Positions 1 through 64,000 of a stretch of DNA of 64,000 nt are shown piece after piece. This DNA comes from Escherichia phage VerenaGrendelmeier_Bas101. Where the stretch lies: sequence record PQ850631.1; one strand, given 5' to 3'. The notes beneath the pieces were generated by a model. The model saw nothing but the letters and a program-made list of their open reading frames with translations. It did no database searches and was not told the origin of the DNA. Within the stretch, counting starts at the first letter, position 1, and each line of letters begins with the position of its first letter. The translations under genes were made by a program, and so were the position numbers.

Positions 1-1
1 C

Positions 2-781
2 CCATCCAACGCTATTGCGATGGCCTATCGTCGTGAGATGAAAGGTCTTTGCTATGCGATGATTGACGACTATCAAGCAGGAATTGCTGAGTGGCTTGAA
101 AAGAAGCAGGTGAAAAAGTTCTTTGCGCAAGACTCTGCTGATTCAACTTTTCAGACCTTGATGAAGCGCCTTCAACTGAAATGGGCAAAAGCATTCGCCC
201 GTGTTGGGTCAAAGATTGCTGCAGATTTCATCAAGTCAGTTGAAAAGGGTGCGACTTCTGCTACATTCGCAAGTCTTAAATCTGCAGGAATAGAAGCGCC
301 AAAAGCCACATATAATAAATTCGTTGAGAACACTCTTAAAACAAGCGAGACGTTCAACACGACTCTAGTGACTAAGGTTGGCGAGGATATTCACAACAGG
401 GTGTACGAAGCGGTGATGCTTTCGCTGACTTCGCCAGACCCAGCGCAGCAAGGCACATCCGGCATTCAGGCGGCACTAAGGAATGTAAAACAATTCTCTG
501 CAAAACGCGTAGACCTTATCGCCAAAGACCAAACGAGCAAACTTTATTGCGTATTAAGTGATGAAAGGATGCGACAGAATGGCGTTGAGGAATTTGAGTG
601 GGCGCATTCAGGAGCAGGCAAAGAGCCGCGAATATCACATGAGCACGTCGACGGCATGAGATTCAAGCTTGATGACAAACGCTTATGGGAAGTAGGTGGA
701 GAACTTAAGTTCAAAAAGGGTGACATCGGTCCTCCTGGATGGGCAATACACTGCAAGTGCAGAAAAATACCAATTATCTGA
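2..781 (+). CDS. head morphogenesis protein, MuF/SPP1 gp7-like (5'-partial at window edge)
   Basis: Frame is open from the window start. C-terminal motif HSGAGKEPRISHEHVDGMRF...PPGWAIHCKCR is typical of the Mu F head morphogenesis domain. Confidence 0.65.
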   Translation, partial: PSNAIAMAYRREMKGLCYAMIDDYQAGIAEWLEKKQVKKFFAQDSADSTFQTLMKRLQLKWAKAFARVGSKIAADFIKSVEKGATSATFASLKSAGIEAPKATYNKFVENTLKTSETFNTTLVTKVGEDIHNRVYEAVMLSLTSPDPAQQGTSGIQAALRNVKQFSAKRVDLIAKDQTSKLYCVLSDERMRQNGVEEFEWAHSGAGKEPRISHEHVDGMRFKLDDKRLWEVGGELKFKKGDIGPPGWAIHCKCRKIPII

Positions 782-788
782 GGTCATT

Positions 789-1709
789 ATGACGATACCA
801 ATCAACACATTCCCTCTATCTGGACAAACTCCAGTCTTGCCTGCGGTGTATGCTAATGGCTTGGCAATTGTCTCAGAATTCACTTCTGATAAAAACTTGA
901 TTGTTCCACTGAGCCCGCCGCTTGCATCAGGGTATAACTCAGTAGGTCAATTCTTTATGATTGGCAATGATGGCGATTCGACCAGCAAGCCTAACCTGAC
1001 ATTGTCTGTGCCTAAGATGAACATCACAGACGTTCAAACTGGCTTGACTGCATCAACAATCACCATTGCTTTTGGTGAAGCAGTGATCATAGGTATGGAG
1101 TCTGGAGGGTCGAAAAACGCTGTCGCAGTCAAAGTTGTGAAAACCAGCGGCAACCAATACACGTTACCAGCGGCAACAGCTTCCGTTCTTGGTGGCGTCA
1201 AAATAGGCACCGGAATAAGCGTAGCAGGTGATGGTACAATCAGCGTCACCCAATACTCATTGCCGATTGCCTCAGCATCTACTTTAGGCGGCGTAAAGGT
1301 CGGTACAACTCTATCAATTGATGGGTCTGGTGTGCTTAATGCAGCAGCAAGTACCGTCCAGAATGCCACTAATAGCGTCAGCAATCCTCCAACAACTTTG
1401 GTCAATCTGGCAACCTTAAACCTTCCTGCAGGGAAATGGCTTGTAACAGCAAGTCAGTTGACTGTCGCGACAGCAGGCGTTCAAGCGAATACCGGAATTA
1501 CAGTCAAATTGTCAACAAGCAATTCAGATATTACGGATGATGCATTTGCCATGTCAGCTGGAATTCGGGCTGCAGGTCGCTTCGGCGGCAACATCCCAAC
1601 AAAAGTAATTACTCTTGCCGCGCCTGGTAATGTGTATTTAAACTATCAGTGCACCGACGCGTTGACATCTACCGTTTACGGACAGATCACCGCAATTAAG
1701 CTGAACTAA
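789..1709 (+). CDS. structural protein with tandem fiber-like repeats
   Basis: GAGG RBS 5 nt upstream of ATG. Internal ~32-aa repeats (PAATASVLGGVKIGTGISVAGDGTISV / PIASASTLGGVKVGTTLSIDGSGVL) resemble fiber-type repeats. Confidence 0.55.
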   Translation: MTIPINTFPLSGQTPVLPAVYANGLAIVSEFTSDKNLIVPLSPPLASGYNSVGQFFMIGNDGDSTSKPNLTLSVPKMNITDVQTGLTASTITIAFGEAVIIGMESGGSKNAVAVKVVKTSGNQYTLPAATASVLGGVKIGTGISVAGDGTISVTQYSLPIASASTLGGVKVGTTLSIDGSGVLNAAASTVQNATNSVSNPPTTLVNLATLNLPAGKWLVTASQLTVATAGVQANTGITVKLSTSNSDITDDAFAMSAGIRAAGRFGGNIPTKVITLAAPGNVYLNYQCTDALTSTVYGQITAIKLN

Positions 1710-1719
1710 AGAGGAAGTT

Positions 1720-1857
1720 ATGCAAAAGATTATTCAGTCACGTTATGTTAAAGTGCGAAATATTAATTGCAACTCTTTGCTTTCTTGGAAATGGGCTGTT
1801 TATGACTCGATGTTGATTGGCGTTTTAGTGGCAGGAGTGCTATTTAATATTCACTGA
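1720..1857 (+). CDS. small hydrophobic protein (45 aa)
   Basis: ATG preceded by GAGGAAG RBS; C-terminal hydrophobic stretch MLIGVLVAGVLF. Below the ORF-track size cut-off. Confidence 0.3.
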   Translation: MQKIIQSRYVKVRNINCNSLLSWKWAVYDSMLIGVLVAGVLFNIH

Positions 1858-1890
1858 ATTCATCGGCAAAGGATTGCCGCGAGTTTTATA

Positions 1891-2160
1891 CGTATAATGA
1901 CGTATCATCCGTATCAAGTAAGTTGTTGTTTTCAAAAGAATCTTACGGATGATACGCGTTGCCGCCGTACCATATAGGAATTCAAATAAATTAATTTAAA
2001 ATTATATATCTAATTTAATTTTATTTTTTTATAAACTCTTATATATGAAAAGTATCCGTATCATCCGTATCATCCGTAGCACACCAGTGATAGCGCGACT
2101 TATACACCGATACGGATAAAAATACGCCTCATTTTATCCGTATCATCCGTATCACACTAA
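1891..2160. repeat. iteron-like region: at least 8 copies of the 9-10-mer TCATCCGTA(TCA), both orientations, flanking an AT-rich tract (1981-2050)
   Basis: Copies at 1905-1916, 1943-1953 (rc), 2052-2078 (three tandem), 2109-2118 (rc), 2135-2154. Shares blocks with 54327-54615. Confidence 0.7.
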
Positions 2161-2211
2161 TAAAGGCGCGGCTATATCGGTTGTTATACATATTCAAACC
2201 ATAATTATTGT

Positions 2212-2240
2212 TTGCCTAAGTTTTTTTCATTAGATATAAT
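2212..2240 (+). promoter_or_regulatory. sigma70-like promoter TTGCCT-17-TATAAT for the structural operon
   Basis: -35 at 2212-2217, 17-bp spacer, -10 at 2235-2240, about 25 nt upstream of the 2264 start. Confidence 0.4.
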
Positions 2241-2263
2241 ACACAATACTTATTTGAGGGTGG

Positions 2264-3685
2264 ATGCGAATGCAAACGGCACGCGAAATTGACAAAAATG
2301 GATTCTTGACGATTATGGGTTGTCCAATTTCGTCATTTGGCATTTTTGATTATTCTGCTGGTCAAGTTGGTCTTGATGGTGATCCGAATCGCATCGTAAA
2401 AGTCTATCGCCCTGAGTCAGCGGTGAAAGACCCCGAAGCGATAGATTCATTCAAAAATATCCCTTTCATCGACAATCACGAAATGCTTTCTGGATTTGAA
2501 GGTGATGAGGATAACACGGCACCCGAAGAGTATGGTGTCGATGGCGTTCTAACTGGCAATGTTTATTATGACAAGCCATGGATGCGCGGCGACCTTAAAG
2601 TGTTCAGCCGTCGTCTTAAGAAGGCCATTGATTCTGGAAAGGTTGACTTGTCTTTGGGCTATGACTGTGAATTCATCATACAGTCTGGAGAGTTTGACGG
2701 GCAGCCGTATGAAGTGGTGCAGACAACTCTTCGCGGCAACCACATTGCTCTCGTGGACGTTGGTCGAGTACCAGGTGCACGGGTGCTGGATGGTCGTTGC
2801 TTTGACCATCTTTGTTTGACGACTGTAACACCATCCAACGAGGATTTAGACATGCCAAAACCGTTAAAAGGTAAAGCGCGTGATAATGCTGTTGAACAGC
2901 TGAAATCACTGATCCCTGCGCTCGAACAATTTCTGAATGAAGAGAGTGCTGAAGCTGCTCATCAGGACGAAGTTGAAGTGAAAGCAGAAGAGAAGGACTC
3001 AACCGAAAATCGTGAAGAAGTAATGGTTGATCCAGAAGTCAAGGCAGAAGCAGAAGAAACCCCAGAAGGTGAAGAGAAGTTTGAAGTTGAAACTGAATCT
3101 CACGCTGACGGCGAACTTCCGCAATTGATCAGCCAAATCGAAGCACTTATTGCAAAACTGAAAGGTGGCGCGGTAGGTGATGAAGAAGAAGTTGAAGCCG
3201 AAGTCAAAGACGAAGAAGAAGTTGAAGTCAAGGCTGAAGATGTATCACCTTGCGACAAAGCTGAAGATGTGGTTAGCGGCCTGCAAAACAGCAACGTAAA
3301 GGGGGCTTCGGTCGAAAAAGATGACAAACCGACAAAAGCGGCGAAAGCGTCGCCAGGTCCAGCAAAAGGGGAACACTCAATGGCATCTGATTCAGCAGTT
3401 GCTGCTTTCTACGCTGATTCTGCTCGTAAGAATAGCCTCTACCAGCGCCTGTCTAAAGTTGTTGGTGCCTTTGATCATGCAACTATGGACTCCAAGTCCG
3501 TAGCGAAATATGGCGCTAAAAAGTTAGGCTTGAAGTGCGTTGATGGTGCTGAGTTTGACGTGGTGGATAATTATCTGCGCGGCGTTGAGCACGGTCAAAA
3601 ACAGCGTGTAGTCGCAAAACAAAAGGCCGCTGCGGATTCTGCAGCAACTGACGAAGCATTTGAAGCTTGGTTGAAAGGGGAATAA
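2264..3685 (+). CDS. capsid maturation protease / scaffolding-like protein (DUF2213-like N-terminal domain, acidic repeat C-terminal half)
   Basis: N-terminal 200 aa resemble phage prohead protease-like domains. C-terminal half is highly acidic with tandem EEEVEAEVKDEEEVEVKAED repeats. An in-frame ATG at 2270 has better RBS spacing. Confidence 0.5.
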   Translation: MRMQTAREIDKNGFLTIMGCPISSFGIFDYSAGQVGLDGDPNRIVKVYRPESAVKDPEAIDSFKNIPFIDNHEMLSGFEGDEDNTAPEEYGVDGVLTGNVYYDKPWMRGDLKVFSRRLKKAIDSGKVDLSLGYDCEFIIQSGEFDGQPYEVVQTTLRGNHIALVDVGRVPGARVLDGRCFDHLCLTTVTPSNEDLDMPKPLKGKARDNAVEQLKSLIPALEQFLNEESAEAAHQDEVEVKAEEKDSTENREEVMVDPEVKAEAEETPEGEEKFEVETESHADGELPQLISQIEALIAKLKGGAVGDEEEVEAEVKDEEEVEVKAEDVSPCDKAEDVVSGLQNSNVKGASVEKDDKPTKAAKASPGPAKGEHSMASDSAVAAFYADSARKNSLYQRLSKVVGAFDHATMDSKSVAKYGAKKLGLKCVDGAEFDVVDNYLRGVEHGQKQRVVAKQKAAADSAATDEAFEAWLKGE

Positions 3686-3687
3686 AC

Positions 3688-4305
3688 ATGATTTTCCAAA
3701 CTAGTGTAGGCCGTCAATATACAACTGGCTTTCCTGGCGACATCGTTCGCGACGGCCCACAGCGTGGGAAGCCAGGCCGAATCGTTAGCGCCAACGACGG
3801 TGCAAACGTAAACGCCATCAGCCGTGTGTTTGGTTTTAAGGCTGACGTGTCATTAATGGGTACTGGCCAAACCAAAACCTTGGGCGCGCAGGACTTTGAA
3901 GTTGAACTGGGCGGCACCAATTACTATGGCATCCTTGGCAACAGCAAGCGTTACGCTCTGTATGGCAACTCTACTGGTCCTTTGGGTGCCAGCATGGTTC
4001 TGCCTCAATATAGCGAAGGCGAGTTCTATGATATGTGCACGGGCCTCGTAGTTGAAGTATTCAACCCAAGCACCAGTCCGCAGACGCTGAACTACGGCGA
4101 CCTGCTCGCTTATGTACCTAAAGGCATTTCCAGCGGTAACAACCCGAACAACTTGCCTATCGGTGCAATTATCGCCTATACTGGCTCACTGCCAACTGGC
4201 ATGGTTGCCATTCCAGGCGGTATCGTGATTGACCCGACTGCTATTGCCCTTTCCGGCCCAAGCGTCCAGTCTTCCACTTATACCATTGTACAATTGACTC
4301 GTTAA
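3688..4305 (+). CDS. head protein of unknown function (possible decoration/cement protein)
   Basis: AAGGGG RBS then ATG at 3688; lies between protease/scaffold and major capsid genes. Confidence 0.4.
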   Translation: MIFQTSVGRQYTTGFPGDIVRDGPQRGKPGRIVSANDGANVNAISRVFGFKADVSLMGTGQTKTLGAQDFEVELGGTNYYGILGNSKRYALYGNSTGPLGASMVLPQYSEGEFYDMCTGLVVEVFNPSTSPQTLNYGDLLAYVPKGISSGNNPNNLPIGAIIAYTGSLPTGMVAIPGGIVIDPTAIALSGPSVQSSTYTIVQLTR

Positions 4306-4319
4306 TAGGCAGGTGAATA

Positions 4320-5459
4320 ATGACTCGCATTAGCCAAACACACTCTCGCCTCCCAGCGAGCAAGGTGCGCCCTTTTGATATGCAATCCGTTACTGACGCG
4401 GCTGTTTCCCAGCTTGCTCGTATCGGTATTGTGTTTGATTCCGCGATTGTGCGTGATCAGATTGAGCACTTAAACCGTGCAGGCGCTTTCCGCGTAGGTG
4501 ACGCCGCGTTTACTGCGCCGCAGACTACTCCGTCAATCCCGACCCCGTTGCAATTCCTGCAGCAGTGGCTGCCTGGCTTCGTCAAAATCATGACCGCTGC
4601 TCGTAAAATCGACGAGCTGGTTGGTATTGATACCGTTGGTCAGTGGGAAGATGCAGAAATCGTTCAGGGCATCGTTGAACCAGCTGGCACCGCAGTTGAA
4701 TATGGTGATTTCACATCTATTCCTCTGGCAAGCTGGAACGTAAACTTTGAACGTCGTTCTATCGTTCGTGGCGAAATGGGCATGGCAGTTGGTATGCTGG
4801 AAGAAGGCCGCGCATCCGCTATGCGTCTGAACTCCGCAGAAACCAAGCGCCAGCAGGCTGCTGTATCTCTGGAAATCATGCGTAACGCAATCGGCTTCTA
4901 TGGTTGGTACAACGGGAACAACCGCACATTCGGCTTCCTGAATGATCCAAACCTGCCAGCAGCGATGACTTCCAACACCACTTCCGGCTGGGCTACTGCG
5001 ACTTTCCAACAGGTAACTGCAGACATCCGTTTGATGGTTCGTCAAATTCGTGTGAACTCTCAGGACCAGATTGATCCAGAGAAAGTTGACATGACTCTGG
5101 CGCTGCCGACTAACTCTATCGATTGGCTGTCCAACACCACTGACTTCGGTATTTCTGTACGTGACTGGATCACCCAGACTTATCCGAAGATGAAGATCAA
5201 ATCTGCACCGGAACTCAACGGCGCACTTGGCAGTGACCCGACTTTCTTGAACGTGGCATACCTGTACGCCGATCACATCGATTCCTCAATCGATGGTTCA
5301 AGCGATGATGGTTCCGTATTCAGTCAGCTGGTTCAAACCAAGTTCATGACTCTGGGCGTTGAAAAGCGTGCTAAGAGCTACGTTGAAGACTACGCAAACG
5401 CAACAGCAGGCGTTCTGCTCAAGCGTCCGTTCGCAGTCGTCCGTATGACTGGTATTTAA
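4320..5459 (+). CDS. major capsid protein
   Basis: 379 aa, position after scaffold, strongly optimised codon usage, followed by a hairpin; resembles the DUF2184-type capsid family. Confidence 0.7.
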
Positions 5460-5486
5460 TTGCTGTGATTACACAGTAAAACACAT

Positions 5487-5512
5487 GGGGCGTGGTCGAA
5501 AGGCTTCGCCCC
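5487..5512 (+). terminator. GC-rich hairpin after capsid gene (attenuator/terminator)
   Basis: GGGGCG...CGCCCC stem at 5487-5512; weak U-tract. Confidence 0.4.
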
Positions 5513-5574
5513 ATATCAATAGACCTCAAGGGCTGTAGGGGCTTATCTGAGGCTTATATAAATAGGACTACAAA

Positions 5575-6039
5575 ATGTCAAAATACATCGTTTCAACTAT
5601 GTCTATGTCAGTTAACTACACTTTCTATACGGAAGTGAAAGAAAACCCGAATGCAAAAGCTGGTTCAGGCGCTCTTCCAAATATTCGCAAACAGATTCTA
5701 ATCAAGGGCGGCGCTGGTCTTACTTCAGCAACTTCCGGCTTTGGTGAAATGGCAAAAGGCGCTGACGGTGCACCTTTGTGGACTCCTGAAGGAATCGTCA
5801 CCGTTGTAAGCGATGCAGATTTTGAGCATCTGAAAGATCATCACGTGTTTAAGCAGCATCTTGAAAAAGGTTTGGTGAAAGTCGTAAATCACGACATTGT
5901 TGGCAACCACAAAGCCGTCGCTAAAGAAGTTCGCAGCATGTCAGACGACCCGTTTGCGCCTATGACGCGCGAAACTGCTGACAAGCGCATCAAGGTAAAA
6001 TTGAGCGGCGACCAAGAAGATGATTTGTTCCGCGTTTAA
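5575..6039 (+). CDS. hypothetical structural protein
   Basis: ORF with ATG start in the structural operon. Confidence 0.45.
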   Translation: MSKYIVSTMSMSVNYTFYTEVKENPNAKAGSGALPNIRKQILIKGGAGLTSATSGFGEMAKGADGAPLWTPEGIVTVVSDADFEHLKDHHVFKQHLEKGLVKVVNHDIVGNHKAVAKEVRSMSDDPFAPMTRETADKRIKVKLSGDQEDDLFRV

Positions 6040-6053
6040 ATAAGGTGAATGCC

Positions 6054-6509
6054 ATGTCATTAGATTACGAAAAGTTCAGAATTAAATTTCCACAGTTTGC
6101 TGATCAGGTTAAATTCCCTGACACAACACTTCAAGTATTCTATGACATGGCATGTGAATTTATTGAATCACAAGACAGTCCTTGTCGTGTTTTAAATGGC
6201 AGTAAATTGGAGCTGGCATTGGAATATATGACGGCTCATCTTTTATGCATAGCCGCAGACCAACAAGTGTCTGTGTCTTCTGGTGACGGAGTTGAACAAG
6301 GCGGCTTCGTGACTGGCGCAACAATTGGTGACATCACAGTGAACAAAGTCGCGCCGCCTGCGAGTGATGGCTGGGAATACTGGCTATCAAGCACTCCATA
6401 TGGCATGGCGCTGTGGGCGCTTCTTCAAGCACTGGCCGTTGGCGGCTTGTCATTCGGCGGTCTTCCAGAGCGTGAAGGATTCCGTAAAATTGGTGGGGTA
6501 TTCTGGTGA
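6054..6509 (+). CDS. head-tail connector-like protein (DUF4054-like)
   Basis: AAGGTG RBS 6 nt before ATG at 6054; size and position fit. Confidence 0.4.
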   Translation: MSLDYEKFRIKFPQFADQVKFPDTTLQVFYDMACEFIESQDSPCRVLNGSKLELALEYMTAHLLCIAADQQVSVSSGDGVEQGGFVTGATIGDITVNKVAPPASDGWEYWLSSTPYGMALWALLQALAVGGLSFGGLPEREGFRKIGGVFW

Positions 6510-6892
6510 GGATTCCTGGCGTAAACTTATATCGAGTTGCGACAAAGGTTATCGGTCGCCAACCGATTCAATATTACATGTACAAGGGGCGCACCCTTGA
6601 TAAGATGCGCAACTATGTCACTACATATGAAGAACCAATCACTTTACTTGCTTCGGTGCAGGCTGTACTTCGAAACCAATACGTTGAGCTTGGATTAGAG
6701 CTTCAAAAGAACTATGTCAAAATCTGGGTGGACAAAGACATTGTTGACCTTGACCGCGACGCTTCCGGCGACTATTTTGTGTTTGGTGGCAAAACGTACA
6801 AGATGGAAGATGAAACGACATGGTTTGACCAAGATGGTTGGACGTCTTGCCTTGCCGTGGAAGTAAAACAAAGCTTTCCAGTGTCTACTTGA
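6506..6892 (+). CDS. hypothetical structural protein
   Basis: GTG start overlapping upstream stop (GTGA), suggesting translational coupling. Confidence 0.4.
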   Translation: MRIPGVNLYRVATKVIGRQPIQYYMYKGRTLDKMRNYVTTYEEPITLLASVQAVLRNQYVELGLELQKNYVKIWVDKDIVDLDRDASGDYFVFGGKTYKMEDETTWFDQDGWTSCLAVEVKQSFPVST

Positions 6893-6899
6893 GGTGTAT

Positions 6900-7475
6900 A
6901 TGACAGATGTCGACCTGATTGACATGCTGGCAACGCGAATTGAAGAAGGTCTGGCGGCGTATAGTCGTGCAGACCTTTCTGCTGTTCCGGTCCAGAAAAA
7001 ATACCAACCGACTCAACAGGGCATTCCGACTGGTGATCAGATTTGGTTTAACCTTTTATTCTCAGTTCCATTTGGTTGGTCGATGAGAAAGAATGAATTT
7101 GTCAATGATGAATCTCAATTCGTTAATGGCAAATTTAAAGATATTGAAGATCAGATATACGCAACACGTTTTCAAATTAGCGGTTTATTTCCAGAAGTCC
7201 CTGGCGATCCAGAAAAGCCTACGGCTAATGACGTTTTGACTTATTTAGCAAGATTCATAACCCACAAGGCTAATTTGAGAGATTGGTTTAAAAAGCATCA
7301 AGCTTCAGTATATAGAGTCGACATGAACAACAATGAAAAGTTCTATGACGACATGTCGCAATTTGAATCGTTTCCTTCTTTTGATTTGGTAATCCTTCAC
7401 AGAAACGCAATTTCAATTGACACGCCTGCTGTTGCAAGAGCTGTTAATAACGATTTAGGCGATATTCCGGTGTGA
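6900..7475 (+). CDS. hypothetical structural protein
   Basis: GAGG RBS then ATG at 6900. Confidence 0.45.
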   Translation: MTDVDLIDMLATRIEEGLAAYSRADLSAVPVQKKYQPTQQGIPTGDQIWFNLLFSVPFGWSMRKNEFVNDESQFVNGKFKDIEDQIYATRFQISGLFPEVPGDPEKPTANDVLTYLARFITHKANLRDWFKKHQASVYRVDMNNNEKFYDDMSQFESFPSFDLVILHRNAISIDTPAVARAVNNDLGDIPV

Positions 7476-7476
7476 T

Positions 7477-7962
7477 ATGACAAAATCAAAAATGATAGAA
7501 AAACAGATAAAGGCGCTTCAATCGATGAAGGGTCTTACTGTAGAGGCAGGATGGTTTGATTCTACCAGATACCCTTCAGAAACTGGTGGAGAAGGGATGT
7601 TGGTGTCAGAAGTCGCGCGGCTTAATGAATTTGGTCACATAGCCGTTTTGAACTTTGGACAAGGTCCAGTCAGGGTAGAAGTGCCACCCAGACCATTCAT
7701 GAGATATGCCTATGAATTATTCGTTAGTGAGCGCAGTGAAATAGAGAATAAAATTGCTAAAAAGATTTTTTCCGGTAAAATAGACGCTAGACAGGCATTA
7801 GGTCAGATTGGGCTTGCGATGGAAGCAAAGATTGTCGAATCAATTAAAAACGGACCGTGGCAGCCAAACGCCAGATATACTGTACGTGTGAAGGGATTCG
7901 ACAAACCTTTGATTCACACCAGCCTCATGTGGCAATCTGTCAGCAGCCAAGTCATTAAATAA
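7477..7962 (+). CDS. hypothetical structural protein (possible tail completion/neck)
   Basis: ATG start, tight packing. Confidence 0.4.
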   Translation: MTKSKMIEKQIKALQSMKGLTVEAGWFDSTRYPSETGGEGMLVSEVARLNEFGHIAVLNFGQGPVRVEVPPRPFMRYAYELFVSERSEIENKIAKKIFSGKIDARQALGQIGLAMEAKIVESIKNGPWQPNARYTVRVKGFDKPLIHTSLMWQSVSSQVIK

Positions 7963-7974
7963 GAGGACACCGAC

Positions 7975-9513
7975 GTGATCAGTCAATCTCGTTATATTAA
8001 AATTGTATCAGGGGTCGGAGCAGGCGCGGCTGTTGCAGTTCGCAAACTGTCGCTTCGCATCATGACTTCCAATACAGTCCTGCCGCCGGGCATTGTAGCA
8101 GAATTTTCAACTGCTGATGCCGTTGGATCATATTTCGGTTTTTCTTCCGAAGAATACAAGCGTGCAGCATTGTATTTTGGATTCATCAGCAAGCAAATCA
8201 ACTCGCCTGATTCAATCAGCTTTTCTCGCGTTGTATCCACGGCGATTCCTGCAATGGTTATCGGCGATACTGAGCCTAAAACGCTTGCTACTTTTCAGGC
8301 ATTCACTGGCGCTATCTTAAGCATCACTTATGACGGCACAGACTACCTGACTGACGCCATCAACCTTTCAGCGGCAACAAGCCTTGCCAACGTAGCGGAA
8401 CTTTTGGAAACGGCAATCAACACCAAGTTTGCAGCCGAAGGTGGCACGTCGGTGCCTGCACTTGCTGATGCAGAAGTGTATTGGAATGCCAACACCCAGC
8501 AGTTCACTTTGGAAGCCGCTACGTCGACCGCTGGTGCTGGAAACCTTTCGATTAACGTCACAGGTCAACCGACAGACCCATCTCAGGCGCTTGGTTGGAC
8601 GACTACTGGCACCGTTACGGTTGCTGGCCAGGGTGTAGCAAGTCCGGTAGAAGCCATCGCGGCATCTGTGGAGATTTCCAACAACTTTGGCTCATTCCTT
8701 TTCGCTGGAGCAGACCGAACGCTGGAAGAAATCACAGCCGTTGCAGCTTGGACTCACTCGCAGAACAATATGTACATGTATCTGTTCTCGACTGCATTCG
8801 CCAACATTGGCTCATACTATACCGCACTGAAAGGTTACTCAGGCGTTGGTATGATGATCCGTGCAACCAACCTTGCGAATGATTACATCGACCAGGCACC
8901 TGCTGAAATTCTCGCGGCGACAAACTATAATACTGTAAATGCAACTCAAAACTACATGTACTATCAGTTTGACACGCGAAATGTTACTGTATCGACTGAT
9001 TCACGCGCAGATACTGCTGATCAAAACCGTGCAAACTATATCGGCGCTACTCAGCAAGCTGGTCAAACGCTCGCGTTCTTCCAGCGTGGTGTTCTGATGG
9101 GCGGGTCTACCGCAGCAGTTGACATGAACACTTATGCCAACGAGATGTGGCTTAAATCTGCTATTACTTCTCAGCTGTTCAGCATGTTCTTGAATCTTGG
9201 TCGCGTGCCTGCAAACGAAGAAGGCAAAGCGACTGTCCAAGCCATGATTCAAGTTGCTGTTGACAATGCGAAGGTTAACGGCACCATCTCTGTCGGTAAG
9301 GCGCTGACGGAAATTCAGAAACAGTACATCACGCAAACCTCCGGTGACAACACTGCTTGGCGGCAGGTTGAGACTATCGGTTATTGGTTGACTGTCGATT
9401 TTGACACTGAAACCACTTCCGATAACCGCACCGAATACTATGCAACATACACGCTAATCTACTCTAAAGATGATGCTGTGCGTCGCGTTGAAGGTCGTGA
9501 CGTTCTTATTTAA
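7975..9513 (+). CDS. tail sheath-like protein (DUF3383-like)
   Basis: 512 aa, immediately upstream of tube-like gene; AAGAGGA RBS then GTG. Confidence 0.5.
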   Translation: MISQSRYIKIVSGVGAGAAVAVRKLSLRIMTSNTVLPPGIVAEFSTADAVGSYFGFSSEEYKRAALYFGFISKQINSPDSISFSRVVSTAIPAMVIGDTEPKTLATFQAFTGAILSITYDGTDYLTDAINLSAATSLANVAELLETAINTKFAAEGGTSVPALADAEVYWNANTQQFTLEAATSTAGAGNLSINVTGQPTDPSQALGWTTTGTVTVAGQGVASPVEAIAASVEISNNFGSFLFAGADRTLEEITAVAAWTHSQNNMYMYLFSTAFANIGSYYTALKGYSGVGMMIRATNLANDYIDQAPAEILAATNYNTVNATQNYMYYQFDTRNVTVSTDSRADTADQNRANYIGATQQAGQTLAFFQRGVLMGGSTAAVDMNTYANEMWLKSAITSQLFSMFLNLGRVPANEEGKATVQAMIQVAVDNAKVNGTISVGKALTEIQKQYITQTSGDNTAWRQVETIGYWLTVDFDTETTSDNRTEYYATYTLIYSKDDAVRRVEGRDVLI

Positions 9514-9560
9514 ATAATTGCCGCCGTAACTGGCGGCCATCTCTCTGAGAGGAATCTGTA

Positions 9561-10028
9561 ATGATTAACGTTTCCGGTTTTGGCGCTTCGATTCGTTTGG
9601 TAGCATCAAACACTTTCCCTAATGGTGTGACCCTTTCTGATTTTGCAGATGATGCTGATCCGATTGACGCGCCGGACCTGCAAATCTCTGAGGCTGCAAT
9701 GGGCCTTAACGGTGACTTAGTAGTGTGGAACCGTGCAAACCCGCTTGAAGTAGGTGTGAACATCATCCCTACTTCTGAAAGTGATGTTAACTTGGACGTT
9801 CTTGCAGCTGCAAACCGCGTAGGCAAGCGCAAGAACTCCGCAAAAGACGTGATCACACTTGTGCTGACTTATCCTTCTGGAATGGTTATCACGCTAAACA
9901 AAGGCACCTTGACAACTGGTTCAGTAATTCCTGGCATCCAGTCTCAAGGTCGTGTGAAAACACGTCAATATCGCTTCAAGTTTGAGAACGTAGTCAAAAC
10001 TGGCGTGAGCAACCAAGAGATTTTATAA
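9561..10028 (+). CDS. tail tube-like protein
   Basis: 155 aa directly after sheath-like gene; N-terminus MINVSGFGASIRLVA; paralog of 10979-11476. Confidence 0.5.
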   Translation: MINVSGFGASIRLVASNTFPNGVTLSDFADDADPIDAPDLQISEAAMGLNGDLVVWNRANPLEVGVNIIPTSESDVNLDVLAAANRVGKRKNSAKDVITLVLTYPSGMVITLNKGTLTTGSVIPGIQSQGRVKTRQYRFKFENVVKTGVSNQEIL

Positions 10029-10357
10029 TGTATCAAATACCACTTGACAGCGTACCTAACCAGAATATCAGCTTTAACGTTGACGGTGCATATTGGCAGT
10101 TGCACATTTTTGCCGCTATCGAGCATATGTGTGCCGACGTATATCGCAATGGTGAACTTTTGATTCAAGGGGTGCGCTGTTTTGGTGGTATCCCAATGGT
10201 GCCTTATAAGTATCTCATGATTGGGTACGGTAATTTCATTTTCGACAGCGTACCTGATTATGAAAGGTTTAACTCAGGCGGCTGTAATCTATATTACATG
10301 TCAGAATCTGAGTTGGCTGAATTCCAGGCCACTGCTGAAGCGGAGTTTGCAATTTGA
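10028..10357 (+). CDS. hypothetical protein
   Basis: ATG overlaps upstream stop (TAATG). Confidence 0.4.
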   Translation: MYQIPLDSVPNQNISFNVDGAYWQLHIFAAIEHMCADVYRNGELLIQGVRCFGGIPMVPYKYLMIGYGNFIFDSVPDYERFNSGGCNLYYMSESELAEFQATAEAEFAI

Positions 10358-10710
10358 CAACTCTAACCATTGAAGTGAACGAAAATAATGACCTTTTTCT
10401 ACCTGATGGAAGAAACTTAAATATTCTTTCAGGAGAAAAAGCGATGGTGCAAGTAATCAAGGCCGCGCATCAGATGCGACTTGGTGAAGACTTGTACGAT
10501 ATAGAAAACGGGGTCGATTATTTGGGGACCGTTTTCAAGTCGCCCGTTGACGAAGACGGTGCGCGAAAGTCGATTGCAGATGCTATTCTGAAGAAAGCAG
10601 ACGTTGCCGGAATCGACTCATTGACTGTCACCATCCAAAACGGTATCCTTGGATTCACTGCAGAAGTGGTGACTATTTATGGCGAACGTATAAAGGTGAG
10701 TAATCAATAA
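10354..10710 (+). CDS. hypothetical protein
   Basis: TTG start overlapping upstream stop; start uncertain. Confidence 0.35.
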   Translation: MTTLTIEVNENNDLFLPDGRNLNILSGEKAMVQVIKAAHQMRLGEDLYDIENGVDYLGTVFKSPVDEDGARKSIADAILKKADVAGIDSLTVTIQNGILGFTAEVVTIYGERIKVSNQ

Positions 10711-10976
10711 TGGCACAAGTAATTCATTTTGCAAATGGCGTCATGAAATTTGGCGAAAAATTTGAAGACGCATCAGAGCTGTTTAATAAGAAGGTTGAGC
10801 CTGTTACAGAAATCAAAGAGCAGGTCGAAGAAAAGTCCGTTGAACAAAAACTCGATTTTGATTCCATGAGCGTTTCAGAATTGAAGTCTTATGCCAAAGA
10901 AAATGGCATAGACATCAAGGGTCTTTCTTATAAGGATGAAATTCTTGCTGCAGTTAAATCTGCATCTGCGGAGTAA
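10710..10976 (+). CDS. hypothetical protein
   Basis: AAGGTGAG RBS then ATG at 10710. Confidence 0.4.
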   Translation: MAQVIHFANGVMKFGEKFEDASELFNKKVEPVTEIKEQVEEKSVEQKLDFDSMSVSELKSYAKENGIDIKGLSYKDEILAAVKSASAE

Positions 10977-10978
10977 AC

Positions 10979-11476
10979 ATGGTCAATATTAGTGGATTTG
11001 GCACAAGCATTAGAATTGTCGCTCTTCAATCTTTTCCTGTTGGGCTGAATATCAGTTCTTTGTCTGATGACCAGGATTCGCTAATTATTGAGGAAGTTGA
11101 ATCAGTAGGTTATCAACTTACTTACGACGGCGGCATTTGCATATACGACAAAGCCGCCGTCGTTCGCGTATCCATTGCGGTCATTCCAAACACTGAAGAT
11201 GACATAAATCTTAAGCTTTTATTATCTGCCCGTAAAGGTGGATTCAAGTGGTTGCCAATTCAGGATGTGACATCAATGCTTATTACATATCCTGACGGTG
11301 GAAGGGTGGCATTCTCTAACGGAACAATAATCAGCGGTCCGCTTGGTGACTCCATAGAGCAATCAGGCCGTCGCAAGACAAACCGATACACATTTGTGTT
11401 TGCCAGCTACGGCGGCGCGCAGAGCACGTCTCAAATTGCCAAGGGCGTGGTGCAGAGCATATTGGGGTCCATTTAA
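10979..11476 (+). CDS. tail tube-like protein, paralog
   Basis: N-terminus MVNISGFGTSIRIVALQSFP parallels MINVSGFGASIRLVASNTFP of 9561-10028; similarity continues along the protein. Confidence 0.45.
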   Translation: MVNISGFGTSIRIVALQSFPVGLNISSLSDDQDSLIIEEVESVGYQLTYDGGICIYDKAAVVRVSIAVIPNTEDDINLKLLLSARKGGFKWLPIQDVTSMLITYPDGGRVAFSNGTIISGPLGDSIEQSGRRKTNRYTFVFASYGGAQSTSQIAKGVVQSILGSI

Positions 11477-12009
11477 TGGCTATCGATTTACTGTCATATA
11501 GTCTATCAAACAGAAGCTTCACGATAAAGAGCTTCAACCTTGGAGAAGTATCCACGCTTGGATGGGCCATAGTCAACGTCAAAATAAGACTCCAAGCGAA
11601 GATATTCAAAAACCAAAGGGAAGACGGCAGCTATATTGTCGATGGCAGAGTAAAGATGCCGCGAATACTCACTGTCACCGTGATAGCGCAAACGAAAAGT
11701 GCATCAGATGCAATAGCTAAAATGCTGCAAAACAGGTCGACTATATACACAATTAATTCCCGTGGTCTAATATTCGAACGTATGGTGCTGCAAAATAACA
11801 ACTTCAGCCAGGACGCTGACAATATAACGTCTCAGCCCATACAATTGGTCTTCCATGAGATATTAACACAGCAGGATGTGTCTATTCAAACAGCGCAGGC
11901 AGGCGACTCAACAGTAATAGAGCGCGGCATTGCATACATAAAAGAAACTTCTGCCAGCGTCACTGGCGTCGCTACAAAGGTGATGAATGGTATCAAGGGG
12001 ATGTTCTGA
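11476..12009 (+). CDS. hypothetical tail protein
   Basis: ATG overlapping upstream stop. Confidence 0.4.
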   Translation: MAIDLLSYSLSNRSFTIKSFNLGEVSTLGWAIVNVKIRLQAKIFKNQREDGSYIVDGRVKMPRILTVTVIAQTKSASDAIAKMLQNRSTIYTINSRGLIFERMVLQNNNFSQDADNITSQPIQLVFHEILTQQDVSIQTAQAGDSTVIERGIAYIKETSASVTGVATKVMNGIKGMF

Positions 12010-12569
12010 TGGACTTCGTTTCGATTCTGCTTTCTGGTCAATCTTTGACCATAACGAATGAGTCAACAGGTCTTCCTGTCTGGACAAGGCTTTCACCTGT
12101 TTCTGCAGAAATAACATCCCCAGCAGAAACAACTCAATTCCCTCTTGCTGGTACAGCCATGCAGGTTGTCGAAGTATCAAGCACGTCATCAGTAAGCAAT
12201 TTACAGGCGGCAAAGGTTGTAATGCCAGCCCATATGGCGTTAAACGTAATTTGCAATGACCAGTCTACAATTGAAAATATCATAAATTCATTTGATGATG
12301 ACGAAGTCACATTTTCAATAACTTCACGAAGCATCATTGCCAGTAAAATGTCGATGTCCGACGTTGAAATAACCCAGTCAGAAGAAAACTTGAATGGAGT
12401 CTCAATAGTAATAACCTTCGAGCAAACGTCATTTAGCATTCAAGGAAGCTTCGACCCTAAACAATCTGCAGACGAATCATCAAATGGTGTTGCTATTAAA
12501 GAACCAGTCAGTTTGACTACAACTGTGAGTTCGTTATATAATAAAATAAAATCAACAGTAGGAATATAA
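12009..12569 (+). CDS. hypothetical tail protein
   Basis: ATG overlapping upstream stop. Confidence 0.4.
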   Translation: MDFVSILLSGQSLTITNESTGLPVWTRLSPVSAEITSPAETTQFPLAGTAMQVVEVSSTSSVSNLQAAKVVMPAHMALNVICNDQSTIENIINSFDDDEVTFSITSRSIIASKMSMSDVEITQSEENLNGVSIVITFEQTSFSIQGSFDPKQSADESSNGVAIKEPVSLTTTVSSLYNKIKSTVGI

Positions 12570-12570
12570 A

Positions 12571-12987
12571 ATGAAGATCACCAACAAACAAACTGGTCGT
12601 ACAGTAGAAATTAAAATCAGCAAAATGACTGCGATGGAAGGCTGGAATATTCAGCGTCGCTTTGTCGAATTTGCAATGTCGAAAGACCCTGCTTTTCGTT
12701 CAGAGTATACGATGGAAGTGTTGAGCTTCGCAAAAGTCGAGCTTGATGTGGGCCAAGAAATCCCATTAAGTACTGGTGCACTAATTGACAACCATCTTGG
12801 TGACTGGGAAAACCTTAAAGAAGTCTTCGAAGCAGTCCTCATGGAGAACGGTATAAACCCAGATACTCACGCCGAGCGTGAAGGCTACTGGGAACAAGCT
12901 GGCGGCGAAATGGCTGCAGCATTCATCGGCGAATCGATGCGATTAATCGCGCCATTCCTCAGCGGCGAGACTCCAAACAAGGGGTAA
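12571..12987 (+). CDS. putative tail assembly chaperone
   Basis: Small acidic protein immediately upstream of tape measure gene. Confidence 0.3.
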   Translation: MKITNKQTGRTVEIKISKMTAMEGWNIQRRFVEFAMSKDPAFRSEYTMEVLSFAKVELDVGQEIPLSTGALIDNHLGDWENLKEVFEAVLMENGINPDTHAEREGYWEQAGGEMAAAFIGESMRLIAPFLSGETPNKG

Positions 12988-12990
12988 ACT

Positions 12991-15171
12991 GTGTCTGACT
13001 CATTAGAAAAATTTGTGCTTCAATATACGGTGGACTTGAAAGAGTCCATCAATCGTCTTGAGCAATTGCAAGATAAGGTTGATCAGACAAACAAAAAGGC
13101 GAAATCCGCTGGCAAAGATTTCTCTGGAGCATTCAAAGATGTTTTTGGCGAGCTAAAGCCGCTTACTGGTGAGCTAGGGTCAATTGACGGAATACTTGCG
13201 CGGCTGACATATCGTTTTGCCGCGCTCGTTCCTGTTGTCGCAGGATTGGCCGTCGTCGTCAAATCCATCGTTGATGTTCGAAAAGAATACGAAGCGCAAA
13301 GAAAGCTTGGTTTTGAAGCCGGACTCTCTCCAATGGGCGTCGAACAACTACAACGACAGTTGAATGAAAGTTCAGGTGGCATCCTTGGCGCACAGGGGTC
13401 GCGCGATTTAATCAGCAAAGCTTCTAATCTGGCATTCAATGCATACACCAACCCCGATGTGATGAACAAGGACAACTTGTTGTTGAACAAGATGGGGACA
13501 AGTCCTTTCAACAGTAACGGCGGCATCAAAGACACGAATCAGCTGCTTGATGAAATTGGAACAAAGCTGAGAAGTGTGAATGAGCAAACCGCTCGTGCTA
13601 TTGGTGCTCTGGCAGGTTTTACCGCCGATGAAGTCCGCGCCCTTCGCGAGCGCAACCAGTCTGTGAAAGAAAGCACACGCATAAGCGATGAGGAAACGGC
13701 AAAGCTGCAGCGCCAACAAGCTGCTCTTGAGACTATACGAAATAGTATGGGGCAAATTCAAGAAGATTGGCGGCGTATTGAACTGGTTATCGGTGAAAAC
13801 GTTATGCCTGCATTCTCGACGCTTGTCAGCAAGACCGCCGATACAGTCGAAGGATTCCAGATGATGTTCCAAAGAATGTCTGACGGATGGAGCGAATTTG
13901 TCGACAATTTCATCGCTGACTTGAAACACCCGTTTGATAAACAGGCGGCTGTTAACGAGCGTCACGAGCGTGCCGTTGATAGATGGATCACGCAGATGGC
14001 CGAAGGCGATGTGAAACGCCAGAGGAACCAGGAGCAAAACGCTGCTGAACAACGCTCTGCACAGGCTCTTTTTACTCGCGATATCAACCTGTTTTCAAGT
14101 GCCGTTTCAACCTTTGCTGGCGTGATTGATGAGCGTCAAGCTTGGGCGGCATGGGCAGGTGAAATCGGGCGCAGCGCAGGGCAATCCGCGATGCCTGGAA
14201 CACCAGCATTGAATACTGGCGCGACCGTAGGGAATAATCTTGGGTCAGGGAATCCGACAGCATATGACTCAATATATGAGGAAGCTTCAAAACGCTATGG
14301 CATACCTGTAGCGATGATGAAGGCTGTAACTGAAGTCGAATCTGGATTCAATCCAAATGCTGTGAGCGGAGCAGGCGCGACTGGTTTGATGCAAATCATG
14401 CCTTCTAACTTCAAGGGTCTTGGAATAACAGATGGTAATGATCCTCGACAAAACATTATGGGCGGCGCTCAACTTTTGAAAGAGTATCTGAACGCCGCCA
14501 ACGGCGATTGGAATCTTGCGCTGACGATGTATCACGGCGGCTACGACCGAAGCGGCTGGGGCAAGAACACACGCGCGTATCCTGGAAAGGTGATGGCCGC
14601 TCTCGCCCGACAATCCAATGGCGAGTATGCCACGACAGCGCCGCAAGGTGCACCAGTTACTCCAGTACTTAGCGGTAGCGGAGCGGAAGCGCCAAAGGGC
14701 CGTTATGCACCAGTACAAGGTCAATCGCGCCAAACGGTGCAATACAGGCAATTGCAAGAAGCCATTGCAGGATACCTGAACGTACCAGTTGAGCAGTTGA
14801 TGCAGGGACAAGTCAACAAAGGTGATATTGACTTTGCTCAAACTTACCTTAAGCTTGGCACGCAAAGGGATTATATTAAAAACATGCAACTGGCTTCAAC
14901 TCCAGGTGTAAGACCGAACATTCAAGCCGAAGCTATGAAAAACGCTCGTCTTGCTGCATTCCAACTTGAAGCATTCCAGAAATACGGCGGCGACCTTTCC
15001 GCGAATAGTCGACCTGGTGGGCGTGATATTACTATGGGTCAGAAAAACGTTGTCATCAACATCAACGGCGCTCAAGACCCACGCAGCACGGCATTCGAAA
15101 CGAAACGAGTGCTTGAACAAGATGATATCAACGACATAAACAACCTTACTGCTACACCTTTGAAGTGGTGA
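12991..15171 (+). CDS. tape measure protein with C-terminal lytic transglycosylase (SLT) domain
   Basis: 726 aa; coiled-coil N-terminal part, hydrophobic segment, SLT signature EVESGFNPNAVSGAGATGLMQIM...YHGGYD. Confidence 0.7.
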   Translation: MSDSLEKFVLQYTVDLKESINRLEQLQDKVDQTNKKAKSAGKDFSGAFKDVFGELKPLTGELGSIDGILARLTYRFAALVPVVAGLAVVVKSIVDVRKEYEAQRKLGFEAGLSPMGVEQLQRQLNESSGGILGAQGSRDLISKASNLAFNAYTNPDVMNKDNLLLNKMGTSPFNSNGGIKDTNQLLDEIGTKLRSVNEQTARAIGALAGFTADEVRALRERNQSVKESTRISDEETAKLQRQQAALETIRNSMGQIQEDWRRIELVIGENVMPAFSTLVSKTADTVEGFQMMFQRMSDGWSEFVDNFIADLKHPFDKQAAVNERHERAVDRWITQMAEGDVKRQRNQEQNAAEQRSAQALFTRDINLFSSAVSTFAGVIDERQAWAAWAGEIGRSAGQSAMPGTPALNTGATVGNNLGSGNPTAYDSIYEEASKRYGIPVAMMKAVTEVESGFNPNAVSGAGATGLMQIMPSNFKGLGITDGNDPRQNIMGGAQLLKEYLNAANGDWNLALTMYHGGYDRSGWGKNTRAYPGKVMAALARQSNGEYATTAPQGAPVTPVLSGSGAEAPKGRYAPVQGQSRQTVQYRQLQEAIAGYLNVPVEQLMQGQVNKGDIDFAQTYLKLGTQRDYIKNMQLASTPGVRPNIQAEAMKNARLAAFQLEAFQKYGGDLSANSRPGGRDITMGQKNVVININGAQDPRSTAFETKRVLEQDDINDINNLTATPLKW

Positions 15172-15175
15172 TAAT

Positions 15176-16048
15176 TTGAAAAAGAGAATCCTTAAAGTCA
15201 CCTTATCTATGCCGGATGGCACAAGCCAAGTGCTTGATGAAGGATTGATGCTTAGATGCCGAATCAAAAAGGCAGCACTTTCCGTGCAAAATAAGGCCAC
15301 AATCGAAGTCGCAGGATTGACAGGGTACTTAAGAGAGTACCTGCTTTCCAACTTCACCGCATTCAACAAACGTCTGCGTGATCAAGGCCAATTGGCGGCG
15401 AATTATGTCAACGTAACAATTGAAGCTGGATATAGAGAAGGCAACGTTGTTAGTAGCAACTTAGTCTACAAGGGGCAAGTCACAACGGTCGAGATAACAG
15501 CGCCGCCGCCGAACATCGTCATACGCATCACTTGCTACACCAACCAGATAAACAGGACTAAGTTTATCACTCAAGCTGCACCGTCAAACCCAACATTCAA
15601 AGAGTTTGTGGAGTGGTCGGCAAAGCAAATGGATATTGATACTGTTATATGCGATACTTCGATTAACAATCAGCGCCTTGTTAACCCAGGCCGCACAACA
15701 TATGTTGCAGCCGCCTTGTTGCTTGAGATTCAGAACTATCAAAGGAACTCTATTGCGGCATATATCGATGATGATACGCTCATCGTCAAGGATAAAGACA
15801 AAATTCTGAATCCAGAACAGATAACGGTGATTGAGGAATTTGTCGGAATACCGATGTGGAACGAGTGGGGTGCTGACTTCACTTGCATGTATAACGCGGA
15901 TTTGAAGCTTGCCCAAGGTGTGAAATTCAAATCAGTCTTAAACCCAAGCTTGAACGACACCACATTTGTCATCATGCAACTTGAATATGATTTAGCAAGT
16001 CGTGATGATATATTTACGGTGACGGGCGGCGTTGCACCATCGGCCTAA
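15176..16048 (+). CDS. hypothetical tail/baseplate protein
   Basis: TTG start after RBS-like GTGGTG; position after tape measure. Confidence 0.4.
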   Translation: MKKRILKVTLSMPDGTSQVLDEGLMLRCRIKKAALSVQNKATIEVAGLTGYLREYLLSNFTAFNKRLRDQGQLAANYVNVTIEAGYREGNVVSSNLVYKGQVTTVEITAPPPNIVIRITCYTNQINRTKFITQAAPSNPTFKEFVEWSAKQMDIDTVICDTSINNQRLVNPGRTTYVAAALLLEIQNYQRNSIAAYIDDDTLIVKDKDKILNPEQITVIEEFVGIPMWNEWGADFTCMYNADLKLAQGVKFKSVLNPSLNDTTFVIMQLEYDLASRDDIFTVTGGVAPSA

Positions 16049-16050
16049 AT

Positions 16051-16572
16051 ATGAGAAAGAATAAAGTAATTGAGCTGTTTGGAGTTACTTATGAAATACA
16101 TCAATTCAGCGCAATAGACGCGTTTGAAATGGTTGATGCGATAAGCATATTAACTCCACTTGAATTATTAAGTGAATGTCATGTTATTAAATATGACGGA
16201 ACTAAAGTCAGATTAAACTCTGAGAAGGCCATCAGTGAAGAAGTGAAAAGTGTGCCAAATCACTTGCCGCCCAACCTTGTATTGAAAGTTCTAATGGAAG
16301 CGGTAAAGAAGCACAATTTTGGATTCCTCAGTGATTGGAAAGGCACTAAGATTCCAAATAGATTCTTGGCTGACGTCCCGACCGTAGAGCCTAATTATCT
16401 TGAGCCGATGGTTGCAAGCCTAATAAACAATGGTCTTGCTTCGTTAAAAGAATTGGAAGAATATTATTCATTGCGTGATGCATTCGCTATGTTTGATGGA
16501 CTAATAGCAAAATCACTTAATGAAGCCTACTCAAACGAAGCTGCCATTAAAGAATCAAAGTCAAATCGCTAA
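16051..16572 (+). CDS. hypothetical baseplate protein
   Basis: ATG start. Confidence 0.4.
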   Translation: MRKNKVIELFGVTYEIHQFSAIDAFEMVDAISILTPLELLSECHVIKYDGTKVRLNSEKAISEEVKSVPNHLPPNLVLKVLMEAVKKHNFGFLSDWKGTKIPNRFLADVPTVEPNYLEPMVASLINNGLASLKELEEYYSLRDAFAMFDGLIAKSLNEAYSNEAAIKESKSNR

Positions 16573-16582
16573 AATATTGCTT

Positions 16583-16631
16583 ATAGACTCCTTATAGATT
16601 ATAATTTGTTGATCAGATATAAGGAGTCTAT
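16583..16631 (+). repeat. perfect 14-bp inverted repeat (ATAGACTCCTTATA / TATAAGGAGTCTAT) enclosing the RBS of the spike gene
   Basis: Arms at 16583-16596 and 16618-16631, 21-nt loop; right arm contains AAGGAG and abuts the start codon. Confidence 0.6.
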
Positions 16632-16632
16632 G

Positions 16633-17358
16633 ATGGCAGAGAAGTTAACTCAACTTACAAGCCCCAACCAAACTGACAAATCAAGTATGTTTGCCGCGCT
16701 GCAGGGAATGCTGGATCGTGGCAAGTATACCACTGACGGCATGATTCCTGCACAAGTAATATCTTATGACCGCAAACAGAATTTAGCAGTCATAAAGCCT
16801 GTTATTCATTTCGTAAGTCTTGATGATAAACCAGTGGAGCGTCAACCTCTGGTGTCAATTCCTGTATTGGCAATCGGCGGCGGCGGCTTTGTAATCAACT
16901 TTCCTTTGAAAGAAGGTGATTTGGGCTGGATATTCGCTGGCGACCGCGAGTTGTCGACATTCCTTGAAGAATTGAAGCCGACCGCGCCTACCAATGGTCG
17001 CGTGAAAACTTTCGCTGATGGACTGTTCATACCGGATGTATTCCGAAAATACACCATAAGCGGAGAGGATGCAGGCTCAATGGTAATTCAGTCACTCAGC
17101 GGCGCTGTACGAATTGCATTAAGTGATGACTCGATAAACATAACCGCATCAGCTGGGGTAAACGTGAAAACACCAATCACCACTATCGACCAACAACTGA
17201 TAGTGAATGGAAAGGCAACATTCAATGGTGGTATAGAAGGGAAAGAAGGAACGACGGCAACGCTTCCGACTGGCACCACAATCGGCGGCACAAATGTATC
17301 CACTCACGGGCACATAGGTAACGGACCTGGAAACAGAACTGGGGACATGATAGAATGA
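16633..17358 (+). CDS. baseplate central spike protein (gpV / Mu gp45-like)
   Basis: OB-fold-like region PVLAIGGGGFVINFPLKEGDLGWIFAGD; C-terminal GTNVSTHGHIGNGPGNRTG. Start chosen at ATG with AAGGAG spacing. Confidence 0.55.
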   Translation: MAEKLTQLTSPNQTDKSSMFAALQGMLDRGKYTTDGMIPAQVISYDRKQNLAVIKPVIHFVSLDDKPVERQPLVSIPVLAIGGGGFVINFPLKEGDLGWIFAGDRELSTFLEELKPTAPTNGRVKTFADGLFIPDVFRKYTISGEDAGSMVIQSLSGAVRIALSDDSINITASAGVNVKTPITTIDQQLIVNGKATFNGGIEGKEGTTATLPTGTTIGGTNVSTHGHIGNGPGNRTGDMIE

Positions 17359-18626
17359 GTGCACAATATTCTTACATAGTAAGCACTGGTGTAATAACCA
17401 TCGACACAGCCGATTTGCTGGCTGACGTTCAGAATGAATGGATTGAGTCATTAGGGGTCGGGCTTGACGTTGATGCATCGACACCGCAAGGCACCCTAAT
17501 CGCGACAGAGACTTTGGCAAGAACTTCAGTCATGAAGAACAACGCCGAGCTGGGAAGTCTCATCAACCCTAATTATTCATATGGCGTATACCTTGATGCC
17601 ATCGCGGCACTGCTTGGTATTGAGCGAACGAAAAACATCAGCACGATGTTGAAAGGAATTACCGCAGAAGGAACGCCGCTGTTGGAAATTCCTGCTGGAA
17701 GTTTGCTGACGGATTCAAACGGCACATACTGGTATGTTCTTGAAGACGTTCAAATCACTTCGACTGGCAAGACAAGCAACATGACTCTTGCATCAAAAGA
17801 TTATGGCTCATTTACGGTTGCCCCTGATGAAGAGTTTACAGTGGTGCAAGGTTATGACGTCATCGGATGGTCAAGAACGTATTCAACATCAGCAACGACG
17901 ACTGTGCCAGGAACGCAATACATGGGCGACGGAGCGTTAAAGGCCGCTCGCGTTAAGCGTCTTTACCAGCAGGGCATTGCATCGCTTGGTGCCATTCGCG
18001 CTCGCGCCATGTCGGTCGACGGCGTGGAATCTGTGATGGTCGTGGAGAACGACACGGGATTGCCTGGAACGGTACGCGGCATCACCTTTTCAACGCCTAA
18101 CGGTGTTTGGGTGTGCGCAAGCGGAACTTTCGATAAGCAAGTTTTTGCTGAGACTATTTTCAAAGCGAAAATGGGCGGCCAGCCGTGGGACTTTGGTGCT
18201 GCCAACCAGGGCAATCCAGTCAACTCTCCTGATGGAATAGAAGTTGTCGACGAAGAATCACAACTGTCTTATTTCGTGAAGTTCAACACTGCAGTAATAT
18301 ATGACTTGTATGTCGATATTACTGTTTCAAGAGGCACCGCAACCGCCGATGCGGAATCTATTATTGCCGCTGTGTTGAATTACGGCAATGGCAATTTTAA
18401 CGGTGAGCAAGGGTATACAGTAGGTCAATCTCAATCTTCTTTTGAAATTGCTTCAGCAGTGTCTTGCGAGTATCCAGGCTTGTATATTAAAGATTGCAAA
18501 ATTGCAGCAGTTAAAAGCGGACAGGCAGCGCCAAATTATCCATCCGATTACGGCAGCGAGTGGATTGCCAATCCTTGGGATAAGGCGAATACTATGCGCG
18601 GCTTCATCAACGTTAAATTTGTGTGA
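17355..18626 (+). CDS. baseplate J-like protein
   Basis: 423 aa, position after spike; ATGA overlap with upstream gene. Confidence 0.55.
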   Translation: MSAQYSYIVSTGVITIDTADLLADVQNEWIESLGVGLDVDASTPQGTLIATETLARTSVMKNNAELGSLINPNYSYGVYLDAIAALLGIERTKNISTMLKGITAEGTPLLEIPAGSLLTDSNGTYWYVLEDVQITSTGKTSNMTLASKDYGSFTVAPDEEFTVVQGYDVIGWSRTYSTSATTTVPGTQYMGDGALKAARVKRLYQQGIASLGAIRARAMSVDGVESVMVVENDTGLPGTVRGITFSTPNGVWVCASGTFDKQVFAETIFKAKMGGQPWDFGAANQGNPVNSPDGIEVVDEESQLSYFVKFNTAVIYDLYVDITVSRGTATADAESIIAAVLNYGNGNFNGEQGYTVGQSQSSFEIASAVSCEYPGLYIKDCKIAAVKSGQAAPNYPSDYGSEWIANPWDKANTMRGFINVKFV

Positions 18627-18632
18627 GGAACT

Positions 18633-21371
18633 ATGCAAAAGTTTGACACAAACCTGTTGCAAAACCTTAAGTGGATGCAGAACAATGCACCAAACATTAC
18701 ATCTTTGGTGCAAAAGAAAAGTGACTGGTATGAAAGATACCAAGATCAGTTTTGGACTGACTGGTACAATAACATTTTTAACATTGACACTTGTGATGCA
18801 ATGGGCATTTATATTTGGTGCGACATTCTTTGCATACCAAGAGACTTTGTGGACTTAAGCAATTATGAGCACAACTGGGCGTTTGGACCGACGCGCGACA
18901 ACTTTGAAGGTGCGGACAACATCGGCGGCAACTTCTTTGGTGCTGGCGGGAAGGTTGTAAAGAATATCGAAGAAGCGCGCATACTTCTTAAGCTTCGTTA
19001 TCTGACGCTTACAAGTGATGGCCGCATCGAAAGTATCAACCGCATGCTTAAGTGGATTTTTAACCGTGGAGAGGCTTGGGATTACTCTTCATCACGCTAC
19101 GCATATGTGACCGACAATACTCAAGGTGCGGTGTCTTCATCTGAATCAACAAATGGCTCATTCCTTCTGTACGACTGGCAAGGGTCAACTGAGATTCAGC
19201 ATGATTATAAGCAGATACTTTTAAGCCATGGCAACAACGCCGGGCTGACCATCAGCGGAGTGTCAGGCGCCGTGTCACGGATGGCGCACCCAGATTGGTA
19301 CTCATGGGGGAATGGCTCCGGCACAGGTCTTGTCGGCGGCGACACCAGACAGTATGGCGGCCCTGATTACTATGGACAGTTGTGTGGTGATTACCCAGGC
19401 GAGGCCATAGAGAATTTTGCCAACGCAGTAAGGGTAGTCAAGACTGCTTCAAGCGGTGAGCCTGTGTATTCTTTGGCAAATAATCCAAGCGCCCAATCCA
19501 TTGCGCTTCCTTCGCAGGCTGGCGTTAACGTTTGTTATAGCTTCTACATAAAGGTGCTTTCTGAAAATGTCGCTTCTGTTTCGGTTACAGAGAATAGTGA
19601 TGCATCGAGTAATGGAAAGCTGTTTGACCCCGTCACTGGCCAGTTCAACTTGGACCCGTCATTGAGCTATTTCATCAAAGGCAAATTCGATGGAGTAAGA
19701 AGGGAATCAAACCGTGGTGGCATAAAAGCAATTGGCGGCGATTGGTATCGAATCTGGATTGTAGAGCAGACGGCAACCGCTGCTTCTGGAGTAAGTACCA
19801 GCTTTTCAATAGAGTTGAAGGCGACTGCCGCTGGATCAACTCAAACTCGTGAATTGCCTGAAGGGTCTGATGCTCTTTTGTTTGGATACTCGATTTGCGT
19901 CTGCGACCCTGTTCAGAATCCAAATGGACCTGAGCCTTATTTTTATGGAACGCAAAACCCTCCTTCTGACGGAACAGCAATCCTGTCTGTAACGGCGGGA
20001 ACACTCAATAACATCTCCTGTGCAAACGGACCGCTGACGACAAGAAACGGTGTAGTTGGCGAGTCATTCATGCAACCTGGCTCATCACTTGCATACTCTG
20101 GCTCAATCGGCGGCTACCCGTACCCAGGGAACGCCACGCTGATTGCAGAGACTGATGGAATCAGACGCTCATGGAACGTTAGCAGGCTGGATGGAGTACC
20201 GCCGCCGCCGACCGCCGACTATTACATGGAATACGTCATCGGACCTTATTTCGCCAACAACCTGTCTGACAACTTTAAGACGCTAGTTGGTGACAGGAAT
20301 GAAGGATTCTTGCCAGCAAATGCCGGAATACGCTGGCAGCTTTACCAAGAAGTCGCAGACTTATCTGATATTGATTTGACTGTCAGCGACATAACAGACA
20401 CGCGCGTAGGATTTGAAACGGAAGGTGTTGCGTGGATTAACACTGACGGTATCATCAGAGTTGGCGGCATCAACGAGTGGCCGCTGAACAACTTCAACGG
20501 TGTGATACGCCAGCTTGAATCTTTGAAAGGTGTAAACCAGGTCGTCGACGGCGCGCTTGTCAACGACTATTCAATCTCAAAAGCATCAAGAGATGACTTT
20601 GGTCGTGAAATACCACGCGCGGCAATCACTAACTATTGGCGCTACACACAGCCAAATGACGGTACATCTTTTGGCAATATCATTGAGGATGGCGCAAACA
20701 CTGTCACAGCGATGCCAATCAGCGGTGTGCCCAACCAGTTCCCATCATTCAAGCTTTCCGCTACAATAGGGACTGTGCCAACGTCCGGTTATGCACGCGC
20801 TGTACTTGCTACTAAATACACTGGCACCCTGACTGGCCCTTTGTCATTTATCGCAATAGTCAAAAACAACACGGTTAACGGTCAAAAACTTTTTGTAACT
20901 GTACCGGATGGGATGGGCGGCTATATCCCTAAATTCTACAACATAGGCGCAGGTGATTTGCAACGTATCGAAATTGACCTTGCCGCTGAGATTGTTGAAG
21001 GCGCTACCTGGGATGGATCAACAGGCGGCATCAGCATCGGTTTGATATCAGGGAAAGACTTGCCGACCGAAGTTGGTACTACTCTTGAACTTGATATTTT
21101 AAGCTTGATGCTTGTGTCTGGTAGTACGATGAATGCGCTTGCAATTTCAACAAGCGAAGATTTCGCAAAGAAAACTGCGACTTCTATATACATCAAAAAC
21201 CCAGGATCACTTGCCACTGGAGTTCAATTGATTGCTTCTAATGGTGATGTTGTAGCAACAGTAAACTTTCCGAGAAGTGCTGCTGGTGGTTATGTTTCAA
21301 GCATGAACATAACTGACTTAACTGGTGATTGGGCATCGACCCTTTTATCAAAAATTAAATACATCGTGTAG
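18633..21371 (+). CDS. large baseplate wedge / tail fiber-associated protein
   Basis: 912 aa, GAGGA RBS, position between baseplate J and fiber. Confidence 0.45.
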   Translation: MQKFDTNLLQNLKWMQNNAPNITSLVQKKSDWYERYQDQFWTDWYNNIFNIDTCDAMGIYIWCDILCIPRDFVDLSNYEHNWAFGPTRDNFEGADNIGGNFFGAGGKVVKNIEEARILLKLRYLTLTSDGRIESINRMLKWIFNRGEAWDYSSSRYAYVTDNTQGAVSSSESTNGSFLLYDWQGSTEIQHDYKQILLSHGNNAGLTISGVSGAVSRMAHPDWYSWGNGSGTGLVGGDTRQYGGPDYYGQLCGDYPGEAIENFANAVRVVKTASSGEPVYSLANNPSAQSIALPSQAGVNVCYSFYIKVLSENVASVSVTENSDASSNGKLFDPVTGQFNLDPSLSYFIKGKFDGVRRESNRGGIKAIGGDWYRIWIVEQTATAASGVSTSFSIELKATAAGSTQTRELPEGSDALLFGYSICVCDPVQNPNGPEPYFYGTQNPPSDGTAILSVTAGTLNNISCANGPLTTRNGVVGESFMQPGSSLAYSGSIGGYPYPGNATLIAETDGIRRSWNVSRLDGVPPPPTADYYMEYVIGPYFANNLSDNFKTLVGDRNEGFLPANAGIRWQLYQEVADLSDIDLTVSDITDTRVGFETEGVAWINTDGIIRVGGINEWPLNNFNGVIRQLESLKGVNQVVDGALVNDYSISKASRDDFGREIPRAAITNYWRYTQPNDGTSFGNIIEDGANTVTAMPISGVPNQFPSFKLSATIGTVPTSGYARAVLATKYTGTLTGPLSFIAIVKNNTVNGQKLFVTVPDGMGGYIPKFYNIGAGDLQRIEIDLAAEIVEGATWDGSTGGISIGLISGKDLPTEVGTTLELDILSLMLVSGSTMNALAISTSEDFAKKTATSIYIKNPGSLATGVQLIASNGDVVATVNFPRSAAGGYVSSMNITDLTGDWASTLLSKIKYIV

Positions 21372-21381
21372 AGGAACGGCA

Positions 21382-23169
21382 ATGCCAACACTTATTAACA
21401 GACCTTTCGCGCAAAGCGGTGATGTATCCGTGGTGCCGGATGCAAGTCCAAGCGGTTATGTGAACTTCCAGCGCGGCTACACCCCTGACTATGCACTTGC
21501 GCTGGAAGCCGGAAACGTAGCCGCGAAAGCAGTTGAACGTGAGTCGATGAACTGGTTGCTGAATCTGATCACCGACAACCTTATGTTCATACAGGACCAC
21601 GGCGCTCAACAGTATTTCTCGTCTGACTTGAAGCCAGATGGATACCCGAAAAATGCCATCGTTGTCAGCAACTCTGGCACCCCTTCAGCGCCTGAATGGC
21701 GCATTTTCCAGAGTGTGGTAGACGGCAACACCAGCGCAGTCCCAGCTAACGGCGAAACGGAATCTTGGCAGGAATTGACGCTGCCTAGCGAAGCGAGAAA
21801 ATATATTCCTATGCCTGCTGGCGGCGATGCGCAAAACCCGTATTTTGTTCGCGGACTGATTTCAAACTTTGTGGACTTTGATAATATCACGACTTCCACA
21901 ACTATTGTCATTCAATCTGATGCCGTTGCCGCTCTCTGCTCTAACATCCCGAATGCGGTTGGTGCGACGAAGGTTGCAGGACGTCTCCAGGTTTGCGCTT
22001 GGCAGGTTGATGCGCAGACTTTCGCCCTGCAACAATACACGTCAATGAACGGATATGTTTTCACCCGCTCTTATACGTCTGGTGCTTGGAGTGCTTGGAT
22101 TCAAAATGCAACTGTTCAAGACGTGCAAATCGGCACGCCGAATCTTGCATCAGGTAAAGGCGCACAAGATATAATCCTTACCGTTCCGGCAGGTTATGCA
22201 TGGCCGCCGTCAGCAGGTAGTCGCCTGACAATTGTCAATGATGTAACGACTACCGGACCTGTTACCGTGACCATTGGTGCAAACAAGGTTGCCGTCCTTG
22301 GATTCGACGGCGGCGAGTTGCCAGCAGGGTCCATCGTCGGTCTGCTGCCTTTCACCATTATTTATGACGGAACAGTCTGGCGTCTTCTTCAAGCATTCGG
22401 CGCGGCGCAAATCGGTGTTGATGCTAGTGAGCCGCAACAGTTTGTGACAAAGCGTCAACTCGATGATTTGGCTTCTAAGTTGATCACTATGGGTGATGTA
22501 TTCGAAGTCGGTGAGACTCGATTCTTGACTAATGGCACCAACCCAAACACCAAGCTTGGCGCTTATGGACAGGTGTGGACCAGATTGCCTGATAACATGG
22601 TCATCAGAACATCCGGCACGGCACGAAACGGTCTTGCCACTGGCGGCGCGGACTCCGTCACCCTTACCGCCGCCATGCTTCCTCTGCACAATCACAGCGT
22701 GAACATTACTACGCGACAAAGCGGTCCATGGTCAAATACCACTGGAGATGCGGGCAACCATAACCACACAGGCGATACCAGTCAAAACGGTGCTCACGTG
22801 CACGGAATGGATTCGGCAGGCAACCACCACCATGACAGTAGCTGGGGTGAGGCGAATACGAATGATGCGCGGTATGGCGTGTATGACAATACGCACAACA
22901 ACTTCGGCAGTCGAAAGGGCGGCGACTGGGATAACTACAAATACAACACCTCGACTAACGGCAACCACGTCCACAATATCCAATCTTCTGGGTCACACAC
23001 CCATGGGTTGAATATAAATTACGCTGGCAATCACAGCCATAGCTATACCCTTCCCGCTCACACTCACGATGTGGTCGGTAACACTGGCAACGCAGGGCAG
23101 TCTGTTCCAACGGCTGTCTCAACCCTGCCGCGATATGTCGTCTTGAACGGCTGGTACAGAAGCGCATAA
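21382..23169 (+). CDS. tail fiber protein with C-terminal His-rich HxH repeats
   Basis: GAGGA RBS; C-terminal GNHNHTGDT...AHVHGMD...NHHHD...NHVHNIQ...SHTHGL...NHSHSY...AHTHDV. Confidence 0.65.
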   Translation: MPTLINRPFAQSGDVSVVPDASPSGYVNFQRGYTPDYALALEAGNVAAKAVERESMNWLLNLITDNLMFIQDHGAQQYFSSDLKPDGYPKNAIVVSNSGTPSAPEWRIFQSVVDGNTSAVPANGETESWQELTLPSEARKYIPMPAGGDAQNPYFVRGLISNFVDFDNITTSTTIVIQSDAVAALCSNIPNAVGATKVAGRLQVCAWQVDAQTFALQQYTSMNGYVFTRSYTSGAWSAWIQNATVQDVQIGTPNLASGKGAQDIILTVPAGYAWPPSAGSRLTIVNDVTTTGPVTVTIGANKVAVLGFDGGELPAGSIVGLLPFTIIYDGTVWRLLQAFGAAQIGVDASEPQQFVTKRQLDDLASKLITMGDVFEVGETRFLTNGTNPNTKLGAYGQVWTRLPDNMVIRTSGTARNGLATGGADSVTLTAAMLPLHNHSVNITTRQSGPWSNTTGDAGNHNHTGDTSQNGAHVHGMDSAGNHHHDSSWGEANTNDARYGVYDNTHNNFGSRKGGDWDNYKYNTSTNGNHVHNIQSSGSHTHGLNINYAGNHSHSYTLPAHTHDVVGNTGNAGQSVPTAVSTLPRYVVLNGWYRSA

Positions 23170-23177
23170 GGTGATTT

Positions 23178-23822
23178 ATGATTAATGCAAACGTGATATC
23201 TAAAGGGACCGGATGCAGCATGGATGTCGCAGAGAAATGGGTGGACCCTTTCAAGCAGGCTTGTGAGCACTACGGAATCAAAAGCAAGAACGCCATCGCG
23301 GCGTTGCTTGCAAACGTAGGAGTGGAAACAGGCAGTCTGAAGACATTTGTGGAAAACTTGAATTATTCCGCTCAAGGTCTTGCTAATACATGGCCTAGCC
23401 GTTACAGCGCCAGCGGTCGTTTCGGCGGTGCACCCAACTCCTTGGCATTGTCGATTGCCCGTAAACCAATGGAAATCGCCAATAATACATATGCAAACCG
23501 CATGGGCAACGGTTCGGTAGCATCGGGAGACGGTTGGAAGTACCGTGGCCGTGGTGCCATTCAGCTGACTGGAAAGGATAACTATGCAGATTATTCAAAG
23601 CAATCAGGCTATGACGCATTGAACAATCCTGATATTCTGACTGAACCAAAATACATCGCTGACAGCGCGGCATGGTTCTTTAAGAATAGCGGCTGTATTC
23701 CTCTTGCCGATGCGGGTGCATTTGATTCGACTGTTAAGCGGATTAACGGGGCCGCGCCGAATACGGCTAACCATGGGGATTTGCGACGGAAGCGTTACAA
23801 GGATGCACTAGCAGTTATGTAA
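23178..23822 (+). CDS. endolysin, glycoside hydrolase family 19-like
   Basis: Motif YRGRGAIQLTGKDNYADY and AAWFFKNSG consistent with GH19. Confidence 0.75.
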   Translation: MINANVISKGTGCSMDVAEKWVDPFKQACEHYGIKSKNAIAALLANVGVETGSLKTFVENLNYSAQGLANTWPSRYSASGRFGGAPNSLALSIARKPMEIANNTYANRMGNGSVASGDGWKYRGRGAIQLTGKDNYADYSKQSGYDALNNPDILTEPKYIADSAAWFFKNSGCIPLADAGAFDSTVKRINGAAPNTANHGDLRRKRYKDALAVM

Positions 23823-23823
23823 G

Positions 23824-23854
23824 AAAAAGGCCCATATGGGCCTTTGTTTATTTT
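23824..23854. terminator. bidirectional rho-independent terminator
   Basis: Palindrome GGCCCATATGGGCC flanked by A-tract upstream and T-tract downstream, between convergent genes. Confidence 0.7.
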
Positions 23855-24078
23855 ACGGCTTCAACCTGGACGGGCGGCGCGGAGCTTGTATCAATGTCTG
23901 GCAAGTCGAAGTAATACCCCGCCATGCCAATCACGCCAACAATCGCGGCCCGTGCCACCTTGTTGCTAATTGACTCCCCAATAAGCTTTACCAACAGGGA
24001 CAAGATTTGAGACGTCAAAGCCTTTTTCAGCCTTTTGTTTTCTTCCAAATCTTTCTGCATAACTACCACCCATGTCAA
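23848..24078 (-). CDS. small membrane protein (one TM)
   Basis: Hydrophobic segment AAIVGVIGMAGYYF. Confidence 0.4.
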   Translation of the reverse strand: MTWVVVMQKDLEENKRLKKALTSQILSLLVKLIGESISNKVARAAIVGVIGMAGYYFDLPDIDTSSAPPVQVEAVK

Positions 24079-24617
24079 CGCACATCCTGTGTCTTAACAT
24101 TACCTGAAGCATCTCTTAAGGGCAGTGGATAGTAGGCCATTTGGTAGTCTGATACGCCTTCAACATGATAAAACACGATTACGTCTTTGCTGTTGATGAG
24201 CATGTTAACGACATCTGATTTATCTTCTGGAGTAAGTATGAGTGCGCCGCCTGTCCTGCTGTCTACTGCAACAGGGTATGTCTTGTCGACAAGGCCGCTG
24301 TCCAATGTATTATACCTGACAACGATTTCAGGGGCATCAACTTTTGCAATTGACATTCCGAACACAAACGACACGACTTGGCGACCGCGATCATTCATTA
24401 CGCACATCTTTTCCTTGTCAAACCTTTCCTTTATCACATCGTATTTGTTCCAGCAAAATTCGAACGATTGGCCGTTGTTAAAATATCGAGTTAATACTTT
24501 TGCATTGCTGTTTGGCGGCGTAAACATACTTTCAGCCGCAGCACTTTTGGTGAAGAACAAAACTGTCAGCATAGCCATGATGATGATCAAAACAATCTTT
24601 AAATTTTTTGATTTCAT
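24075..24617 (-). CDS. secreted protein with N-terminal signal peptide
   Basis: MKSKNLKIVLIIIMAMLTVLFFTKSAAAES resembles a Sec signal peptide. Confidence 0.5.
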   Translation of the reverse strand: MKSKNLKIVLIIIMAMLTVLFFTKSAAAESMFTPPNSNAKVLTRYFNNGQSFEFCWNKYDVIKERFDKEKMCVMNDRGRQVVSFVFGMSIAKVDAPEIVVRYNTLDSGLVDKTYPVAVDSRTGGALILTPEDKSDVVNMLINSKDVIVFYHVEGVSDYQMAYYPLPLRDASGNVKTQDVR

Positions 24618-24793
24618 TATAATTCACCTTTTGATTACGAATATTAATAGTATAGGCCGAAGGTTTTGAAAGTAAATAAGGCGAAAGGTAAATAAAAGAA
24701 AAGCCGGAGATTTCCGGCTTTATGTATACACTGCAGATTTAATTCTATAAAACGGCGCGATAGATTATCCGCACCAATTATTTATCCAGTGTC

Positions 24794-25771
24794 TTAAAAA
24801 TACTCCATATCGGTAATATCACGGAAGCATTTATACAAAGCAGAGCGCGGCACATCGACAATGCCAAAGTTAAAGAATTTATATGTAAGATACTTGTTGC
24901 GATAATTCTCGCGATTCTCCCAAAGCATTTTTCTCTCTGCCATAGGCATTGAACCAGCGGAGACGCGGAAAGGAATCATTTCGCCTTTCTCATCAACATA
25001 TTTTGGATTGACGACTACGAATGAGCCAAGGTATCCTTTTGCGACTAATCCTTCAGCCTCTTTTGAACGCTTAGTGCGACCCAACTCATCAATGAATGCT
25101 TCGTTGTTGTTCTCCATCATCTCAACGAAGTCTATGATCAGTCCTTCTTCATCGGTCCACGGCTTGTCCTTCCACACATCACGTGACTTTGGCGTCGCGC
25201 GGCCATGCTTGTATTTACCCGTCCAAGACTTGCCATACAAGCCTTCATAGCCAAGCTGGTCTGCTTCGATTTGCATTGCCGCGTACTGCTCCATATTTTC
25301 GATGTTGCGATATTCGAGAGCGCGAAGGAATGGGCGTCGACCATGGTTGATGAGGTGCTGATTGACTTCAGCAACTCTAGCGCGATAGTTTGCATAACGC
25401 TTTTCAAAAGGCAAATCAGGGTCGCTGAAATCATCAAACACCCACCATGTAAAGTTAGTGATTGCATCAGTATTCATGCATGCAGTATAGGCCTGTTGCA
25501 TGACGTTCTTATCATTTGGATTGCCGTCGATTAGCTCTCCATCAAGTCCGTGAATTAATTCACCCAAGAAGAGGAACTCTTTTTTGATTTGAATGTTTCG
25601 CAGTGCCATGCCGGACGTGCCCATTGGCAAGTTGTCATACGCCATTGCGCGTATGCCATCGACCTTGAATGACAATCCGCAAGGCAGCGGCACGTCTTCG
25701 CCGCGCTCGATTATTTGCTTACGCTGGCAACCCTTCATTGGTTTTAATGCTTTGATTTCTCCTGCCATCAC
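24794..25771 (-). CDS. ATP-dependent DNA ligase
   Basis: Nucleotidyltransferase motif I KVDGIRA; also GELIDG and EGLVAKG. Confidence 0.65.
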   Translation of the reverse strand: MMAGEIKALKPMKGCQRKQIIERGEDVPLPCGLSFKVDGIRAMAYDNLPMGTSGMALRNIQIKKEFLFLGELIHGLDGELIDGNPNDKNVMQQAYTACMNTDAITNFTWWVFDDFSDPDLPFEKRYANYRARVAEVNQHLINHGRRPFLRALEYRNIENMEQYAAMQIEADQLGYEGLYGKSWTGKYKHGRATPKSRDVWKDKPWTDEEGLIIDFVEMMENNNEAFIDELGRTKRSKEAEGLVAKGYLGSFVVVNPKYVDEKGEMIPFRVSAGSMPMAERKMLWENRENYRNKYLTYKFFNFGIVDVPRSALYKCFRDITDMEYF

Positions 25772-26361
25772 TCAAACTCCTTATTCATCACTTGTTCCAG
25801 CGCATAGGCGTAAGCCTGATCAGTCGATTTGATGAATGTGCCGTTGTACATGACACCTTTTCGGTCTTTAATGTCTTCGTAGGCCGCTTGCGCACAGTCG
25901 GATAAGCGAAGGCCATAATCATGAGCTACGCCGGAAAGGTAATCGGATGCGGCCATGATGGTCACGTCAATATCCATGGTCTGATTCTTAGCGATTGCAT
26001 CACCAAGTCGTCCAAGGGTCTTTGCCAGGCGAAGGATAAATGAATGAGGGTGAGCACCTTTATCAGCGCAACCGCCGCCATTAATGTTTTCGATTTCAGT
26101 ACCGTTTTGCGCTGCCAGGATGGTCAACACAACAAGGCAATCGCCGATGTCGTCCTTAATTGCTGCCTGCAAGTCACAGATGGCTTGCTCTGTATATCCA
26201 ATTTCAGGGTCGAAGAACACAAGGTCATGGAGTTGATCAACGTGGTCGGTTAACTCCCCGAACTCGCTGATAAGCTTCGGGTATTGGTCCTTAAGGTCGC
26301 AACCTTGGATGATGTTACGGTCAGAAGCCCACTGGCGAATGTTTGCATAAATCTGTTTCAT
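25768..26361 (-). CDS. MazG-like nucleotide pyrophosphohydrolase
   Basis: IRQWASDRNI, LISEFGELTDHV and IGDCLVVLTILAAQNG match the MazG-type EExxE helical pattern. Confidence 0.5.
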   Translation of the reverse strand: MKQIYANIRQWASDRNIIQGCDLKDQYPKLISEFGELTDHVDQLHDLVFFDPEIGYTEQAICDLQAAIKDDIGDCLVVLTILAAQNGTEIENINGGGCADKGAHPHSFILRLAKTLGRLGDAIAKNQTMDIDVTIMAASDYLSGVAHDYGLRLSDCAQAAYEDIKDRKGVMYNGTFIKSTDQAYAYALEQVMNKEFE

Positions 26362-26876
26362 TTATTTTCCTTTGATGCATTGAATTGATCGATTTTTATT
26401 TTAGCCTGATTATAAGTATCAATCAAGCTATTAACTTTCTCTTTTAATCGATTTGTTTCTGCGGCGAACTGAACAAGAAAACTGACATCTTCTTCTGATA
26501 GTCCACAGTTTCCTTCTGGGATAGAGAGGCGTCCAGTGGTCGCAGAGTCGGGCATACTCCTGAGTAACTCACGGGAGCAGCTGAGTTGCGCGCGCAACTT
26601 GATATTCCCAGACTTGTAACGAGCAATAGTGTCATCAGCAACCAGTTGCGCTTCCTGGCGACCCTTCTCATATGCCGATGCCGATTCAACCTGTAAAGAT
26701 GCAATTTGCTCTTCGAGTGCATTTATCTTGTCCTTACGCTCATTAAGCGATGTCAGATATTGATTATCCTTGACCAGTGATGCGTTGGTTTGCTGCAGGT
26801 CTTCAACGTATGATCCAGCGGCAAACGCGCCAACAAGGGCCAGAATCTTCAGGAGCGGTACAATTCTTTCTATCAT
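26358..26876 (-). CDS. Rz: i-spanin (Rz-like)
   Basis: N-terminal TM (ILALVGAFAAGSYV) followed by coiled-coil periplasmic domain; contains an embedded lipoprotein ORF. Confidence 0.65.
   Translation of the reverse strand: MIERIVPLLKILALVGAFAAGSYVEDLQQTNASLVKDNQYLTSLNERKDKINALEEQIASLQVESASAYEKGRQEAQLVADDTIARYKSGNIKLRAQLSCSRELLRSMPDSATTGRLSIPEGNCGLSEEDVSFLVQFAAETNRLKEKVNSLIDTYNQAKIKIDQFNASKENK
26444..26671 (-). CDS. Rz1: o-spanin (Rz1-like) lipoprotein, embedded in the Rz frame
   Basis: Alternative frame inside 26358-26876: MRRVARKRNWLLMTLLLVTSLGISSC with lipobox Cys; Pro-containing mature part. Confidence 0.55.
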   Translation of the reverse strand: MRRVARKRNWLLMTLLLVTSLGISSCARNSAAPVSYSGVCPTLRPLDASLSQKETVDYQKKMSVFLFSSPQKQID

Positions 26877-26894
26877 GATGCACCAGATAAATAA

Positions 26895-26916
26895 AAGGCC
26901 GCCAATCGGCAGCCTT
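26895..26916 (-). terminator. rho-independent terminator (minus strand)
   Basis: 9-bp stem with one mismatch; minus-strand transcript followed by UUUUAUUUAU. Confidence 0.5.
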
Positions 26917-26933
26917 GTTGATTTGATTGTCGA

Positions 26934-27794
26934 TTAAAACTCTTCTGCGTCGGTCGGAGTTTCATTGACAGGACCAGCGGCACCGCTTGCTTCTTCCTGC
27001 TTGCTGCGGTCAATGTTAACGTTGCCGCCAACTACGTCATTGTGGAATGCCTTGGCGACTTCGTACAGACCTTTATCCTGCACCAGACCTTCCAGCTCAA
27101 ACTTAAGAACTGACCAGGTGTTGCCGTCTTTGGACTGAGATGCAGTGCCCATGCGAACAATGTTCATAAAGGTCGGCGGCGTTTTCAGACCCTGCGGAGT
27201 CTGAACTTTCTTCTGCTGCAGAGCGGTCATCAGCATGCGAGACGGCTTGATCATGGAAGAAGTCAGAGACAGCATTGCGCTACCAAATTCACCAGTTTCT
27301 TCGTTCAACAGAATTACGAAGTGGTTGCGTGTATCTGCGTAGTAAGGCGATTTCTTCTCGTGCACCTTGCCGTTTTCGTCCGGCACGAATACCTTACCGT
27401 TGATCTCAACAGCGCGGCCTGCCGCGACTTCTGCATCAACGTGCTCTTTGGTGAATTCACCTTTAAAGCCTTTATCATCGGACTCGCGACCGCCCCAAAG
27501 GATGAAGGTGCGTTTGAATGCGCAAGGGATGATCTGCACGCCTTTCTTGCCGTCATACAACTCACCAGTAACGGTGTTGTAAAGCATGCCAGCTTTTGCG
27601 CCAGGAACGTGTTTTGGATCATCTTCGTCGACCATAGGAGACATCTTCTGCAGTACGACGATAAAAGGAATGGCATACGCATCGGCATCGGCACCTTCAA
27701 AACCAGCGCCAAAATCGGTCATGTCGACAAAATCAGCCATAGCGGACATCTGGGTGTTTTTCACTGCAACTTCGGTGGTTTCTTTCTTAGACAT
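26934..27794 (-). CDS. putative single-stranded DNA-binding protein (acidic C-terminal tail ending in Phe)
   Basis: 286 aa; C-terminus ...NETPTDAEEF resembles the T7 gp2.5-type acidic tail with terminal aromatic residue. Confidence 0.4.
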   Translation of the reverse strand: MSKKETTEVAVKNTQMSAMADFVDMTDFGAGFEGADADAYAIPFIVVLQKMSPMVDEDDPKHVPGAKAGMLYNTVTGELYDGKKGVQIIPCAFKRTFILWGGRESDDKGFKGEFTKEHVDAEVAAGRAVEINGKVFVPDENGKVHEKKSPYYADTRNHFVILLNEETGEFGSAMLSLTSSMIKPSRMLMTALQQKKVQTPQGLKTPPTFMNIVRMGTASQSKDGNTWSVLKFELEGLVQDKGLYEVAKAFHNDVVGGNVNIDRSKQEEASGAAGPVNETPTDAEEF

Positions 27795-27853
27795 TTGATA
27801 TTTTCCTATAGTATCAAGTTTCGTGGCAACCTGATTTCAAGATAAAGGTTAAA

Positions 27854-28411
27854 TTACTTTTTGCTTTTAGGCAAGGTTATTTTAGCTTCTTTGTATTCAA
27901 AAACGCTAATATCTTCACTAACTGGATTGCCCGCTTCCAGCTGTTCTTTTACAAACGACTTCAGTGTAGCAGAATGAACGCCTTGTTTCAACGTGGCTTC
28001 AACACCATCTTCACGCAGTGCGGCAACAATCTCTTGCGCCTGTTCGATTTCTTCGCGACCGAACTCAGCCGTGACGCTGGACTTGATCAAGCCGCCGTAA
28101 CCGTTGTTGACAAGCCAATCGAAAACTTTTAATTCGTTTTCTTTCTTGATTGAAGCATTCACCTTGGACTCGACTTTGATTTTGGTCTTGTCCTCAAGCT
28201 TGATTTCAGACACACCAAGCTCATCCATTACGCCAGGAAGCAGAACAGTTTTGATTTCACTGATGCGCTGCTTTTGCATATCAGCTTCATCTTCAAGCTC
28301 TGTCAAAGCTTCTTGGCGTTCTGCCAGTTCAGATACTAAGCGCGCAAGGCGCTCTTGAATGCTCTCAGGAGCGACCTGCGGCAAATCATCTTCCCAATTA
28401 ATATTGCTCAT
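27854..28411 (-). CDS. hypothetical protein with N-terminal coiled coil
   Basis: 185 aa, acidic, coiled-coil N-terminus. Confidence 0.4.
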   Translation of the reverse strand: MSNINWEDDLPQVAPESIQERLARLVSELAERQEALTELEDEADMQKQRISEIKTVLLPGVMDELGVSEIKLEDKTKIKVESKVNASIKKENELKVFDWLVNNGYGGLIKSSVTAEFGREEIEQAQEIVAALREDGVEATLKQGVHSATLKSFVKEQLEAGNPVSEDISVFEYKEAKITLPKSKK

Positions 28412-28671
28412 ATTTTACCTTCTTGCATTAGCCCTTCAACACGGGTCATTTGATAACGTTCAGGTTTCCAAGCCGCCAAAGCCTTCTCAGCGCCTTTTAA
28501 GGTTTTATATGCCTTGATGCCAGGCATAATAACGGTATTCACCCCAGCACCGTTGCCATAATCAAACTCTTTAACAACGCGGAACATTCCGTCAATTTCT
28601 TTGACCAAAAGACGTTTGAAAGCGATTGCGCCAGTAGCTTCATTTTTGTAACGTTCAAGGATGCGTACCAT
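28408..28671 (-). CDS. hypothetical protein
   Basis: 87 aa ORF, overlapping stop/start with neighbour. Confidence 0.4.
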   Translation of the reverse strand: MVRILERYKNEATGAIAFKRLLVKEIDGMFRVVKEFDYGNGAGVNTVIMPGIKAYKTLKGAEKALAAWKPERYQMTRVEGLMQEGKI

Positions 28672-28747
28672 TTTGTATTCCTCTGTTTCGTTTCTATGAA
28701 TTAATTATGACTCATCTTCCGTGACAAGTCAAATTATTTTTTTGATA

Positions 28748-30271
28748 TTAATTCATCTTTTTGCCGTCGAGGATGTGATCAGCAAGCATAGACTTCATAC
28801 TTAGTGATCGCTGAATTTCTTCGTCGATGGTATCAACACCAATAAAATCAACATACAACACGCTTGATTTGGTGCCGATGCGGTGATTTCGGTCTTCGGA
28901 TTGCTTGCGCAGCTCGTTGTCATAGTTGCAAGAATAATAGATTGCCAAGTCGGCAGCGGTAAGCGTGATTCCGATGCCTGCCGCTGCAGCGTGGCAAACC
29001 AACACCTGTGTTCCACCATTCGCGACTGTGTTCTTCTGGAAGTCATCAATTAAGAACTCGCGCTGCTCTTTGGACGTTTCACCGTTGTATACACCAGTGA
29101 CCACGCCTTCAGACCCAAGCCAGTCCTTAATCTGGTTCATCTCTTCCTTAAAGATGGCCCAAACGATGAATTTGCGCTCTGGGTCGTCTTCCAGCACCCC
29201 TTCCACATAGTCCTTAAAGGCCGTGAATCGTGGGTTGTCTTCCATGTAGACCATCTCATCATACACCTTAACAAAGCCTGATGTCACCTGCTTCATCTTA
29301 GTGCGAGATGCGATCATCTCAAACTTAACGTTTTCTTCTTCGCCTTTGTACTCCATCAGATAGTTGTACTCATTCTTGAGTTCATCGTATACATCGCGCT
29401 GCTTAGGAGACAACTCGAAGTCGATAAACTTGTACACCTTCTCTGGAAGGTCCGGCAAGTATTCCGCTTTTGTCGCACGGAAATAGTGCGGCTCCATCAG
29501 CCGGATAAGCTTGTCAAGGTTTTTATACATCGGTCGGCCAAACTGGTCTTTGCGCGGCACTTGCGGAATGCCATAACCGTTGCCGCCGATTTTCTTGAGA
29601 ATGGCCTGCATCTCTGGGTCGTGCGCTTCAAGCAGCACTGTGAATTCAGAGTTGAATGCACGGAACGATTTGGTGCCGAGCAAGCCAGCTTCAAGGAAGT
29701 GATACTGCATGTAAATATCAGCAGGCGAGCGCGGCAGCGGCGTGCCGGAAAGTATGCGACGGGCCTTTGCCAGCCGTCCCAATTCTACAACCTTGATGGA
29801 GCGTTTGGCTGTGTTATTTTTGATACGCGTCGATTCGTCAATGATCATCAAACAGCGGTACTTCTTCAGGACAGACTCGATGTGTTGATAACCGACTGGT
29901 GTGTTGACAGTATCGATGTTGAATGAGAAGATGCGCGCAGGCACTTCACCTTCAGGATAGTGATCAGCAAACATCTTCTCCCAAATGGCTTTACCCTTTT
30001 TAGTTTTCATCTTGTCATTTCCGCGCCAGTAATGACCAATCCATTTAATGGAAAGGTGTTCTGGTGCTTCACGACGAATCCAGTTCGAGTGGACACCGTT
30101 AGGAGCGATGACAACCATGGCATCAAATGCGCCAGCGGCGAAGTGTTTTTCAAACTCTGCCAAAGCAGTCCAGGTTTTACCAAGACCCTGTTCCATAAAA
30201 TAAGCAAAGTATTTTCTGCGGCCTGCTTTATCAAGCGCCAATAATTGGTGGCGCATCCCTTGTGTTTTCAT
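28748..30271 (-). CDS. SNF2-family helicase
   Basis: Walker A QGLGKT, DExx-like IIDESTRIKN, LSGTPLP, motif VI EDRNHRIG. Confidence 0.7.
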   Translation of the reverse strand: MKTQGMRHQLLALDKAGRRKYFAYFMEQGLGKTWTALAEFEKHFAAGAFDAMVVIAPNGVHSNWIRREAPEHLSIKWIGHYWRGNDKMKTKKGKAIWEKMFADHYPEGEVPARIFSFNIDTVNTPVGYQHIESVLKKYRCLMIIDESTRIKNNTAKRSIKVVELGRLAKARRILSGTPLPRSPADIYMQYHFLEAGLLGTKSFRAFNSEFTVLLEAHDPEMQAILKKIGGNGYGIPQVPRKDQFGRPMYKNLDKLIRLMEPHYFRATKAEYLPDLPEKVYKFIDFELSPKQRDVYDELKNEYNYLMEYKGEEENVKFEMIASRTKMKQVTSGFVKVYDEMVYMEDNPRFTAFKDYVEGVLEDDPERKFIVWAIFKEEMNQIKDWLGSEGVVTGVYNGETSKEQREFLIDDFQKNTVANGGTQVLVCHAAAAGIGITLTAADLAIYYSCNYDNELRKQSEDRNHRIGTKSSVLYVDFIGVDTIDEEIQRSLSMKSMLADHILDGKKMN

Positions 30272-30690
30272 GACAATTCCTCTAAATACTTGATGATGTG
30301 ATGAATAGTTCCCTTCACGATTATCTCACGTTGAACGTCTGCAATATTATAACGCTTTAATTCAATAGAAGGGTGGACTAAATAAAACATCTTCTCAGAA
30401 TCAACCTTAAGCAGAACAAATGATGGGTATTTCCAATCATTCCACGAAGAAAGAAAGCTGCATTGGCCTTTCTCAAATGCATTTCTGAAAGGTGCAGTGG
30501 TGGCCCTTGCAGGCCACGATTCAAAGAACTTCATTTCAAGCCAAAAGCCGCGCCCTTTCCGGTTTGTGCCGATTACGTCCGGCACGCCATCACCAGTCAT
30601 CGACTCGATTCTTTGAAGCTTCAATACCGATTCTGAATGCTTCTTCAAAGGCACGAATATGTATTTCTGCTCACGGTTATTTGTTGCCAT
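30268..30690 (-). CDS. VRR-NUC domain nuclease
   Basis: GVPDVIG...GFWLEMKF matches the PD-(D/E)xK VRR-NUC pattern. Confidence 0.6.
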   Translation of the reverse strand: MATNNREQKYIFVPLKKHSESVLKLQRIESMTGDGVPDVIGTNRKGRGFWLEMKFFESWPARATTAPFRNAFEKGQCSFLSSWNDWKYPSFVLLKVDSEKMFYLVHPSIELKRYNIADVQREIIVKGTIHHIIKYLEELS

Positions 30691-33574
30691 CTGGATACAC
30701 CTGTTTGATCACATCAACGATGAACATGTCAATGCCTTCAAGCTTACGACCTTTCATCAGGAAGAATGCGCCGTTCCCGACGTTTTCAGCAATGTACTTC
30801 CCGTACTTCTGGAACTTCTCTGGACGAATCCTGAAGCGCATTGGCGAGTCGGTCGAGTCGTCTTTGCACATAAGGTCGATGAACTGAGTCTCAAGCTTGT
30901 TCCCGTACTGGTCAAACTCTGCGTAGCGGCCATCAGCTTGAAGACCCTTTTTAAGCTTTCCGTGCTTTGTATAAATGCCGCGCTCAAGACGTTTACGGAT
31001 GCGTGTTGCTTCGTTCTCGTCTGCAAGCACTTTCTTTGTCAACTTGCCGATTACTATTGCGCGCTCGTCATCACCGACTTCCTTCATCTGGCGTATTGAA
31101 GCACCGGAAGTAACGCCAATCAGATAGGGGTCATTATACGCCCAGCCGAACTTGGTGTGCATCTCTGTAAGGTCGCCGTATTTAACTTCAGCATTGGCCA
31201 ATGCACCCTTTTGCTTTTGCGTTAAGGTTCCGGCTTCACGTGCTTCGATATACTTCATCGCCTTCACCATTCCGTACCCTTTCGCGTTCATGATGCCGCC
31301 GATTAGCTTTCCGTTCGCGATGGTCCAGTTCATCGAAGAGTGATCAGGGTCGATTGGAACGTAATCCACGCCTTCCTTCGCAAGTTCACGTAATATCGCA
31401 ATCGTCTGGTCTTCGTCCTTAGCAGCGCGTAAGCAGGCAGCGGCAAATTCCAACGGGTAGTGTCGCTTAAGCCACAAGGTCCAGTAGGTCACGACCGCGT
31501 ATGACACGGAGTGTGACTTGTTAAAGCCCCATGACCCGAACGTAGCCATCGCTTGCCAAAGCTTTCTTGCATCCGCTTCCGGTACGCCGTTATTGATTGC
31601 GCCTGCAACAAAGTCCTCGCCAAGCTTGTTAAAGTATTCTTCACCCTTACGGCCTGACATCGCCTTACGTACAGCGGACGTTTTCGCCCAGTCAAATGAA
31701 CCAATCTCTTTAACAACGGCCATGATTTGCTCTTGGTAAAGAAACACGCCGTAAGTCTCTTTTAAGTATGGCTCAAGCTGCGGCACGTCGTATTCAATCG
31801 GCGCACGCCCTGCCGCGCGTTCAATGTATTTCTGGGCCATACCGGATGACAACGGGCCAGGTCGACCCAAAGCTGTCAGGTTGTCGATTTTGTTAAAGTT
31901 ATCGACGTGAACAAAGTTTGTTACTGAACGTACAGCATCACCTTCAAACTGGAAGATGCCTGACATCTTGTTTTCGTTAAGAATGTCAAGGACGCTTTGA
32001 TCATCAAGCTTGATTCCGTAGAGCGTTTCAGCATCAATAACGCCTGTATCAGAAATAATGCCGAGAGTACGAAGGCCCAACGCATCAAGCTTCAAAAGGT
32101 TAAGGTATTCGCTGTCAGGCTTATCGATTTGCGCAATCCCTTCTGCAGTTACAGTACAGTAATCAGAGATTGGGTCATTACACACAATGATTCCCGCTGC
32201 GTGAACACCTGTGTGAGACGGGTGAATCTCAAGGTCACCCATGCAACGCGCGGCGTCAGGATATTTCGCCACGAACTCTTGACCCGTGGTCGTTGTTGCA
32301 AAGGTATCCTCCAGGCCGTGACCATAACGGGCGTCACCGGATGAGTATTCAAGCAGTGCGTTTTTAATGTTGGCCGTTTCGTGGTATCCAATGTTGAACT
32401 TCTTACCAACCTGCGCCATTACTGAGTTGGCCTTAAGCGTGTTGATGTTGCCAAGCTTTGCAACGTTCATTTCGCCGTATTTCTCTTTAAGATAATCAAA
32501 CACCATATAGCGTTTGGTATCTTCAAAGTCGATGTCGATGTCAGGAAGGTCGGCGCGGCTTACGTCGATGAATCGGGCAAACAGTAGCTTATACGGGATT
32601 GGGTCCACTTCCGTGATGCCGAGGCAATAGCAAACAAGTGAACCAGCCGATGAGCCGCGCGCAGGACCGACGAGCATTTTTGTTTTTGCGAATCGCACAA
32701 GGTCCGCTACCACCAGAAAGTATGAGTCGAAATCTTTCAGCTGAATCTGGTGAATCTCTTCGTTGAAGCGGTCCTCATATTCCTGAGTCCATTCTTTGAT
32801 GTGACCTGCTTTTAGACGGTACTCCATCCCCTCACGAGCAAGCTTTACCATGTCACCAGCAAGGTGAATAATCGGTGCCTTACGCAATTTCAAGTCAAGT
32901 CCGACTATGCCGTTTGCTATGTCAACAGCATTGGCCGTTGCCTGATCAAGTTCATCTTCAGTCAAGATGCCTTTAAGCTGTTTGCGCAAGTCTTCCGCGT
33001 CAACGATGCAATGCGGCTTGACCGTGTCGCGCACTTCCCAAGCATAAGCAAAGTCAACGTGCTCAGGTGAAGGCATGTGGTTGTATCCGGTTAAAACCAG
33101 CGGCCTTCCACCGCTACGATGAGCCAATGCCTGGCGCTTTGCCAAAAGGAACGATGATGGGTTGACGTCTATATAGTCGTAGTCCTCTGGCCGCAGCAAC
33201 TCCACGGCACCGCCACAGAATTTAACGACGCCATCGAGCGCACCGAACTCTGCACGGGTAAGCCCACCGCGCTGCGTTGAAAGTGTTGTAGCATTGTAAA
33301 AAGATTTTAAGTCAAGGGCCAATATCCAAGCCTTCGGTTTGAATCCCTTTTTAGGGTCCGCATCAGGGTCGATGATTGGAATCTCCATCCCAAACATAGG
33401 CTTAATATCATTTTTCTGGCATTCCTTTTCCCAGCGAACGTGACCCCATGTGTTGTTATCAACTAATGCCGCGACTTCGCAGCCCAACTCTTTGAGCCGT
33501 GCTATAATTTCAGGATGCCGTCCATAAACTTCTTTGAACGTGTAACCGCTGCGAACTCTCAATTGTGGAAACAT
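30677..33574 (-). CDS. dnaE: DNA polymerase III alpha subunit-like (DnaE family)
   Basis: 965 aa; PHP-like N-terminus; catalytic block GPARGSSAGSLVCYCLGITEVDP...DLPDIDIDFE parallels E. coli DnaE. Confidence 0.8.
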   Translation of the reverse strand: MFPQLRVRSGYTFKEVYGRHPEIIARLKELGCEVAALVDNNTWGHVRWEKECQKNDIKPMFGMEIPIIDPDADPKKGFKPKAWILALDLKSFYNATTLSTQRGGLTRAEFGALDGVVKFCGGAVELLRPEDYDYIDVNPSSFLLAKRQALAHRSGGRPLVLTGYNHMPSPEHVDFAYAWEVRDTVKPHCIVDAEDLRKQLKGILTEDELDQATANAVDIANGIVGLDLKLRKAPIIHLAGDMVKLAREGMEYRLKAGHIKEWTQEYEDRFNEEIHQIQLKDFDSYFLVVADLVRFAKTKMLVGPARGSSAGSLVCYCLGITEVDPIPYKLLFARFIDVSRADLPDIDIDFEDTKRYMVFDYLKEKYGEMNVAKLGNINTLKANSVMAQVGKKFNIGYHETANIKNALLEYSSGDARYGHGLEDTFATTTTGQEFVAKYPDAARCMGDLEIHPSHTGVHAAGIIVCNDPISDYCTVTAEGIAQIDKPDSEYLNLLKLDALGLRTLGIISDTGVIDAETLYGIKLDDQSVLDILNENKMSGIFQFEGDAVRSVTNFVHVDNFNKIDNLTALGRPGPLSSGMAQKYIERAAGRAPIEYDVPQLEPYLKETYGVFLYQEQIMAVVKEIGSFDWAKTSAVRKAMSGRKGEEYFNKLGEDFVAGAINNGVPEADARKLWQAMATFGSWGFNKSHSVSYAVVTYWTLWLKRHYPLEFAAACLRAAKDEDQTIAILRELAKEGVDYVPIDPDHSSMNWTIANGKLIGGIMNAKGYGMVKAMKYIEAREAGTLTQKQKGALANAEVKYGDLTEMHTKFGWAYNDPYLIGVTSGASIRQMKEVGDDERAIVIGKLTKKVLADENEATRIRKRLERGIYTKHGKLKKGLQADGRYAEFDQYGNKLETQFIDLMCKDDSTDSPMRFRIRPEKFQKYGKYIAENVGNGAFFLMKGRKLEGIDMFIVDVIKQVYPDGNK

Positions 33575-34116
33575 TATTTACTCCAGATGTCATATACGCC
33601 AATTTGTTGGCAGACTTTGTGCAGTAATATTACGTCGTCTAATGCACGGTGTTTCTGTTCATATTTTCCGAAATATAATTCATACAGCTCTTGAAGCTTA
33701 ACTCTTCGGCCAAAAATAGGCAAGGTTTGCTCAACTGTACAAATGTTTATTTCTGGAAAATTAACATCATCAAGCGTAAGTCCTTCGCGCTGTAGTGCAT
33801 AATCAAGAATGTTTTTATCGAACGCATGGTTGTGCGCGATAGTGGCATCCGTCTTCTTGAAGATTTCTTTTAGCTGCGGGACAAAATTGATGAATGGTGG
33901 ATTGCACTCAAGGTCTTCATTTGTTAATCCGGTAATCTTTGTGATAATTTCTTCAATCACGATTTCAGGATTAATTATGAATTCAAACGTTTCAAGAATC
34001 TCTTTGCCGTCTGTCAACAGACCTGCAAATTCAATAGGGCGCGGCTGCATCCCAAGCGGCGCTTTCGGGTGCACGGTCAATCCGGTTGTTTCGAAGTCAT
34101 AAGGGAGAAATAACAC
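33574..34116 (-). CDS. dnaQ: DnaQ-like 3'-5' proofreading exonuclease
   Basis: Exo motifs DFETTGL, AHNHAFD, HRALDD. Confidence 0.75.
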   Translation of the reverse strand: MLFLPYDFETTGLTVHPKAPLGMQPRPIEFAGLLTDGKEILETFEFIINPEIVIEEIITKITGLTNEDLECNPPFINFVPQLKEIFKKTDATIAHNHAFDKNILDYALQREGLTLDDVNFPEINICTVEQTLPIFGRRVKLQELYELYFGKYEQKHRALDDVILLHKVCQQIGVYDIWSK

Positions 34117-34139
34117 ATTAGCCTCCTACAAAAAGGCCG

Positions 34140-34159
34140 CCCATTAGGACGGCCACATA
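34140..34159 (-). terminator. rho-independent terminator (minus strand)
   Basis: 8-bp stem with one GU wobble; minus-strand transcript followed by UUUUUG, then AGGAGG RBS of the exonuclease gene. Confidence 0.55.
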
Positions 34160-34170
34160 TTCACGATTTG

Positions 34171-34722
34171 TTATACAGTGTACGGAGTACCGTCTTGATT
34201 CAACCGCACGATGAACTTAAGGTCAACACCAATGATTTCACGCGTATCAAAGATCACATAGTTGTAACGACGCTGACCAGCAATGTTTGGGTTGGTGTGA
34301 GAGTCGGTCACAACTTCCTGTGCAACCTGAATGCCTTCTTCGCTAAAGAACTTACGCCATTCAGCAAGTTCAGCGGCAGTCACGTGCATGCCAAGGTGGC
34401 TGACCTGATTGTCATGCGCATCGATATATTCGATGTTTTCGTTAATCCAGTTGCAGCCCATTGTGTAGTCAAGGATTTCAAGCTCAAGAGGCTTACCAGC
34501 GCCGCCATCAGTACCGTTGCCAGCCTGATAGTTGAAGCGCAAGTCAGCTTCATTGGTACAATCGTCGCGACGACCTTTAAAGTCATCAGCTTCAAATACG
34601 CGACCAGTAGCAACAACATGATCATGGAACCATTCTGTCAGGCCGATTTTAGCCAAGAAATCCTGTGCGCGCTGAGCATCTGGAATTGACAGGGCGATTT
34701 GTTCAATTTTAAAATGTGGCAT
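34171..34722 (-). CDS. VOC (glyoxalase/bleomycin-resistance)-like protein
   Basis: 183 aa; N-terminal HFKIEQIALSIPDAQRAQDFLAKIGL resembles VOC beta-alpha-beta modules. Confidence 0.3.
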   Translation of the reverse strand: MPHFKIEQIALSIPDAQRAQDFLAKIGLTEWFHDHVVATGRVFEADDFKGRRDDCTNEADLRFNYQAGNGTDGGAGKPLELEILDYTMGCNWINENIEYIDAHDNQVSHLGMHVTAAELAEWRKFFSEEGIQVAQEVVTDSHTNPNIAGQRRYNYVIFDTREIIGVDLKFIVRLNQDGTPYTV

Positions 34723-34818
34723 TTTGTTTCCTTAATTAAATATTATTGATTAATTACTGTGTTGTCTTCGTCCTGTTTCTTTTCAGGAGCGGGTGTGACA
34801 ACTTCAAATGTTCGTGAT

Positions 34819-35502
34819 TTATTTACCGAATGGAATATCAGTACCAGACATAAAGCGCCATGCGCCCGTAATTAAGATATGGCGAATGAAGTCAGCAATT
34901 ACTTGCGGCTCAGTCTCCAATCCGTTCATCAATGCCTTTTTCTGGTATTCAGCAGCATACTCAGGAGTCCAGCCGCGAGTCGCGCAAACAGCATCTTCAA
35001 TCTGTTTGGACATGCCAGTACCACGTAGCTTGTTAGGACTAATAGAAAATACCGTGATCCCGTATTTAGGCGTAAGCTCGTGAGCCATCTGCTTGCTAAT
35101 CATAAGCGCAGCGGCCTTGGAAGCATTATAACACAAGCTGGACGTCATAGGAATATGCGCAGCGTTGGAAACGATATTGATCACAAAACCTTTGTTGTCG
35201 ATAAGACTTTTCAGCGCGGCTTGAGTCGTGTTGACGAAAGAGAAGGCGTTGGTGTGCATAACGCGATTGAACTCTTCGTAGTTAACATCTTCAAACCAGT
35301 TGTTGGAGTTGACGCCAGCACAGTTGATCAAGCCTTCTACATCATATGGGCTTAAAATTTCTTTCATCTGTTTCGCGTCGCGGACGTCATATCCGTATGC
35401 TGAATCGATTCCAAGCACGTTATGACCGTAAGCGCCAAGGGTGTCAAAAATAGATTTACCAAGACCGGAATTGGAACCTGTTACAACAATTACTTTTTTC
35501 AT
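34819..35502 (-). CDS. short-chain dehydrogenase/reductase (SDR)
   Basis: Cofactor motif VTGSNSGLGKS and catalytic YNASK. Confidence 0.7.
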   Translation of the reverse strand: MKKVIVVTGSNSGLGKSIFDTLGAYGHNVLGIDSAYGYDVRDAKQMKEILSPYDVEGLINCAGVNSNNWFEDVNYEEFNRVMHTNAFSFVNTTQAALKSLIDNKGFVINIVSNAAHIPMTSSLCYNASKAAALMISKQMAHELTPKYGITVFSISPNKLRGTGMSKQIEDAVCATRGWTPEYAAEYQKKALMNGLETEPQVIADFIRHILITGAWRFMSGTDIPFGK

Positions 35503-35567
35503 TTATTTATCCTTTTTGGACTTCATTTCGATGAGATAAATATAACTCATCGAAACGCACAAGTAAA

Positions 35568-36440
35568 CTATTTATTGAAATTAATATTGTGGGTGTTGAC
35601 GAGACGTTCACACATGGCGCTGTAAACACCATCATCGTGTATAGAGTCTTCGTGCTTCAGGCCGCTGATTGCAAAGCGTGTAAGCTTGACAATCTTAAGC
35701 TCGAACAGATGCCACATGTGGTAGTCTTCCGGCGTTTTCAACGTTACGCCATTAGGGAAAAGCACCTGCATAACCTGGCCTACCATCACAGCGTTATCGC
35801 CATAGACAGCGTTACGCTCACGGAAAGTCGCGGCCATCGCATCAAGAATATCGGCGGCGGTTGCCGGAGATTGTTTGATTTCCACTGCTTTAGTCTCTTC
35901 TTGCCCCGTTGCGCTTGGATCAACTGCTAATCGTTGCACTACTTCACCTGCCTTGCAAAGATTAAATGTAAAAGCGATTTTATTTTGAGCAACGGAATTA
36001 TAATCCATAGCTTCTTTACGCATCGCCGCGAGTACGTCTTGTCTGTCGTCAAACACATTAATGATTCGATAATCGCCGTGACGCAATGCGTAATATAGCC
36101 ATTCAGACTTCATAATAGTTGATGGACGTTTGTCGCCATAGTCTCTCATCTTGATTGTAAATTCATCAAAAGGGAAAACATTGTCCAGACGTTCAAAAGT
36201 CACTTGTCTGTATTTTTCTGGCCTTGCAGTCCAATATTCAACCGCCTCACCGCGAAGAGATGCCGACTCTACTGCTGATGCAATGTGAGGATAGAACTGA
36301 TCATAACCAATACCGCTGTAATAATCATCATAGTCTGACAACGGACCTGCCACCTTGATGCGGTCTAAGCGCCAACGGTCATCAAACAGCGTTCCGTCAA
36401 GGTCGAATACGTTTAAAATTTCGCTGTTTTTAATGCTCAT
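35568..36440 (-). CDS. HAD-family phosphatase fused to a C-terminal domain of unknown function
   Basis: Motif I FDLDGTLFDD, later NVFDDRQDV; ~140-aa C-terminal extension. Confidence 0.55.
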   Translation of the reverse strand: MSIKNSEILNVFDLDGTLFDDRWRLDRIKVAGPLSDYDDYYSGIGYDQFYPHIASAVESASLRGEAVEYWTARPEKYRQVTFERLDNVFPFDEFTIKMRDYGDKRPSTIMKSEWLYYALRHGDYRIINVFDDRQDVLAAMRKEAMDYNSVAQNKIAFTFNLCKAGEVVQRLAVDPSATGQEETKAVEIKQSPATAADILDAMAATFRERNAVYGDNAVMVGQVMQVLFPNGVTLKTPEDYHMWHLFELKIVKLTRFAISGLKHEDSIHDDGVYSAMCERLVNTHNINFNK

Positions 36441-37240
36441 CCTTTTGATACTCCATCTTTAGCAACTGGATTGTTGGTGATTGGCATCGCACTCCAAAAC
36501 TGGATGCGTAACTCTTCTTGCTGTGCCGTGGTATCCATCCAATCACGATACCAAGGGCAATGGGCTTTGCCATGACGAGGAAACGCGCATTTACCCATAC
36601 CGATGCATTGCGGCTGTAATAATGGATTTGCCCACGGGTGCACCTTGAGGACTTCCGCAACCATTGCTCGGAATACTTCTTGATACTCGCCTTGTGTGCG
36701 CGTGCACAAGCGGTTGGAAGCCATCTGTTGCAGCGTTCGCAAGTTGAACTTTGCCATGATATGCGTTTGCATATTAGAAGGCAACACGGCACGTGCATCT
36801 TGAATCTCTGCGCCAGCCGCGCGAAGCTCTTGATACAAAGCATCGATAGTCGCCATCGCATCATCCCACTTCTCTGCCAGTTCAGCGGCCTTCTCGTCAT
36901 GACGAGTCCATCCCTTTGGATCATCCTCTGGGTAAGTAAACTTAGCAGGGCGAATCGCATCAAATGCAGACGACTCCTGAGCGCGGCTGGTGCGTTCTTG
37001 ATATGCGCCTGTGCGTGTGCGCACCATCTGATGGGTCATATTCTTTGATACATCAGTGATGTCAAAGATATAGTCCACAAAGTCAAAAGGCGACTTGATT
37101 GTATCAAGCATGTAGCGCCAGTGCTCTTGCTTCTCTGATTCTGTCATCTCAGAGACTGGCTTACCAGTCATGCGCGTGTTCTTTGTTTCCAGCAAAAGGT
37201 CAAGTGCATCTTGGGTGTATCGAATTAATTCAACTTTCAT
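36437..37240 (-). CDS. thyX: ThyX-like flavin-dependent thymidylate synthase (variant RTR motif, C-terminal Cys/His extension)
   Basis: RTRTGAYQERTSR aligns with the ThyX RHR-X7-8-S motif; ARAVLPSNMQTHIMAKFNLRTLQQM aligns with the ThyX LP/N.R.L block; extra C-terminus QCIGMGKCAFPRHGKAHC. Confidence 0.55.
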   Translation of the reverse strand: MKVELIRYTQDALDLLLETKNTRMTGKPVSEMTESEKQEHWRYMLDTIKSPFDFVDYIFDITDVSKNMTHQMVRTRTGAYQERTSRAQESSAFDAIRPAKFTYPEDDPKGWTRHDEKAAELAEKWDDAMATIDALYQELRAAGAEIQDARAVLPSNMQTHIMAKFNLRTLQQMASNRLCTRTQGEYQEVFRAMVAEVLKVHPWANPLLQPQCIGMGKCAFPRHGKAHCPWYRDWMDTTAQQEELRIQFWSAMPITNNPVAKDGVSKG

Positions 37241-37253
37241 TTTAATTATCCTA

Positions 37254-37700
37254 TTAACGGTAATTCACTAGTTGCTGATCACCAGAGAAGGTGCAATGAT
37301 AAACGAATTGTGCGTTATAAAGCAACTGAAAACTTTTCTTTGGTTCATTATTAGAACTCATTGATGTAAAGATTTCTGCACCAGAACGGTTTTCACCAAT
37401 CAGGTTAATAAAGCCGCCAGTTGAACGAGGCTGAACGAAAGTGAAACGCTGCATCCACGGAGTCCGGTTGGCACCTTTTCCGGTGAATCCCTGAATCTGA
37501 ATATTCAGACCTTCTTGCTCGTTCACACCGATGTAAGTGGTAATTGTTGCGCCAGTCGTCGCTGCGGTCTTGCCGTCCATCGCTTCGCAATCGTAAACAG
37601 CGATTGAATCGGAAGTACGGACAGCGGCTTCAGTCGCTTCCATATACATGGTTCCGAGAATAGCAGTCGCGGCAAGCGCGATTCCAGTGATGCGTTTCAT
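37254..37700 (-). CDS. secreted protein with signal peptide, unknown function
   Basis: MKRITGIALAATAILGTMYMEATEAA signal-like N-terminus; two Cys. Confidence 0.5.
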   Translation of the reverse strand: MKRITGIALAATAILGTMYMEATEAAVRTSDSIAVYDCEAMDGKTAATTGATITTYIGVNEQEGLNIQIQGFTGKGANRTPWMQRFTFVQPRSTGGFINLIGENRSGAEIFTSMSSNNEPKKSFQLLYNAQFVYHCTFSGDQQLVNYR

Positions 37701-37720
37701 TTTCGTTTCCTCTATGAGTT

Positions 37721-37757
37721 CTGCTTCAATGATTAAAGTATACGCCCATTGAAGCAG
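37721..37757. promoter_or_regulatory. 11-bp-stem hairpin in intergenic region
   Basis: CTGCTTCAATG ... CATTGAAGCAG, 15-nt loop, directly upstream of the RBS of the 37254-37700 gene on the minus strand. Confidence 0.5.
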
Positions 37758-37765
37758 AAAGCAAA

Positions 37766-38761
37766 TTATTTATTAGCAATATAAGCAAATTTTTGATAGT
37801 TATTTGCTTTGATGAGTTTTTCAACTTCAGCAAGGTCATGAGCGACGTCATCAAGCAAAATGTTTCGCCAAGTAGCGAATCGACCGACACTGAATACGTT
37901 CAAATCCATAGTCAACTGGAGCAGTAAGGCGTGGCGCAAGTCTTTCGGAATGTCGACAATTTTGCCATACTTCTGGTCAACCTTTTCAACTTCTTCCAAA
38001 GAGATGTCATTCCATGAAAGACCAAAAGCGGTAAGAACTTCATCCACTTCTGCACGCAGCTTCATGTCGCGATAACGTGTAATGCCGCCAGCGGCTTCAA
38101 CTGCTGCCGCGCTGACGCTTACCAATGGAATTGTTTCAATGATCAGCGTGTCACCAGTGATTGATGCGCGGTAAGTCCTTACAGAATAGTCAGGGAAGTA
38201 AATTGTTTGATACAACTCACACTTGCGCTTAATCTTAAAACGATAAACGCGAATATTTGCCTTATCAAACGAGAAGTCGAGCTTTTGATCAATACCAGCA
38301 AGCTTCATCATGACTGGCAGCGGCGATGTGTTGATGATTGGCGTCTCGCTATAGCCGCAAAGCGTGTCGACCGGAGTATTAAAGAATATACGGTCACCCA
38401 GTTTATCGACAAGTTGATCATAAAAGTCATCCGGCGCTATGTAGCGCGTAGCAGTTTGAAGCTTCATGATTGAGCGGCTGCCAAACTGGTTGGTGACTTT
38501 CATAGAGTACATATTGGCAAGGTTGATTGGGCAATGGTCGTGATAGTAGTTACCGCGAAAATACACGGCCTTGTCAACTGTCACTGCCTTAAAAGGGATT
38601 CCGGTAATACGGCTTACTTCTTCGCCGCGAAAGCGTAGCAGCGCCTTGTGCTGTGGCGCTCGCTCCCCTGCTTCGTACACAATAGAGTTCGGGAAGTGAC
38701 ACGCGGTAATAAGTCCTGCCAAACCGCCGCCGATAATCATTACAGGTTGTTTCATGTTCAT
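37766..38761 (-). CDS. FAD/NAD(P)-binding flavoprotein, UDP-galactopyranose mutase-like
   Basis: Rossmann motif IIGGGLAGL then acidic residue; C-terminal VGRFATWRNILLDDVAHD resembles the Glf-type C-terminus. Confidence 0.4.
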   Translation of the reverse strand: MNMKQPVMIIGGGLAGLITACHFPNSIVYEAGERAPQHKALLRFRGEEVSRITGIPFKAVTVDKAVYFRGNYYHDHCPINLANMYSMKVTNQFGSRSIMKLQTATRYIAPDDFYDQLVDKLGDRIFFNTPVDTLCGYSETPIINTSPLPVMMKLAGIDQKLDFSFDKANIRVYRFKIKRKCELYQTIYFPDYSVRTYRASITGDTLIIETIPLVSVSAAAVEAAGGITRYRDMKLRAEVDEVLTAFGLSWNDISLEEVEKVDQKYGKIVDIPKDLRHALLLQLTMDLNVFSVGRFATWRNILLDDVAHDLAEVEKLIKANNYQKFAYIANK

Positions 38762-38840
38762 TTGTCCTTTGTGGGTGATATGAGAAGTATAATAGCTAAA
38801 TTATTTTACAGCAACAAGTCATTTCTATTTAGTACAGACG

Positions 38841-38868
38841 AAAAAAAGACCCACAACAAGTGTGGGTC
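38841..38868 (-). terminator. rho-independent terminator (minus strand)
   Basis: GACCCACA...TGTGGGTC stem; minus-strand transcript followed by seven U. Confidence 0.65.
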
Positions 38869-38896
38869 AATTACCGCTATATAACCGTCCTACAGG

Positions 38897-39742
38897 TTAT
38901 TCCGCTTGATCACCGTCTTCAGCATCGTCGTTGGATTCAACATCGACAAACTCGATGTGGCCCATCTCTTCCAGCTTGCTCAGGTAGGAGCGAACGGAAG
39001 CGCCAAACAGTTGATCTTTAACTTTCTCGCCCAGCTCATCGATAGACTGTGCCACGCCAACTTCGCCTTCTTTGATCGCAGCCAGAACGCGTCCACGGGT
39101 GGAATGCTCTTGCGGCTGGCTCAGGCCATTACCAGTGTAGATGAAGTGAGTAGCTTTTGCACGACGCTGACCGTTTGCCTTTTTAGCAGCCTTACGTTCT
39201 GCGATGGCTTTGCGACGTTCTTCAGCTTCTTTCTTACGCTGTTCTTTCTGCTGTTCTGCAGCTTCTTTCGCCGCAATCTTAGCAGCTTCACGCTCTGCCT
39301 TGCGTTTCGCTTTAGCTTCTTCTTTGGCCTTCTCTTTTTCGGCCTTCGCTGCAGCACGGGCTTGATCACGCTCTGCTTTCTTAGCAGCAGCTTGTTCAGC
39401 TTTCAGGCGCTTGGCTTCTTCTTTAGCCTTTGCCTTTTCGATTTCTTTCGCTGCTTTAGCGGCTTCACGCTCTGCTTTCTTAGCAGCGGCCTTTTCTGCA
39501 CGCTCTTTAGCTTTCTTGGCTGCTTCTTCAGCACGCTTCTGAGCCTTCTCATCAGCAGCCTGCTTGCGTTTCAGCGCAGCTTCTTCACGCTTGGCTTGTT
39601 TTTCCTGCTCACGCTTCTGGCGTTTTTCTTCGGCTTCTTTCTTTTTAGCCAGGCGTTTTTCTTCAGCCACGCGACGACGTTCTGCTGCAGCTGCTTGTTT
39701 TTCTTCTTTAGATAATACTTTGATTGCTTCGGCCATGTTCAC
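38897..39742 (-). CDS. Lys/Glu/Ala-rich protein (long predicted single alpha-helix) with small C-terminal globular domain
   Basis: About 200 aa of KEEKQAAAAERRRVAEEKRLAKKKEAEEKR-type low complexity, then an ~80-aa C-terminal domain. Confidence 0.5.
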   Translation of the reverse strand: MNMAEAIKVLSKEEKQAAAAERRRVAEEKRLAKKKEAEEKRQKREQEKQAKREEAALKRKQAADEKAQKRAEEAAKKAKERAEKAAAKKAEREAAKAAKEIEKAKAKEEAKRLKAEQAAAKKAERDQARAAAKAEKEKAKEEAKAKRKAEREAAKIAAKEAAEQQKEQRKKEAEERRKAIAERKAAKKANGQRRAKATHFIYTGNGLSQPQEHSTRGRVLAAIKEGEVGVAQSIDELGEKVKDQLFGASVRSYLSKLEEMGHIEFVDVESNDDAEDGDQAE

Positions 39743-39895
39743 AGTCCTTAAATAAATTAGTTTATTTTATATTCCCCGTTTGGGATAACTTAATTATGCC
39801 TTCAGTCGCCGCCAGTAGCAACTAAAAACTATGGCGGCGATGCCACTTTAATTAAACTGATTTTCAGTTTTATTTTTCGTAAATTTACGTCAACA

Positions 39896-41080
39896 TTAAC
39901 GCGCTTTCAAATCACGGTACACGGTCAGATTCTTCTTAGCACGGGTGATTGCGGTGTACATCATCTTGGAGTACGGAACGCCGCGCAAGATTTCTTCCAG
40001 CACGCACACATTATCCCACTCGCTGCCTTGCGATTTGTGCACCGTGATGACATAGCCATAGTCCATCCCGCCAACAGCGCGTTGCGCTTCTTTGCGCACT
40101 TCCTGATCAGTAGAGAAGGAAAGAGGATTAATCTTAACCTTTATATCTTTACCATCAGTCAATGAACGCAAGTTGACATACATTATTTCATTCGACTCAT
40201 CTTCATCCCTTTCAAAGTCCGGCACTGGCTCATAGCCAATAACAATCCCTTGCTCGCCATTACAGAATCCTGGCCCGTGTTGGTTGAAGGTGCAAATAAC
40301 CTTCTCGCCGATTCCTGGCATTGGTGTTATACGTCCGCTCACTTGCCGTAATAATGAATTCCATTTATCTTTGGTGCTATTATAGGAGCAAATAATTTGA
40401 TCATCTTCGCCCATGAATTTCTTCAATGCAGTAACGCGCGGCGATTCTGCCAATACTTTGACGTCATCGTATTCACGCGGAGGAAGGCGGTTGCCTTGGC
40501 GAACGAAGAAGGAAGCACGGATGATGTTGGACTCTTTCCCTTGCCGCATGATTTCTGTTAACAGTACGTCAACGGCTTCTTCGGTAAAGTAGGCGGCGGC
40601 TTTTACCGGAGGGACTTGTCCAATGTCGCCTAATGCCAGCACAGGGATGCGGTGATCAAGAAGGCGCTCTGTGTCCCACTCGCCAACCATTGAAGCTTCA
40701 TCAAGGACTACAAGATGCGGCTTTTCGTCCAGCTTTGACTTTCTCGAGAATATTGGCTCATTGTCGTCATTTACGCCGCGCACGTTATAGATGAACTGGT
40801 GAAGGGTCTTAGCGCCACGACAACCTTTTTGCTTTAATCTGCTTGCAGCCTTTCCGGTCGGCGCAATATAGATAGCGCCGTACTCACCGACACAACGGCG
40901 CACAATCTCGCGAGCAATAGAGGTTTTACCAGTCCCTGCATAGCCAGCGATGAAAAACACGCGCTTCGTCGTTTTACCGTCTTGCAATCGCTTGTACCAT
41001 GCAACGGCCTTTTCGATGGCGTCAATTTGTTGCGCGTTAAACTGAATCACTGGCTCATCATTAAATTCTGGAATGTTCAT
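39896..41080 (-). CDS. SF1 helicase, Dda/RecD-like
   Basis: Walker A GYAGTGKTS, Walker B VVLDEASMV, C-terminal VITVHKSQGSEWDNV and YTAITRAKKNL. Confidence 0.7.
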   Translation of the reverse strand: MNIPEFNDEPVIQFNAQQIDAIEKAVAWYKRLQDGKTTKRVFFIAGYAGTGKTSIAREIVRRCVGEYGAIYIAPTGKAASRLKQKGCRGAKTLHQFIYNVRGVNDDNEPIFSRKSKLDEKPHLVVLDEASMVGEWDTERLLDHRIPVLALGDIGQVPPVKAAAYFTEEAVDVLLTEIMRQGKESNIIRASFFVRQGNRLPPREYDDVKVLAESPRVTALKKFMGEDDQIICSYNSTKDKWNSLLRQVSGRITPMPGIGEKVICTFNQHGPGFCNGEQGIVIGYEPVPDFERDEDESNEIMYVNLRSLTDGKDIKVKINPLSFSTDQEVRKEAQRAVGGMDYGYVITVHKSQGSEWDNVCVLEEILRGVPYSKMMYTAITRAKKNLTVYRDLKAR

Positions 41081-41406
41081 TATAACTCCACTACGCTGTC
41101 AAGGTCCAGATATACTGGAATAAAATGGCAATCTTCTTTTCGTTCAAACATCTCACCATCAACATGGCTGAAGAAAACAGTTGTATTTGGTATCTTCCAT
41201 CCTTTCTCGTCGCGCACTAAGTACGCCATGGATTCAACAGGGATGTGCAGCGATACCGGATTTGCGGCAAAAATAAATTTGATTCTGTCTGGTTGACCCA
41301 GGAATCGCATGATTGTTAGGCTTGAATTCAATCTTGTATTAAGGAAGGACTCAACGATTCCGACGTGTGTTGCACGTTCGCGTTGCTTCGTCTCTTTTTC
41401 GTTCAT
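41080..41406 (-). CDS. hypothetical protein
   Basis: First gene of the leftward block; ATGA overlap with helicase gene. Confidence 0.4.
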   Translation of the reverse strand: MNEKETKQRERATHVGIVESFLNTRLNSSLTIMRFLGQPDRIKFIFAANPVSLHIPVESMAYLVRDEKGWKIPNTTVFFSHVDGEMFERKEDCHFIPVYLDLDSVVEL

Positions 41407-41444
41407 TTCAGGCGACCTTTGTTAGTGCGGAAATATTTTCTGAT

Positions 41445-41473
41445 AGTATAATTGCAGATATAGTATAAAGCAA
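41445..41473 (-). promoter_or_regulatory. sigma70-like promoter for the leftward block (TTGCTT-17-TATACT on minus strand)
   Basis: -10 complement at 41445-41450, -35 complement at 41468-41473. Confidence 0.4.
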
Positions 41474-41509
41474 AGTAAATCGAAATTGTGAACTAAATGG
41501 TAAATATTG

Positions 41510-41537
41510 TTGACTTTGTATCACTCAATATTATACT
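41510..41537 (+). promoter_or_regulatory. sigma70-like promoter for the rightward early block (TTGACT-16-TATACT)
   Basis: -35 at 41510-41515, -10 at 41532-41537, about 30 nt upstream of the primase gene. Confidence 0.45.
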
Positions 41538-41566
41538 GCAGGTATTGATCACCGAAGGAAAGAAAG

Positions 41567-42649
41567 ATGGCTAGTTTAAGAGAAGAAGCAAAAATAATTG
41601 AAGAGTTTTTAACAGAACTCCAAAGAGGCATCCCAGAAGATGAGCGCGTCATGACGGTGTTTGCTCCTGAAGCAACGGTACAGACCGACGAGCGCGGCAA
41701 GAAGATCAACAGCAGCTTCTGGCCTAAGCCTTGGAAGTTGGGCAAGCCGCTCATGCAGCACCAAAACGGCTATGCTTGCATCAGTTCAATGCGTAAGTCT
41801 CCCAACCCAAAGACGGGTGAGATGCGATACTGGCGTACAGAGTCGGCCTTTGGTCACGGCATGGCGATGATGGTCGACGACATCGGTCACGGTAAAGGGT
41901 CCAAAGGCGATTTAGATTTGGAGTTCTTTTTCGAGCGACTGAAGCCGACTGTCATAGTCGAGACGTCACCGAACAACCACCAGCTTTGGTACTTCTTTAA
42001 AGAACCGATTGACCATCTTATTCAGTTCAAAGCATTTCTTGGGTCTTTCGTTAACATGGTACTCAAGAAGGGCGGCGACAACACGATTAAAGACGTAACG
42101 CGCGTTGGCCGTGTTCCTGGGTGCATCAACAACAAGCGTGTGACTCACGACGGCCCCTATAAATATGTCGATGAGAACGGCGACCCGTTCCGCTGCCGAC
42201 TTGTCCATGCAGACTACTCCTTGCGCTACACCATCGAAGACATCTGTCAGGCATTCGGCTTTCACGTCGTTATGCCGCAAAAGCGTGAGATTCAAATTGA
42301 CGTAGATGAATACAAGTACGATGCTGTTTGGTATAAAATAGCCCAGCAGATTCTAGCGCGCAACAAGATGGGTGAAGGGTCTGATGGCGACGTCATCGAG
42401 AATATGTCAGGCAAGTGCCGCATAATCTGCCCTTGGGGTGAAGAACACACCAACGGCGACCCGTATGGCGCTTACTTTCGCGGCCCTATCCCTGGTGCAG
42501 AACATGAGTTTGTGTTCGGTTGCGCCCACGACTGTCACCGGAAAGGGGAAGGCAAGAAAGGTTGGACTGCTTTTGTTGAAGCAATCGTCATGCCTTATAT
42601 TGAGAATCAACTTGACATGATAAATCGTCGTGCAGGTGGCATAAAATAG
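41567..42649 (+). CDS. AEP-family primase-polymerase with C-terminal zinc-binding motif
   Basis: AEP motifs MMVDDIG, SPNNHQLWYFF and RVGRVPGCINNK (R.PG..N.K); C-terminal CPWGEEH...CAHDCH. Confidence 0.55.
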   Translation: MASLREEAKIIEEFLTELQRGIPEDERVMTVFAPEATVQTDERGKKINSSFWPKPWKLGKPLMQHQNGYACISSMRKSPNPKTGEMRYWRTESAFGHGMAMMVDDIGHGKGSKGDLDLEFFFERLKPTVIVETSPNNHQLWYFFKEPIDHLIQFKAFLGSFVNMVLKKGGDNTIKDVTRVGRVPGCINNKRVTHDGPYKYVDENGDPFRCRLVHADYSLRYTIEDICQAFGFHVVMPQKREIQIDVDEYKYDAVWYKIAQQILARNKMGEGSDGDVIENMSGKCRIICPWGEEHTNGDPYGAYFRGPIPGAEHEFVFGCAHDCHRKGEGKKGWTAFVEAIVMPYIENQLDMINRRAGGIK

Positions 42650-42707
42650 TTTGCTTTTATTTTCATAGCAACTATAATCATTTTATGAACTGAAGCAGAG
42701 GTGATTC

Positions 42708-42854
42708 ATGCAAAGCGAAGAATTGAACATCGAGGTTGAATGTCTGTTAAAGTCGTTAGAACCTAAACCAGCAGAGCTTCCGACCCTTCAAGGAGTCACG
42801 GCTCACCATCAAGCGGCTGCGGCCAAACACTACTCTGAATTTGTTAAGGAATAA
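42708..42854 (+). CDS. small hypothetical protein (48 aa)
   Basis: GAGGTG RBS, ATG at 42708, fills the gap between flanking genes. Confidence 0.3.
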   Translation: MQSEELNIEVECLLKSLEPKPAELPTLQGVTAHHQAAAAKHYSEFVKE

Positions 42855-42856
42855 AA

Positions 42857-43147
42857 ATGAACGAACCAAAAATGATGACCGTTGAAGAAGCACAAAAGCT
42901 TCGTGTTGAAAACGAGCTTAAGCTTGTCAACCAGATTCTCCCCTTGTTTGCAGGCTACGCAGTGGAGGAAGTTGTTGGTGCAATCCTTAACGTATCAACG
43001 CATGTCGCTATGAATCTTCAGGCCGAACGATTCAATACGCTGCTGACTATTAAAAACCTTACGGTCAGTGCAACGTTCACCGTTGAGCCAGTCAATTTTG
43101 ACGAAGCTTCAGCCGCAATTCAACAGCAAAGAGATCAAGAGGTGTAG
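42857..43147 (+). CDS. hypothetical protein
   Basis: ATG start. Confidence 0.4.
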   Translation: MNEPKMMTVEEAQKLRVENELKLVNQILPLFAGYAVEEVVGAILNVSTHVAMNLQAERFNTLLTIKNLTVSATFTVEPVNFDEASAAIQQQRDQEV

Positions 43148-43148
43148 C

Positions 43149-43412
43149 ATGGGTGCTTTCCGTAATGAGTTCACCTGGAACGTTACCAGCAATCTCTCGA
43201 CTTGTCCTAACTGTGCAAGCGATGTTATCAAGGTGCGGCAGCATCGCAACGCGGAGGAAGGTGCCTGGGAGGATGGCGACCTTGTAGAATGCCAGTGCTG
43301 CTCTCATGAAGGTGTTGTGGAGCTTTACGCTGGCGAAGGTTGCCCACCAGCAGAACGCACAGCACGCGTTGAATGGGATGCAACAGACTCCATTGGTGAT
43401 CCTCAACAGTAA
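43149..43412 (+). CDS. small zinc-ribbon-like protein
   Basis: CPNC...CQCC cysteine pairs; start at ATG after the upstream stop. Confidence 0.4.
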   Translation: MGAFRNEFTWNVTSNLSTCPNCASDVIKVRQHRNAEEGAWEDGDLVECQCCSHEGVVELYAGEGCPPAERTARVEWDATDSIGDPQQ

Positions 43413-43430
43413 ATTTAGGTATAGATACTT

Positions 43431-43535
43431 ATGAAAGCCGTAAAGAAATACACATTAATCATTTCCCTTGTTATCATCCTGGGGCTATTATATGTATTGG
43501 ATATGGCATATTATTTGGCAGGGGTGAGTAAATGA
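43431..43535 (+). CDS. very small membrane peptide (34 aa)
   Basis: MKAVKKYTLIISLVIILGLLYVLDMAYYLAGVSK; ATGA overlap with next gene. Confidence 0.25.
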   Translation: MKAVKKYTLIISLVIILGLLYVLDMAYYLAGVSK

Positions 43536-43822
43536 ATATTGTAATTCTTTATGGTGAAAATATCAGCGATGACGACATCGAAGTTGCCGTTGATGTTTAC
43601 GGTATCGATGAGGTGAAACGTGTTGAAGAAATTAGTGGCGCAAATCTCAATGAGATTGTCAAAGAAGCTGGTTGCCCTTCGGAAGAGATTCTGGTGGTTA
43701 CTAACGATGACCTGTCTTCTATGGATCATTTGCGCCGCATCTTCACCGATTGCCAATACCTTCATGCTGTTCAATCAGTAAACAAATTGAGAAAGGCATA
43801 CGCCAACCAATTTCCTTGCTGA
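43532..43822 (+). CDS. hypothetical protein
   Basis: ATG start. Confidence 0.4.
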   Translation: MNIVILYGENISDDDIEVAVDVYGIDEVKRVEEISGANLNEIVKEAGCPSEEILVVTNDDLSSMDHLRRIFTDCQYLHAVQSVNKLRKAYANQFPC

Positions 43823-43872
43823 TAGTTCACCAGTTATATTGCTTTAAATTGAGTTTTACTATATTAATATAC

Positions 43873-43897
43873 AACGCCAGATTTCTGGCGTTTATTT
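43873..43897 (+). terminator. rho-independent terminator
   Basis: CGCCAG...CTGGCG stem followed by TTTATTT. Confidence 0.6.
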
Positions 43898-43958
43898 ACC
43901 GCACCCTGAAAGGATATATCCATGCAACAATATAACAAAGCCGTATCAGGAGGATTAA

Positions 43959-45629
43959 ATGTCAATTAATAATGACAATCTTCCAGAGGATACAGGTGAT
44001 GAATTTGGTGCAATCTTTGACGAAATTCAAGATGCAGGCGTTTCGGAAGAAATGCAGGCAGCAGAGCAGCAAGGCACCAGAGCTAAAATCAGCCTTCAAC
44101 ACAAAGCCGTTGAAAAAGATTCAGAGCGCATGGAGTGTTACGGTGAAGAAGACTTGGTTGAAAGAGCACGCTTGCTCGCCTCACTTCAGGTAATCAAGTT
44201 CCCTCACTACAAGCCGACCAAAGATGACTTCGTTCTACAGGCAGACCGGACGAGTGACATGAACCGCTATGCGGTGTTCGACGCGTTGTTTGATAAGGGA
44301 AGTGGCATTGTTCCATTCCCTCACAAAGATACTTTTCGTGGGCGCTTAGTCGACCATCGCGGCGAAACATTCACTGACCGTACCTTGGAAGTCACAGAGA
44401 TAGTTGCCGCTGTCGACGCAGCAGGGCTGTCTAACCCAAACTCACGTCAGGTTGCTCAATCCTATAAGGAATGGGCCATGCGTTATCAGCGCGACGACCT
44501 GATGGACTTCTTCTACAAGAAGCTGCCTGAATGGGACGGTACTGCGCGCATCGAGAAATACCTTATCGAGCTATTCCGACCGTTCGATACAGAGTTAAAC
44601 CGACAAATCGGTGTGTATTTTTGGCTATCGCTCTACAACCGCCTGACCAACCCTGGCTGTCAAGCGCCAATCTCCATCGCGCTCATCGGCGGCCAGAACG
44701 CAGGGAAGAGTTATTTTAGCAAGCTGCTTTGCGAAGCTATTATGAACGACCGCCACGCAACACCGATTCCGTTGAACTTAGCCGCGCAAAACTTCAACCC
44801 GTTCTTGCGAGCTATTACGGGTCGCTCGATTATCGCGAACGTCGGCGAGATGACAGGCTTTAAAAAGGCCGACATCGAAAACATGAAAGCATTCCTGACT
44901 AAGACGGAAGATGACCTGGACTTCAAATTTGAAGATACGCAGGTTAAACCACGCCAGTGGATTGCTATCATGGACGGCAACGAATACGCAGGCATGCAGC
45001 GTGATGACACGGGCAACCGTCGTGTGTATCCTATCTTTGTTGGCCAACTCGCCGACAAGGACGGGCAACCGAACTGGTCGAAAGATTTCCAAGCTGACCT
45101 TTCCACTTTGAAAGAAGACGTTTGGCAGCTTATGGCTGAGTGCGCTGCGTGGATGGAGAAGCACGGCGAAGCAGGCTATAACGCGTTTGTTGGTGAAACA
45201 TCTCGCATGCTTACTGAGTTCAGTAAAAACGAGATGGAACGCGCTCGCGGCGTTATCCGTGATGAGATGGTTGACAACGACCTTGTTGAAGTCGTCATCA
45301 CCGCGCCTTATGATCGACATCACAGCGGACGCTGGCACATCACCAGTGGTGCTATTGCTATGGGATTCAGAGCGAAGTGCGGCAAGTCGCCTTTCTCTCG
45401 TACCCTTGCGCCGCACATGTCGAAGCTTGGTTTTGAGCCTGCAACCTATCGCAACCAGCGCGGTTACTTTACGCCGCTGATTAAGAATGAAGCAGGGGAA
45501 TACATTTCTGATTTGATGACCATCTTAGCGTATCTTATCCGCGATGAGTCTGACCCTGAAGATATTGAATTCTTGAAGAAGGTTATCGAGCGTAAACGTT
45601 CTTTGGGAAGAGATAAGGATGAATTCTGA
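43959..45629 (+). CDS. P-loop NTPase, VirE/D5-like primase-associated helicase
   Basis: 556 aa; Walker A IALIGGQNAGKSY; AGGAGGA RBS. Confidence 0.5.
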   Translation: MSINNDNLPEDTGDEFGAIFDEIQDAGVSEEMQAAEQQGTRAKISLQHKAVEKDSERMECYGEEDLVERARLLASLQVIKFPHYKPTKDDFVLQADRTSDMNRYAVFDALFDKGSGIVPFPHKDTFRGRLVDHRGETFTDRTLEVTEIVAAVDAAGLSNPNSRQVAQSYKEWAMRYQRDDLMDFFYKKLPEWDGTARIEKYLIELFRPFDTELNRQIGVYFWLSLYNRLTNPGCQAPISIALIGGQNAGKSYFSKLLCEAIMNDRHATPIPLNLAAQNFNPFLRAITGRSIIANVGEMTGFKKADIENMKAFLTKTEDDLDFKFEDTQVKPRQWIAIMDGNEYAGMQRDDTGNRRVYPIFVGQLADKDGQPNWSKDFQADLSTLKEDVWQLMAECAAWMEKHGEAGYNAFVGETSRMLTEFSKNEMERARGVIRDEMVDNDLVEVVITAPYDRHHSGRWHITSGAIAMGFRAKCGKSPFSRTLAPHMSKLGFEPATYRNQRGYFTPLIKNEAGEYISDLMTILAYLIRDESDPEDIEFLKKVIERKRSLGRDKDEF

Positions 45630-46276
45630 TGAATAAAGCAATCAACATCGCTAAATTCTTTCAACATCTTGGTGAACTGAACAAAGAAAGTGACGTTCAC
45701 GGCGAAGAAATGAACCGGATGATCTCAACCGTGTTGCGTGGCTTTGGTTATGATAAGGACTCAATCACTTGCAAGCGTACAAAGCTTGTTGATGAGTCTT
45801 ATCTTTACTACGTAGAGTTGCGCATCGGGAAAGATGTGATGATCATTGACCCTAAACTGGAAGGGGCGCACTGTTTTGGCGCTCACCCTCGTGCGAGTGA
45901 ATTCAAGGGTCGCGGTCGCAACCGAATCCAGAAGCTTGATGACGCAGGTGACTTGAACATTGCCATGTTCCTTAAAGAGTTCCTTGCGCTACCGAAGGTT
46001 GCATCATCCACTGGTCGTGATGACCCTTGCAAGATTGGATTCCGAACTAAAGATTTGCGCAATGCGCTACGCAAGAAGGGATTTGTGCCTTCTTATGACA
46101 ACGTCGCCGCGCTGATGGCTTCAATGGAGGAAGCTGAAGCGATGGACAAGGTGCGCGGCTATTTCCTGAATACAGGCTTCACCATGTATGAATGGCACAC
46201 GAAGGGATTGACTGTCGCCGACTTCATCTATTCATTAGAGCAGAAGTATGTACGCAATATGCAGGCCACAGGATAA
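45629..46276 (+). CDS. hypothetical protein
   Basis: ATGA overlap with upstream gene. Confidence 0.45.
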   Translation: MNKAINIAKFFQHLGELNKESDVHGEEMNRMISTVLRGFGYDKDSITCKRTKLVDESYLYYVELRIGKDVMIIDPKLEGAHCFGAHPRASEFKGRGRNRIQKLDDAGDLNIAMFLKEFLALPKVASSTGRDDPCKIGFRTKDLRNALRKKGFVPSYDNVAALMASMEEAEAMDKVRGYFLNTGFTMYEWHTKGLTVADFIYSLEQKYVRNMQATG

Positions 46277-46315
46277 TTATCATCAAAATATTTGCTTTTC
46301 TGACGAGGTGATATT

Positions 46316-46540
46316 ATGATTAATTTAGACAGGATTGAGTTAGCACTTAGTACCTTAATCAAATATTACCAGTTTGCTTTTAAGGCTAGTTTGTTCGGCT
46401 TGTTCAATCCTCATCAAGCAGCAAAGGCGCGAAGCAATGCTAACCGCCTGCGCTGTACTGGTATAGTTATCCACGACCGGATATTGACAGAGGGTAGATT
46501 CAGCCATGAATACACAAGGGAGAATAACAAAGCAACGTAG
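46316..46540 (+). CDS. hypothetical protein
   Basis: GAGGTG RBS, ATG start. Confidence 0.4.
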   Translation: MINLDRIELALSTLIKYYQFAFKASLFGLFNPHQAAKARSNANRLRCTGIVIHDRILTEGRFSHEYTRENNKAT

Positions 46541-46715
46541 GGCTTTACAAGTCCTCATCCACTACCTGTCACGCCTTTATCCAACGGCGCACGAGCAGAA
46601 TCCATCAACGGGTCACCTGTTTAAGCGCCGTAACCTTTCGTTGAAAACATTCGCTTTAATCCAATACGACCGCTACCTGGACGGGCGCTACTGCGGCCCG
46701 AAGGATTCTCTATGA
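46506..46715 (+). CDS. hypothetical protein
   Basis: Fills the gap; overlaps neighbours at both ends. Confidence 0.3.
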   Translation: MNTQGRITKQRRALQVLIHYLSRLYPTAHEQNPSTGHLFKRRNLSLKTFALIQYDRYLDGRYCGPKDSL

Positions 46716-46990
46716 TTACTACATACAAAGTATTCTTTGTCAAGTGCACATCATCTATTGATGACCAATTTACTGCTGACAAGAATTATCCCGTGATTTC
46801 TGAGTCAAGGCTAGATATAATCTTGAATGATCATGAGATCTATGAGCCGATGCCAGCGACTGCGTTTGATGTTATCGGTCACGTTCGGATTAAGACGAAT
46901 GTTGAGACGATGCATGACCCGTTGTTCAAGAAGCAAATCAAGAATGCTATGCAAGACTTTTGCGCGGCTATGTTTAAATATTATAAGTGA
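46712..46990 (+). CDS. hypothetical protein
   Basis: ATG start. Confidence 0.4.
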   Translation: MITTYKVFFVKCTSSIDDQFTADKNYPVISESRLDIILNDHEIYEPMPATAFDVIGHVRIKTNVETMHDPLFKKQIKNAMQDFCAAMFKYYK

Positions 46991-46997
46991 GTTGAAG

Positions 46998-47219
46998 ATG
47001 AGCAAGAAAACCCTTAAGGCTGGCGACCGTATCCGTTGGGTATCAGGACAACATGTGCGAGCAGGAACCATCCTTGAGCTGGATGAATACCTTACCGATT
47101 CTCGCGGTCGCAATCATTACCGTGTAAGAATCGATACAGTAAAAGAAGATGACAAATCAATGGTTGGTGAAGTGGTCATCGTTACTCCACGTCAAATTAA
47201 GGCGGCTTGTGAAGCATGA
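46998..47219 (+). CDS. hypothetical protein
   Basis: ATG at 46998. Confidence 0.4.
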   Translation: MSKKTLKAGDRIRWVSGQHVRAGTILELDEYLTDSRGRNHYRVRIDTVKEDDKSMVGEVVIVTPRQIKAACEA

Positions 47220-47371
47220 ATAAATATCAATTTAGCGATAATAAAATCAGTAAGGCAGATGCAATCAAGCAGCTTCGCCGCGTACTTGAAGCCAGCGGAC
47301 ATACGAAAGAGCGTGCACGCGTCCTGGCCAAAGAGCATTATAAACGTTTTGTGTCACAAATCAGAGGTTAA
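47216..47371 (+). CDS. small hypothetical protein (51 aa)
   Basis: ATG overlapping upstream stop; fills the gap to 47374. Confidence 0.35.
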   Translation: MNKYQFSDNKISKADAIKQLRRVLEASGHTKERARVLAKEHYKRFVSQIRG

Positions 47372-47373
47372 TT

Positions 47374-47865
47374 ATGATCATTCATCGCCCTTTAATGTTA
47401 AACAAAGAAGAGTGTGAAGAAATTTTACACGCATTGAGACGTGCAGAGGCAGATGTCAACATTCGTGTAAAGGTAAGAAACTTTATCATGAATGAGTTTA
47501 AAGGTTATGATGTTGACTATGCCATCGATAAATTACTGAATCGAAACGTCAAGGGTGCAACAAGACCTATTCACCATCAATCACGTTGCGTAAGAGTTCC
47601 TATTAAAACTTATGTTGATAAAAAGCCGCGCCTTAAGCCAATTGACATATTTGACATAAAGAACGGCTACTCAATCATAAGCAAGGACGCGGAAGAGGGT
47701 GCAATTCCTGTCAATGGCCGAGTGATTCACGTGTCGCACGATGCTGATCAGACTTTAATTCAATGGGTAAGGTTTGATAACACTGGCGGCGGCAAATATC
47801 GCTACTATGGCGACGAGCGATTCACCACTAAATTCTATAAGGTACTCGACCATGGCTCATGTTAA
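47374..47865 (+). CDS. hypothetical protein
   Basis: ATG start. Confidence 0.45.
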   Translation: MIIHRPLMLNKEECEEILHALRRAEADVNIRVKVRNFIMNEFKGYDVDYAIDKLLNRNVKGATRPIHHQSRCVRVPIKTYVDKKPRLKPIDIFDIKNGYSIISKDAEEGAIPVNGRVIHVSHDADQTLIQWVRFDNTGGGKYRYYGDERFTTKFYKVLDHGSC

Positions 47866-48199
47866 AGACGAAGTGCTGTTTGGCGCAGAGATTAAGAAAC
47901 GTGTCAGAGAAATGGCAGGAGAAGAAAGAATGAAGTCGCTGCGAAAAGGTTTTGATCACATCAATGGCGTATCCGGCACGAAGGAGATGGGCGTGTTGGT
48001 AAAAGACATTCGCATTGGCGATGTCATGGTCATCGACCGACAAGCGCGCGTCGTTATCCAGGTACAGCCGAACGATGATGAAGGTTGTGTCCTATTGAAG
48101 CTGAAGAAGCTTTCATCCAGCCCAGCGAAAGCCGTCATCAAGAAGGTATGGCCCGAAGGATTACGCAAACTCATTCGTCGACCCGTGGAGAATGTTTAA
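47852..48199 (+). CDS. hypothetical protein
   Basis: Internal ATG chosen to minimise overlap with upstream gene. Confidence 0.4.
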   Translation: MAHVKDEVLFGAEIKKRVREMAGEERMKSLRKGFDHINGVSGTKEMGVLVKDIRIGDVMVIDRQARVVIQVQPNDDEGCVLLKLKKLSSSPAKAVIKKVWPEGLRKLIRRPVENV

Positions 48200-48435
48200 T
48201 GGAAGATTATATCAACGCTATGTATATGGCATTCTATGTCGTGCAACTTCCCAATGGCGCGGTATTTTATGGCGAGTATACCTTTGACGTTCAATATGAC
48301 GTTTCAGAGCGTACAGTGTTAACAAGGGAGTTGATTGCGGACCTTAAGGACGACATCAAACGCGTCGCGCGGCAGCAGTTCAATTTGGATGACACAGTCA
48401 TCGTTCGAATTACCGGAATAACAGAGGTGCAGTGA
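48199..48435 (+). CDS. hypothetical protein
   Basis: TAATG overlap. Confidence 0.4.
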   Translation: MEDYINAMYMAFYVVQLPNGAVFYGEYTFDVQYDVSERTVLTRELIADLKDDIKRVARQQFNLDDTVIVRITGITEVQ

Positions 48436-48764
48436 TGACCCGTGATCAGATACTCGCCGCGCATGAGCGTGGACTGATAAAGGAAGTGTGGAAGAAGGCC
48501 AATGCATTTGCTGATTCTTATTACTTCTTAAAGAAGTGCATAAAAGAAAATGCAAGAATGGGCAACACAGTATTGACTTTCAATCTTCTGTCTTATGGCG
48601 AAAGGCTTAATGCAATATATGCTTGTAGACTAGCCAGCATGAAGTTTGATAGAGGAAATGACGGAGAGTTGACCATCTATCGATTCTCTCACCGGACGGG
48701 TGATACAAAGATAACAAGGACACGTGAACAGATAGAGATTGACCTACTCCACTATGTAAAATGA
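48435..48764 (+). CDS. hypothetical protein
   Basis: AGAGGTG RBS, ATG at 48435. Confidence 0.4.
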   Translation: MTRDQILAAHERGLIKEVWKKANAFADSYYFLKKCIKENARMGNTVLTFNLLSYGERLNAIYACRLASMKFDRGNDGELTIYRFSHRTGDTKITRTREQIEIDLLHYVK

Positions 48765-48769
48765 ATATC

Positions 48770-48849
48770 AAAAAGGTGAGCTAAATGCTTGCCTTTTCTT
48801 TTATCAATACCTATACTCTTTTCATCAAGACGAACAATTGAGGTGAATT
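48770..48849 (+). promoter_or_regulatory. terminator-promoter cassette, copy A (hairpin overlapping -35, TTGCCT-17-TATACT)
   Basis: AAAAGGTGAGCTAAATGCTTGCCTTTT hairpin plus T-tract; -35 at 48789-48794, -10 at 48812-48817; homologous to 50021-50097. Confidence 0.5.
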
Positions 48850-49167
48850 ATGATTTACTTAGGAATGGACCAGGAACAAAACGAGTTGCTAGGAAGCGTG
48901 TTAAACGTAGACTTGAACACAGCTGTACACATCAAGCCTTGGCCAGAGGACCACGGCGACGTAGTTGTACCCGTTGCGCCTTGGACGCGTTACGTGGCCA
49001 TTGACAATGACGGCCTCGTACATTGTTATTCAGAAAAGCCGACTTACTTCGAAAAGTATCACCAATGGCTGATGACTGGATGGGCAAAGGTGCGCTGTTG
49101 CGGCGAAGTCAGTCTGGAAGGCTGGAGCTTCGAGGCTAGTGAATCGTGTGTCGAGGTGAAATTATGA
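48850..49167 (+). CDS. hypothetical protein (shares a domain with 52644-53135)
   Basis: RYVAIDNDGLVHCYSEKPTYFEKYHQWL parallels RFVARDSNGTIWAYEEKPVWEERRGQWL. Confidence 0.45.
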   Translation: MIYLGMDQEQNELLGSVLNVDLNTAVHIKPWPEDHGDVVVPVAPWTRYVAIDNDGLVHCYSEKPTYFEKYHQWLMTGWAKVRCCGEVSLEGWSFEASESCVEVKL

Positions 49168-49382
49168 ATGCCGCGCTGGGTAAGTTGTCGTTCAATAAGC
49201 GTAACGAATTGCGCATGGTGTCGCGCTTTCAACAAACGCATTTATCACTAATCAAGATTGCAAACAAGGCCTACTCTCTAAATTGTCCTGAAGAAGAATG
49301 GAAAGAATTGAATGAGCGTCATAAACAATTACAAAAGGCTGCATTTAAGCTGCAGCAATATGCTATGGAGTATGCAAAATGA
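49164..49382 (+). CDS. hypothetical protein
   Basis: ATGA overlap. Confidence 0.4.
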   Translation: MNAALGKLSFNKRNELRMVSRFQQTHLSLIKIANKAYSLNCPEEEWKELNERHKQLQKAAFKLQQYAMEYAK

Positions 49383-49762
49383 GAATGAAGCGTTGCCCTT
49401 ACTGCCACGATGTGATGCATCTTCCACACGAAGAGTTTGTGCAGCACATGACTAACTGTGATAAGAATCCTAAGAGCGAAAGCCAACTTGAAGAAAGAAT
49501 GTTCTTGGTGTCATTCAAAGCTTCTGCTTATGAAGTGCAACGTTCTTACGGCGCACCAAGTACGATTTACTGTCCAACAACGTTGAGAAGCGACATCGAC
49601 TCAATTCAGCTTTCGACTTGGATTAACGTTAAGGAAGGAGTCACGCCTCACTTTATTGCGCGCATTCAATCTCAGATTCTACAAATCAAGCGCGAATACA
49701 ACCGTGACATCACTGAAGTGAAGGTGTTGTCTATCACGCCGATGAATAAGGAGATGCCGTGA
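49379..49762 (+). CDS. hypothetical protein with N-terminal Cys/His motif
   Basis: CPYCH...H...C near the N-terminus. Confidence 0.4.
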   Translation: MRMKRCPYCHDVMHLPHEEFVQHMTNCDKNPKSESQLEERMFLVSFKASAYEVQRSYGAPSTIYCPTTLRSDIDSIQLSTWINVKEGVTPHFIARIQSQILQIKREYNRDITEVKVLSITPMNKEMP

Positions 49763-50019
49763 ACAAGGGTCCGATGACGAAGTTGGCCGTTGCCGCGCGG
49801 AAGCTTCGACAAGCCGTTAATGGGTCGCGGCCCGTGGCATTAACACTCGACGACGCAAAGGCACTGGTAGAGCTACTCGACGAGCACAACCGACGCAAGA
49901 ATCTGGAGAACACATTACGCTGGCGCGTTACTCCGAAAGGGCGGGAGAGTGAAAAGAAAGCTTACTTGCGACGCAAACTAAGGTCAGTCGGCCTCCACGA
50001 AGAAGCAAAGAATATTTAA
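49759..50019 (+). CDS. hypothetical protein
   Basis: GTG start after AAGGAG. Confidence 0.35.
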   Translation: MNKGPMTKLAVAARKLRQAVNGSRPVALTLDDAKALVELLDEHNRRKNLENTLRWRVTPKGRESEKKAYLRRKLRSVGLHEEAKNI

Positions 50020-50020
50020 T

Positions 50021-50097
50021 TCAAAAAGGTGAGCTATATGCTTGCCTTTTTATTTGACTGTATTATACTTAGTTCATCAAGCAAAGGAGATTTGATT
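50021..50097 (+). promoter_or_regulatory. terminator-promoter cassette, copy B (TTGCCT-17-TATACT)
   Basis: AAAAGGTGAGCTATATGCTTGCCTTTTT; -35 at 50044-50049, -10 at 50067-50072; then AAGGAGA RBS of next gene. Confidence 0.5.
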
Positions 50098-50349
50098 ATG
50101 CGTATCAAACCAGCAACCCATCGAGTCCAAGACCTAAGTGGCTTTCTTGAGAAGCAAATTAACATTAATGAATTGAAAGGTGATATTTCAGCGTATTTTT
50201 CAATTAAGCAGATGCAGTTGGATGCGCAAGAAGATGGTGATATGGAAATGGCTGCTGCATTTGGATCAAGTATGAGACAGATTCGTGAGAAGTATGACGA
50301 AAGAGTTTGGAAAAAAGAGATTGGATTGATTCAAGCAAAGGAGAAATGA
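50098..50349 (+). CDS. hypothetical protein
   Basis: AAGGAGA RBS, ATG at 50098. Confidence 0.45.
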   Translation: MRIKPATHRVQDLSGFLEKQININELKGDISAYFSIKQMQLDAQEDGDMEMAAAFGSSMRQIREKYDERVWKKEIGLIQAKEK

Positions 50350-50657
50350 TTATGAGTTACGACGAAAGGTTTGGCAGAAGCGTATTGTTTCATGATGCTG
50401 TTTGGATGGACAGCCAAGATGTTGTCTGCGTAGCGTTGAATGAATCTTATAACGGTGTGCTCAAGCCGTTCAAAATCGGTGAGACATACGAGCTGTTTCA
50501 CGGATGGTTGACGCGTCGCAACAACCTTCCTGATATGGAAGTCTGGTGGATAGAATACAAGGGTCAGGCTCATCGGTGCAAGGTTGTAGAGATGCACGGC
50601 GTCAAATACTATCAATCGATTATCAGCGGCTTTGTTTTTAAAGAGGGTGAGATATGA
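50346..50657 (+). CDS. hypothetical protein
   Basis: ATG overlapping upstream stop. Confidence 0.4.
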   Translation: MIMSYDERFGRSVLFHDAVWMDSQDVVCVALNESYNGVLKPFKIGETYELFHGWLTRRNNLPDMEVWWIEYKGQAHRCKVVEMHGVKYYQSIISGFVFKEGEI

Positions 50658-50959
50658 GCACCGAAGCGATGAAGAGCAAGTTGTTGAAGGTGATGCAGGC
50701 CGCTGTCGAGTGCGGCGCTATTCAGGATTTCAAAGAGACGCAAGAAGGCGGTGAGCCAGTATTCTTCTTCAAGAACAAGAAAGGTGCGGCGGCTGCGGTG
50801 ATGCTCTTGAAGAACAGCGACACGACCTTTATCCTTTGCGCAGGCGGTTATGACCTTGTTGCCGATGACTCTTACATCACCTGCGCGACGGGTATTAATC
50901 CTATGTTAACGTTCGAGCGTCGCGGTATTCGTGTTGCGACATTTGGAGGCTGTTTATGA
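50654..50959 (+). CDS. hypothetical protein
   Basis: ATG start with RBS. Confidence 0.4.
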   Translation: MSTEAMKSKLLKVMQAAVECGAIQDFKETQEGGEPVFFFKNKKGAAAAVMLLKNSDTTFILCAGGYDLVADDSYITCATGINPMLTFERRGIRVATFGGCL

Positions 50960-51252
50960 AACTAAGTTTAGCACAAGTCCAAACATTATACCGTATGGAA
51001 GACGGGACGCGATATATGTTGCGTGGCGATTGCAAGAAGGCTCATGAGAAGCGCCCATCGCTGTTTCATGACGTCAATGCACCATCAATCCCTGTCTTGT
51101 TTCGCCTTGGGCTTGTTGATTGGGCGGTTCAAGGAGAAAAAGACCCAAGGCTATATTCATTTGTGGTGATGACAAAGAAGGGTCGCGAGGCATTACAAGG
51201 AATTAAAGAGAATATGAGAAGAGGAAAATACTATTATGACATCCAACCTTAA
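50956..51252 (+). CDS. hypothetical protein
   Basis: ATG start with GGAGG RBS. Confidence 0.4.
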   Translation: MKLSLAQVQTLYRMEDGTRYMLRGDCKKAHEKRPSLFHDVNAPSIPVLFRLGLVDWAVQGEKDPRLYSFVVMTKKGREALQGIKENMRRGKYYYDIQP

Positions 51253-51472
51253 AGCCCGTTTATTATTCATCAAGCCGCATGTGCCGTATAAGATTAGTAA
51301 GCGCACCTGGCTTAACATTTACAACCGCAGCGGCAACCGTTGTTTGTACAAGGCAAAGCGGCGCAAGAAGGTATATTTAAAGGCTGTGATGTCGCAACCC
51401 GTTGATGCATTCAACATCGGCGAAAATGAATTGTCAATCGGCTATCAAATTGAACTAGGAGTAAAGAAATGA
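51236..51472 (+). CDS. hypothetical basic protein
   Basis: ATG start; Lys/Arg-rich. Confidence 0.35.
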   Translation: MTSNLKARLLFIKPHVPYKISKRTWLNIYNRSGNRCLYKAKRRKKVYLKAVMSQPVDAFNIGENELSIGYQIELGVKK

Positions 51473-51978
51473 AAATCGAACAACTCGAAGCAGTATTGGC
51501 AATGGCTGTTAAAGCAGGCGCAATCAAAAGCTGGCATCGCGAGAAGTCGGATGATGGCGCGCATTTTTGTCGCAACTTCTATATCGTCGGCAACCTTAAC
51601 GACCACTACACCATCGAGTGGTATATTAACATGATGACGCTTAAGTCGCGCACCATGGAGCTTTGGTTTGATGACGTTTGCCTTTCTCATAGCCACCCGT
51701 GCTACGACGTTGCGCTTGGATTCTTTTACAAAAGCAACCAACCAATCGCCCACATCGGTGAGAAGCATGAGCATTTGAAGGATAAGCAAAAGACTGCTGA
51801 CGGCTGGATTGATTGGGACGGCAGCGACTCGAATCCAGTACCAGGTAAGAAAGTTATGTATAAGCTTCGAGACGGTTATGAATCAAGAAGGCCTGTACTT
51901 TCGGATAGTATGACATGGGAAATTGTCGGTAGACCTTTTGGCGACGACATCATCGCTTATCGCGTCGTGGAGGAATAA
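51469..51978 (+). CDS. hypothetical protein (C-terminal domain shared with 53132-53551)
   Basis: C-terminus NPVPGKKVMYKLRDG...DIIAYRVVEE parallels NPVPGEIVEYKLRNG...DIIAYRVVKEG. Confidence 0.45.
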   Translation: MKIEQLEAVLAMAVKAGAIKSWHREKSDDGAHFCRNFYIVGNLNDHYTIEWYINMMTLKSRTMELWFDDVCLSHSHPCYDVALGFFYKSNQPIAHIGEKHEHLKDKQKTADGWIDWDGSDSNPVPGKKVMYKLRDGYESRRPVLSDSMTWEIVGRPFGDDIIAYRVVEE

Positions 51979-52319
51979 TGGAAGAGCAAGAAGGACGTGA
52001 GCTAACGTTCGACGAGCAGATGCAAGAGCTTCAGCGCACATCGCCGCTGCGCGGTAAGGTTGTTGACATCGAGGCGAGCAAGTCCAATCTCACTCAGTGG
52101 CGGCTCAAGTGCACCAGCACAAGCAAAGAACTGTCGAGCTTCAAAGTCGGTCAGACCTATTTGCTTTATGAGGCAAAAGGACTTATTATTGATGGAAGGC
52201 AAATTGTCTTCACGGTAGTCAGCGGAATGCGTTGGTTCGTGAAGCGTGATGTCGAGGGCCGTGACATGTTTGTCGCAGGCTTTCCAGAAACAAGATTCCA
52301 ATTGGAGAAGGTTAAATGA
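51978..52319 (+). CDS. hypothetical protein
   Basis: ATG start. Confidence 0.4.
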   Translation: MEEQEGRELTFDEQMQELQRTSPLRGKVVDIEASKSNLTQWRLKCTSTSKELSSFKVGQTYLLYEAKGLIIDGRQIVFTVVSGMRWFVKRDVEGRDMFVAGFPETRFQLEKVK

Positions 52320-52651
52320 AATTGAAATGGTACGTGGACCCTGAGCCGACAGGCTCATACAGGTCATTCCAACGTCGCGGCTGGCCGATTTGTTACAGCG
52401 GTAATCCCGATAAAGAAGACTGCGAGATGCTCGCCGCGATAGTAAGTCTTAATCATGACGGCTATGAAGGCCACTACGCGAGAGCAACCAACCTTCGGCT
52501 CAAGGTGCGCATCCATTTCAAGGTCGCAGGCGAGGACCGCACAGGACTCTCCAAGGAAGAGTTCAGCAGCATTGCCGAAGCAAAGGCATGGCTCAAGGCA
52601 TTCTATAAGAACAACCTAAATTTTATCCAACTAAGGACGCATCATGACTAA
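52316..52651 (+). CDS. hypothetical protein
   Basis: ATG start. Confidence 0.4.
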   Translation: MKLKWYVDPEPTGSYRSFQRRGWPICYSGNPDKEDCEMLAAIVSLNHDGYEGHYARATNLRLKVRIHFKVAGEDRTGLSKEEFSSIAEAKAWLKAFYKNNLNFIQLRTHHD

Positions 52652-53135
52652 CAAAACGCAACGCATCAATTTTGAAGGTAAAGAATACGAAATAGACGCT
52701 CGTGCAAGATTCGTCGCGCGTGACTCTAACGGAACCATCTGGGCGTACGAGGAAAAACCTGTATGGGAAGAGCGGCGCGGCCAGTGGTTGTATGAAACAT
52801 GCGGTTCAGTTTGGTGCGAGCGCATCGACCAAGTGAAGACGTTTGAAAAGAACAGGCCATCATCACGTGATTCATTGAAGGAAGTCGAATCAATCAAAAT
52901 CAAAGACCCAGCGCCGTCGACCGATAAACAATACGCAGTCGGGCAACGTGACATCGAGCAACTCGACGAGGGCGGCTATTATACGCGCCACATCCATGCC
53001 ATGACTCAAGAAGGACTTTACAGCAAGTCGGACATCGCCGCTGAACTGGCCCATCGTGACTTACAAATCGACCTTCTCAAGATAGAAGTGCAGAACTTAC
53101 GAAACACCCTGTTAAATACTTGGAGCTTAAAATGA
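52644..53135 (+). CDS. hypothetical protein (shares a domain with 48850-49167)
   Basis: See 48850-49167. Confidence 0.45.
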   Translation: MTNKTQRINFEGKEYEIDARARFVARDSNGTIWAYEEKPVWEERRGQWLYETCGSVWCERIDQVKTFEKNRPSSRDSLKEVESIKIKDPAPSTDKQYAVGQRDIEQLDEGGYYTRHIHAMTQEGLYSKSDIAAELAHRDLQIDLLKIEVQNLRNTLLNTWSLK

Positions 53136-53551
53136 TACAGCGTTACGATGTTGATTATTGCACGCAGCACGCTTGCACTTGTGAAGTTGTAAAGGATGAT
53201 GAAGGCGGCTATGTTGAATATGAGGACTATGAATCACTACTCAAGCTTAATGAGTCGCTAACAAAAGAGATTGAGCAATACCGCGAGCGCATCAAAGTCG
53301 CTGAAGATATTATCAAGCTTTTTAGCGAGGCTGTTGAGAAATACAAGGAGCGCAACGTACCGATTAAGGAGGAAGCGTGGACCGTGTGGCGTGGTGGCGA
53401 TAATCCGGTGCCTGGTGAGATTGTTGAATACAAGCTGCGCAATGGAGGTGATAAAGTTCTGTCGAGACTTTCTGATCATCTTCACTGGGGTCATATAGGC
53501 GCGTTAAAGGGCAGCGACATCATTGCTTATCGGGTCGTTAAGGAGGGGTGA
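53132..53551 (+). CDS. hypothetical protein (C-terminal domain shared with 51469-51978)
   Basis: ATGA overlap; Cys-rich N-terminus CTQHACTC. Confidence 0.45.
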   Translation: MIQRYDVDYCTQHACTCEVVKDDEGGYVEYEDYESLLKLNESLTKEIEQYRERIKVAEDIIKLFSEAVEKYKERNVPIKEEAWTVWRGGDNPVPGEIVEYKLRNGGDKVLSRLSDHLHWGHIGALKGSDIIAYRVVKEG

Positions 53552-54000
53552 TGGGCAAACGGCTTATCGCCGCTGGTTGGGCCATACCGAAGTGGGGCCA
53601 TCGTGCGCATTACTTTGACGAAGGAGAAGGGCAAAGCCTTTGTGGTCGCGCAACATATTTCGGTGATGAGCGCGTCAGCGGCGATTATATCGATTCGCTT
53701 TTAGGTAAAGGTGATTGCAAGAAGTGCCAAAATATATTAAGAGATATTCTTACGCAAAAAGGATTGCTTGAGCTTGATGAATCGGAAGAAGTAATTGATC
53801 TTAAGCTGGAAGCCAATCACCTTATTAATATGTTCAAGAATTATTACTTAACTAATATGCGCTCAAAGATGCGTAAGGAAGTAATAGAAGAGGTACTCAC
53901 TTACAATCCTTTAAGGATGAATAAAACTAAATTGAAGAAGTTTAATATAATGATAAGGAAGGAATTTAAAAGGCTTGGAGTGAAGAATTTTATATTTTAA
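53551..54000 (+). CDS. hypothetical protein
   Basis: AGGAGG RBS; CxxC...CxxC-like cysteines; last gene before terminator. Confidence 0.4.
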   Translation: MGKRLIAAGWAIPKWGHRAHYFDEGEGQSLCGRATYFGDERVSGDYIDSLLGKGDCKKCQNILRDILTQKGLLELDESEEVIDLKLEANHLINMFKNYYLTNMRSKMRKEVIEEVLTYNPLRMNKTKLKKFNIMIRKEFKRLGVKNFIF

Positions 54001-54016
54001 TAGTGATTAATGTTAA

Positions 54017-54038
54017 GAGGGCCGATTGGCCCTTTTTG
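54017..54038 (+). terminator. rho-independent terminator ending the early block
   Basis: GGGCCGATTGGCCC followed by TTTTT. Confidence 0.65.
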
Positions 54039-54039
54039 T

Positions 54040-54290
54040 TTGCCTGTGGTATGTGAGGATTTATTATCGGATAAAGCGATTGATTTGTGCAAATCTATTA
54101 GAGGGTCATGGGTAGTGAGGATTGTGACGTGAATTTTGTGTCTTGAATATGTGTGCGAATCTGGAAGATTATTGTACTGTGGTGCTGTGGGATTGTAGAG
54201 GGAATCACTAGGAATTGGAGCGTGTACCGTGGTGTGTGGTCCTGTAGGCTGCGCCGTCTATGGGATTGTCGCTTGAAATTAAAAAGGAGA
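54040..54290. repeat. non-coding GT-rich tract with GGGATTGT / GAGGATTGT repeats
   Basis: Strong G+T skew on plus strand; no ORF; repeats near 54118, 54192, 54262. Confidence 0.5.
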
Positions 54291-54326
54291 TATAGTTAGC
54301 TGGCTAACCTTACGCATAGAATTTAA

Positions 54327-54615
54327 GCGTATAATGACGTAAGATTTGGACCTATCCGTAGTTCACTCCACACACTTCTATGGTGCGCCGCGACTGGGTT
54401 CAGTGGTACATCTTACGGATGATACGGATGATACGCGTCGCCGCTATACTTTATACAACTTTGAAAAAAACAATTAACTCCATTTTGAATTAATTTAAAT
54501 TAATTTTTTTCTACATCCTCATACTTATACTAAACTTATATTTATACGTATTATCCGTAAGATATAAGTAAAAACAAAGACTTGCGGCAATACGGATGAT
54601 ACGTCACGATACGCT
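54327..54615. repeat. second iteron-like region homologous to 1891-2160
   Basis: Shared blocks GCGTATAATGACGTA, ATCTTACGGATGATACG...GCCGC, AT-rich AATTAATTTAAA tract, TATCCGTA copies. Confidence 0.65.
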
Positions 54616-54778
54616 TCAACCAGCCAGCAGCGGCTAAGTCATTGATTTGCATAACAAGCGACGAAAGGGATGGATTTCTTTTATACGTATCAAACAGTAC
54701 ACCACGCACCACGGTCCGTTATCCATCCAGCACTATGATTTGTGTACGTTTATAGCCATAATGAACATCAATCTGCAC

Positions 54779-54807
54779 TTGAATATAATGTCCATCCATT
54801 GTATAAT
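54779..54807 (+). promoter_or_regulatory. sigma70-like promoter TTGAAT-17-TATAAT
   Basis: -35 at 54779-54784, -10 at 54802-54807, upstream of the TerS-like ORF. Confidence 0.35.
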
Positions 54808-54817
54808 TCACACTATT

Positions 54818-56298
54818 AATTTGCACTATGGGATTTTGCACTATGAGTCAAGATTATGTAGCGATGCCTGAAGACTTTGAAGACCCGCGATTCGCAGAGC
54901 ACAATCAGGCTTTATTCGATGAGTTCATTGACCTTGTTATTCAGGGCCATGACATGCGCGCAGCTTTTGCACTAGTATTTGGAATGGAAGTTGCAACGGA
55001 TAACTACACTGGCCAGCGAATCCTTTGCACGCAACGCAATCCATACTACAAGATGCGCTTCAAAAAGCGTATGGAAGAGATGCCACTCAAGGATTTGTGG
55101 AGCGTAAAAGGTGCAATTCACAATTTGGTCAAGCTTGTGCGTGATCCAGAAGTCGCGGCGTCAGCCAAGCTTAATGCTATTCGTGAACTGAATATCATCT
55201 ATGGCATCACGATGATTGATGAAAACGGCAATAGTAAAATGGGCCGTTCTATGGACGATTTCTACAAGGATTTTGGAGAGGCGGCCAAAGAAGGCGAGCA
55301 ATTCTCCCGCCACTAGCCAATTTGCACTATAAAACGGCCCTAGAACACATTGTCTCCACTTCTAGGGCCATCGGTAATACGACGGGGAAGGTTGCAACCG
55401 TAAACGCGTTAGAAAGTGTATTATTATAAGTCATCTTTTAGTCACCTTACGTAACAATTTACGACCTTCAACCGTCCAATCGAACGACTCCACCAGCAGA
55501 TTCGCACTATAACCTAAGATGATGCGCCCTTTCTCGTTATCGACCCGCCAACAAGTCTCGAATAGCATTCGATTTGCACTATTAACTATCGCCGCAACGC
55601 GCGTTGGGTAAACGCAATTTGCACTATGGTCGTAAAGGGATAAGGTGCGACCACTTCCGATGGACAATGTAGCGATGAGAATAAGCGTATTCATAAGCCA
55701 CCAATTTGCACTATGAAAAGCGACCCCGAAGGGCCGCCATTCGATTAGATAATCTGGAATGTGTAGGACTTGTTGCCGAACTCAAAGTTCAAGCGTCCAG
55801 CTTCTTTAAGCTTCATGCGGAAGCGAATGTGCTTACTATCCGGTAAGCCCAGCGCGGCGAACGCCACGCGGACCGATTTGAACTCGCCTACACCCTCGAC
55901 CATAACGCCGTTACGCGTGAGACGCTTTTGCGCCACTTCCTTGTTATCCCAACTTTTTGCAATACCTTCGCTATTCGAACGGCGATGGGAAGGAGTTCCA
56001 TTTTGCACTACGCAATTTGCACTATCGTTTAGGCCGCTTTTAACGAAGGCTTCATACTCTTCGTCGGTCATCGCGTCGAGTTCTTCCTGGGTCGGCTCGG
56101 CCTTTTTAACGACCGCACGCGCCTTATGCGTTTTTACATCGCTGGACACTTCCTCGCGCGGCTTCGCGTCGGGAATGGGCGATTCGTTGGACGGCTCATC
56201 GAGCGCGTTTAAGGACTCGATTAACGCGATTACGCGAGTCTCGGCGGTACGGCGGTCCGCAAATTTCTTAATCGGCTTCGAACCGGAATTTGCATTAT
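54818..56298 (+). repeat. strand-specific array of about 10 copies of the 12-mer AATTTGCACTAT (and one-mismatch variants)
   Basis: Copies at 54818, 54833, 55319, 55499, 55571, 55616, 55703, 55999, 56014, 56287, all in the same orientation, irregular spacing, crossing coding and non-coding DNA. Confidence 0.75.
54828..55316 (+). CDS. terminase small subunit-like DNA-binding protein (orphan; start ambiguous 54828/54843)
   Basis: HTH-like GHDMRAAFALVFG followed by LKDLWSVKGAIHNLVKLVRDPEVAASAKLNAIRELNIIYGIT; no large terminase gene adjacent. Confidence 0.35.
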   Translation: MGFCTMSQDYVAMPEDFEDPRFAEHNQALFDEFIDLVIQGHDMRAAFALVFGMEVATDNYTGQRILCTQRNPYYKMRFKKRMEEMPLKDLWSVKGAIHNLVKLVRDPEVAASAKLNAIRELNIIYGITMIDENGNSKMGRSMDDFYKDFGEAAKEGEQFSRH

Positions 56299-56371
56299 AA
56301 AATGCAACGAGGTCGGCGGTCTTAGTTGCGATAACGTCGCCGCTAGTCGAGAAACGATTTAAGCTAACCAT
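55745..56371 (-). CDS. hypothetical protein (208 aa)
   Basis: Long ORF with codon usage distinct from the structural genes (AAG, CGC, TCG-rich); contains embedded 12-mer copies. Confidence 0.4.
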   Translation of the reverse strand: MVSLNRFSTSGDVIATKTADLVAFYNANSGSKPIKKFADRRTAETRVIALIESLNALDEPSNESPIPDAKPREEVSSDVKTHKARAVVKKAEPTQEELDAMTDEEYEAFVKSGLNDSANCVVQNGTPSHRRSNSEGIAKSWDNKEVAQKRLTRNGVMVEGVGEFKSVRVAFAALGLPDSKHIRFRMKLKEAGRLNFEFGNKSYTFQII

Positions 56372-56451
56372 AATGAACTCCTATTTGTTAGGGCGCTAGG
56401 CGCGAAAGAATTTTATTAAAGCGCCGCGCGCGACGCTCTAAAAATCCTCTC

Positions 56452-56766
56452 TTACTCTTCGTCGTCTTCGATTAATTCGAGGGCGAAGGCGTAAGCTTTG
56501 CTATCGTAATTAACTAAAACGGCGAGTTCGAACTCGTTAATAAACGCCGTTTTACCGCATAAATTTAATTCCGCATCGACTTCGAAGAATCCGTTTTCGT
56601 CGCGCTCTAAGCGAGAAGCAGCGAGTTGCTCGATTACCGTCGCGTCGTTAATTTCTTCGCCTAAGCGAACGCCGGAGAATTTCGCGAGAATTTCGCCGTA
56701 AGTAAGCGTAACGCCCTGGACTTCGGCGGTTGCGTTTTCGAGGGTAAAGCGGGTAACGATAGCCAT
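56452..56766 (-). CDS. small acidic protein (104 aa)
   Basis: Strongly acidic, ends ...LIEDDEE. Confidence 0.45.
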   Translation of the reverse strand: MAIVTRFTLENATAEVQGVTLTYGEILAKFSGVRLGEEINDATVIEQLAASRLERDENGFFEVDAELNLCGKTAFINEFELAVLVNYDSKAYAFALELIEDDEE

Positions 56767-56906
56767 AATAAACTCCTAGTTGGGAGAGGCGTTAACGACC
56801 TATTCGTTAACTCATCCCGTCCCGATATGAGTACATTATAATATAGTGTAGAAAAAAGTAAAGCACTTTTTCGATAAAAATGCGATAAATTATTTTATCT
56901 TTTTTC

Positions 56907-56934
56907 TTTACTTCTTCGTACACTCGCGTATACT
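56907..56934 (+). promoter_or_regulatory. sigma70-like promoter TTTACT-16-TATACT with conserved GTACACT spacer and TTGTTTATATCGAGA leader
   Basis: Near-identical architecture to 57305-57333. Confidence 0.45.
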
Positions 56935-56988
56935 TGTTTATATCGAGACGGGCGATGGCCCTTCCTTCTACTAGCATCGGGAGTTTTA

Positions 56989-57293
56989 TTATGACCACTT
57001 TAATCTCTTCTATCCTTACTTACGACGAAGACCGTTTAACCGTTCGCTCTCTTATCGCCGCCGTTAACGCGGAACTAGAATCCACCATTATTAAGGTCCG
57101 CGCGGTCGCTTTCGTCGGCCTTTCCTTCGACGATATTAAGTACGCCGAACGTAGCGCCATCCGCTTCGCGAAGACCGACGACGAAGCCGTTACCCTTATC
57201 GAGACGGTTACGCCGCGCGGCGAAGCGTTAATTATCGTCGAGTATATCGACGTAGAAGGCGATAAGGCTTATAAATATTTTATTGCAGAATAA
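56989..57293 (+). CDS. small acidic protein (101 aa)
   Basis: ATG at 56989; acidic. Confidence 0.45.
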
Positions 57294-57304
57294 CGAAAAA
57301 GTGC

Positions 57305-57333
57305 TTTACTTCTTCGTACACTAAGACTATAAT
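57305..57333 (+). promoter_or_regulatory. sigma70-like promoter TTTACT-17-TATAAT, paralog of 56907-56934
   Basis: Shares CTTTACTTCTTCGTACACT and the GTTTTATATCGAGAG leader. Confidence 0.45.
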
Positions 57334-57400
57334 GTTTTATATCGAGAGGGGATGAGGTAGCGAATAGGTCGCTACCCGCCCGACCAACTAGGAGATTATT

Positions 57401-57691
57401 ATGATTACTTTAGCCGCTATCCGTTCCGCTCGCGTCGAGACTTCCGAAAACTCTAACGTATTTGGCGAAACCTTAGAGAGCGTTTATCTCTCTAACGTAG
57501 ACGCAACTATCGAACCTATTTATGAGCCGATCAACTTCCTCGACCTTTACAAGTATCGCGACGAGGACATCGTATCATCCCGCGTAACGATTAACGGCTT
57601 CGTCTATACGATTACCGAAATCGGCGGCGAATATCTCGCTGTACCGCAACTCGGCGGCGAAGTAACTTATTTTAAAATTGTCTCCTTATAA
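57401..57691 (+). CDS. small acidic protein (96 aa)
   Basis: GGAG RBS, ATG at 57401. Confidence 0.45.
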   Translation: MITLAAIRSARVETSENSNVFGETLESVYLSNVDATIEPIYEPINFLDLYKYRDEDIVSSRVTINGFVYTITEIGGEYLAVPQLGGEVTYFKIVSL

Positions 57692-57710
57692 TATCCTTCC
57701 GTTACTAATA

Positions 57711-57736
57711 GGCCGCGCTTAGTCGCGGCTTTTCTT
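57711..57736 (+). terminator. rho-independent terminator
   Basis: GCCGCG...CGCGGC stem followed by TTTTCTT. Confidence 0.6.
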
Positions 57737-57854
57737 CGTCCCTATCTCGATGCGCTTCTCCGCGAAAACTCCTTTATCCTTCCCTTCGTCGTCGCATAAT
57801 CTTCGTCGAGATGCGCCTTAGTTCGCATAACAGGTATTACGTTAAATGGAGAAC

Positions 57855-57931
57855 ATCGCGTAAGTCCTTGTTTTATATAGACACCTATATCGGACCGTTA
57901 GGGCGGGTCGCGTAAGTCGTTGTTTTATAAA
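57855..57931 (+). repeat. direct repeat pair TCGCGTAAGTC(C/G)TTGTTTTATA
   Basis: Copies at 57855-57879 and 57907-57931; shares TTGTTTTATA with the leaders of the two promoters upstream. Confidence 0.55.
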
Positions 57932-58055
57932 GGCGCAAAACTTTCCCTTCGTTCCGAACTAAAACGAGGAATATGCCGACCCTTCGCCCGAAAATAGTAC
58001 GCATGCGAAATCACATGCATCTCGAATAATCCCCACCGATATTATCCTACACGCA

Positions 58056-58118
58056 ATCATTCGCTTTCGAATCATTATGCTTCATATTATTATGCGTCGA
58101 ATCATTCGCTTTCGAATT
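58056..58118 (+). repeat. direct repeat pair AATCATTCGCTTTCGAAT
   Basis: Copies at 58056-58073 and 58101-58118, each with a TTCGAA palindrome. Confidence 0.55.
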
Positions 58119-58205
58119 GTAACGCTGGAAACTGTAACGGCGATTGATTATTGCGTTCGTGTGGTTTTTAGGGCATGGGTCTTTTGGTGCGTTTTGGTGC
58201 TTGAT

Positions 58206-58318
58206 GGAATTTGCGGTACACTAATCAAAATACGACACATTTGGTCCACTAACTTTTCAAAGAAAAAGTCCTAGACAGTACCGTACTATTTTGTACCCAC
58301 AGGAATTTGCAGTACACT
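58206..58318 (+). repeat. direct repeat pair GGAATTTGC(G/A)GTACACT
   Basis: Copies at 58206-58222 and 58302-58318; combines the AATTTGC core with the GTACACT promoter-spacer motif. Confidence 0.5.
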
Positions 58319-58388
58319 CCTGCGCGGCAGGCAAAATAAAGGGCCGCCCTAAGCGACCCACGATTCATGGTTAAATCAGCAACACCCA

Positions 58389-58769
58389 CTATTCACTCTT
58401 ATGGGCATCACCAAATCCATCAGCAATCTGGCTGATCAACGACTCAATGGACACAGTTTTACCAATTGATCGAGCGGTTATGGCGAGCATATTATCAATC
58501 AAACCACGATTGGCTTCACATGTTCCAGGCTTTAATTCATCTTTAGGACCACCAAAAAGCTGGTCGCGCAGACTTTCAAGAGAACGCTCAATATTTTCCA
58601 ACTTCTCTTCTAAATCGGATTGGCGACGTAAAACCCACGTCAAGTCACGGTTGCCAACTTCCAATCCATCAGAATAGCAAGGTGGAGCGTCAATTTTGAT
58701 GCTGGAACCAAAAGCAGTGCCGCTGCCTTTAGTATAAGTATGGCTCATAGAATCATTTTTATTTGACAT
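58389..58769 (-). CDS. hypothetical protein (126 aa)
   Basis: Start set at internal ATG with AAAGG RBS; the longer ORF-track N-terminus reads through a terminator hairpin. Confidence 0.4.
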   Translation of the reverse strand: MSNKNDSMSHTYTKGSGTAFGSSIKIDAPPCYSDGLEVGNRDLTWVLRRQSDLEEKLENIERSLESLRDQLFGGPKDELKPGTCEANRGLIDNMLAITARSIGKTVSIESLISQIADGFGDAHKSE

Positions 58770-58814
58770 ATCATTACCTTTAATATTTGGGTGATTAACA
58801 ATAACTATAATAAA

Positions 58815-58829
58815 GCCGCATAGCGCGGC
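58815..58829 (-). terminator. small GC hairpin plus U-tract (minus strand)
   Basis: GCCGC...GCGGC; minus-strand transcript followed by UUUAUUAU. Confidence 0.35.
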
Positions 58830-58831
58830 AT

Positions 58832-59092
58832 TCAAATCGATTTATTAATTGTGACGATTGGATTCATCAATCGATACCAATTGCGCAGGGTCGCCGGATA
58901 CCGTTGAGCCGATGATACCCATCTGAGAGAAAATTCTGAATAAACTTCTTTCCAGTACTTGCGCGCAGCTTTCTGGGCTTGCCCTTTGCGCTTATAACTT
59001 TTGCCTTGAAAGATGAAGCGGTCTTTTGGAGCGTAATACTCCACCACACCTTCCAGCCATTGTAAGAATGCTACTGATTCATTTTGATTCAT
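58832..59092 (-). CDS. hypothetical protein (86 aa)
   Basis: GAGGT RBS upstream of ATG on minus strand. Confidence 0.4.
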   Translation of the reverse strand: MNQNESVAFLQWLEGVVEYYAPKDRFIFQGKSYKRKGQAQKAARKYWKEVYSEFSLRWVSSAQRYPATLRNWYRLMNPIVTINKSI

Positions 59093-59099
59093 GTTAACC

Positions 59100-59495
59100 T
59101 CAATATTTTAATAAGAAAGCACCCAACCAACTTTCCTCGACCTCGCGGCCAGTAGCCACACGGTCGGTCTTGGCTATGGGTCTGGATTCGCCGCAGGGCA
59201 ACCCGTCCTGTAGATGTGTACTATTGCCAATTCTCACCATGACCTTTCCATCAGGGTCGATATAAGCGCGACAACCCATGATTTCGAGTCGTTGTAGACA
59301 CTGGCGAATCGTTTTCAGCTTCTCACCGGACCGGATAGAGCGCGGTCGCGACCGCTGACCGTTTTTATTCACTGTACGCTTGACGACCGGAATCTCATTG
59401 GTGCGTTGCGGCTTGGGTCGGTAATAAGCCTCTTCGCCAGGAGTCGCACCTGGCGTTAATTCGCGCTTGAGAGCCTTTTCAATATCGATGATCAT
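59100..59495 (-). CDS. hypothetical basic protein (131 aa)
   Basis: Arg/Lys-rich ORF. Confidence 0.4.
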   Translation of the reverse strand: MIIDIEKALKRELTPGATPGEEAYYRPKPQRTNEIPVVKRTVNKNGQRSRPRSIRSGEKLKTIRQCLQRLEIMGCRAYIDPDGKVMVRIGNSTHLQDGLPCGESRPIAKTDRVATGREVEESWLGAFLLKY

Positions 59496-59589
59496 AATTC
59501 ATGCCGCAGCAGCGTGGATGATTGCGTAAACGATTCCAAACAGGGCGACAATACAAACCGTGCCCCAAAATGCAAAGCGTCGCGCCTCT

Positions 59590-59877
59590 TTATCCATTAG
59601 AGCCTTCTCCGCTGTTAATGTTGTCCAAAATCAAGGTTGGAATTTCATCTTGAGTCCTGACTTTGTAATGCGAAGGCATTTTGCTTTCTAACAATGCCTG
59701 TTCAGCTTCTCCCTTTGTCTCAAAGAGCGGGATGCACCAATCAACTGCATTGCCGTGTTCATCACCCTTGACGGCCTTCAAAAAGACAAGGCGCTTGTCC
59801 GCAGGGTCGATGCCGCAAATTAAGTATTTTGGAAGAGATTTTGCTTTCTGAGCTTTATCAATATCTTCAAATTTCAT
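59590..59877 (-). CDS. hypothetical protein (95 aa)
   Basis: Start at ATG with GAGGTG RBS. Confidence 0.4.
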   Translation of the reverse strand: MKFEDIDKAQKAKSLPKYLICGIDPADKRLVFLKAVKGDEHGNAVDWCIPLFETKGEAEQALLESKMPSHYKVRTQDEIPTLILDNINSGEGSNG

Positions 59878-59958
59878 AAAACACCTCACTTGTTAACGTA
59901 TAATGAGTATAACTTAATAGCGCATAAAGTAAAGGCGCTTTTCAGCGCCTTGAGTGAA

Positions 59959-62292
59959 TTATTTCGCTGCTTTTAGCGCGGCTATCTCTGCCTCTAGTGA
60001 CTCGACCTTTTTCATCAACTCCTGTACCACGTGCATCGTATCCAAAAGCATAGGTGTCGTATCAAGTTGTTTTTGTTCAACTTCGACACCTTCACTCGGA
60101 TAGAATTTAATCGTCTTAACATACAAAGGATCAATAATCTCTGCCTGTTGAGCGATAATACCCCTTCTTATCCTTTCCTTTTCATCATTGTTGTATATGA
60201 ACGTTACATACTCCAGCGATGAAAGGTTGCTCCATGCTTTTTCAACCGTTCCTGGTTTTATGTCATGCTTCAAATTCTCATCAGAGATGGCATTCTTCTG
60301 AAGCGTGTAAAAACTATCTGATCCAAGAATTGACACAGAGAAGAATACATCATGAGAGTTTGGCTGGATGTTCATCCTTGTTTGGTATTGCGCGTTATCG
60401 TCACCTACGACAAGCCAAGTCCCCTGAGCAAAACTTCCATTATTATTGTGGATCAAACCGTGATGAAGAGTGGTCGCATAGCCTGTATCTACTTGTTGAC
60501 CGCCGCTAAAAAGGCTGTTGAATGCATAGTTTTGACCTATTGACTGTCTCACCGTTGCATAAGTGCCGATTCTTGTGCCAGTCTCATTCCAAGACATGAG
60601 ACTTCCGTATCTTGCTGCGTATCGGTCGCTACTCAGGGTTCCTGAATCATCAAACGCAAGGTCTTTTGTAACTCCTTTTGTTTTGTTATATACAGATAAA
60701 ATTGCATAATAAAAGCCATCCATGTATGCATCGCACCGAAGCCCAGCATCAGCCTCAACGACGGTTCCGATTTTGTATTGAGCCCTTATCTGACCAGATG
60801 ATGCCTTGACTCCAGAACCTGGGCGAACGGAGTCAGCATTGATGACCTGCCATTGCGTATCCGCGGCAACGAATCCACCCGATGCACGAATCACCCAAAC
60901 TCCGACGAAGTTGCGCGGAACAATTTCCGCTGCTGAACGACCATAAACAGGACTGCAGCGAGAAGCGTCAAAGTTTGTTTGTATGAATCTTGACCCAGAG
61001 CCTGCTGCCGCAGGAGAGTCACCCGAAGTTATTGACTGAAAAGCACCATTAGTTGCCACCTGGCTTGGTGCAGAAGCCAGCGTCACCATTGTGTGCGGCG
61101 CTGAGTAAATTATATTTGGAGCGCCTGATTCAGACACAACCCCGTTGGATGATGAATTCCCACCGTCACCCCTGCCAAATAAGGCCTGTATGGAACCAGT
61201 TTGAACACCGTTCCTGTCAGGCACTCGAAACGTCGTCGTTCCGTTGCCCAGAGAATATTTGCCGCGTTTTGCTGGGTCTGCTAACCAATCTGCATCAGCA
61301 ATAGGTGAAAGCATTTGCGCATACGCCCAAAGCTCAGGCCAATCAGCACGATTGAGTAGTTGACCGTCAGCGACGACTTCATAAGGTTGAATATAAGCGC
61401 GGCTGTCGCGTAAGTGGAAGTCGCCGACGCCATAGTTCATCACGCCGTTCATACTTGGGCCAACGGTGCCTGTGTTCACCAAGTTCTCAACCCAACGCTT
61501 CGTAGTAGCATCATAGTCGTTAACTGGGTCGCCAGCGAGCGGCGTTGATCCTTGAGGGCGTATGTTCAACCAAGCCTGAGCATTATCTGCAGAGCCTGTG
61601 CCGCCCATGGAAGTTGGCACGATGTCTTGATCAGCGACTGCGCCAAATCCAAAGGCCGACTTCACACCATCAATAGTTGTCTGGCCTGTGCCGCCGTTAG
61701 CTACTGGGATTACGGTTGACTCGGAATAAATCATGACCCAAGAAGACCATGATTGAGTTTCCATGGTGAATCTTCTTTGATATGTATTGTTGGAATCGAA
61801 TGTCGTATATCGTTGAATGCAACTTTCTGATATAACGCCTGTCTGCAATACTTCTAATACTCCTGCTTGCTGCGCAGGGTAATTCAAAGCTGAAGATGCA
61901 CCACCGTTTGAATTTTGGAAGTACTGCCCAAACCAAGTCCCTGTAAGCGCATTAAGATTCATGCCGGATGGAACAATCCCAAAGTTTCGGACAGTGCCCG
62001 TCAAAGTCGCGGCAGTAGTTCGAATGGAAAGCATATCGCCCGCCGCCCATGCACGAGCTGCAGTACCTTCCTGCGCACGCTGCACGGTTAGAACGTTTCC
62101 AACAACGGCTGTTACTGTGACGATTTCGAACTGGAGGCCTGTTGCAGCGTCGACGATTGTCGCCACTACACGCTCGTTTGCGCCCAAGGTCGGAAAGCCC
62201 GACCCTGAGCGGATTGTGATTGTGGTGCCTGAAGTCGTCGTTGGCTGAGCGAGCGCGACCTCAAAGTTGTTTTTGAATATTAGCCTTGGCAT
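59959..62292 (-). CDS. tail fiber / tailspike protein with C-terminal intramolecular chaperone (peptidase S74-like) domain
   Basis: 777 aa; C-terminal SDENLKHDIKP...LEYVTFIYNND...RRGIIAQQAEIIDPLYV and terminal coiled coil. Confidence 0.65.
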   Translation of the reverse strand: MPRLIFKNNFEVALAQPTTTSGTTITIRSGSGFPTLGANERVVATIVDAATGLQFEIVTVTAVVGNVLTVQRAQEGTAARAWAAGDMLSIRTTAATLTGTVRNFGIVPSGMNLNALTGTWFGQYFQNSNGGASSALNYPAQQAGVLEVLQTGVISESCIQRYTTFDSNNTYQRRFTMETQSWSSWVMIYSESTVIPVANGGTGQTTIDGVKSAFGFGAVADQDIVPTSMGGTGSADNAQAWLNIRPQGSTPLAGDPVNDYDATTKRWVENLVNTGTVGPSMNGVMNYGVGDFHLRDSRAYIQPYEVVADGQLLNRADWPELWAYAQMLSPIADADWLADPAKRGKYSLGNGTTTFRVPDRNGVQTGSIQALFGRGDGGNSSSNGVVSESGAPNIIYSAPHTMVTLASAPSQVATNGAFQSITSGDSPAAAGSGSRFIQTNFDASRCSPVYGRSAAEIVPRNFVGVWVIRASGGFVAADTQWQVINADSVRPGSGVKASSGQIRAQYKIGTVVEADAGLRCDAYMDGFYYAILSVYNKTKGVTKDLAFDDSGTLSSDRYAARYGSLMSWNETGTRIGTYATVRQSIGQNYAFNSLFSGGQQVDTGYATTLHHGLIHNNNGSFAQGTWLVVGDDNAQYQTRMNIQPNSHDVFFSVSILGSDSFYTLQKNAISDENLKHDIKPGTVEKAWSNLSSLEYVTFIYNNDEKERIRRGIIAQQAEIIDPLYVKTIKFYPSEGVEVEQKQLDTTPMLLDTMHVVQELMKKVESLEAEIAALKAAK

Positions 62293-62330
62293 TTTACGGT
62301 CCTCGTTTTGTCGACAACCGTATTATAACC

Positions 62331-62672
62331 TTAATTTCTTTTGAGAGGAATATGACGGTGGCTGCCATTATTTGGTTTAATAATGAGCATAAAAACGATT
62401 AGAAAGATGATGGCTGATATACTTAATTCAATCAGCGCGGCTTGAGATATAGATTGATCTTCATGATACTGCTTTTGCATTTCTGCTTTCTTCTGAGCGC
62501 AAACTTCAGGTGATATGTAATCACCTTTTGAGTTGCCATAATAAATTTCGCCGTTTTCAGAAATCAGTCTGCCGCAAATATCCGTTTCAGCCTTTGCGCT
62601 CGACATCATAATAACGGTGCCGATGATAGCGGCGATAGTCCAGATTAACAGTTGTGATAAAGTGTTGTTCAT
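62331..62672 (-). CDS. membrane protein with N-terminal signal peptide and C-terminal TM anchor
   Basis: Start at ATG with AGAGG RBS; MNNTLSQLLIWTIAAIIGTVIMMSSAKA; C-terminal LIELSISAIIFLIVFMLII. Confidence 0.45.
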   Translation of the reverse strand: MNNTLSQLLIWTIAAIIGTVIMMSSAKAETDICGRLISENGEIYYGNSKGDYISPEVCAQKKAEMQKQYHEDQSISQAALIELSISAIIFLIVFMLIIKPNNGSHRHIPLKRN

Positions 62673-62868
62673 GATAACCTCTTTAAATTCCCTTCCCATA
62701 TCGGGAAGGGTGAATATTATTCTACTCGAAAGAACAGGCGCGTACCACACAGCGAGTCCCAACGGCCTTCACCATCCCATACCGACCCAACGCCAGCGGT
62801 GATAACCCCAGCAGAATTGGCGGCATTGGCCCAGGCGAGACGTTTCAGCTTCCAACTGCACCAACGAT

Positions 62869-63105
62869 TCACAGGTCATCTCCTAACTGTAAAATAGAGC
62901 CTGCATAAATGATCGCTAGAGCTAAAGGCGCACCGCTTCCAACTTCTCTATTCTCTTTAATTTGAAGAGTATCCTTAAGGAATTGAAGTTGCACGTTAAA
63001 TTCACTTTCGACTCCAAGAGATACGGCCAATCCCCTTATGGACTCAGCAAAAACTTTTGTCAAGACTTCTTGGGGGATATCAACTGTAATTTTTTCACTT
63101 GCCAT
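62869..63105 (-). CDS. hypothetical protein
   Basis: Start at ATG (alternative TTG at 63123). Confidence 0.35.
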   Translation of the reverse strand: MASEKITVDIPQEVLTKVFAESIRGLAVSLGVESEFNVQLQFLKDTLQIKENREVGSGAPLALAIIYAGSILQLGDDL

Positions 63106-63316
63106 TTTCTTTCCACTCCACAAATGTGCTATCGCTTGTTTCTCTATTTAGCAGGTATCTGCCGCGCATTCCATGAAGGCTAAACTCAACCGTCGATGGA
63201 TTAGATTTTGAAAGCCATATAGGTTGCCCGTCGAATGGACCGCCTATGCACGTGTATTTAGCTTTTGGCTCACTCCTTTTGGGCCGTTTCGCCCGCTCTT
63301 TGATTGATAGTCTCAT
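63095..63316 (-). CDS. hypothetical basic protein
   Basis: 73 aa ORF. Confidence 0.35.
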   Translation of the reverse strand: MRLSIKERAKRPKRSEPKAKYTCIGGPFDGQPIWLSKSNPSTVEFSLHGMRGRYLLNRETSDSTFVEWKENGK

Positions 63317-63531
63317 CAGTCTTCACCTTGAGATTCCAGACAAGTAAGGACAAGCCAAGTCATCGGAAGAATCAAAACCAGAGAAATGAGGGACCAGATA
63401 GACCAGCACAGGATGACAGACTTGAATGTGTGAACGTCGCCAAACGCAGCAGTAAAACAGAATCCCATTACAAATGCAATAGCTGTGGAATGGTTATCTA
63501 TGGCTTTGATGGCGCGGTCGATGAGTTTCAT
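63316..63531 (-). CDS. small two-TM membrane protein (holin-like candidate)
   Basis: 71 aa, two hydrophobic segments (AIAFVMGFCFTAAFG; ILCWSIWSLISLVLILPMTWLVL), charged C-terminus. Confidence 0.4.
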   Translation of the reverse strand: MKLIDRAIKAIDNHSTAIAFVMGFCFTAAFGDVHTFKSVILCWSIWSLISLVLILPMTWLVLTCLESQGED

Positions 63532-63619
63532 ATTACCTCCGATTTTGAGTTAATATGATTATAACGCAGAGTTTCAGAAAGGCAAACTTTTTGTGAATTA
63601 TGCCGTCCATGGCATCGTA

Positions 63620-63850
63620 TCAGTGTGAAGACGCAATTAATGTGCCACTTCCCTTTGCGAAAATCTCAACGCCTGGCGGGATTGTGACTGTACCAACAAC
63701 TGCGATTCCGATCAAATTGTCATCGGCCTTTTCCCCAAAACAAATCTCAGCGGCACCGCCGCGAACTTGAATAAGTGCTCCTGATACGTTTTCAGCAACA
63801 GAGATTACGGAAGTATAAGAGGGAGTGAGTTGAATGTTGACTAGGGCCAT
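63620..63850 (-). CDS. hypothetical protein
   Basis: AGGAG RBS upstream of ATG on minus strand. Confidence 0.4.
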   Translation of the reverse strand: MALVNIQLTPSYTSVISVAENVSGALIQVRGGAAEICFGEKADDNLIGIAVVGTVTIPPGVEIFAKGSGTLIASSH

Positions 63851-63871
63851 GGTTTACTCCTGATAAAAAAA

Positions 63872-63891
63872 TGGCCAGAAAGAATCTGGCC
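63872..63891 (-). terminator. hairpin plus U-tract immediately upstream of the 63850 gene (minus strand)
   Basis: GGCCAGA...TCTGGCC; minus-strand transcript followed by seven U. Confidence 0.45.
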
Positions 63892-64000
63892 GAAAGATCA
63901 CCCTTTATCCACTACTAAGCTGGAATCATAATTTTACTTGATATAGCTTGCACAAGCAAACTATAATATGAATAAAATATCAACACATAATTGGAAAGTC

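What the first reader, a model, noticed from the sequence alone, without database searches (positions are those of the whole stretch)
59959..62292. Second tail fiber/tailspike with intramolecular chaperone domain, encoded in a separate leftward block
A 777-aa protein ends with a peptidase S74-type auto-cleaving chaperone domain and terminal coiled coil, typical of L-shaped fibers and endosialidase-type spikes. It lies over 35 kb from the structural operon, on the opposite strand, among small membrane-protein genes, suggesting a horizontally acquired host-range cassette and a virion with two receptor-binding proteins.
Basis: partly seen in the sequence, partly recalled or inferred. Interest (0 to 1): 0.5.

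Follow-up and report, generated by a model that had tools for sequence, protein, structure and literature searches.

The report
Known variable tail fibre of Wifcevirus
The gene encodes the already-described variable, host-recognising tail fibre of Wifcevirus phages of E. coli; it is real and correctly read as a fibre, but it lies next to the structural genes rather than 35 kb away, so the finding is ordinary.

Summary
The 777-aa ORF at 59959-62292 (-) is real and carries a bona fide C-terminal Peptidase_S74 intramolecular chaperone. Ser670 and Lys675 are invariant, and a terminal amphipathic helix follows. The window is a near-complete Wifcevirus genome (E. coli myovirus, about 68 kb). The protein is 96.6% identical to the fibre of phage Bas98.

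This fibre family was described in 2025 (Humolli et al., PLoS Biol) as the variable "T-shaped" second fibre of the genus. It has a conserved N-terminal anchor, two exchangeable receptor-binding domains and the chaperone. Orthologues were the top-scoring proteins in mass spectrometry of CsCl-purified particles (Necel et al. 2020), alongside the conserved fibre of the tail module.

The "35 kb away" claim comes from where the window was cut. The window ends one base before the terminase gene, so the fibre gene starts 1.7 kb upstream of it, divergently transcribed.

The locus is syntenic in all ten relatives examined. Only the distal modules are exchanged, including with T5-like phages. It is a fibre, not an enzymatic spike.

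One loose end remains: chaperone-region peptides are abundant in the published particle proteome, so chaperone release is unproven.

The parts
59959..62292 (-). Complete CDS of the variable ('T-shaped') receptor-binding tail fibre: 777 aa, 83.5 kDa.
   Evidence: ORF. PHROG 6921 E=9e-198. 96.6% aa identity to Bas98_0110. Mass.
61993..62292 (-). aa 1-100: N-terminal anchor domain, presumed to attach the fibre to the baseplate.
   Evidence: 96-99% identical in 10 Wifcevirus fibres. Homologous to the N-terminus of the 439-aa fibre protein 8jov_1 (present as 18 chains), E=1e-16 with the profile. Similar N-termini occur in many unrelated phage fibres.
61693..61992 (-). aa 101-200: pyocin-knob-like domain, variable between relatives.
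   Evidence: Matches R2 pyocin fibre 6ct8/6cl6 by sequence profile, E=2e-8, and by Foldseek. pLDDT 73-84. 44-97% identity within the genus.
60853..61590 (-). aa 235-480: first receptor-binding domain ('gp12-like RBD1'). It has a highly conserved framework (aa 235-375 and 462-480) around a variable stretch (aa 376-450).
   Evidence: Conservation profile and invariant columns. About 80% identity to DT57C LtfA residues 524-876. The Pfam Collar hit is sub-threshold only.
60286..60852 (-). aa 481-669: second, hypervariable receptor-binding domain ('T5-like RBD2').
59962..60285 (-). aa 670-777: Peptidase_S74 intramolecular chaperone (12.4 kDa). It includes the Ser670 codon (60283-60285), the Lys675 codon (60268-60270) and the terminal helix aa 745-776.
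62300..62304 (-). Shine-Dalgarno sequence GAGGA of the fibre gene.
   Evidence: Read directly from the sequence.
59932..59951 (-). Intrinsic-terminator-like hairpin (AAGGCGCT-GAAA-AGCGCCTT) 8 nt after the stop codon, marking the end of the leftward transcription unit.
   Evidence: Scan. Sequence. The surrounding 34 nt are identical in 8 of 10 relatives despite the hypervariable 3' end of the gene. Annotated as a terminator in WFC.
63558..63585 (-). Sigma-70-like promoter candidate (TTGCCT-16-TATAAT) that would drive the five small genes and the fibre gene leftward.
   Evidence: Scan. Conserved with 0-2 mismatches over 46 nt in 10 relatives. Function is inferred, not shown.
62331..63531 (-). 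Five small genes upstream in the same leftward unit, of 113, 51, 77, 73 and 71 aa. The first and last encode membrane proteins.
   Evidence: ORFs. TM scan. Orthologues annotated in all relatives. No PHROG or Pfam hits.
63938..63967 (+). Sigma-70-like promoter candidate (TTGATA-18-TATAAT, 11 of 12 matches) pointing at the terminase gene, which begins just beyond the window.
   Evidence: Scan. Conserved in 8 of 10 relatives.
21382..23169 (+). The other, conserved tail fibre (595 aa), encoded at the end of the tail/baseplate module.
   Evidence: PHROG 5717 'tail protein' E=2e-173. 95-99.5% identical within the genus. The N-terminal two thirds are about 32% identical to Pbunavirus tail fibres. Detected by MS as gp63 in vB_Eco4M-7.

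Best explanation
This is the variable receptor-binding tail fibre of a Wifcevirus, an E. coli myovirus of about 68 kb. It is an allele almost identical to those of phages Bas98 and Bas100.

Proposed mechanism:
- Three chains assemble into a fibre.
- The conserved N-terminal 100 residues fix it to the baseplate. This is inferred.
- A pyocin-knob-like domain and two successive receptor-binding domains then follow. The first has a conserved gp12-type framework with a variable stretch. The second is a hypervariable beta-rich tip.
- These present the surfaces that recognise host surface glycans, most likely O-antigen. By near-identity with Bas98/Bas100 it is probably the O16 type. This is inferred from published phenotypes of those phages.
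- The C-terminal 108 residues are an S74 intramolecular chaperone. It nucleates trimer folding through its helical bundle and is expected to cut itself off in front of Ser670, using the Ser670-Lys675 dyad. The domain and dyad are shown here. Cleavage is not.

Genome context:
- The gene is the last one of a short leftward unit that starts next to, and diverges from, the terminase and morphogenesis module.
- It has kept that place throughout the genus.
- New host specificities arise by recombination that replaces the distal modules, with donors that include T5-like and other siphoviruses.
- The virion also carries a second, conserved fibre inherited with the tail module.
For: - Identity of the phage.
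- Full-length PHROG tail-fibre match.
- S74 domain above threshold in 50 of 50 homologues.
- Invariant S670 and K675.
- Distal region homologous to the O-antigen-binding LtfA of DT57C, about 80% identity over aa 218-561, profile E=1e-195.
- N-terminal anchor conserved at 96-99%, distal parts down to 6%; conservation profile.
- Synteny in 10 genomes.
- 84% nucleotide identity to T5-like fp01 over window 60578-61551.
- The same distal module appears in a 60-kb siphovirus contig, behind a proximal side-fibre gene.
- Orthologues gp27 (vB_Eco4M-7) and gp24 (ECML-117) were found in CsCl-purified particles. gp27 had the top score, 34 peptides and 80% coverage.
- Published description of the two fibres, the T-shape prediction and the O16 dependence of Bas98-101: PMC11990801.
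Against: - Nothing was measured on this phage itself. The proteomics comes from orthologues that are only about 57-58% identical overall.
- The monomer structure model is unreliable for aa 190-482, so the gp12-like fold of RBD1 was not verified. The Pfam Collar hit is below threshold (13.6 versus 24 bits).
- Chaperone release is doubtful. In vB_Eco4M-7, peptides after the predicted cut site make up 500 of 2013 spectra, with peak areas like those of the mature part.
- The attachment site on the baseplate is unknown.
- The candidate promoter is of the host sigma-70 type, which is unusual for a structural gene. Its activity is untested.
Confidence: 0.88

Rival explanations
1. The fibre does not bind the baseplate directly. 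It is mounted on the conserved 595-aa fibre or on another baseplate-distal protein, making a branched fibre as in DT57C (LtfA/LtfB) or phage G7C.
For: The distal part is homologous to LtfA, a component of a branched fibre. In siphovirus and podovirus relatives the same module hangs on a proximal fibre. The BASEL authors state that the relationship of the two fibre sets is unclear.
Against: This protein has its own conserved N-terminal anchor. That anchor is homologous to the N-terminus of a 439-aa fibre protein present as 18 chains in the solved assembly 8jov. The authors of PMC11990801 predict direct baseplate attachment.
Confidence: 0.2
2. The whole gene is a recently acquired horizontal cassette.
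For: Pbunavirus relatives lack any fibre gene at the syntenic place. They also lack the anchor domain. The distal part is shared with unrelated phages.
Against: The position is the same in 10 of 10 Wifcevirus genomes. The anchor is 96-99% conserved. The flanking promoter and terminator are conserved. GC content is unremarkable at 0.47. More than 100 homologues lie on contigs of about 68 kb. Acquisition, if any, predates the genus; only the modules are recent.
Confidence: 0.08
3. It is an enzymatic tailspike (endosialidase or another depolymerase) rather than a fibre.
For: The S74 chaperone was first found on endosialidases. One relative (SP13) is annotated 'endo-N-acetylneuraminidase'.
Against: No sialidase, beta-helix or pectate-lyase domain is found in the protein or in any of 50 homologues. 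All PHROG matches are fibre families. The closest characterised homologue, LtfA, is a non-enzymatic O-antigen-binding fibre.
Confidence: 0.03
4. The chaperone domain stays on the mature fibre, either uncleaved or cut but still bound, and forms part of the fibre tip in the virion.
For: In CsCl-purified vB_Eco4M-7, six tryptic peptides downstream of the dyad were found. They gave 500 of 2013 spectra (25%) for 14% of the length. Their areas of 1.8e7 to 8.1e9 fall within the range of mature-part peptides.
Against: The same preparation is rich in the protease/scaffold protein gp40 and contains helicase and other non-structural proteins, so precursors and debris may co-purify. The catalytic dyad is invariant, which argues for selection on cleavage. 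In ECML-117 none of the four chaperone-region peptides searched was found, but coverage was only 37%.
Confidence: 0.2

Closest known systems
Variable 'T-shaped' tail fibre of Wifcevirus (Bas98_0110, Bas100_0105, Bas99 'Gp114'; Humolli et al. 2025, PMC11990801)
   Same: Same gene at the same genomic place. 96.6% aa identity to Bas98 and 92-99% per domain to Bas100. Same order of anchor, knob, RBD1, RBD2 and S74 chaperone.
   Different: Only allelic differences. The published T-shape and dual-RBD model is an AlphaFold-Multimer prediction and could not be reproduced here because only monomers can be folded.
LtfA, lateral tail fibre protein A of T5-like phage DT57C (PDB 8hqz chain d; Golomidova 2016, Ayala 2023)
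   Same: aa 218-561 are about 80% identical to LtfA 524-876. The profile aligns aa 232-778 to LtfA 527-1074, E=1e-195. LtfA also has a C-terminal S74 chaperone and an O-antigen-binding role.
   Different: LtfA has a different N-terminus, with LtfC-binding strands and a long coiled-coil shaft, and it carries a second protein, LtfB. Only its N-terminus is experimentally resolved. The T5-like fp01 fibre N-terminus is 6% identical to this protein.
Peptidase S74 intramolecular chaperones of K1F endosialidase (3gw6), GA-1 neck appendage (3gud), T5 pb1 (4uw8), and the MyRF ICA domain (7dc3)
   Same: Pfam S74 above threshold, Ser-Lys dyad, the same fold, and a C-terminal helix that forms the trimer bundle.
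   Different: The passenger domain here is a two-RBD fibre, not a sialidase. Self-cleavage and release are unproven, and published proteomics of an orthologue still sees the domain.
R2-type pyocin fibre knob (6ct8, 6cl6)
   Same: aa 102-218 match by sequence profile (E=2e-8) and by fold. NCBI names relatives 'pyocin knob domain-containing S74 family peptidase'.
   Different: In pyocins the knobs sit near the receptor-binding foot. Here the knob is proximal, right after the anchor.
Tail fibre of Pbunavirus (PB1-like Pseudomonas phages)
   Same: It corresponds to the other fibre of this phage (21382-23169), whose N-terminal two thirds are about 32% identical.
   Different: Pbunavirus has no counterpart of the S74 fibre at the syntenic place.

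Membership tests
Peptidase S74 / intramolecular chaperone (IMC) domain | Match to the family HMM above the curated threshold, at the C-terminus | tested here: met
   PF13884 at 38.9 bits versus a cut-off of 22, aa 670-722. 50 of 50 homologues match.
Peptidase S74 / intramolecular chaperone (IMC) domain | Catalytic serine-lysine dyad (S-x4-K) at the domain start | tested here: met
   S670-DENL-K675. Both residues are invariant in 50 sequences although the rest of the domain varies.
Peptidase S74 / intramolecular chaperone (IMC) domain | Fold of solved IMC domains, including the terminal helix | tested here: met
Peptidase S74 / intramolecular chaperone (IMC) domain | Autoproteolytic release from the mature trimer | tested here: inconclusive
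   Not testable on sequence. Published MS of the orthologue gp27 shows abundant post-dyad peptides in CsCl-purified material, but the preparation also contains assembly intermediates.
Wifcevirus variable (T-shaped) tail fibre | Genus-conserved N-terminal anchor | tested here: met
   aa 1-100 are 96-99% identical to 10 Wifcevirus fibres.
Wifcevirus variable (T-shaped) tail fibre | Syntenic position: leftward unit next to the terminase gene | tested here: met
   Same gene order in Bas98, Bas99, Bas100, FEC19, WFC, WFH, ECML-117, Mansfield, ECO71P1 and Eco4M-7. The window junction is mapped.
Wifcevirus variable (T-shaped) tail fibre | Gp12-like (tail collar) RBD1 | tested here: inconclusive
   Pfam Collar scores 13.6 bits versus a cut-off of 24. 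32 of 50 homologues give weak hits, best E=0.003. No gp12 hit in PDB sequence searches. The model is unreliable here.
Wifcevirus variable (T-shaped) tail fibre | T5 pb1-like RBD2 | tested here: inconclusive
Wifcevirus variable (T-shaped) tail fibre | T-shaped homotrimer | not testable with these tools
   Only monomer prediction is available. The claim rests on AlphaFold-Multimer models in PMC11990801.
Virion structural protein | Presence in purified particles | not testable with these tools
   Shown for orthologues only: gp27 of vB_Eco4M-7 (34 peptides, top score) and gp24 of ECML-117.
Endosialidase-type or depolymerase tailspike | Catalytic sialidase or beta-helix domain | tested here: not met
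   No such Pfam domain in the protein or in 50 homologues. No such fold among the confident hits.
T5-type L-shaped tail fibre (pb1 / LtfA) | N-terminal LtfC-binding region and long coiled-coil shaft | tested here: not met
   The alignment to LtfA begins only at its residue 524. The N-terminus is 6% identical to the T5-like fp01 fibre.

The most novel reading that the evidence does not exclude
In this fibre family the S74 chaperone may not be discarded after folding. It may remain on the virion fibre, uncleaved or cut but bound, as part of the distal tip, unlike the T5 pb1 and endosialidase paradigm. A weaker add-on: the fibre is co-transcribed with small membrane proteins from a host-type promoter, outside the late module.
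Probability: 0.2. Interest if true: 0.45.

Novelty: already known. Interest (0 to 1): 0.15.

Why it matters
As it stands the result is a correct annotation of a published protein family. It is useful for predicting host range: this allele matches the O16-dependent Bas98/Bas100 fibres. It also confirms that Wifcevirus specificity evolves by swapping the distal fibre modules between myo-, sipho- and podoviruses, around a fixed anchor and a fixed promoter/terminator frame. That makes the locus a convenient scaffold for engineered host-range changes.

The only point that could add knowledge is whether the chaperone domain is really released in this family.

Tried and rejected
- Full-length AlphaFold2 monomer model. 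Mean pLDDT was 51.8, which is useless for aa 190-482, so RBD1 could not be tested. Only hits within the confident segments were used.
- NCBIfam scan: no hit.
- PHROG and Pfam scans of six small ORFs around the fibre gene: no hits.
- Search for the tryptic peptide spanning the cleavage site (SISDER/STSDER) in the published MS tables. It was absent, but it is too short to be informative.
- Literature search for PDB 8jov: nothing relevant, so I did not rely on the identity of that phage.
- The idea of a compositionally foreign island was rejected, because GC is 0.47 versus about 0.46 overall.
- The idea that the gene is an early or non-structural protein because of its neighbours was rejected on the proteomic evidence.
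Full report
**1. The observation**

The minus strand carries an ATG-started ORF at 59959..62292 encoding 777 aa. A GAGGA ribosome-binding site lies 7 nt upstream. An intrinsic-terminator-like hairpin follows 8 nt after the TAA stop.

Pfam Peptidase_S74 matches aa 670-722 at 38.9 bits, against a gathering score of 22. The match begins exactly at the motif S670-DENL-K675. In an alignment of 50 homologues, Ser670 and Lys675 are invariant although the rest of the domain varies. All 50 homologues pass the S74 model.

The last 33 residues are predicted as one helix with pLDDT 83-93. They have a heptad pattern. This helix is the trimer-bundle helix that belongs to S74 chaperones rather than an additional feature. 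The core observation is therefore correct and far beyond chance: PHROG 6921 'tail fiber protein' matches the full length at E=9e-198.

**2. What the window is**

The region is 91% identical in DNA to E. coli phages HansTraber (Bas100) and HermannAdler (Bas98). It matches about 40 other phage records, most of them Wifcevirus. The protein is 96.6% identical to Bas98_0110. More than 100 homologues lie on contigs of about 68 kb in public assemblies.

Alignment to Bas98 and WFC places the window as follows.
- Window base 1 corresponds to Bas98 base 4695.
- Window base 64000 corresponds to the last base before the terminase large-subunit start codon.
- The window is thus a 64-kb cut of a genome of about 68.5 kb. 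It lacks only the terminase gene, two small genes, the portal-like gene and the first 71 nt of the next gene.

**3. The '35 kb' separation comes from where the window was cut**

Across the junction, the fibre start codon (62292) is about 1.7 kb from the terminase start, on the opposite strand.

WFC has a 3784-bp direct terminal repeat, with both copies 100% identical (PMC6563267; verified). That repeat maps to window 54482-58265. If this phage has the same ends, the fibre gene lies 5.5-7.8 kb from the left end, directly beside the packaging and morphogenesis module.

**4. Anatomy of the unit**

A conserved sigma-70-like site (TTGCCT-16-TATAAT, 63585-63558) is followed by five small genes and then the fibre gene. 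The unit ends at the hairpin at 59951-59932.

The promoter-like site differs by 0-2 bases over 46 nt in ten relatives. The 34 nt around the terminator are identical in eight of ten, even though the adjacent 3' end of the fibre gene is hypervariable. A second conserved promoter-like site (63938-63967) points at the terminase gene.

Only two of the small ORFs in this minus-strand block have clear transmembrane segments (62331-62672 and 63316-63531). 'Among small membrane-protein genes' is therefore only partly right. Promoter function and timing are inferred, not shown.

**5. Domain map and evolution**

PDB sequence searches split the protein into modules.
- aa 1-100 resemble the N-terminus of a 439-aa fibre protein that is present as 18 chains in entry 8jov.
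- aa 102-218 resemble the R2 pyocin fibre knob.
- aa 232-777 are homologous to the C-terminal half of LtfA of the T5-like phage DT57C (profile E=1e-195; about 80% identity over aa 218-561).

LtfA is the O-antigen-recognising lateral fibre whose C-terminal region determines host specificity (PMC4728585). Only its N-terminus has been resolved experimentally (PMC10713586).

Comparison with ten Wifcevirus fibres gives these identities (finer profile):

| Segment (aa) | Identity to Wifcevirus fibres |
|---|---|
| 1-100 | 96-99% |
| 101-200 | 44-97% |
| 235-400 | 80-98% |
| 401-560 | 22-50% in most, 92-99% in the closest |
| 561-669 | 6-18%, except 99% in Bas98/Bas100 |
| 670-735 | 23-94% |

The fibre of the T5-like phage fp01 is 88-92% identical over aa 235-560. 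It shares 84% nucleotide identity over window 60578-61551. The same distal module, without anchor and knob, also sits behind a lambda-Stf-like proximal fibre gene on a 60-kb siphovirus contig.

The gene occupies the same place in all ten genomes. Its GC content is unremarkable. In the distantly related Pbunavirus 14-1, the corresponding leftward block beside the terminase gene holds only small genes.

The other fibre of this phage (21382-23169, 595 aa) behaves differently. It is 95-99.5% conserved in the genus, and its N-terminal part is shared with about 290 Pseudomonas phage records, the listed ones being Pbunavirus-sized genomes of about 65 kb.

Reading: the S74 fibre gene was added once in the Wifcevirus lineage. 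It is now a fixed core gene whose distal modules are replaced by recombination.

**6. Structure tests**

The full-length monomer model is poor (pLDDT 51.8). It is usable only for the knob, for aa 490-550 and for the chaperone. Foldseek hits within those parts are the MyRF ICA domain, the R2 pyocin fibre and the endosialidase chaperone.

The chaperone fold is therefore verified. The 'T5-like' RBD2 and the 'gp12-like' RBD1 (Pfam Collar sub-threshold) are not verified here. No enzymatic domain exists, so this is a fibre and not a spike.

**7. What was already published**

Humolli et al. 2025 (PMC11990801) describe Wifcevirus as carrying two fibres.
- One is conserved and sits in the tail locus.
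- The other is a variable 'T-shaped' fibre with an N-terminal anchor, a Gp12-like RBD1, a T5-like RBD2 and a C-terminal chaperone.
- Its RBDs are exchanged horizontally with Tequintavirus and Gordonclarkvirinae.
- Bas98-101 depend entirely on O16-type O-antigen.

Necel et al. 2020 (PMC7048862) analysed CsCl-purified vB_Eco4M-7 and ECML-117 by mass spectrometry.
- gp27 is the syntenic orthologue carrying the same S74 annotation. It had the highest score of all proteins, with 34 peptides and 80% coverage.
- The conserved fibre gp63 was found too.
- ECML-117 gp24, also syntenic, was detected with 18 peptides.

**8. One loose end**

In the peptide table of that study, six tryptic peptides lying after the predicted cut site of gp27 account for 500 of 2013 spectra. 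Their peak areas (1.8e7 to 8.1e9) fall within the range of the mature-part peptides. The chaperone region is thus not depleted in the preparation.

The preparation is also rich in the protease/scaffold protein and contains some non-structural proteins. Precursors may therefore co-purify. The site-spanning peptide is too short to be informative. Whether the chaperone is released in this family remains open. I give retention a probability of about 0.2.

**9. Verdict**

The finding is a real and correctly recognised gene, but it is an already described fibre family in an already described genomic arrangement. The apparent remoteness from the structural genes is an artefact of the window cut. The 'acquired cassette' idea holds only for the distal modules and, at a much deeper level, for the origin of the gene in the genus. 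Interest is low.

Noticed in passing
window 63620-63850 (-): A 76-aa ORF between the leftward unit and the terminase gene lies in a 265-bp presence/absence polymorphism. It is present here and in Bas100, ECML-117, Mansfield and Eco4M-7. It is absent in Bas98, Bas99, FEC19, WFC, WFH and ECO71P1. Its orthologues (gp32 of Eco4M-7, score 1002; gp30 of ECML-117) were detected in CsCl-purified particles. It has no family match. It may be an accessory virion protein.
   Followed up: partly
window 59590-59877 (-): A 95-aa gene lies just downstream of the fibre terminator, behind its own promoter-like site. Its orthologue gp26 of Eco4M-7 was detected in the particle preparation with 5 peptides and 62% coverage. 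It has no family match and no transmembrane segment.
   Followed up: partly
window 24649-24676 (-), 56835-56862 (-), 56907-56934 (+), 57305-57333 (+), 59906-59933 (-): The promoter-like motif TTTACT-N16/17-TATA(A/C)T occurs 5 times, against 0.03 expected. Three copies lie in the stretch that corresponds to the terminal repeat, one at the head of the leftward replication block and one right after the fibre terminator. It may be a phage-specific promoter class.
   Followed up: partly
window 54482-58265: This stretch corresponds to the 3784-bp direct terminal repeat of phage WFC, so the physical genome ends probably lie here. It includes a gene-poor part at about 57700-58389 that is bounded by terminator-like hairpins.
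   Followed up: partly
window 780-1709 (+): The 309-aa protein annotated 'tail fiber protein' in Bas98 (Bas98_0006) sits among head genes. It matches Pfam Phage_head_fibr above threshold (28.2 versus 24.6 bits), so it is more likely a head fibre or decoration protein. The likely orthologue gp38 of Eco4M-7 is very abundant in the particle proteome.
   Followed up: no
L006 (Bas100), terminator after the fibre gene: The terminator hairpin of Bas100 has the same stem as in the other genomes, but its 4-nt loop is reverse-complemented (GAAA to TTTC).
   Followed up: no
L016 6001-7743 (ENA contig k141_85545, 59.9 kb): A 580-aa S74 protein is 81% identical to the distal two thirds of this fibre. It lies in a siphovirus-type tail locus, after a J-like tip protein, a 701-aa protein with the lambda side-fibre N-domain and a 91-aa gene. 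The same receptor-binding module is thus mounted on a separate proximal fibre there.
   Followed up: partly
window 18633-21371 (+): A 912-aa protein with an N-terminal DUF2612 domain lies between the Baseplate_J gene and the conserved fibre gene. It is annotated as hypothetical in Bas98 and was detected in particles as gp62 of Eco4M-7. It is probably a large baseplate or fibre-network component and a candidate docking partner for one of the fibres.
   Followed up: no

What the first reader, a model, noticed from the sequence alone, without database searches (positions are those of the whole stretch)
62331..63531. Cluster of small membrane proteins beside the second fiber gene
62331-62672 has a signal peptide plus a C-terminal TM anchor, and 63316-63531 is a 71-aa two-TM protein with a charged C-terminus (holin-like). 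Together with the fiber gene they form a leftward block with its own terminators. They may be the missing holin/antiholin or superinfection-exclusion proteins.
Basis: inference. Interest (0 to 1): 0.35.

Follow-up and report, generated by a model that had tools for sequence, protein, structure and literature searches.

The report
Small membrane proteins in fibre operon
Two small, genuine inner-membrane protein genes sit in the same transcription unit as the variable tail fibre of this Wifcevirus-type E. coli phage, but whether they time lysis, block superinfection or do something else cannot be settled from sequence.

Summary
The window is a Wifcevirus (PB1-like E. coli myophage), about 91% identical to phage Bas100. 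Both ORFs are real genes. "A" (62331-62672, 113 aa) and "E" (63316-63531, 71 aa) occur in all 28 Wifcevirus records at 96% amino-acid identity or more, with pN/pS of 0.04 and 0.03.

E is a two-helix hairpin. A has an N-terminal signal or anchor, a roughly 50-residue periplasmic part with two Cys, a C-terminal TM helix and a basic tail. The three genes between them (D, C, B) are soluble.

All five genes lie with the T-shaped fibre in one unit: an invariant promoter (TTGCCT-16-TATAAT) at one end and a terminator after the fibre.

Neither protein has any detectable homologue outside Wifcevirus-like phages. E has one positional counterpart in Pantoea phage Kyle.

No holin is annotated in this genus, the endolysin is soluble, and E is the only small two-TM protein. 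A lysis role is therefore plausible (about 0.3).

A rival candidate exists. The 70-aa gene beside the endolysin (23848-24060) is the homologue of PA1-LRP, which showed lysis-related activity in experiments.

Superinfection exclusion remains possible (about 0.2). The finding is of modest interest.

The parts
63558..63585 (-). Promoter-like site upstream of E: TTGCCT, 16 nt, TATAAT
   Evidence: Found by the promoter scan at 10 of 12 consensus positions. The site and the GGAGG Shine-Dalgarno are invariant in 11 relatives. GTTTGCCT-N-TATAAT occurs only twice in the window; the other copy precedes the head protease/capsid operon. Pantoea phage Kyle has the same TTGCCT -35 before its E-like gene.
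63316..63531 (-). Gene E, 71 aa. Amphipathic N-terminus, marginal TMD1, strong 28-residue TMD2, acidic tail ESQGED
   Evidence: Hydropathy and charge analysis. AF2 gives a helical hairpin. It is present in 28 of 28 records, and pN/pS is 0.034. No homologue was found beyond Wifcevirus- and Kyle-like phages.
63095..63316 (-). Gene D, 73 aa, basic and soluble. Its start overlaps the stop of E (ATGA)
   Evidence: It matches phrog_12090 at E 1e-27, a family of unknown function. pN/pS is 0.094. Distant homologues lie in replication modules of Ralstonia and Pseudomonas phages.
62869..63105 (-). Gene C, 78 aa, acidic, no TM. Its N-terminal half diverges from relatives
   Evidence: ORF listing and hydropathy. 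Only 74-83% nucleotide identity over part of the gene. Protein-level comparison with relatives.
62717..62872 (-). Gene B, 51 aa, Trp-rich and basic, no TM
   Evidence: All three frames are open here, but only the annotated frame shows purifying selection: pN/pS is 0.11 against 1.5 and 2.7.
62690..62710 (-). Conserved stem-loop CCCTTCCC / loop / GGGAAGGG between B and A. The U-tract is poor, so it is an attenuator or an RNA-stability element
   Evidence: The stem is invariant and the loop varies in 11 phages. It is unique in the window. Folding energy is -18.5 kcal/mol, z -3.1.
62331..62672 (-). Gene A, 113 aa. N-terminal signal or anchor (AKA|E), roughly 50-residue periplasmic part with Cys33 and Cys58, C-terminal TM, basic cytoplasmic tail
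   Evidence: Hydropathy, AF2 model and charge analysis. It is present in 28 of 28 records, and pN/pS is 0.043. No homologue was found outside Wifcevirus-like contigs.
62293..62330 (-). Leader between A and the fibre gene. It holds TATAAT (62322-62327), the palindrome TTGTCGACAA, and a hairpin that pairs the fibre Shine-Dalgarno
   Evidence: It is essentially 100% identical in 11 phages, more conserved than the flanking coding sequence. Folding energy is -17.4 kcal/mol, z -5.0.
59959..62292 (-). T-shaped variable tail fibre, 777 aa, with a C-terminal intramolecular chaperone
   Evidence: It matches phrog_6921 and Peptidase_S74. The BASEL paper describes this fibre (PMC11990801).
59932..59951 (-). 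Intrinsic terminator that closes the E-to-fibre unit
   Evidence: Found by the terminator scan. Folding energy is -13.6 kcal/mol, z -4.8.
63620..63850 (-). Gene F, 76 aa, not a membrane protein. It is an optional insert between the upstream terminator and the E promoter
   Evidence: It is absent in WFC, WFH, kaset, AV128 and Bas99. A 76-aa protein was detected by mass spectrometry in phage preparations of vB_Eco4M-7 and ECML-117 (PMC7048862).
63873..63891 (-). Terminator hairpin with a T-run, upstream of F. In phages without F it lies directly upstream of the E promoter
   Evidence: Terminator scan, alignment of relatives and folding.
23848..24060 (-). Rival holin candidate: a 70-aa homologue of PA1-LRP, Kyle gp058 and PB1 gp49, convergent on the endolysin
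   Evidence: It matches phrog_5165. It was found in 332 records of Wifcevirus, Pbunavirus, Pantoea and other phages. It is 42% identical to Kyle gp058, E 6e-20. The experiments on PA1-LRP are in PMC11538084.
23178..23822 (+). GH19 endolysin, soluble, with no signal or SAR sequence
   Evidence: Family matches and translated sequence.
26358..26876 (-). i-spanin, with the o-spanin embedded at 26444-26722
   Evidence: PHROG match and ORF listing.

Best explanation
E and A are genuine inner-membrane proteins made from the same promoter-to-terminator unit as the variable tail fibre.

Shown:
- E is a 71-aa helical hairpin. The charge distribution favours N-in/C-in. It has a cytoplasmic amphipathic N-helix, a weakly hydrophobic TMD1 and a long, strongly hydrophobic TMD2.
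- A is a bitopic or hairpin protein. It exposes a roughly 50-residue domain with two Cys to the periplasm and a basic tail to the cytoplasm.

Inferred, most likely single mechanism: they act in lysis control. E and/or A would accumulate in the membrane late in infection, together with the fibre. One would form or gate the lesion that lets the soluble GH19 endolysin reach the wall. The other would modulate the timing. This would be a split lysis system like that of T4, where the holin gene t also lies in the late tail-fibre unit far from the endolysin gene.

I put this at about 0.3. The anatomy itself I put at 0.85 or higher.
For: - Need for a holin: the endolysin has no export signal. Spanins are present. 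No holin is annotated in the expert Mansfield annotation or in Bas100. The 4.7 kb of the genome outside the window encodes no TM protein.
- Candidate inventory: whole-genome hydropathy scans leave E as the only small protein with two hydrophobic helices. A is the only other one with two hydrophobic segments.
- E's layout resembles the pinholin layout: amphipathic N-helix, marginal TMD1, stable TMD2. [quoted passage not shown]
- A has the basic cytoplasmic C-tail typical of holins.
- Expression: one unit with a structural gene. The unusual GTTTGCCT...TATAAT promoter is shared only with the head operon. It is conserved in Kyle. Both genes have strong Shine-Dalgarno sequences.
- Both genes are core genes, present in 28 of 28 records. 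Their constraint is similar to that of the endolysin and spanin: pN/pS 0.06-0.07 against 0.09-0.11.
- Neither protein was detected in virion mass spectrometry.
Against: - No match to any holin family in Pfam, PHROGs or NCBIfam.
- E has a six-residue acidic tail and no dual start.
- The genes lie 39 kb from the endolysin.
- Pbunavirus shares the endolysin, the spanin position and the LRP gene, but has no E or A.
- The LRP homologue next to the endolysin is conserved across genera and has some experimental support as a lysis protein.
- Kyle has three small multi-TM proteins in this region, so the argument that E is the only candidate is specific to this genus.
- The timing is inferred from only two promoters.
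- The promoter is sigma-70-like and could also fire early.
Confidence: 0.3

Rival explanations
1. The real holin is the 70-aa LRP homologue at 23848-24060, beside the endolysin. E and A then have a different role at the membrane, which this reading does not specify.
For: - The gene is convergent on the endolysin across a bidirectional terminator in Wifcevirus, PB1 and Kyle.
- The family was found in 332 phage records spanning several genera.
- It has a basic N-terminus, an amphipathic helix and a Gly/Ala-rich hydrophobic stretch with a GxxGxxG pattern.
- Kyle gp058 is 42% identical to it and is the closest relative of PA1-LRP.
- Expressed alone, PA1-LRP leaked beta-galactosidase and killed about 25% of cells. 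It increased killing when fused to the endolysin (PMC11538084).
Against: - The hydrophobic stretch is only about 14-17 residues. It falls below TM thresholds on both scales used.
- The PA1 effects were slow (24 h), weak, and obtained with fusion proteins rather than by holin-type triggering.
- PHROGs lists the family as unknown function.
- This reading does not exclude E or A acting as a partner or antiholin.
Confidence: 0.4
2. E and A form a superinfection-exclusion or envelope-protection pair, analogous to T4 Imm (a small two-TM inner-membrane protein) plus Sp (an exported periplasmic inhibitor of the tail lysozyme). They would block DNA entry or the tail-associated transglycosylase of later-arriving sibling phages.
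For: - The architectures parallel Imm and Sp (the Imm/Sp properties come from my own knowledge).
- The genes lie next to the receptor-binding protein gene, as llp does in T5 and cor does in T1 (own knowledge).
- They are restricted to this genus, that is, to one host.
- They are constant whatever the fibre receptor-binding domain. This fits a target that is conserved in all Wifcevirus tails, such as the transglycosylase-bearing tape-measure protein at 12991-15171.
- The sigma-70-like promoter could be used by host RNA polymerase from the start of infection.
Against: - No similarity to any exclusion or defence model.
- A has no lipobox.
- Exclusion genes are usually accessory and variable, whereas these are present in 28 of 28 records and tightly conserved.
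- They are co-transcribed with a late structural gene, and the promoter type is shared with the head operon.
Confidence: 0.2
3. E and A are accessory factors for assembly, attachment or regulation of the fibre, or are themselves virion components.
For: - They are in the same operon as the fibre.
- Kyle keeps an E-like gene upstream of a quite different receptor-binding protein, an EPS depolymerase.
- The neighbouring gene F was detected in phage preparations.
Against: - Fibres assemble in the cytoplasm.
- This fibre carries its own intramolecular chaperone.
- A would be exported or inserted in the membrane.
- Neither A nor E was detected by mass spectrometry in two phages.
Confidence: 0.07

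Closest known systems
Class II holins / pinholin S21-68 of phage 21
   Same: About 70 aa with two helices, likely N-in/C-in. TMD1 is weakly hydrophobic and rich in Ala, Gly, Ser and Thr, and TMD2 is stable.
   Different: No sequence similarity. E has a six-residue acidic tail instead of a basic tail. It has no dual start and is not next to the endolysin. The endolysin here is soluble rather than SAR-type, so a pinhole would not be enough.
T4 holin T with antiholin RI
   Same: The lysis genes are scattered. T4's holin gene t sits in the late tail-fibre unit, far from gene e (own knowledge). T has an essential cytoplasmic amphipathic helix before its TM, and its regulator acts through a periplasmic domain (PMC12162936).
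   Different: T is 218 aa with one TM and a large periplasmic globular domain. RI has no C-terminal TM. No similarity to E or A was detected.
T4 Imm and Sp superinfection-exclusion proteins
   Same: A small two-TM inner-membrane protein is paired with a small exported periplasmic protein (own knowledge).
   Different: No sequence or fold match. imm and sp are early genes that are not linked to a fibre gene. A is anchored by a C-terminal TM.
T5 Llp and T1/phi80 Cor
   Same: A small envelope protein is encoded beside the receptor-binding or tail-fibre genes (own knowledge).
   Different: Llp and Cor are outer-membrane lipoproteins with a lipobox, and they mask FhuA. A has AKA|ETDIC with no lipobox, and E is an inner-membrane hairpin. 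The Wifcevirus fibre targets O-antigen.
PA1-LRP / Kyle gp058 / PB1 gp49 family (phrog_5165)
   Same: A small hydrophobic protein from the same group of phages, implicated in endolysin-dependent killing.
   Different: It is a different gene at a different locus (23848-24060). It is unrelated in sequence to E and A, and it is conserved across genera whereas E and A are not.
Pbunavirus PB1 gp08 and gp10
   Same: A pair with matching architectures near the terminase gene on the opposite strand. gp08 has an N-terminal hydrophobic segment, a periplasmic part and a C-terminal TM. gp10 is a small multi-TM protein.
   Different: No significant similarity: E 0.036 and 1.4 in pairwise comparisons. The pair lies on the other side of the terminase gene and is not linked to a fibre. 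Its function is also unknown.

Membership tests
Holin (general criteria) | Small protein (about 60-150 aa) with at least one TM domain | tested here: met
   E is 71 aa with two helices. A is 113 aa with two hydrophobic segments.
Holin (general criteria) | Hydrophilic, highly charged (usually basic) cytoplasmic C-terminal tail | tested here: not met
   E ends in ESQGED, net -3, with no basic residue. A does have such a tail, KPNNGSHRHIPLKRN at net +4, so the criterion is met for A only.
Holin (general criteria) | Gene adjacent to the endolysin or spanin genes | tested here: not met
   The endolysin is at 23178-23822 and the spanins at 26358-26876. E and A are at 62331-63531. T4 shows that this feature is not universal.
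Holin (general criteria) | Dual-start motif that yields a holin and an antiholin | tested here: not met
   E begins MKLIDR. Its next Met is residue 22, inside TMD1.
Holin (general criteria) | Membership of a described holin sequence family | tested here: not met
   No holin family matched in Pfam, PHROGs or NCBIfam at permissive thresholds. E has only sub-threshold YijD/DUF1422 matches of 14-16 bits.
Holin (general criteria) | Late expression | tested here: inconclusive
   The genes share a unit with the fibre, and the promoter motif is shared only with the head operon. No expression data exist.
Holin (general criteria) | Timed lethal membrane permeabilisation that releases the endolysin | not testable with these tools
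   This requires expression and lysis assays.
Superinfection exclusion (Imm/Sp, Llp/Cor types) | Sequence or fold similarity to a known exclusion protein | tested here: not met
   Searches of PHROGs, Pfam, PADLOC and Foldseek BFVD gave nothing.
Superinfection exclusion (Imm/Sp, Llp/Cor types) | Lipoprotein signal (for the Llp/Cor type) | tested here: not met
   A has no Cys at +1 of a lipobox. The site reads SSAKA|ETDIC.
Superinfection exclusion (Imm/Sp, Llp/Cor types) | Expression lowers the plating of the same or related phages | not testable with these tools
   This requires plating assays.
Sec-type cleavable signal peptide (protein A) | Small residues at -3 and -1 after a hydrophobic core | tested here: met
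   A-K-A|E follows a 16-residue h-region. AF2 confidence drops at residues 27-29.
Sec-type cleavable signal peptide (protein A) | Positively charged n-region | tested here: not met
   MNNTLSQ carries no Lys or Arg. Cleavage is therefore uncertain.
Unimolecular spanin (protein A) | N-terminal outer-membrane lipoprotein signal plus a C-terminal TM | tested here: not met
   The C-terminal TM is present but there is no lipobox. The periplasmic part is only about 50 residues, and a two-component spanin already exists.

The most novel reading that the evidence does not exclude
E, together with its positional counterpart in Pantoea phage Kyle, founds a previously undescribed holin family. The gene is placed at the head of the receptor-binding-protein operon. 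A would be a membrane-tethered periplasmic regulator. Wifcevirus would then have a T4-like dispersed lysis system whose timing is tied to fibre expression, which could bear on the very short latent period reported for these phages.
Probability: 0.2. Interest if true: 0.5.

Novelty: new member of a known kind. Interest (0 to 1): 0.3.

Why it matters
No holin has been identified for Wifcevirus. Nor has one been identified for its relatives the Pbunaviruses, which are widely used in phage therapy. Across about 300 records the Pbunavirus multi-TM candidates are labelled hypothetical.

A short list of candidates (E, A and the LRP homologue) makes the question directly testable with three small clones. 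If E and A instead exclude superinfecting phage, they would matter for the design of phage cocktails.

Either way, these are already-annotated hypothetical proteins of a known phage genus. The gain is incremental.

Tried and rejected
- Homology searches gave nothing usable for A, B, C, E and F. I searched Pfam, PHROGs, NCBIfam and PADLOC.
- Three searches of the 5.8-billion-protein index found only Wifcevirus- and Kyle-like sequences.
- A full HMMER scan of 1.84 billion cluster representatives with the E profile found only E itself. It also hit one repeat protein, P0006. That hit comes from a short GxFTAAG..THTFK motif repeated six times in a soluble protein, and I rejected it as spurious.
- A Foldseek search of the A model against BFVD gave no hit below E 0.4. 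I did not fold-search E, because a two-helix model carries too little information.
- The JJ01 paper's PHASTER-derived 'holin' label for a Pbunavirus 145-aa protein led to PB1 gp10. Its position between the terminase and portal genes in Wifcevirus holds only two soluble proteins. In GenBank the family is almost always annotated as hypothetical. I rejected it as evidence.
- I tested for homology between A and PB1 gp08, and between E and PB1 gp10. Neither comparison was significant.
- I looked at the neighbourhoods of distant D homologues for a lysis link. They sit in replication modules and gave no such link.
- I surveyed the regions upstream of the terminase gene in 14 more distant relatives. 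The ORF calls were noisy and no consistent pattern emerged.
- I tested whether E and A are unusually constrained. They are not: every gene in this genus has pN/pS of 0.13 or less.
- I considered that C might co-vary with the fibre receptor-binding domain. I did not pursue this, because C turned out to be a conserved gene whose copy in this window is merely divergent.

Full report
**Identity of the window.** The region 59900-64000 matches Escherichia phages of the genus Wifcevirus (PB1-like myophages, family Lindbergviridae). The best match is HansTraber_Bas100, at 91.5% identity over 100% of the query. In every annotated relative the small genes in this region are 'hypothetical protein'. The large neighbouring gene (59959-62292) is the variable T-shaped tail fibre with a C-terminal Peptidase_S74 chaperone. 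The BASEL study proposes that this fibre targets O-antigen (PMC11990801).

**Checking the observation.** On the minus strand the order of genes is F, E, D, C, B, A, then the fibre:

| Gene | Coordinates | Length |
|---|---|---|
| F | 63620-63850 | 76 aa |
| E | 63316-63531 | 71 aa |
| D | 63095-63316 | 73 aa |
| C | 62869-63105 | 78 aa |
| B | 62717-62872 | 51 aa |
| A | 62331-62672 | 113 aa |

- **A** has a hydrophobic N-terminus that ends in AKA|E. It then has a roughly 50-residue hydrophilic stretch with Cys33 and Cys58, a very hydrophobic segment at 74-103, and a +4 tail. AF2 (pLDDT 66) gives helix 2-24, a low-confidence break, a small beta-hairpin, and one long helix 55-98 that runs into the membrane segment.
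- **Is A's N-terminus cleaved?** The n-region has no positive charge. One natural variant carries a 4-residue duplication in the h-region. I therefore cannot say whether the N-terminus is cleaved or stays as an anchor.
- **E** has an amphipathic N-helix, a marginal 17-residue TMD1, a short loop and a 28-residue TMD2. AF2 (pLDDT 71) gives a helical hairpin. Its C-terminal tail is only ESQGED.
- **D, C, B and F** have no convincing TM segment.

So two of the five genes in the flagged interval are membrane proteins.

**Are they real genes?** Yes.
- tblastn finds both A and E in 28 of 28 Wifcevirus records at 95.8-100% amino-acid identity.
- Against eight relatives, pooled pN/pS is 0.043 (A), 0.034 (E), 0.094 (D) and 0.13 (B).
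- In the B region all three frames are open, but only the annotated frame shows purifying selection: 0.11 against 1.5 and 2.7.
- This level of constraint is typical of the genus. Against Mansfield, E is 0.069 and A is 0.059. The endolysin is 0.091, the i-spanin 0.107, and structural genes 0.02-0.03.

**The transcription unit.**
- *Promoter.* A sigma-70-like promoter (TTGCCT-16-TATAAT, 63585-63558) precedes E, and an intrinsic terminator (59951-59932) follows the fibre. The promoter and E's GGAGG Shine-Dalgarno are invariant in 11 relatives.
- *Position of F.* F is an optional insert between an upstream terminator hairpin (63891-63873) and this promoter.
- *Coupling.* The starts and stops of E, D, C and B overlap, so these four are probably translationally coupled.
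- *Hairpin between B and A.* Its 8-bp stem is invariant while its loop varies.
- *Leader between A and the fibre.* Its 38 nt lie within a stretch of about 65 nt that is essentially identical in all relatives. It contains TATAAT and a hairpin that pairs the fibre Shine-Dalgarno.
- *Promoter class.* The extended motif GTTTGCCT-N-TATAAT occurs only twice in 64 kb, where 0.01 occurrences are expected. One copy is here and the other precedes the head protease/capsid operon. This is weak evidence for a shared, structural-gene class of promoter.

**Distribution.**
- Neither A nor E has any homologue outside Wifcevirus-like sequences in 5.8 billion proteins. A divergent E (76% identity) keeps the same synteny.
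- A full HMMER scan of 1.84 billion cluster representatives added only a spurious repeat protein.
- Pantoea phage Kyle, whose terminase is 75% identical, has the same layout. A terminator is followed by a promoter with a TTGCCT -35 element and then a 75-aa two-TM protein. This lies upstream of Kyle's own, quite different receptor-binding protein, an EPS depolymerase.
- The sequence similarity of the Kyle protein to E is not significant on its own: 21-22% identity, hhalign E 0.02. I treat it as a positional counterpart.
- PB1 has no E or A. It carries an architecturally similar pair, gp08 and gp10, near its terminase gene. There is no detectable similarity, and their function is unknown.

**The holin question.**
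- The endolysin is a soluble GH19 enzyme with no signal or SAR sequence. An i-/o-spanin pair is present.
- No holin is annotated in Mansfield or Bas100.
- Hydropathy scans of the window, and of the 4.7 kb of the genome outside it, leave few membrane proteins. They are E, A, three peptides of 32-45 aa, two proteins with signal peptides (180 and 148 aa), the tape-measure protein and the spanins.
- E is the only small protein with two hydrophobic helices. Its layout recalls pinholins and the essential amphipathic helix of T4 holin T (PMC12162936). A has the basic C-tail typical of holins.
- Points against: there is no holin-family match; E's tail is acidic and tiny; there is no dual start; and the genes are 39 kb from the endolysin. 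T4 shows that this last point is not decisive.

**A rival candidate.** The 70-aa gene at 23848-24060 is convergent on the endolysin and belongs to phrog_5165.
- It occupies the same position in PB1 (gp49) and Kyle (gp058).
- It is found in 332 phage records across genera.
- It is 42% identical (E 6e-20) to Kyle gp058, which is the closest relative of PA1-LRP.
- PA1-LRP leaked beta-galactosidase, killed about a quarter of cells when expressed alone, and enhanced endolysin killing when fused to the endolysin (PMC11538084).
- Those effects were slow and weak, and its hydrophobic stretch is short. Still, this is the only experimental evidence in the group, and it points away from E and A.

**Superinfection exclusion.** The pair also resembles T4 Imm plus Sp in architecture. 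It lies beside the receptor-binding gene, as llp does in T5 (own knowledge). It is constant whatever the fibre's receptor-binding domain. There is no similarity to any exclusion or defence model. A universally present, tightly conserved gene in a structural operon is not the usual profile of an exclusion gene.

**Verdict.** The interpretation cannot be decided from sequence.

| Reading | Probability |
|---|---|
| E and/or A act in lysis control | about 0.3 |
| The LRP homologue is the holin (not exclusive of E or A acting as partners) | about 0.4 |
| Superinfection exclusion | about 0.2 |
| Fibre- or virion-related role | below 0.1 |

The proteins are genus-restricted orphans of a familiar kind, and their interest is modest.

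Noticed in passing
window 23848-24060 (-): This 70-aa gene, convergent on the endolysin, is the homologue of Pantoea phage PA1-LRP, Kyle gp058 and PB1 gp49 (phrog_5165). It is conserved next to the endolysin across several genera. It is the best-supported holin-like candidate in this phage group, yet it is annotated as hypothetical everywhere.
   Followed up: yes
window 63620-63850 (-): Gene F (76 aa, beta-rich, not a membrane protein) is present in only some Wifcevirus phages. It is inserted between a terminator hairpin and the E promoter. Published mass spectrometry detected a protein whose mass and sequence coverage fit a 76-aa product. These were vB_Eco4M-7_32 (score 1002) and ECML-117 gp30. 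F may therefore be virion-associated.
   Followed up: partly
window 62293-62330 (-): The leader between A and the fibre gene is essentially identical in all 11 relatives compared, more conserved than the flanking coding sequence. It contains TATAAT, the palindrome TTGTCGACAA, and a hairpin (-17.4 kcal/mol, z -5) that pairs the fibre Shine-Dalgarno. This suggests separate transcriptional or translational control of the fibre.
   Followed up: partly
window 62690-62710: The stem-loop CCCTTCCC/GGGAAGGG between B and A has an invariant stem and a freely varying loop across relatives. Its U-tract is weak. It may be an attenuator or an RNA-processing or stability element that splits the operon into E-D-C-B and A-fibre.
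   Followed up: partly
window 2210-2240 (+) and 63558-63587 (-): GTTTGCCT-N16/17-TATAAT occurs only at these two sites, before the head protease/capsid operon and before E. Kyle has TTGCCT at the equivalent promoter. A different pair of near-identical promoters (GTGCTTTACT-N17-TATAATGT) lies at about 56835-56862 (-) and 57305-57333 (+). This hints at distinct promoter classes.
   Followed up: partly
window 62717-62872 (-): All three minus-strand frames are open across gene B. In two relatives one alternative frame runs on into A, giving a 182-aa ORF. Only the annotated frame shows purifying selection.
   Followed up: yes
window 59499-59597 (-), 43431-43535 (+), 1720-1857 (+): There are three very small predicted single-TM peptides of 32, 34 and 45 aa. 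The 32-aa one lies in the next leftward unit, just downstream of the fibre. None matches any family.
   Followed up: partly
window 24075-24617 (-) and 37254-37700 (-): Two proteins of 180 and 148 aa have clear N-terminal signal peptides and match no family. The 180-aa gene sits next to the LRP homologue near the endolysin. A gene of similar size (183 aa) occupies the same position in Kyle; no counterpart is annotated there in PB1.
   Followed up: no
L016 (PB1) 3592-4026 and 4894-5331; L047 (Kyle) 584-1138: The related genera each carry their own small multi-TM proteins near the terminase gene. These are PB1 gp08, gp10 and gp15, and two further two-TM proteins of 84 and 68 aa in Kyle. They have no detectable similarity to E or A.
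   Followed up: partly
protein P0005 (variant of A): A metagenomic variant of A carries an in-frame IAAI duplication in the N-terminal hydrophobic segment. That segment therefore tolerates changes in length.
   Followed up: no
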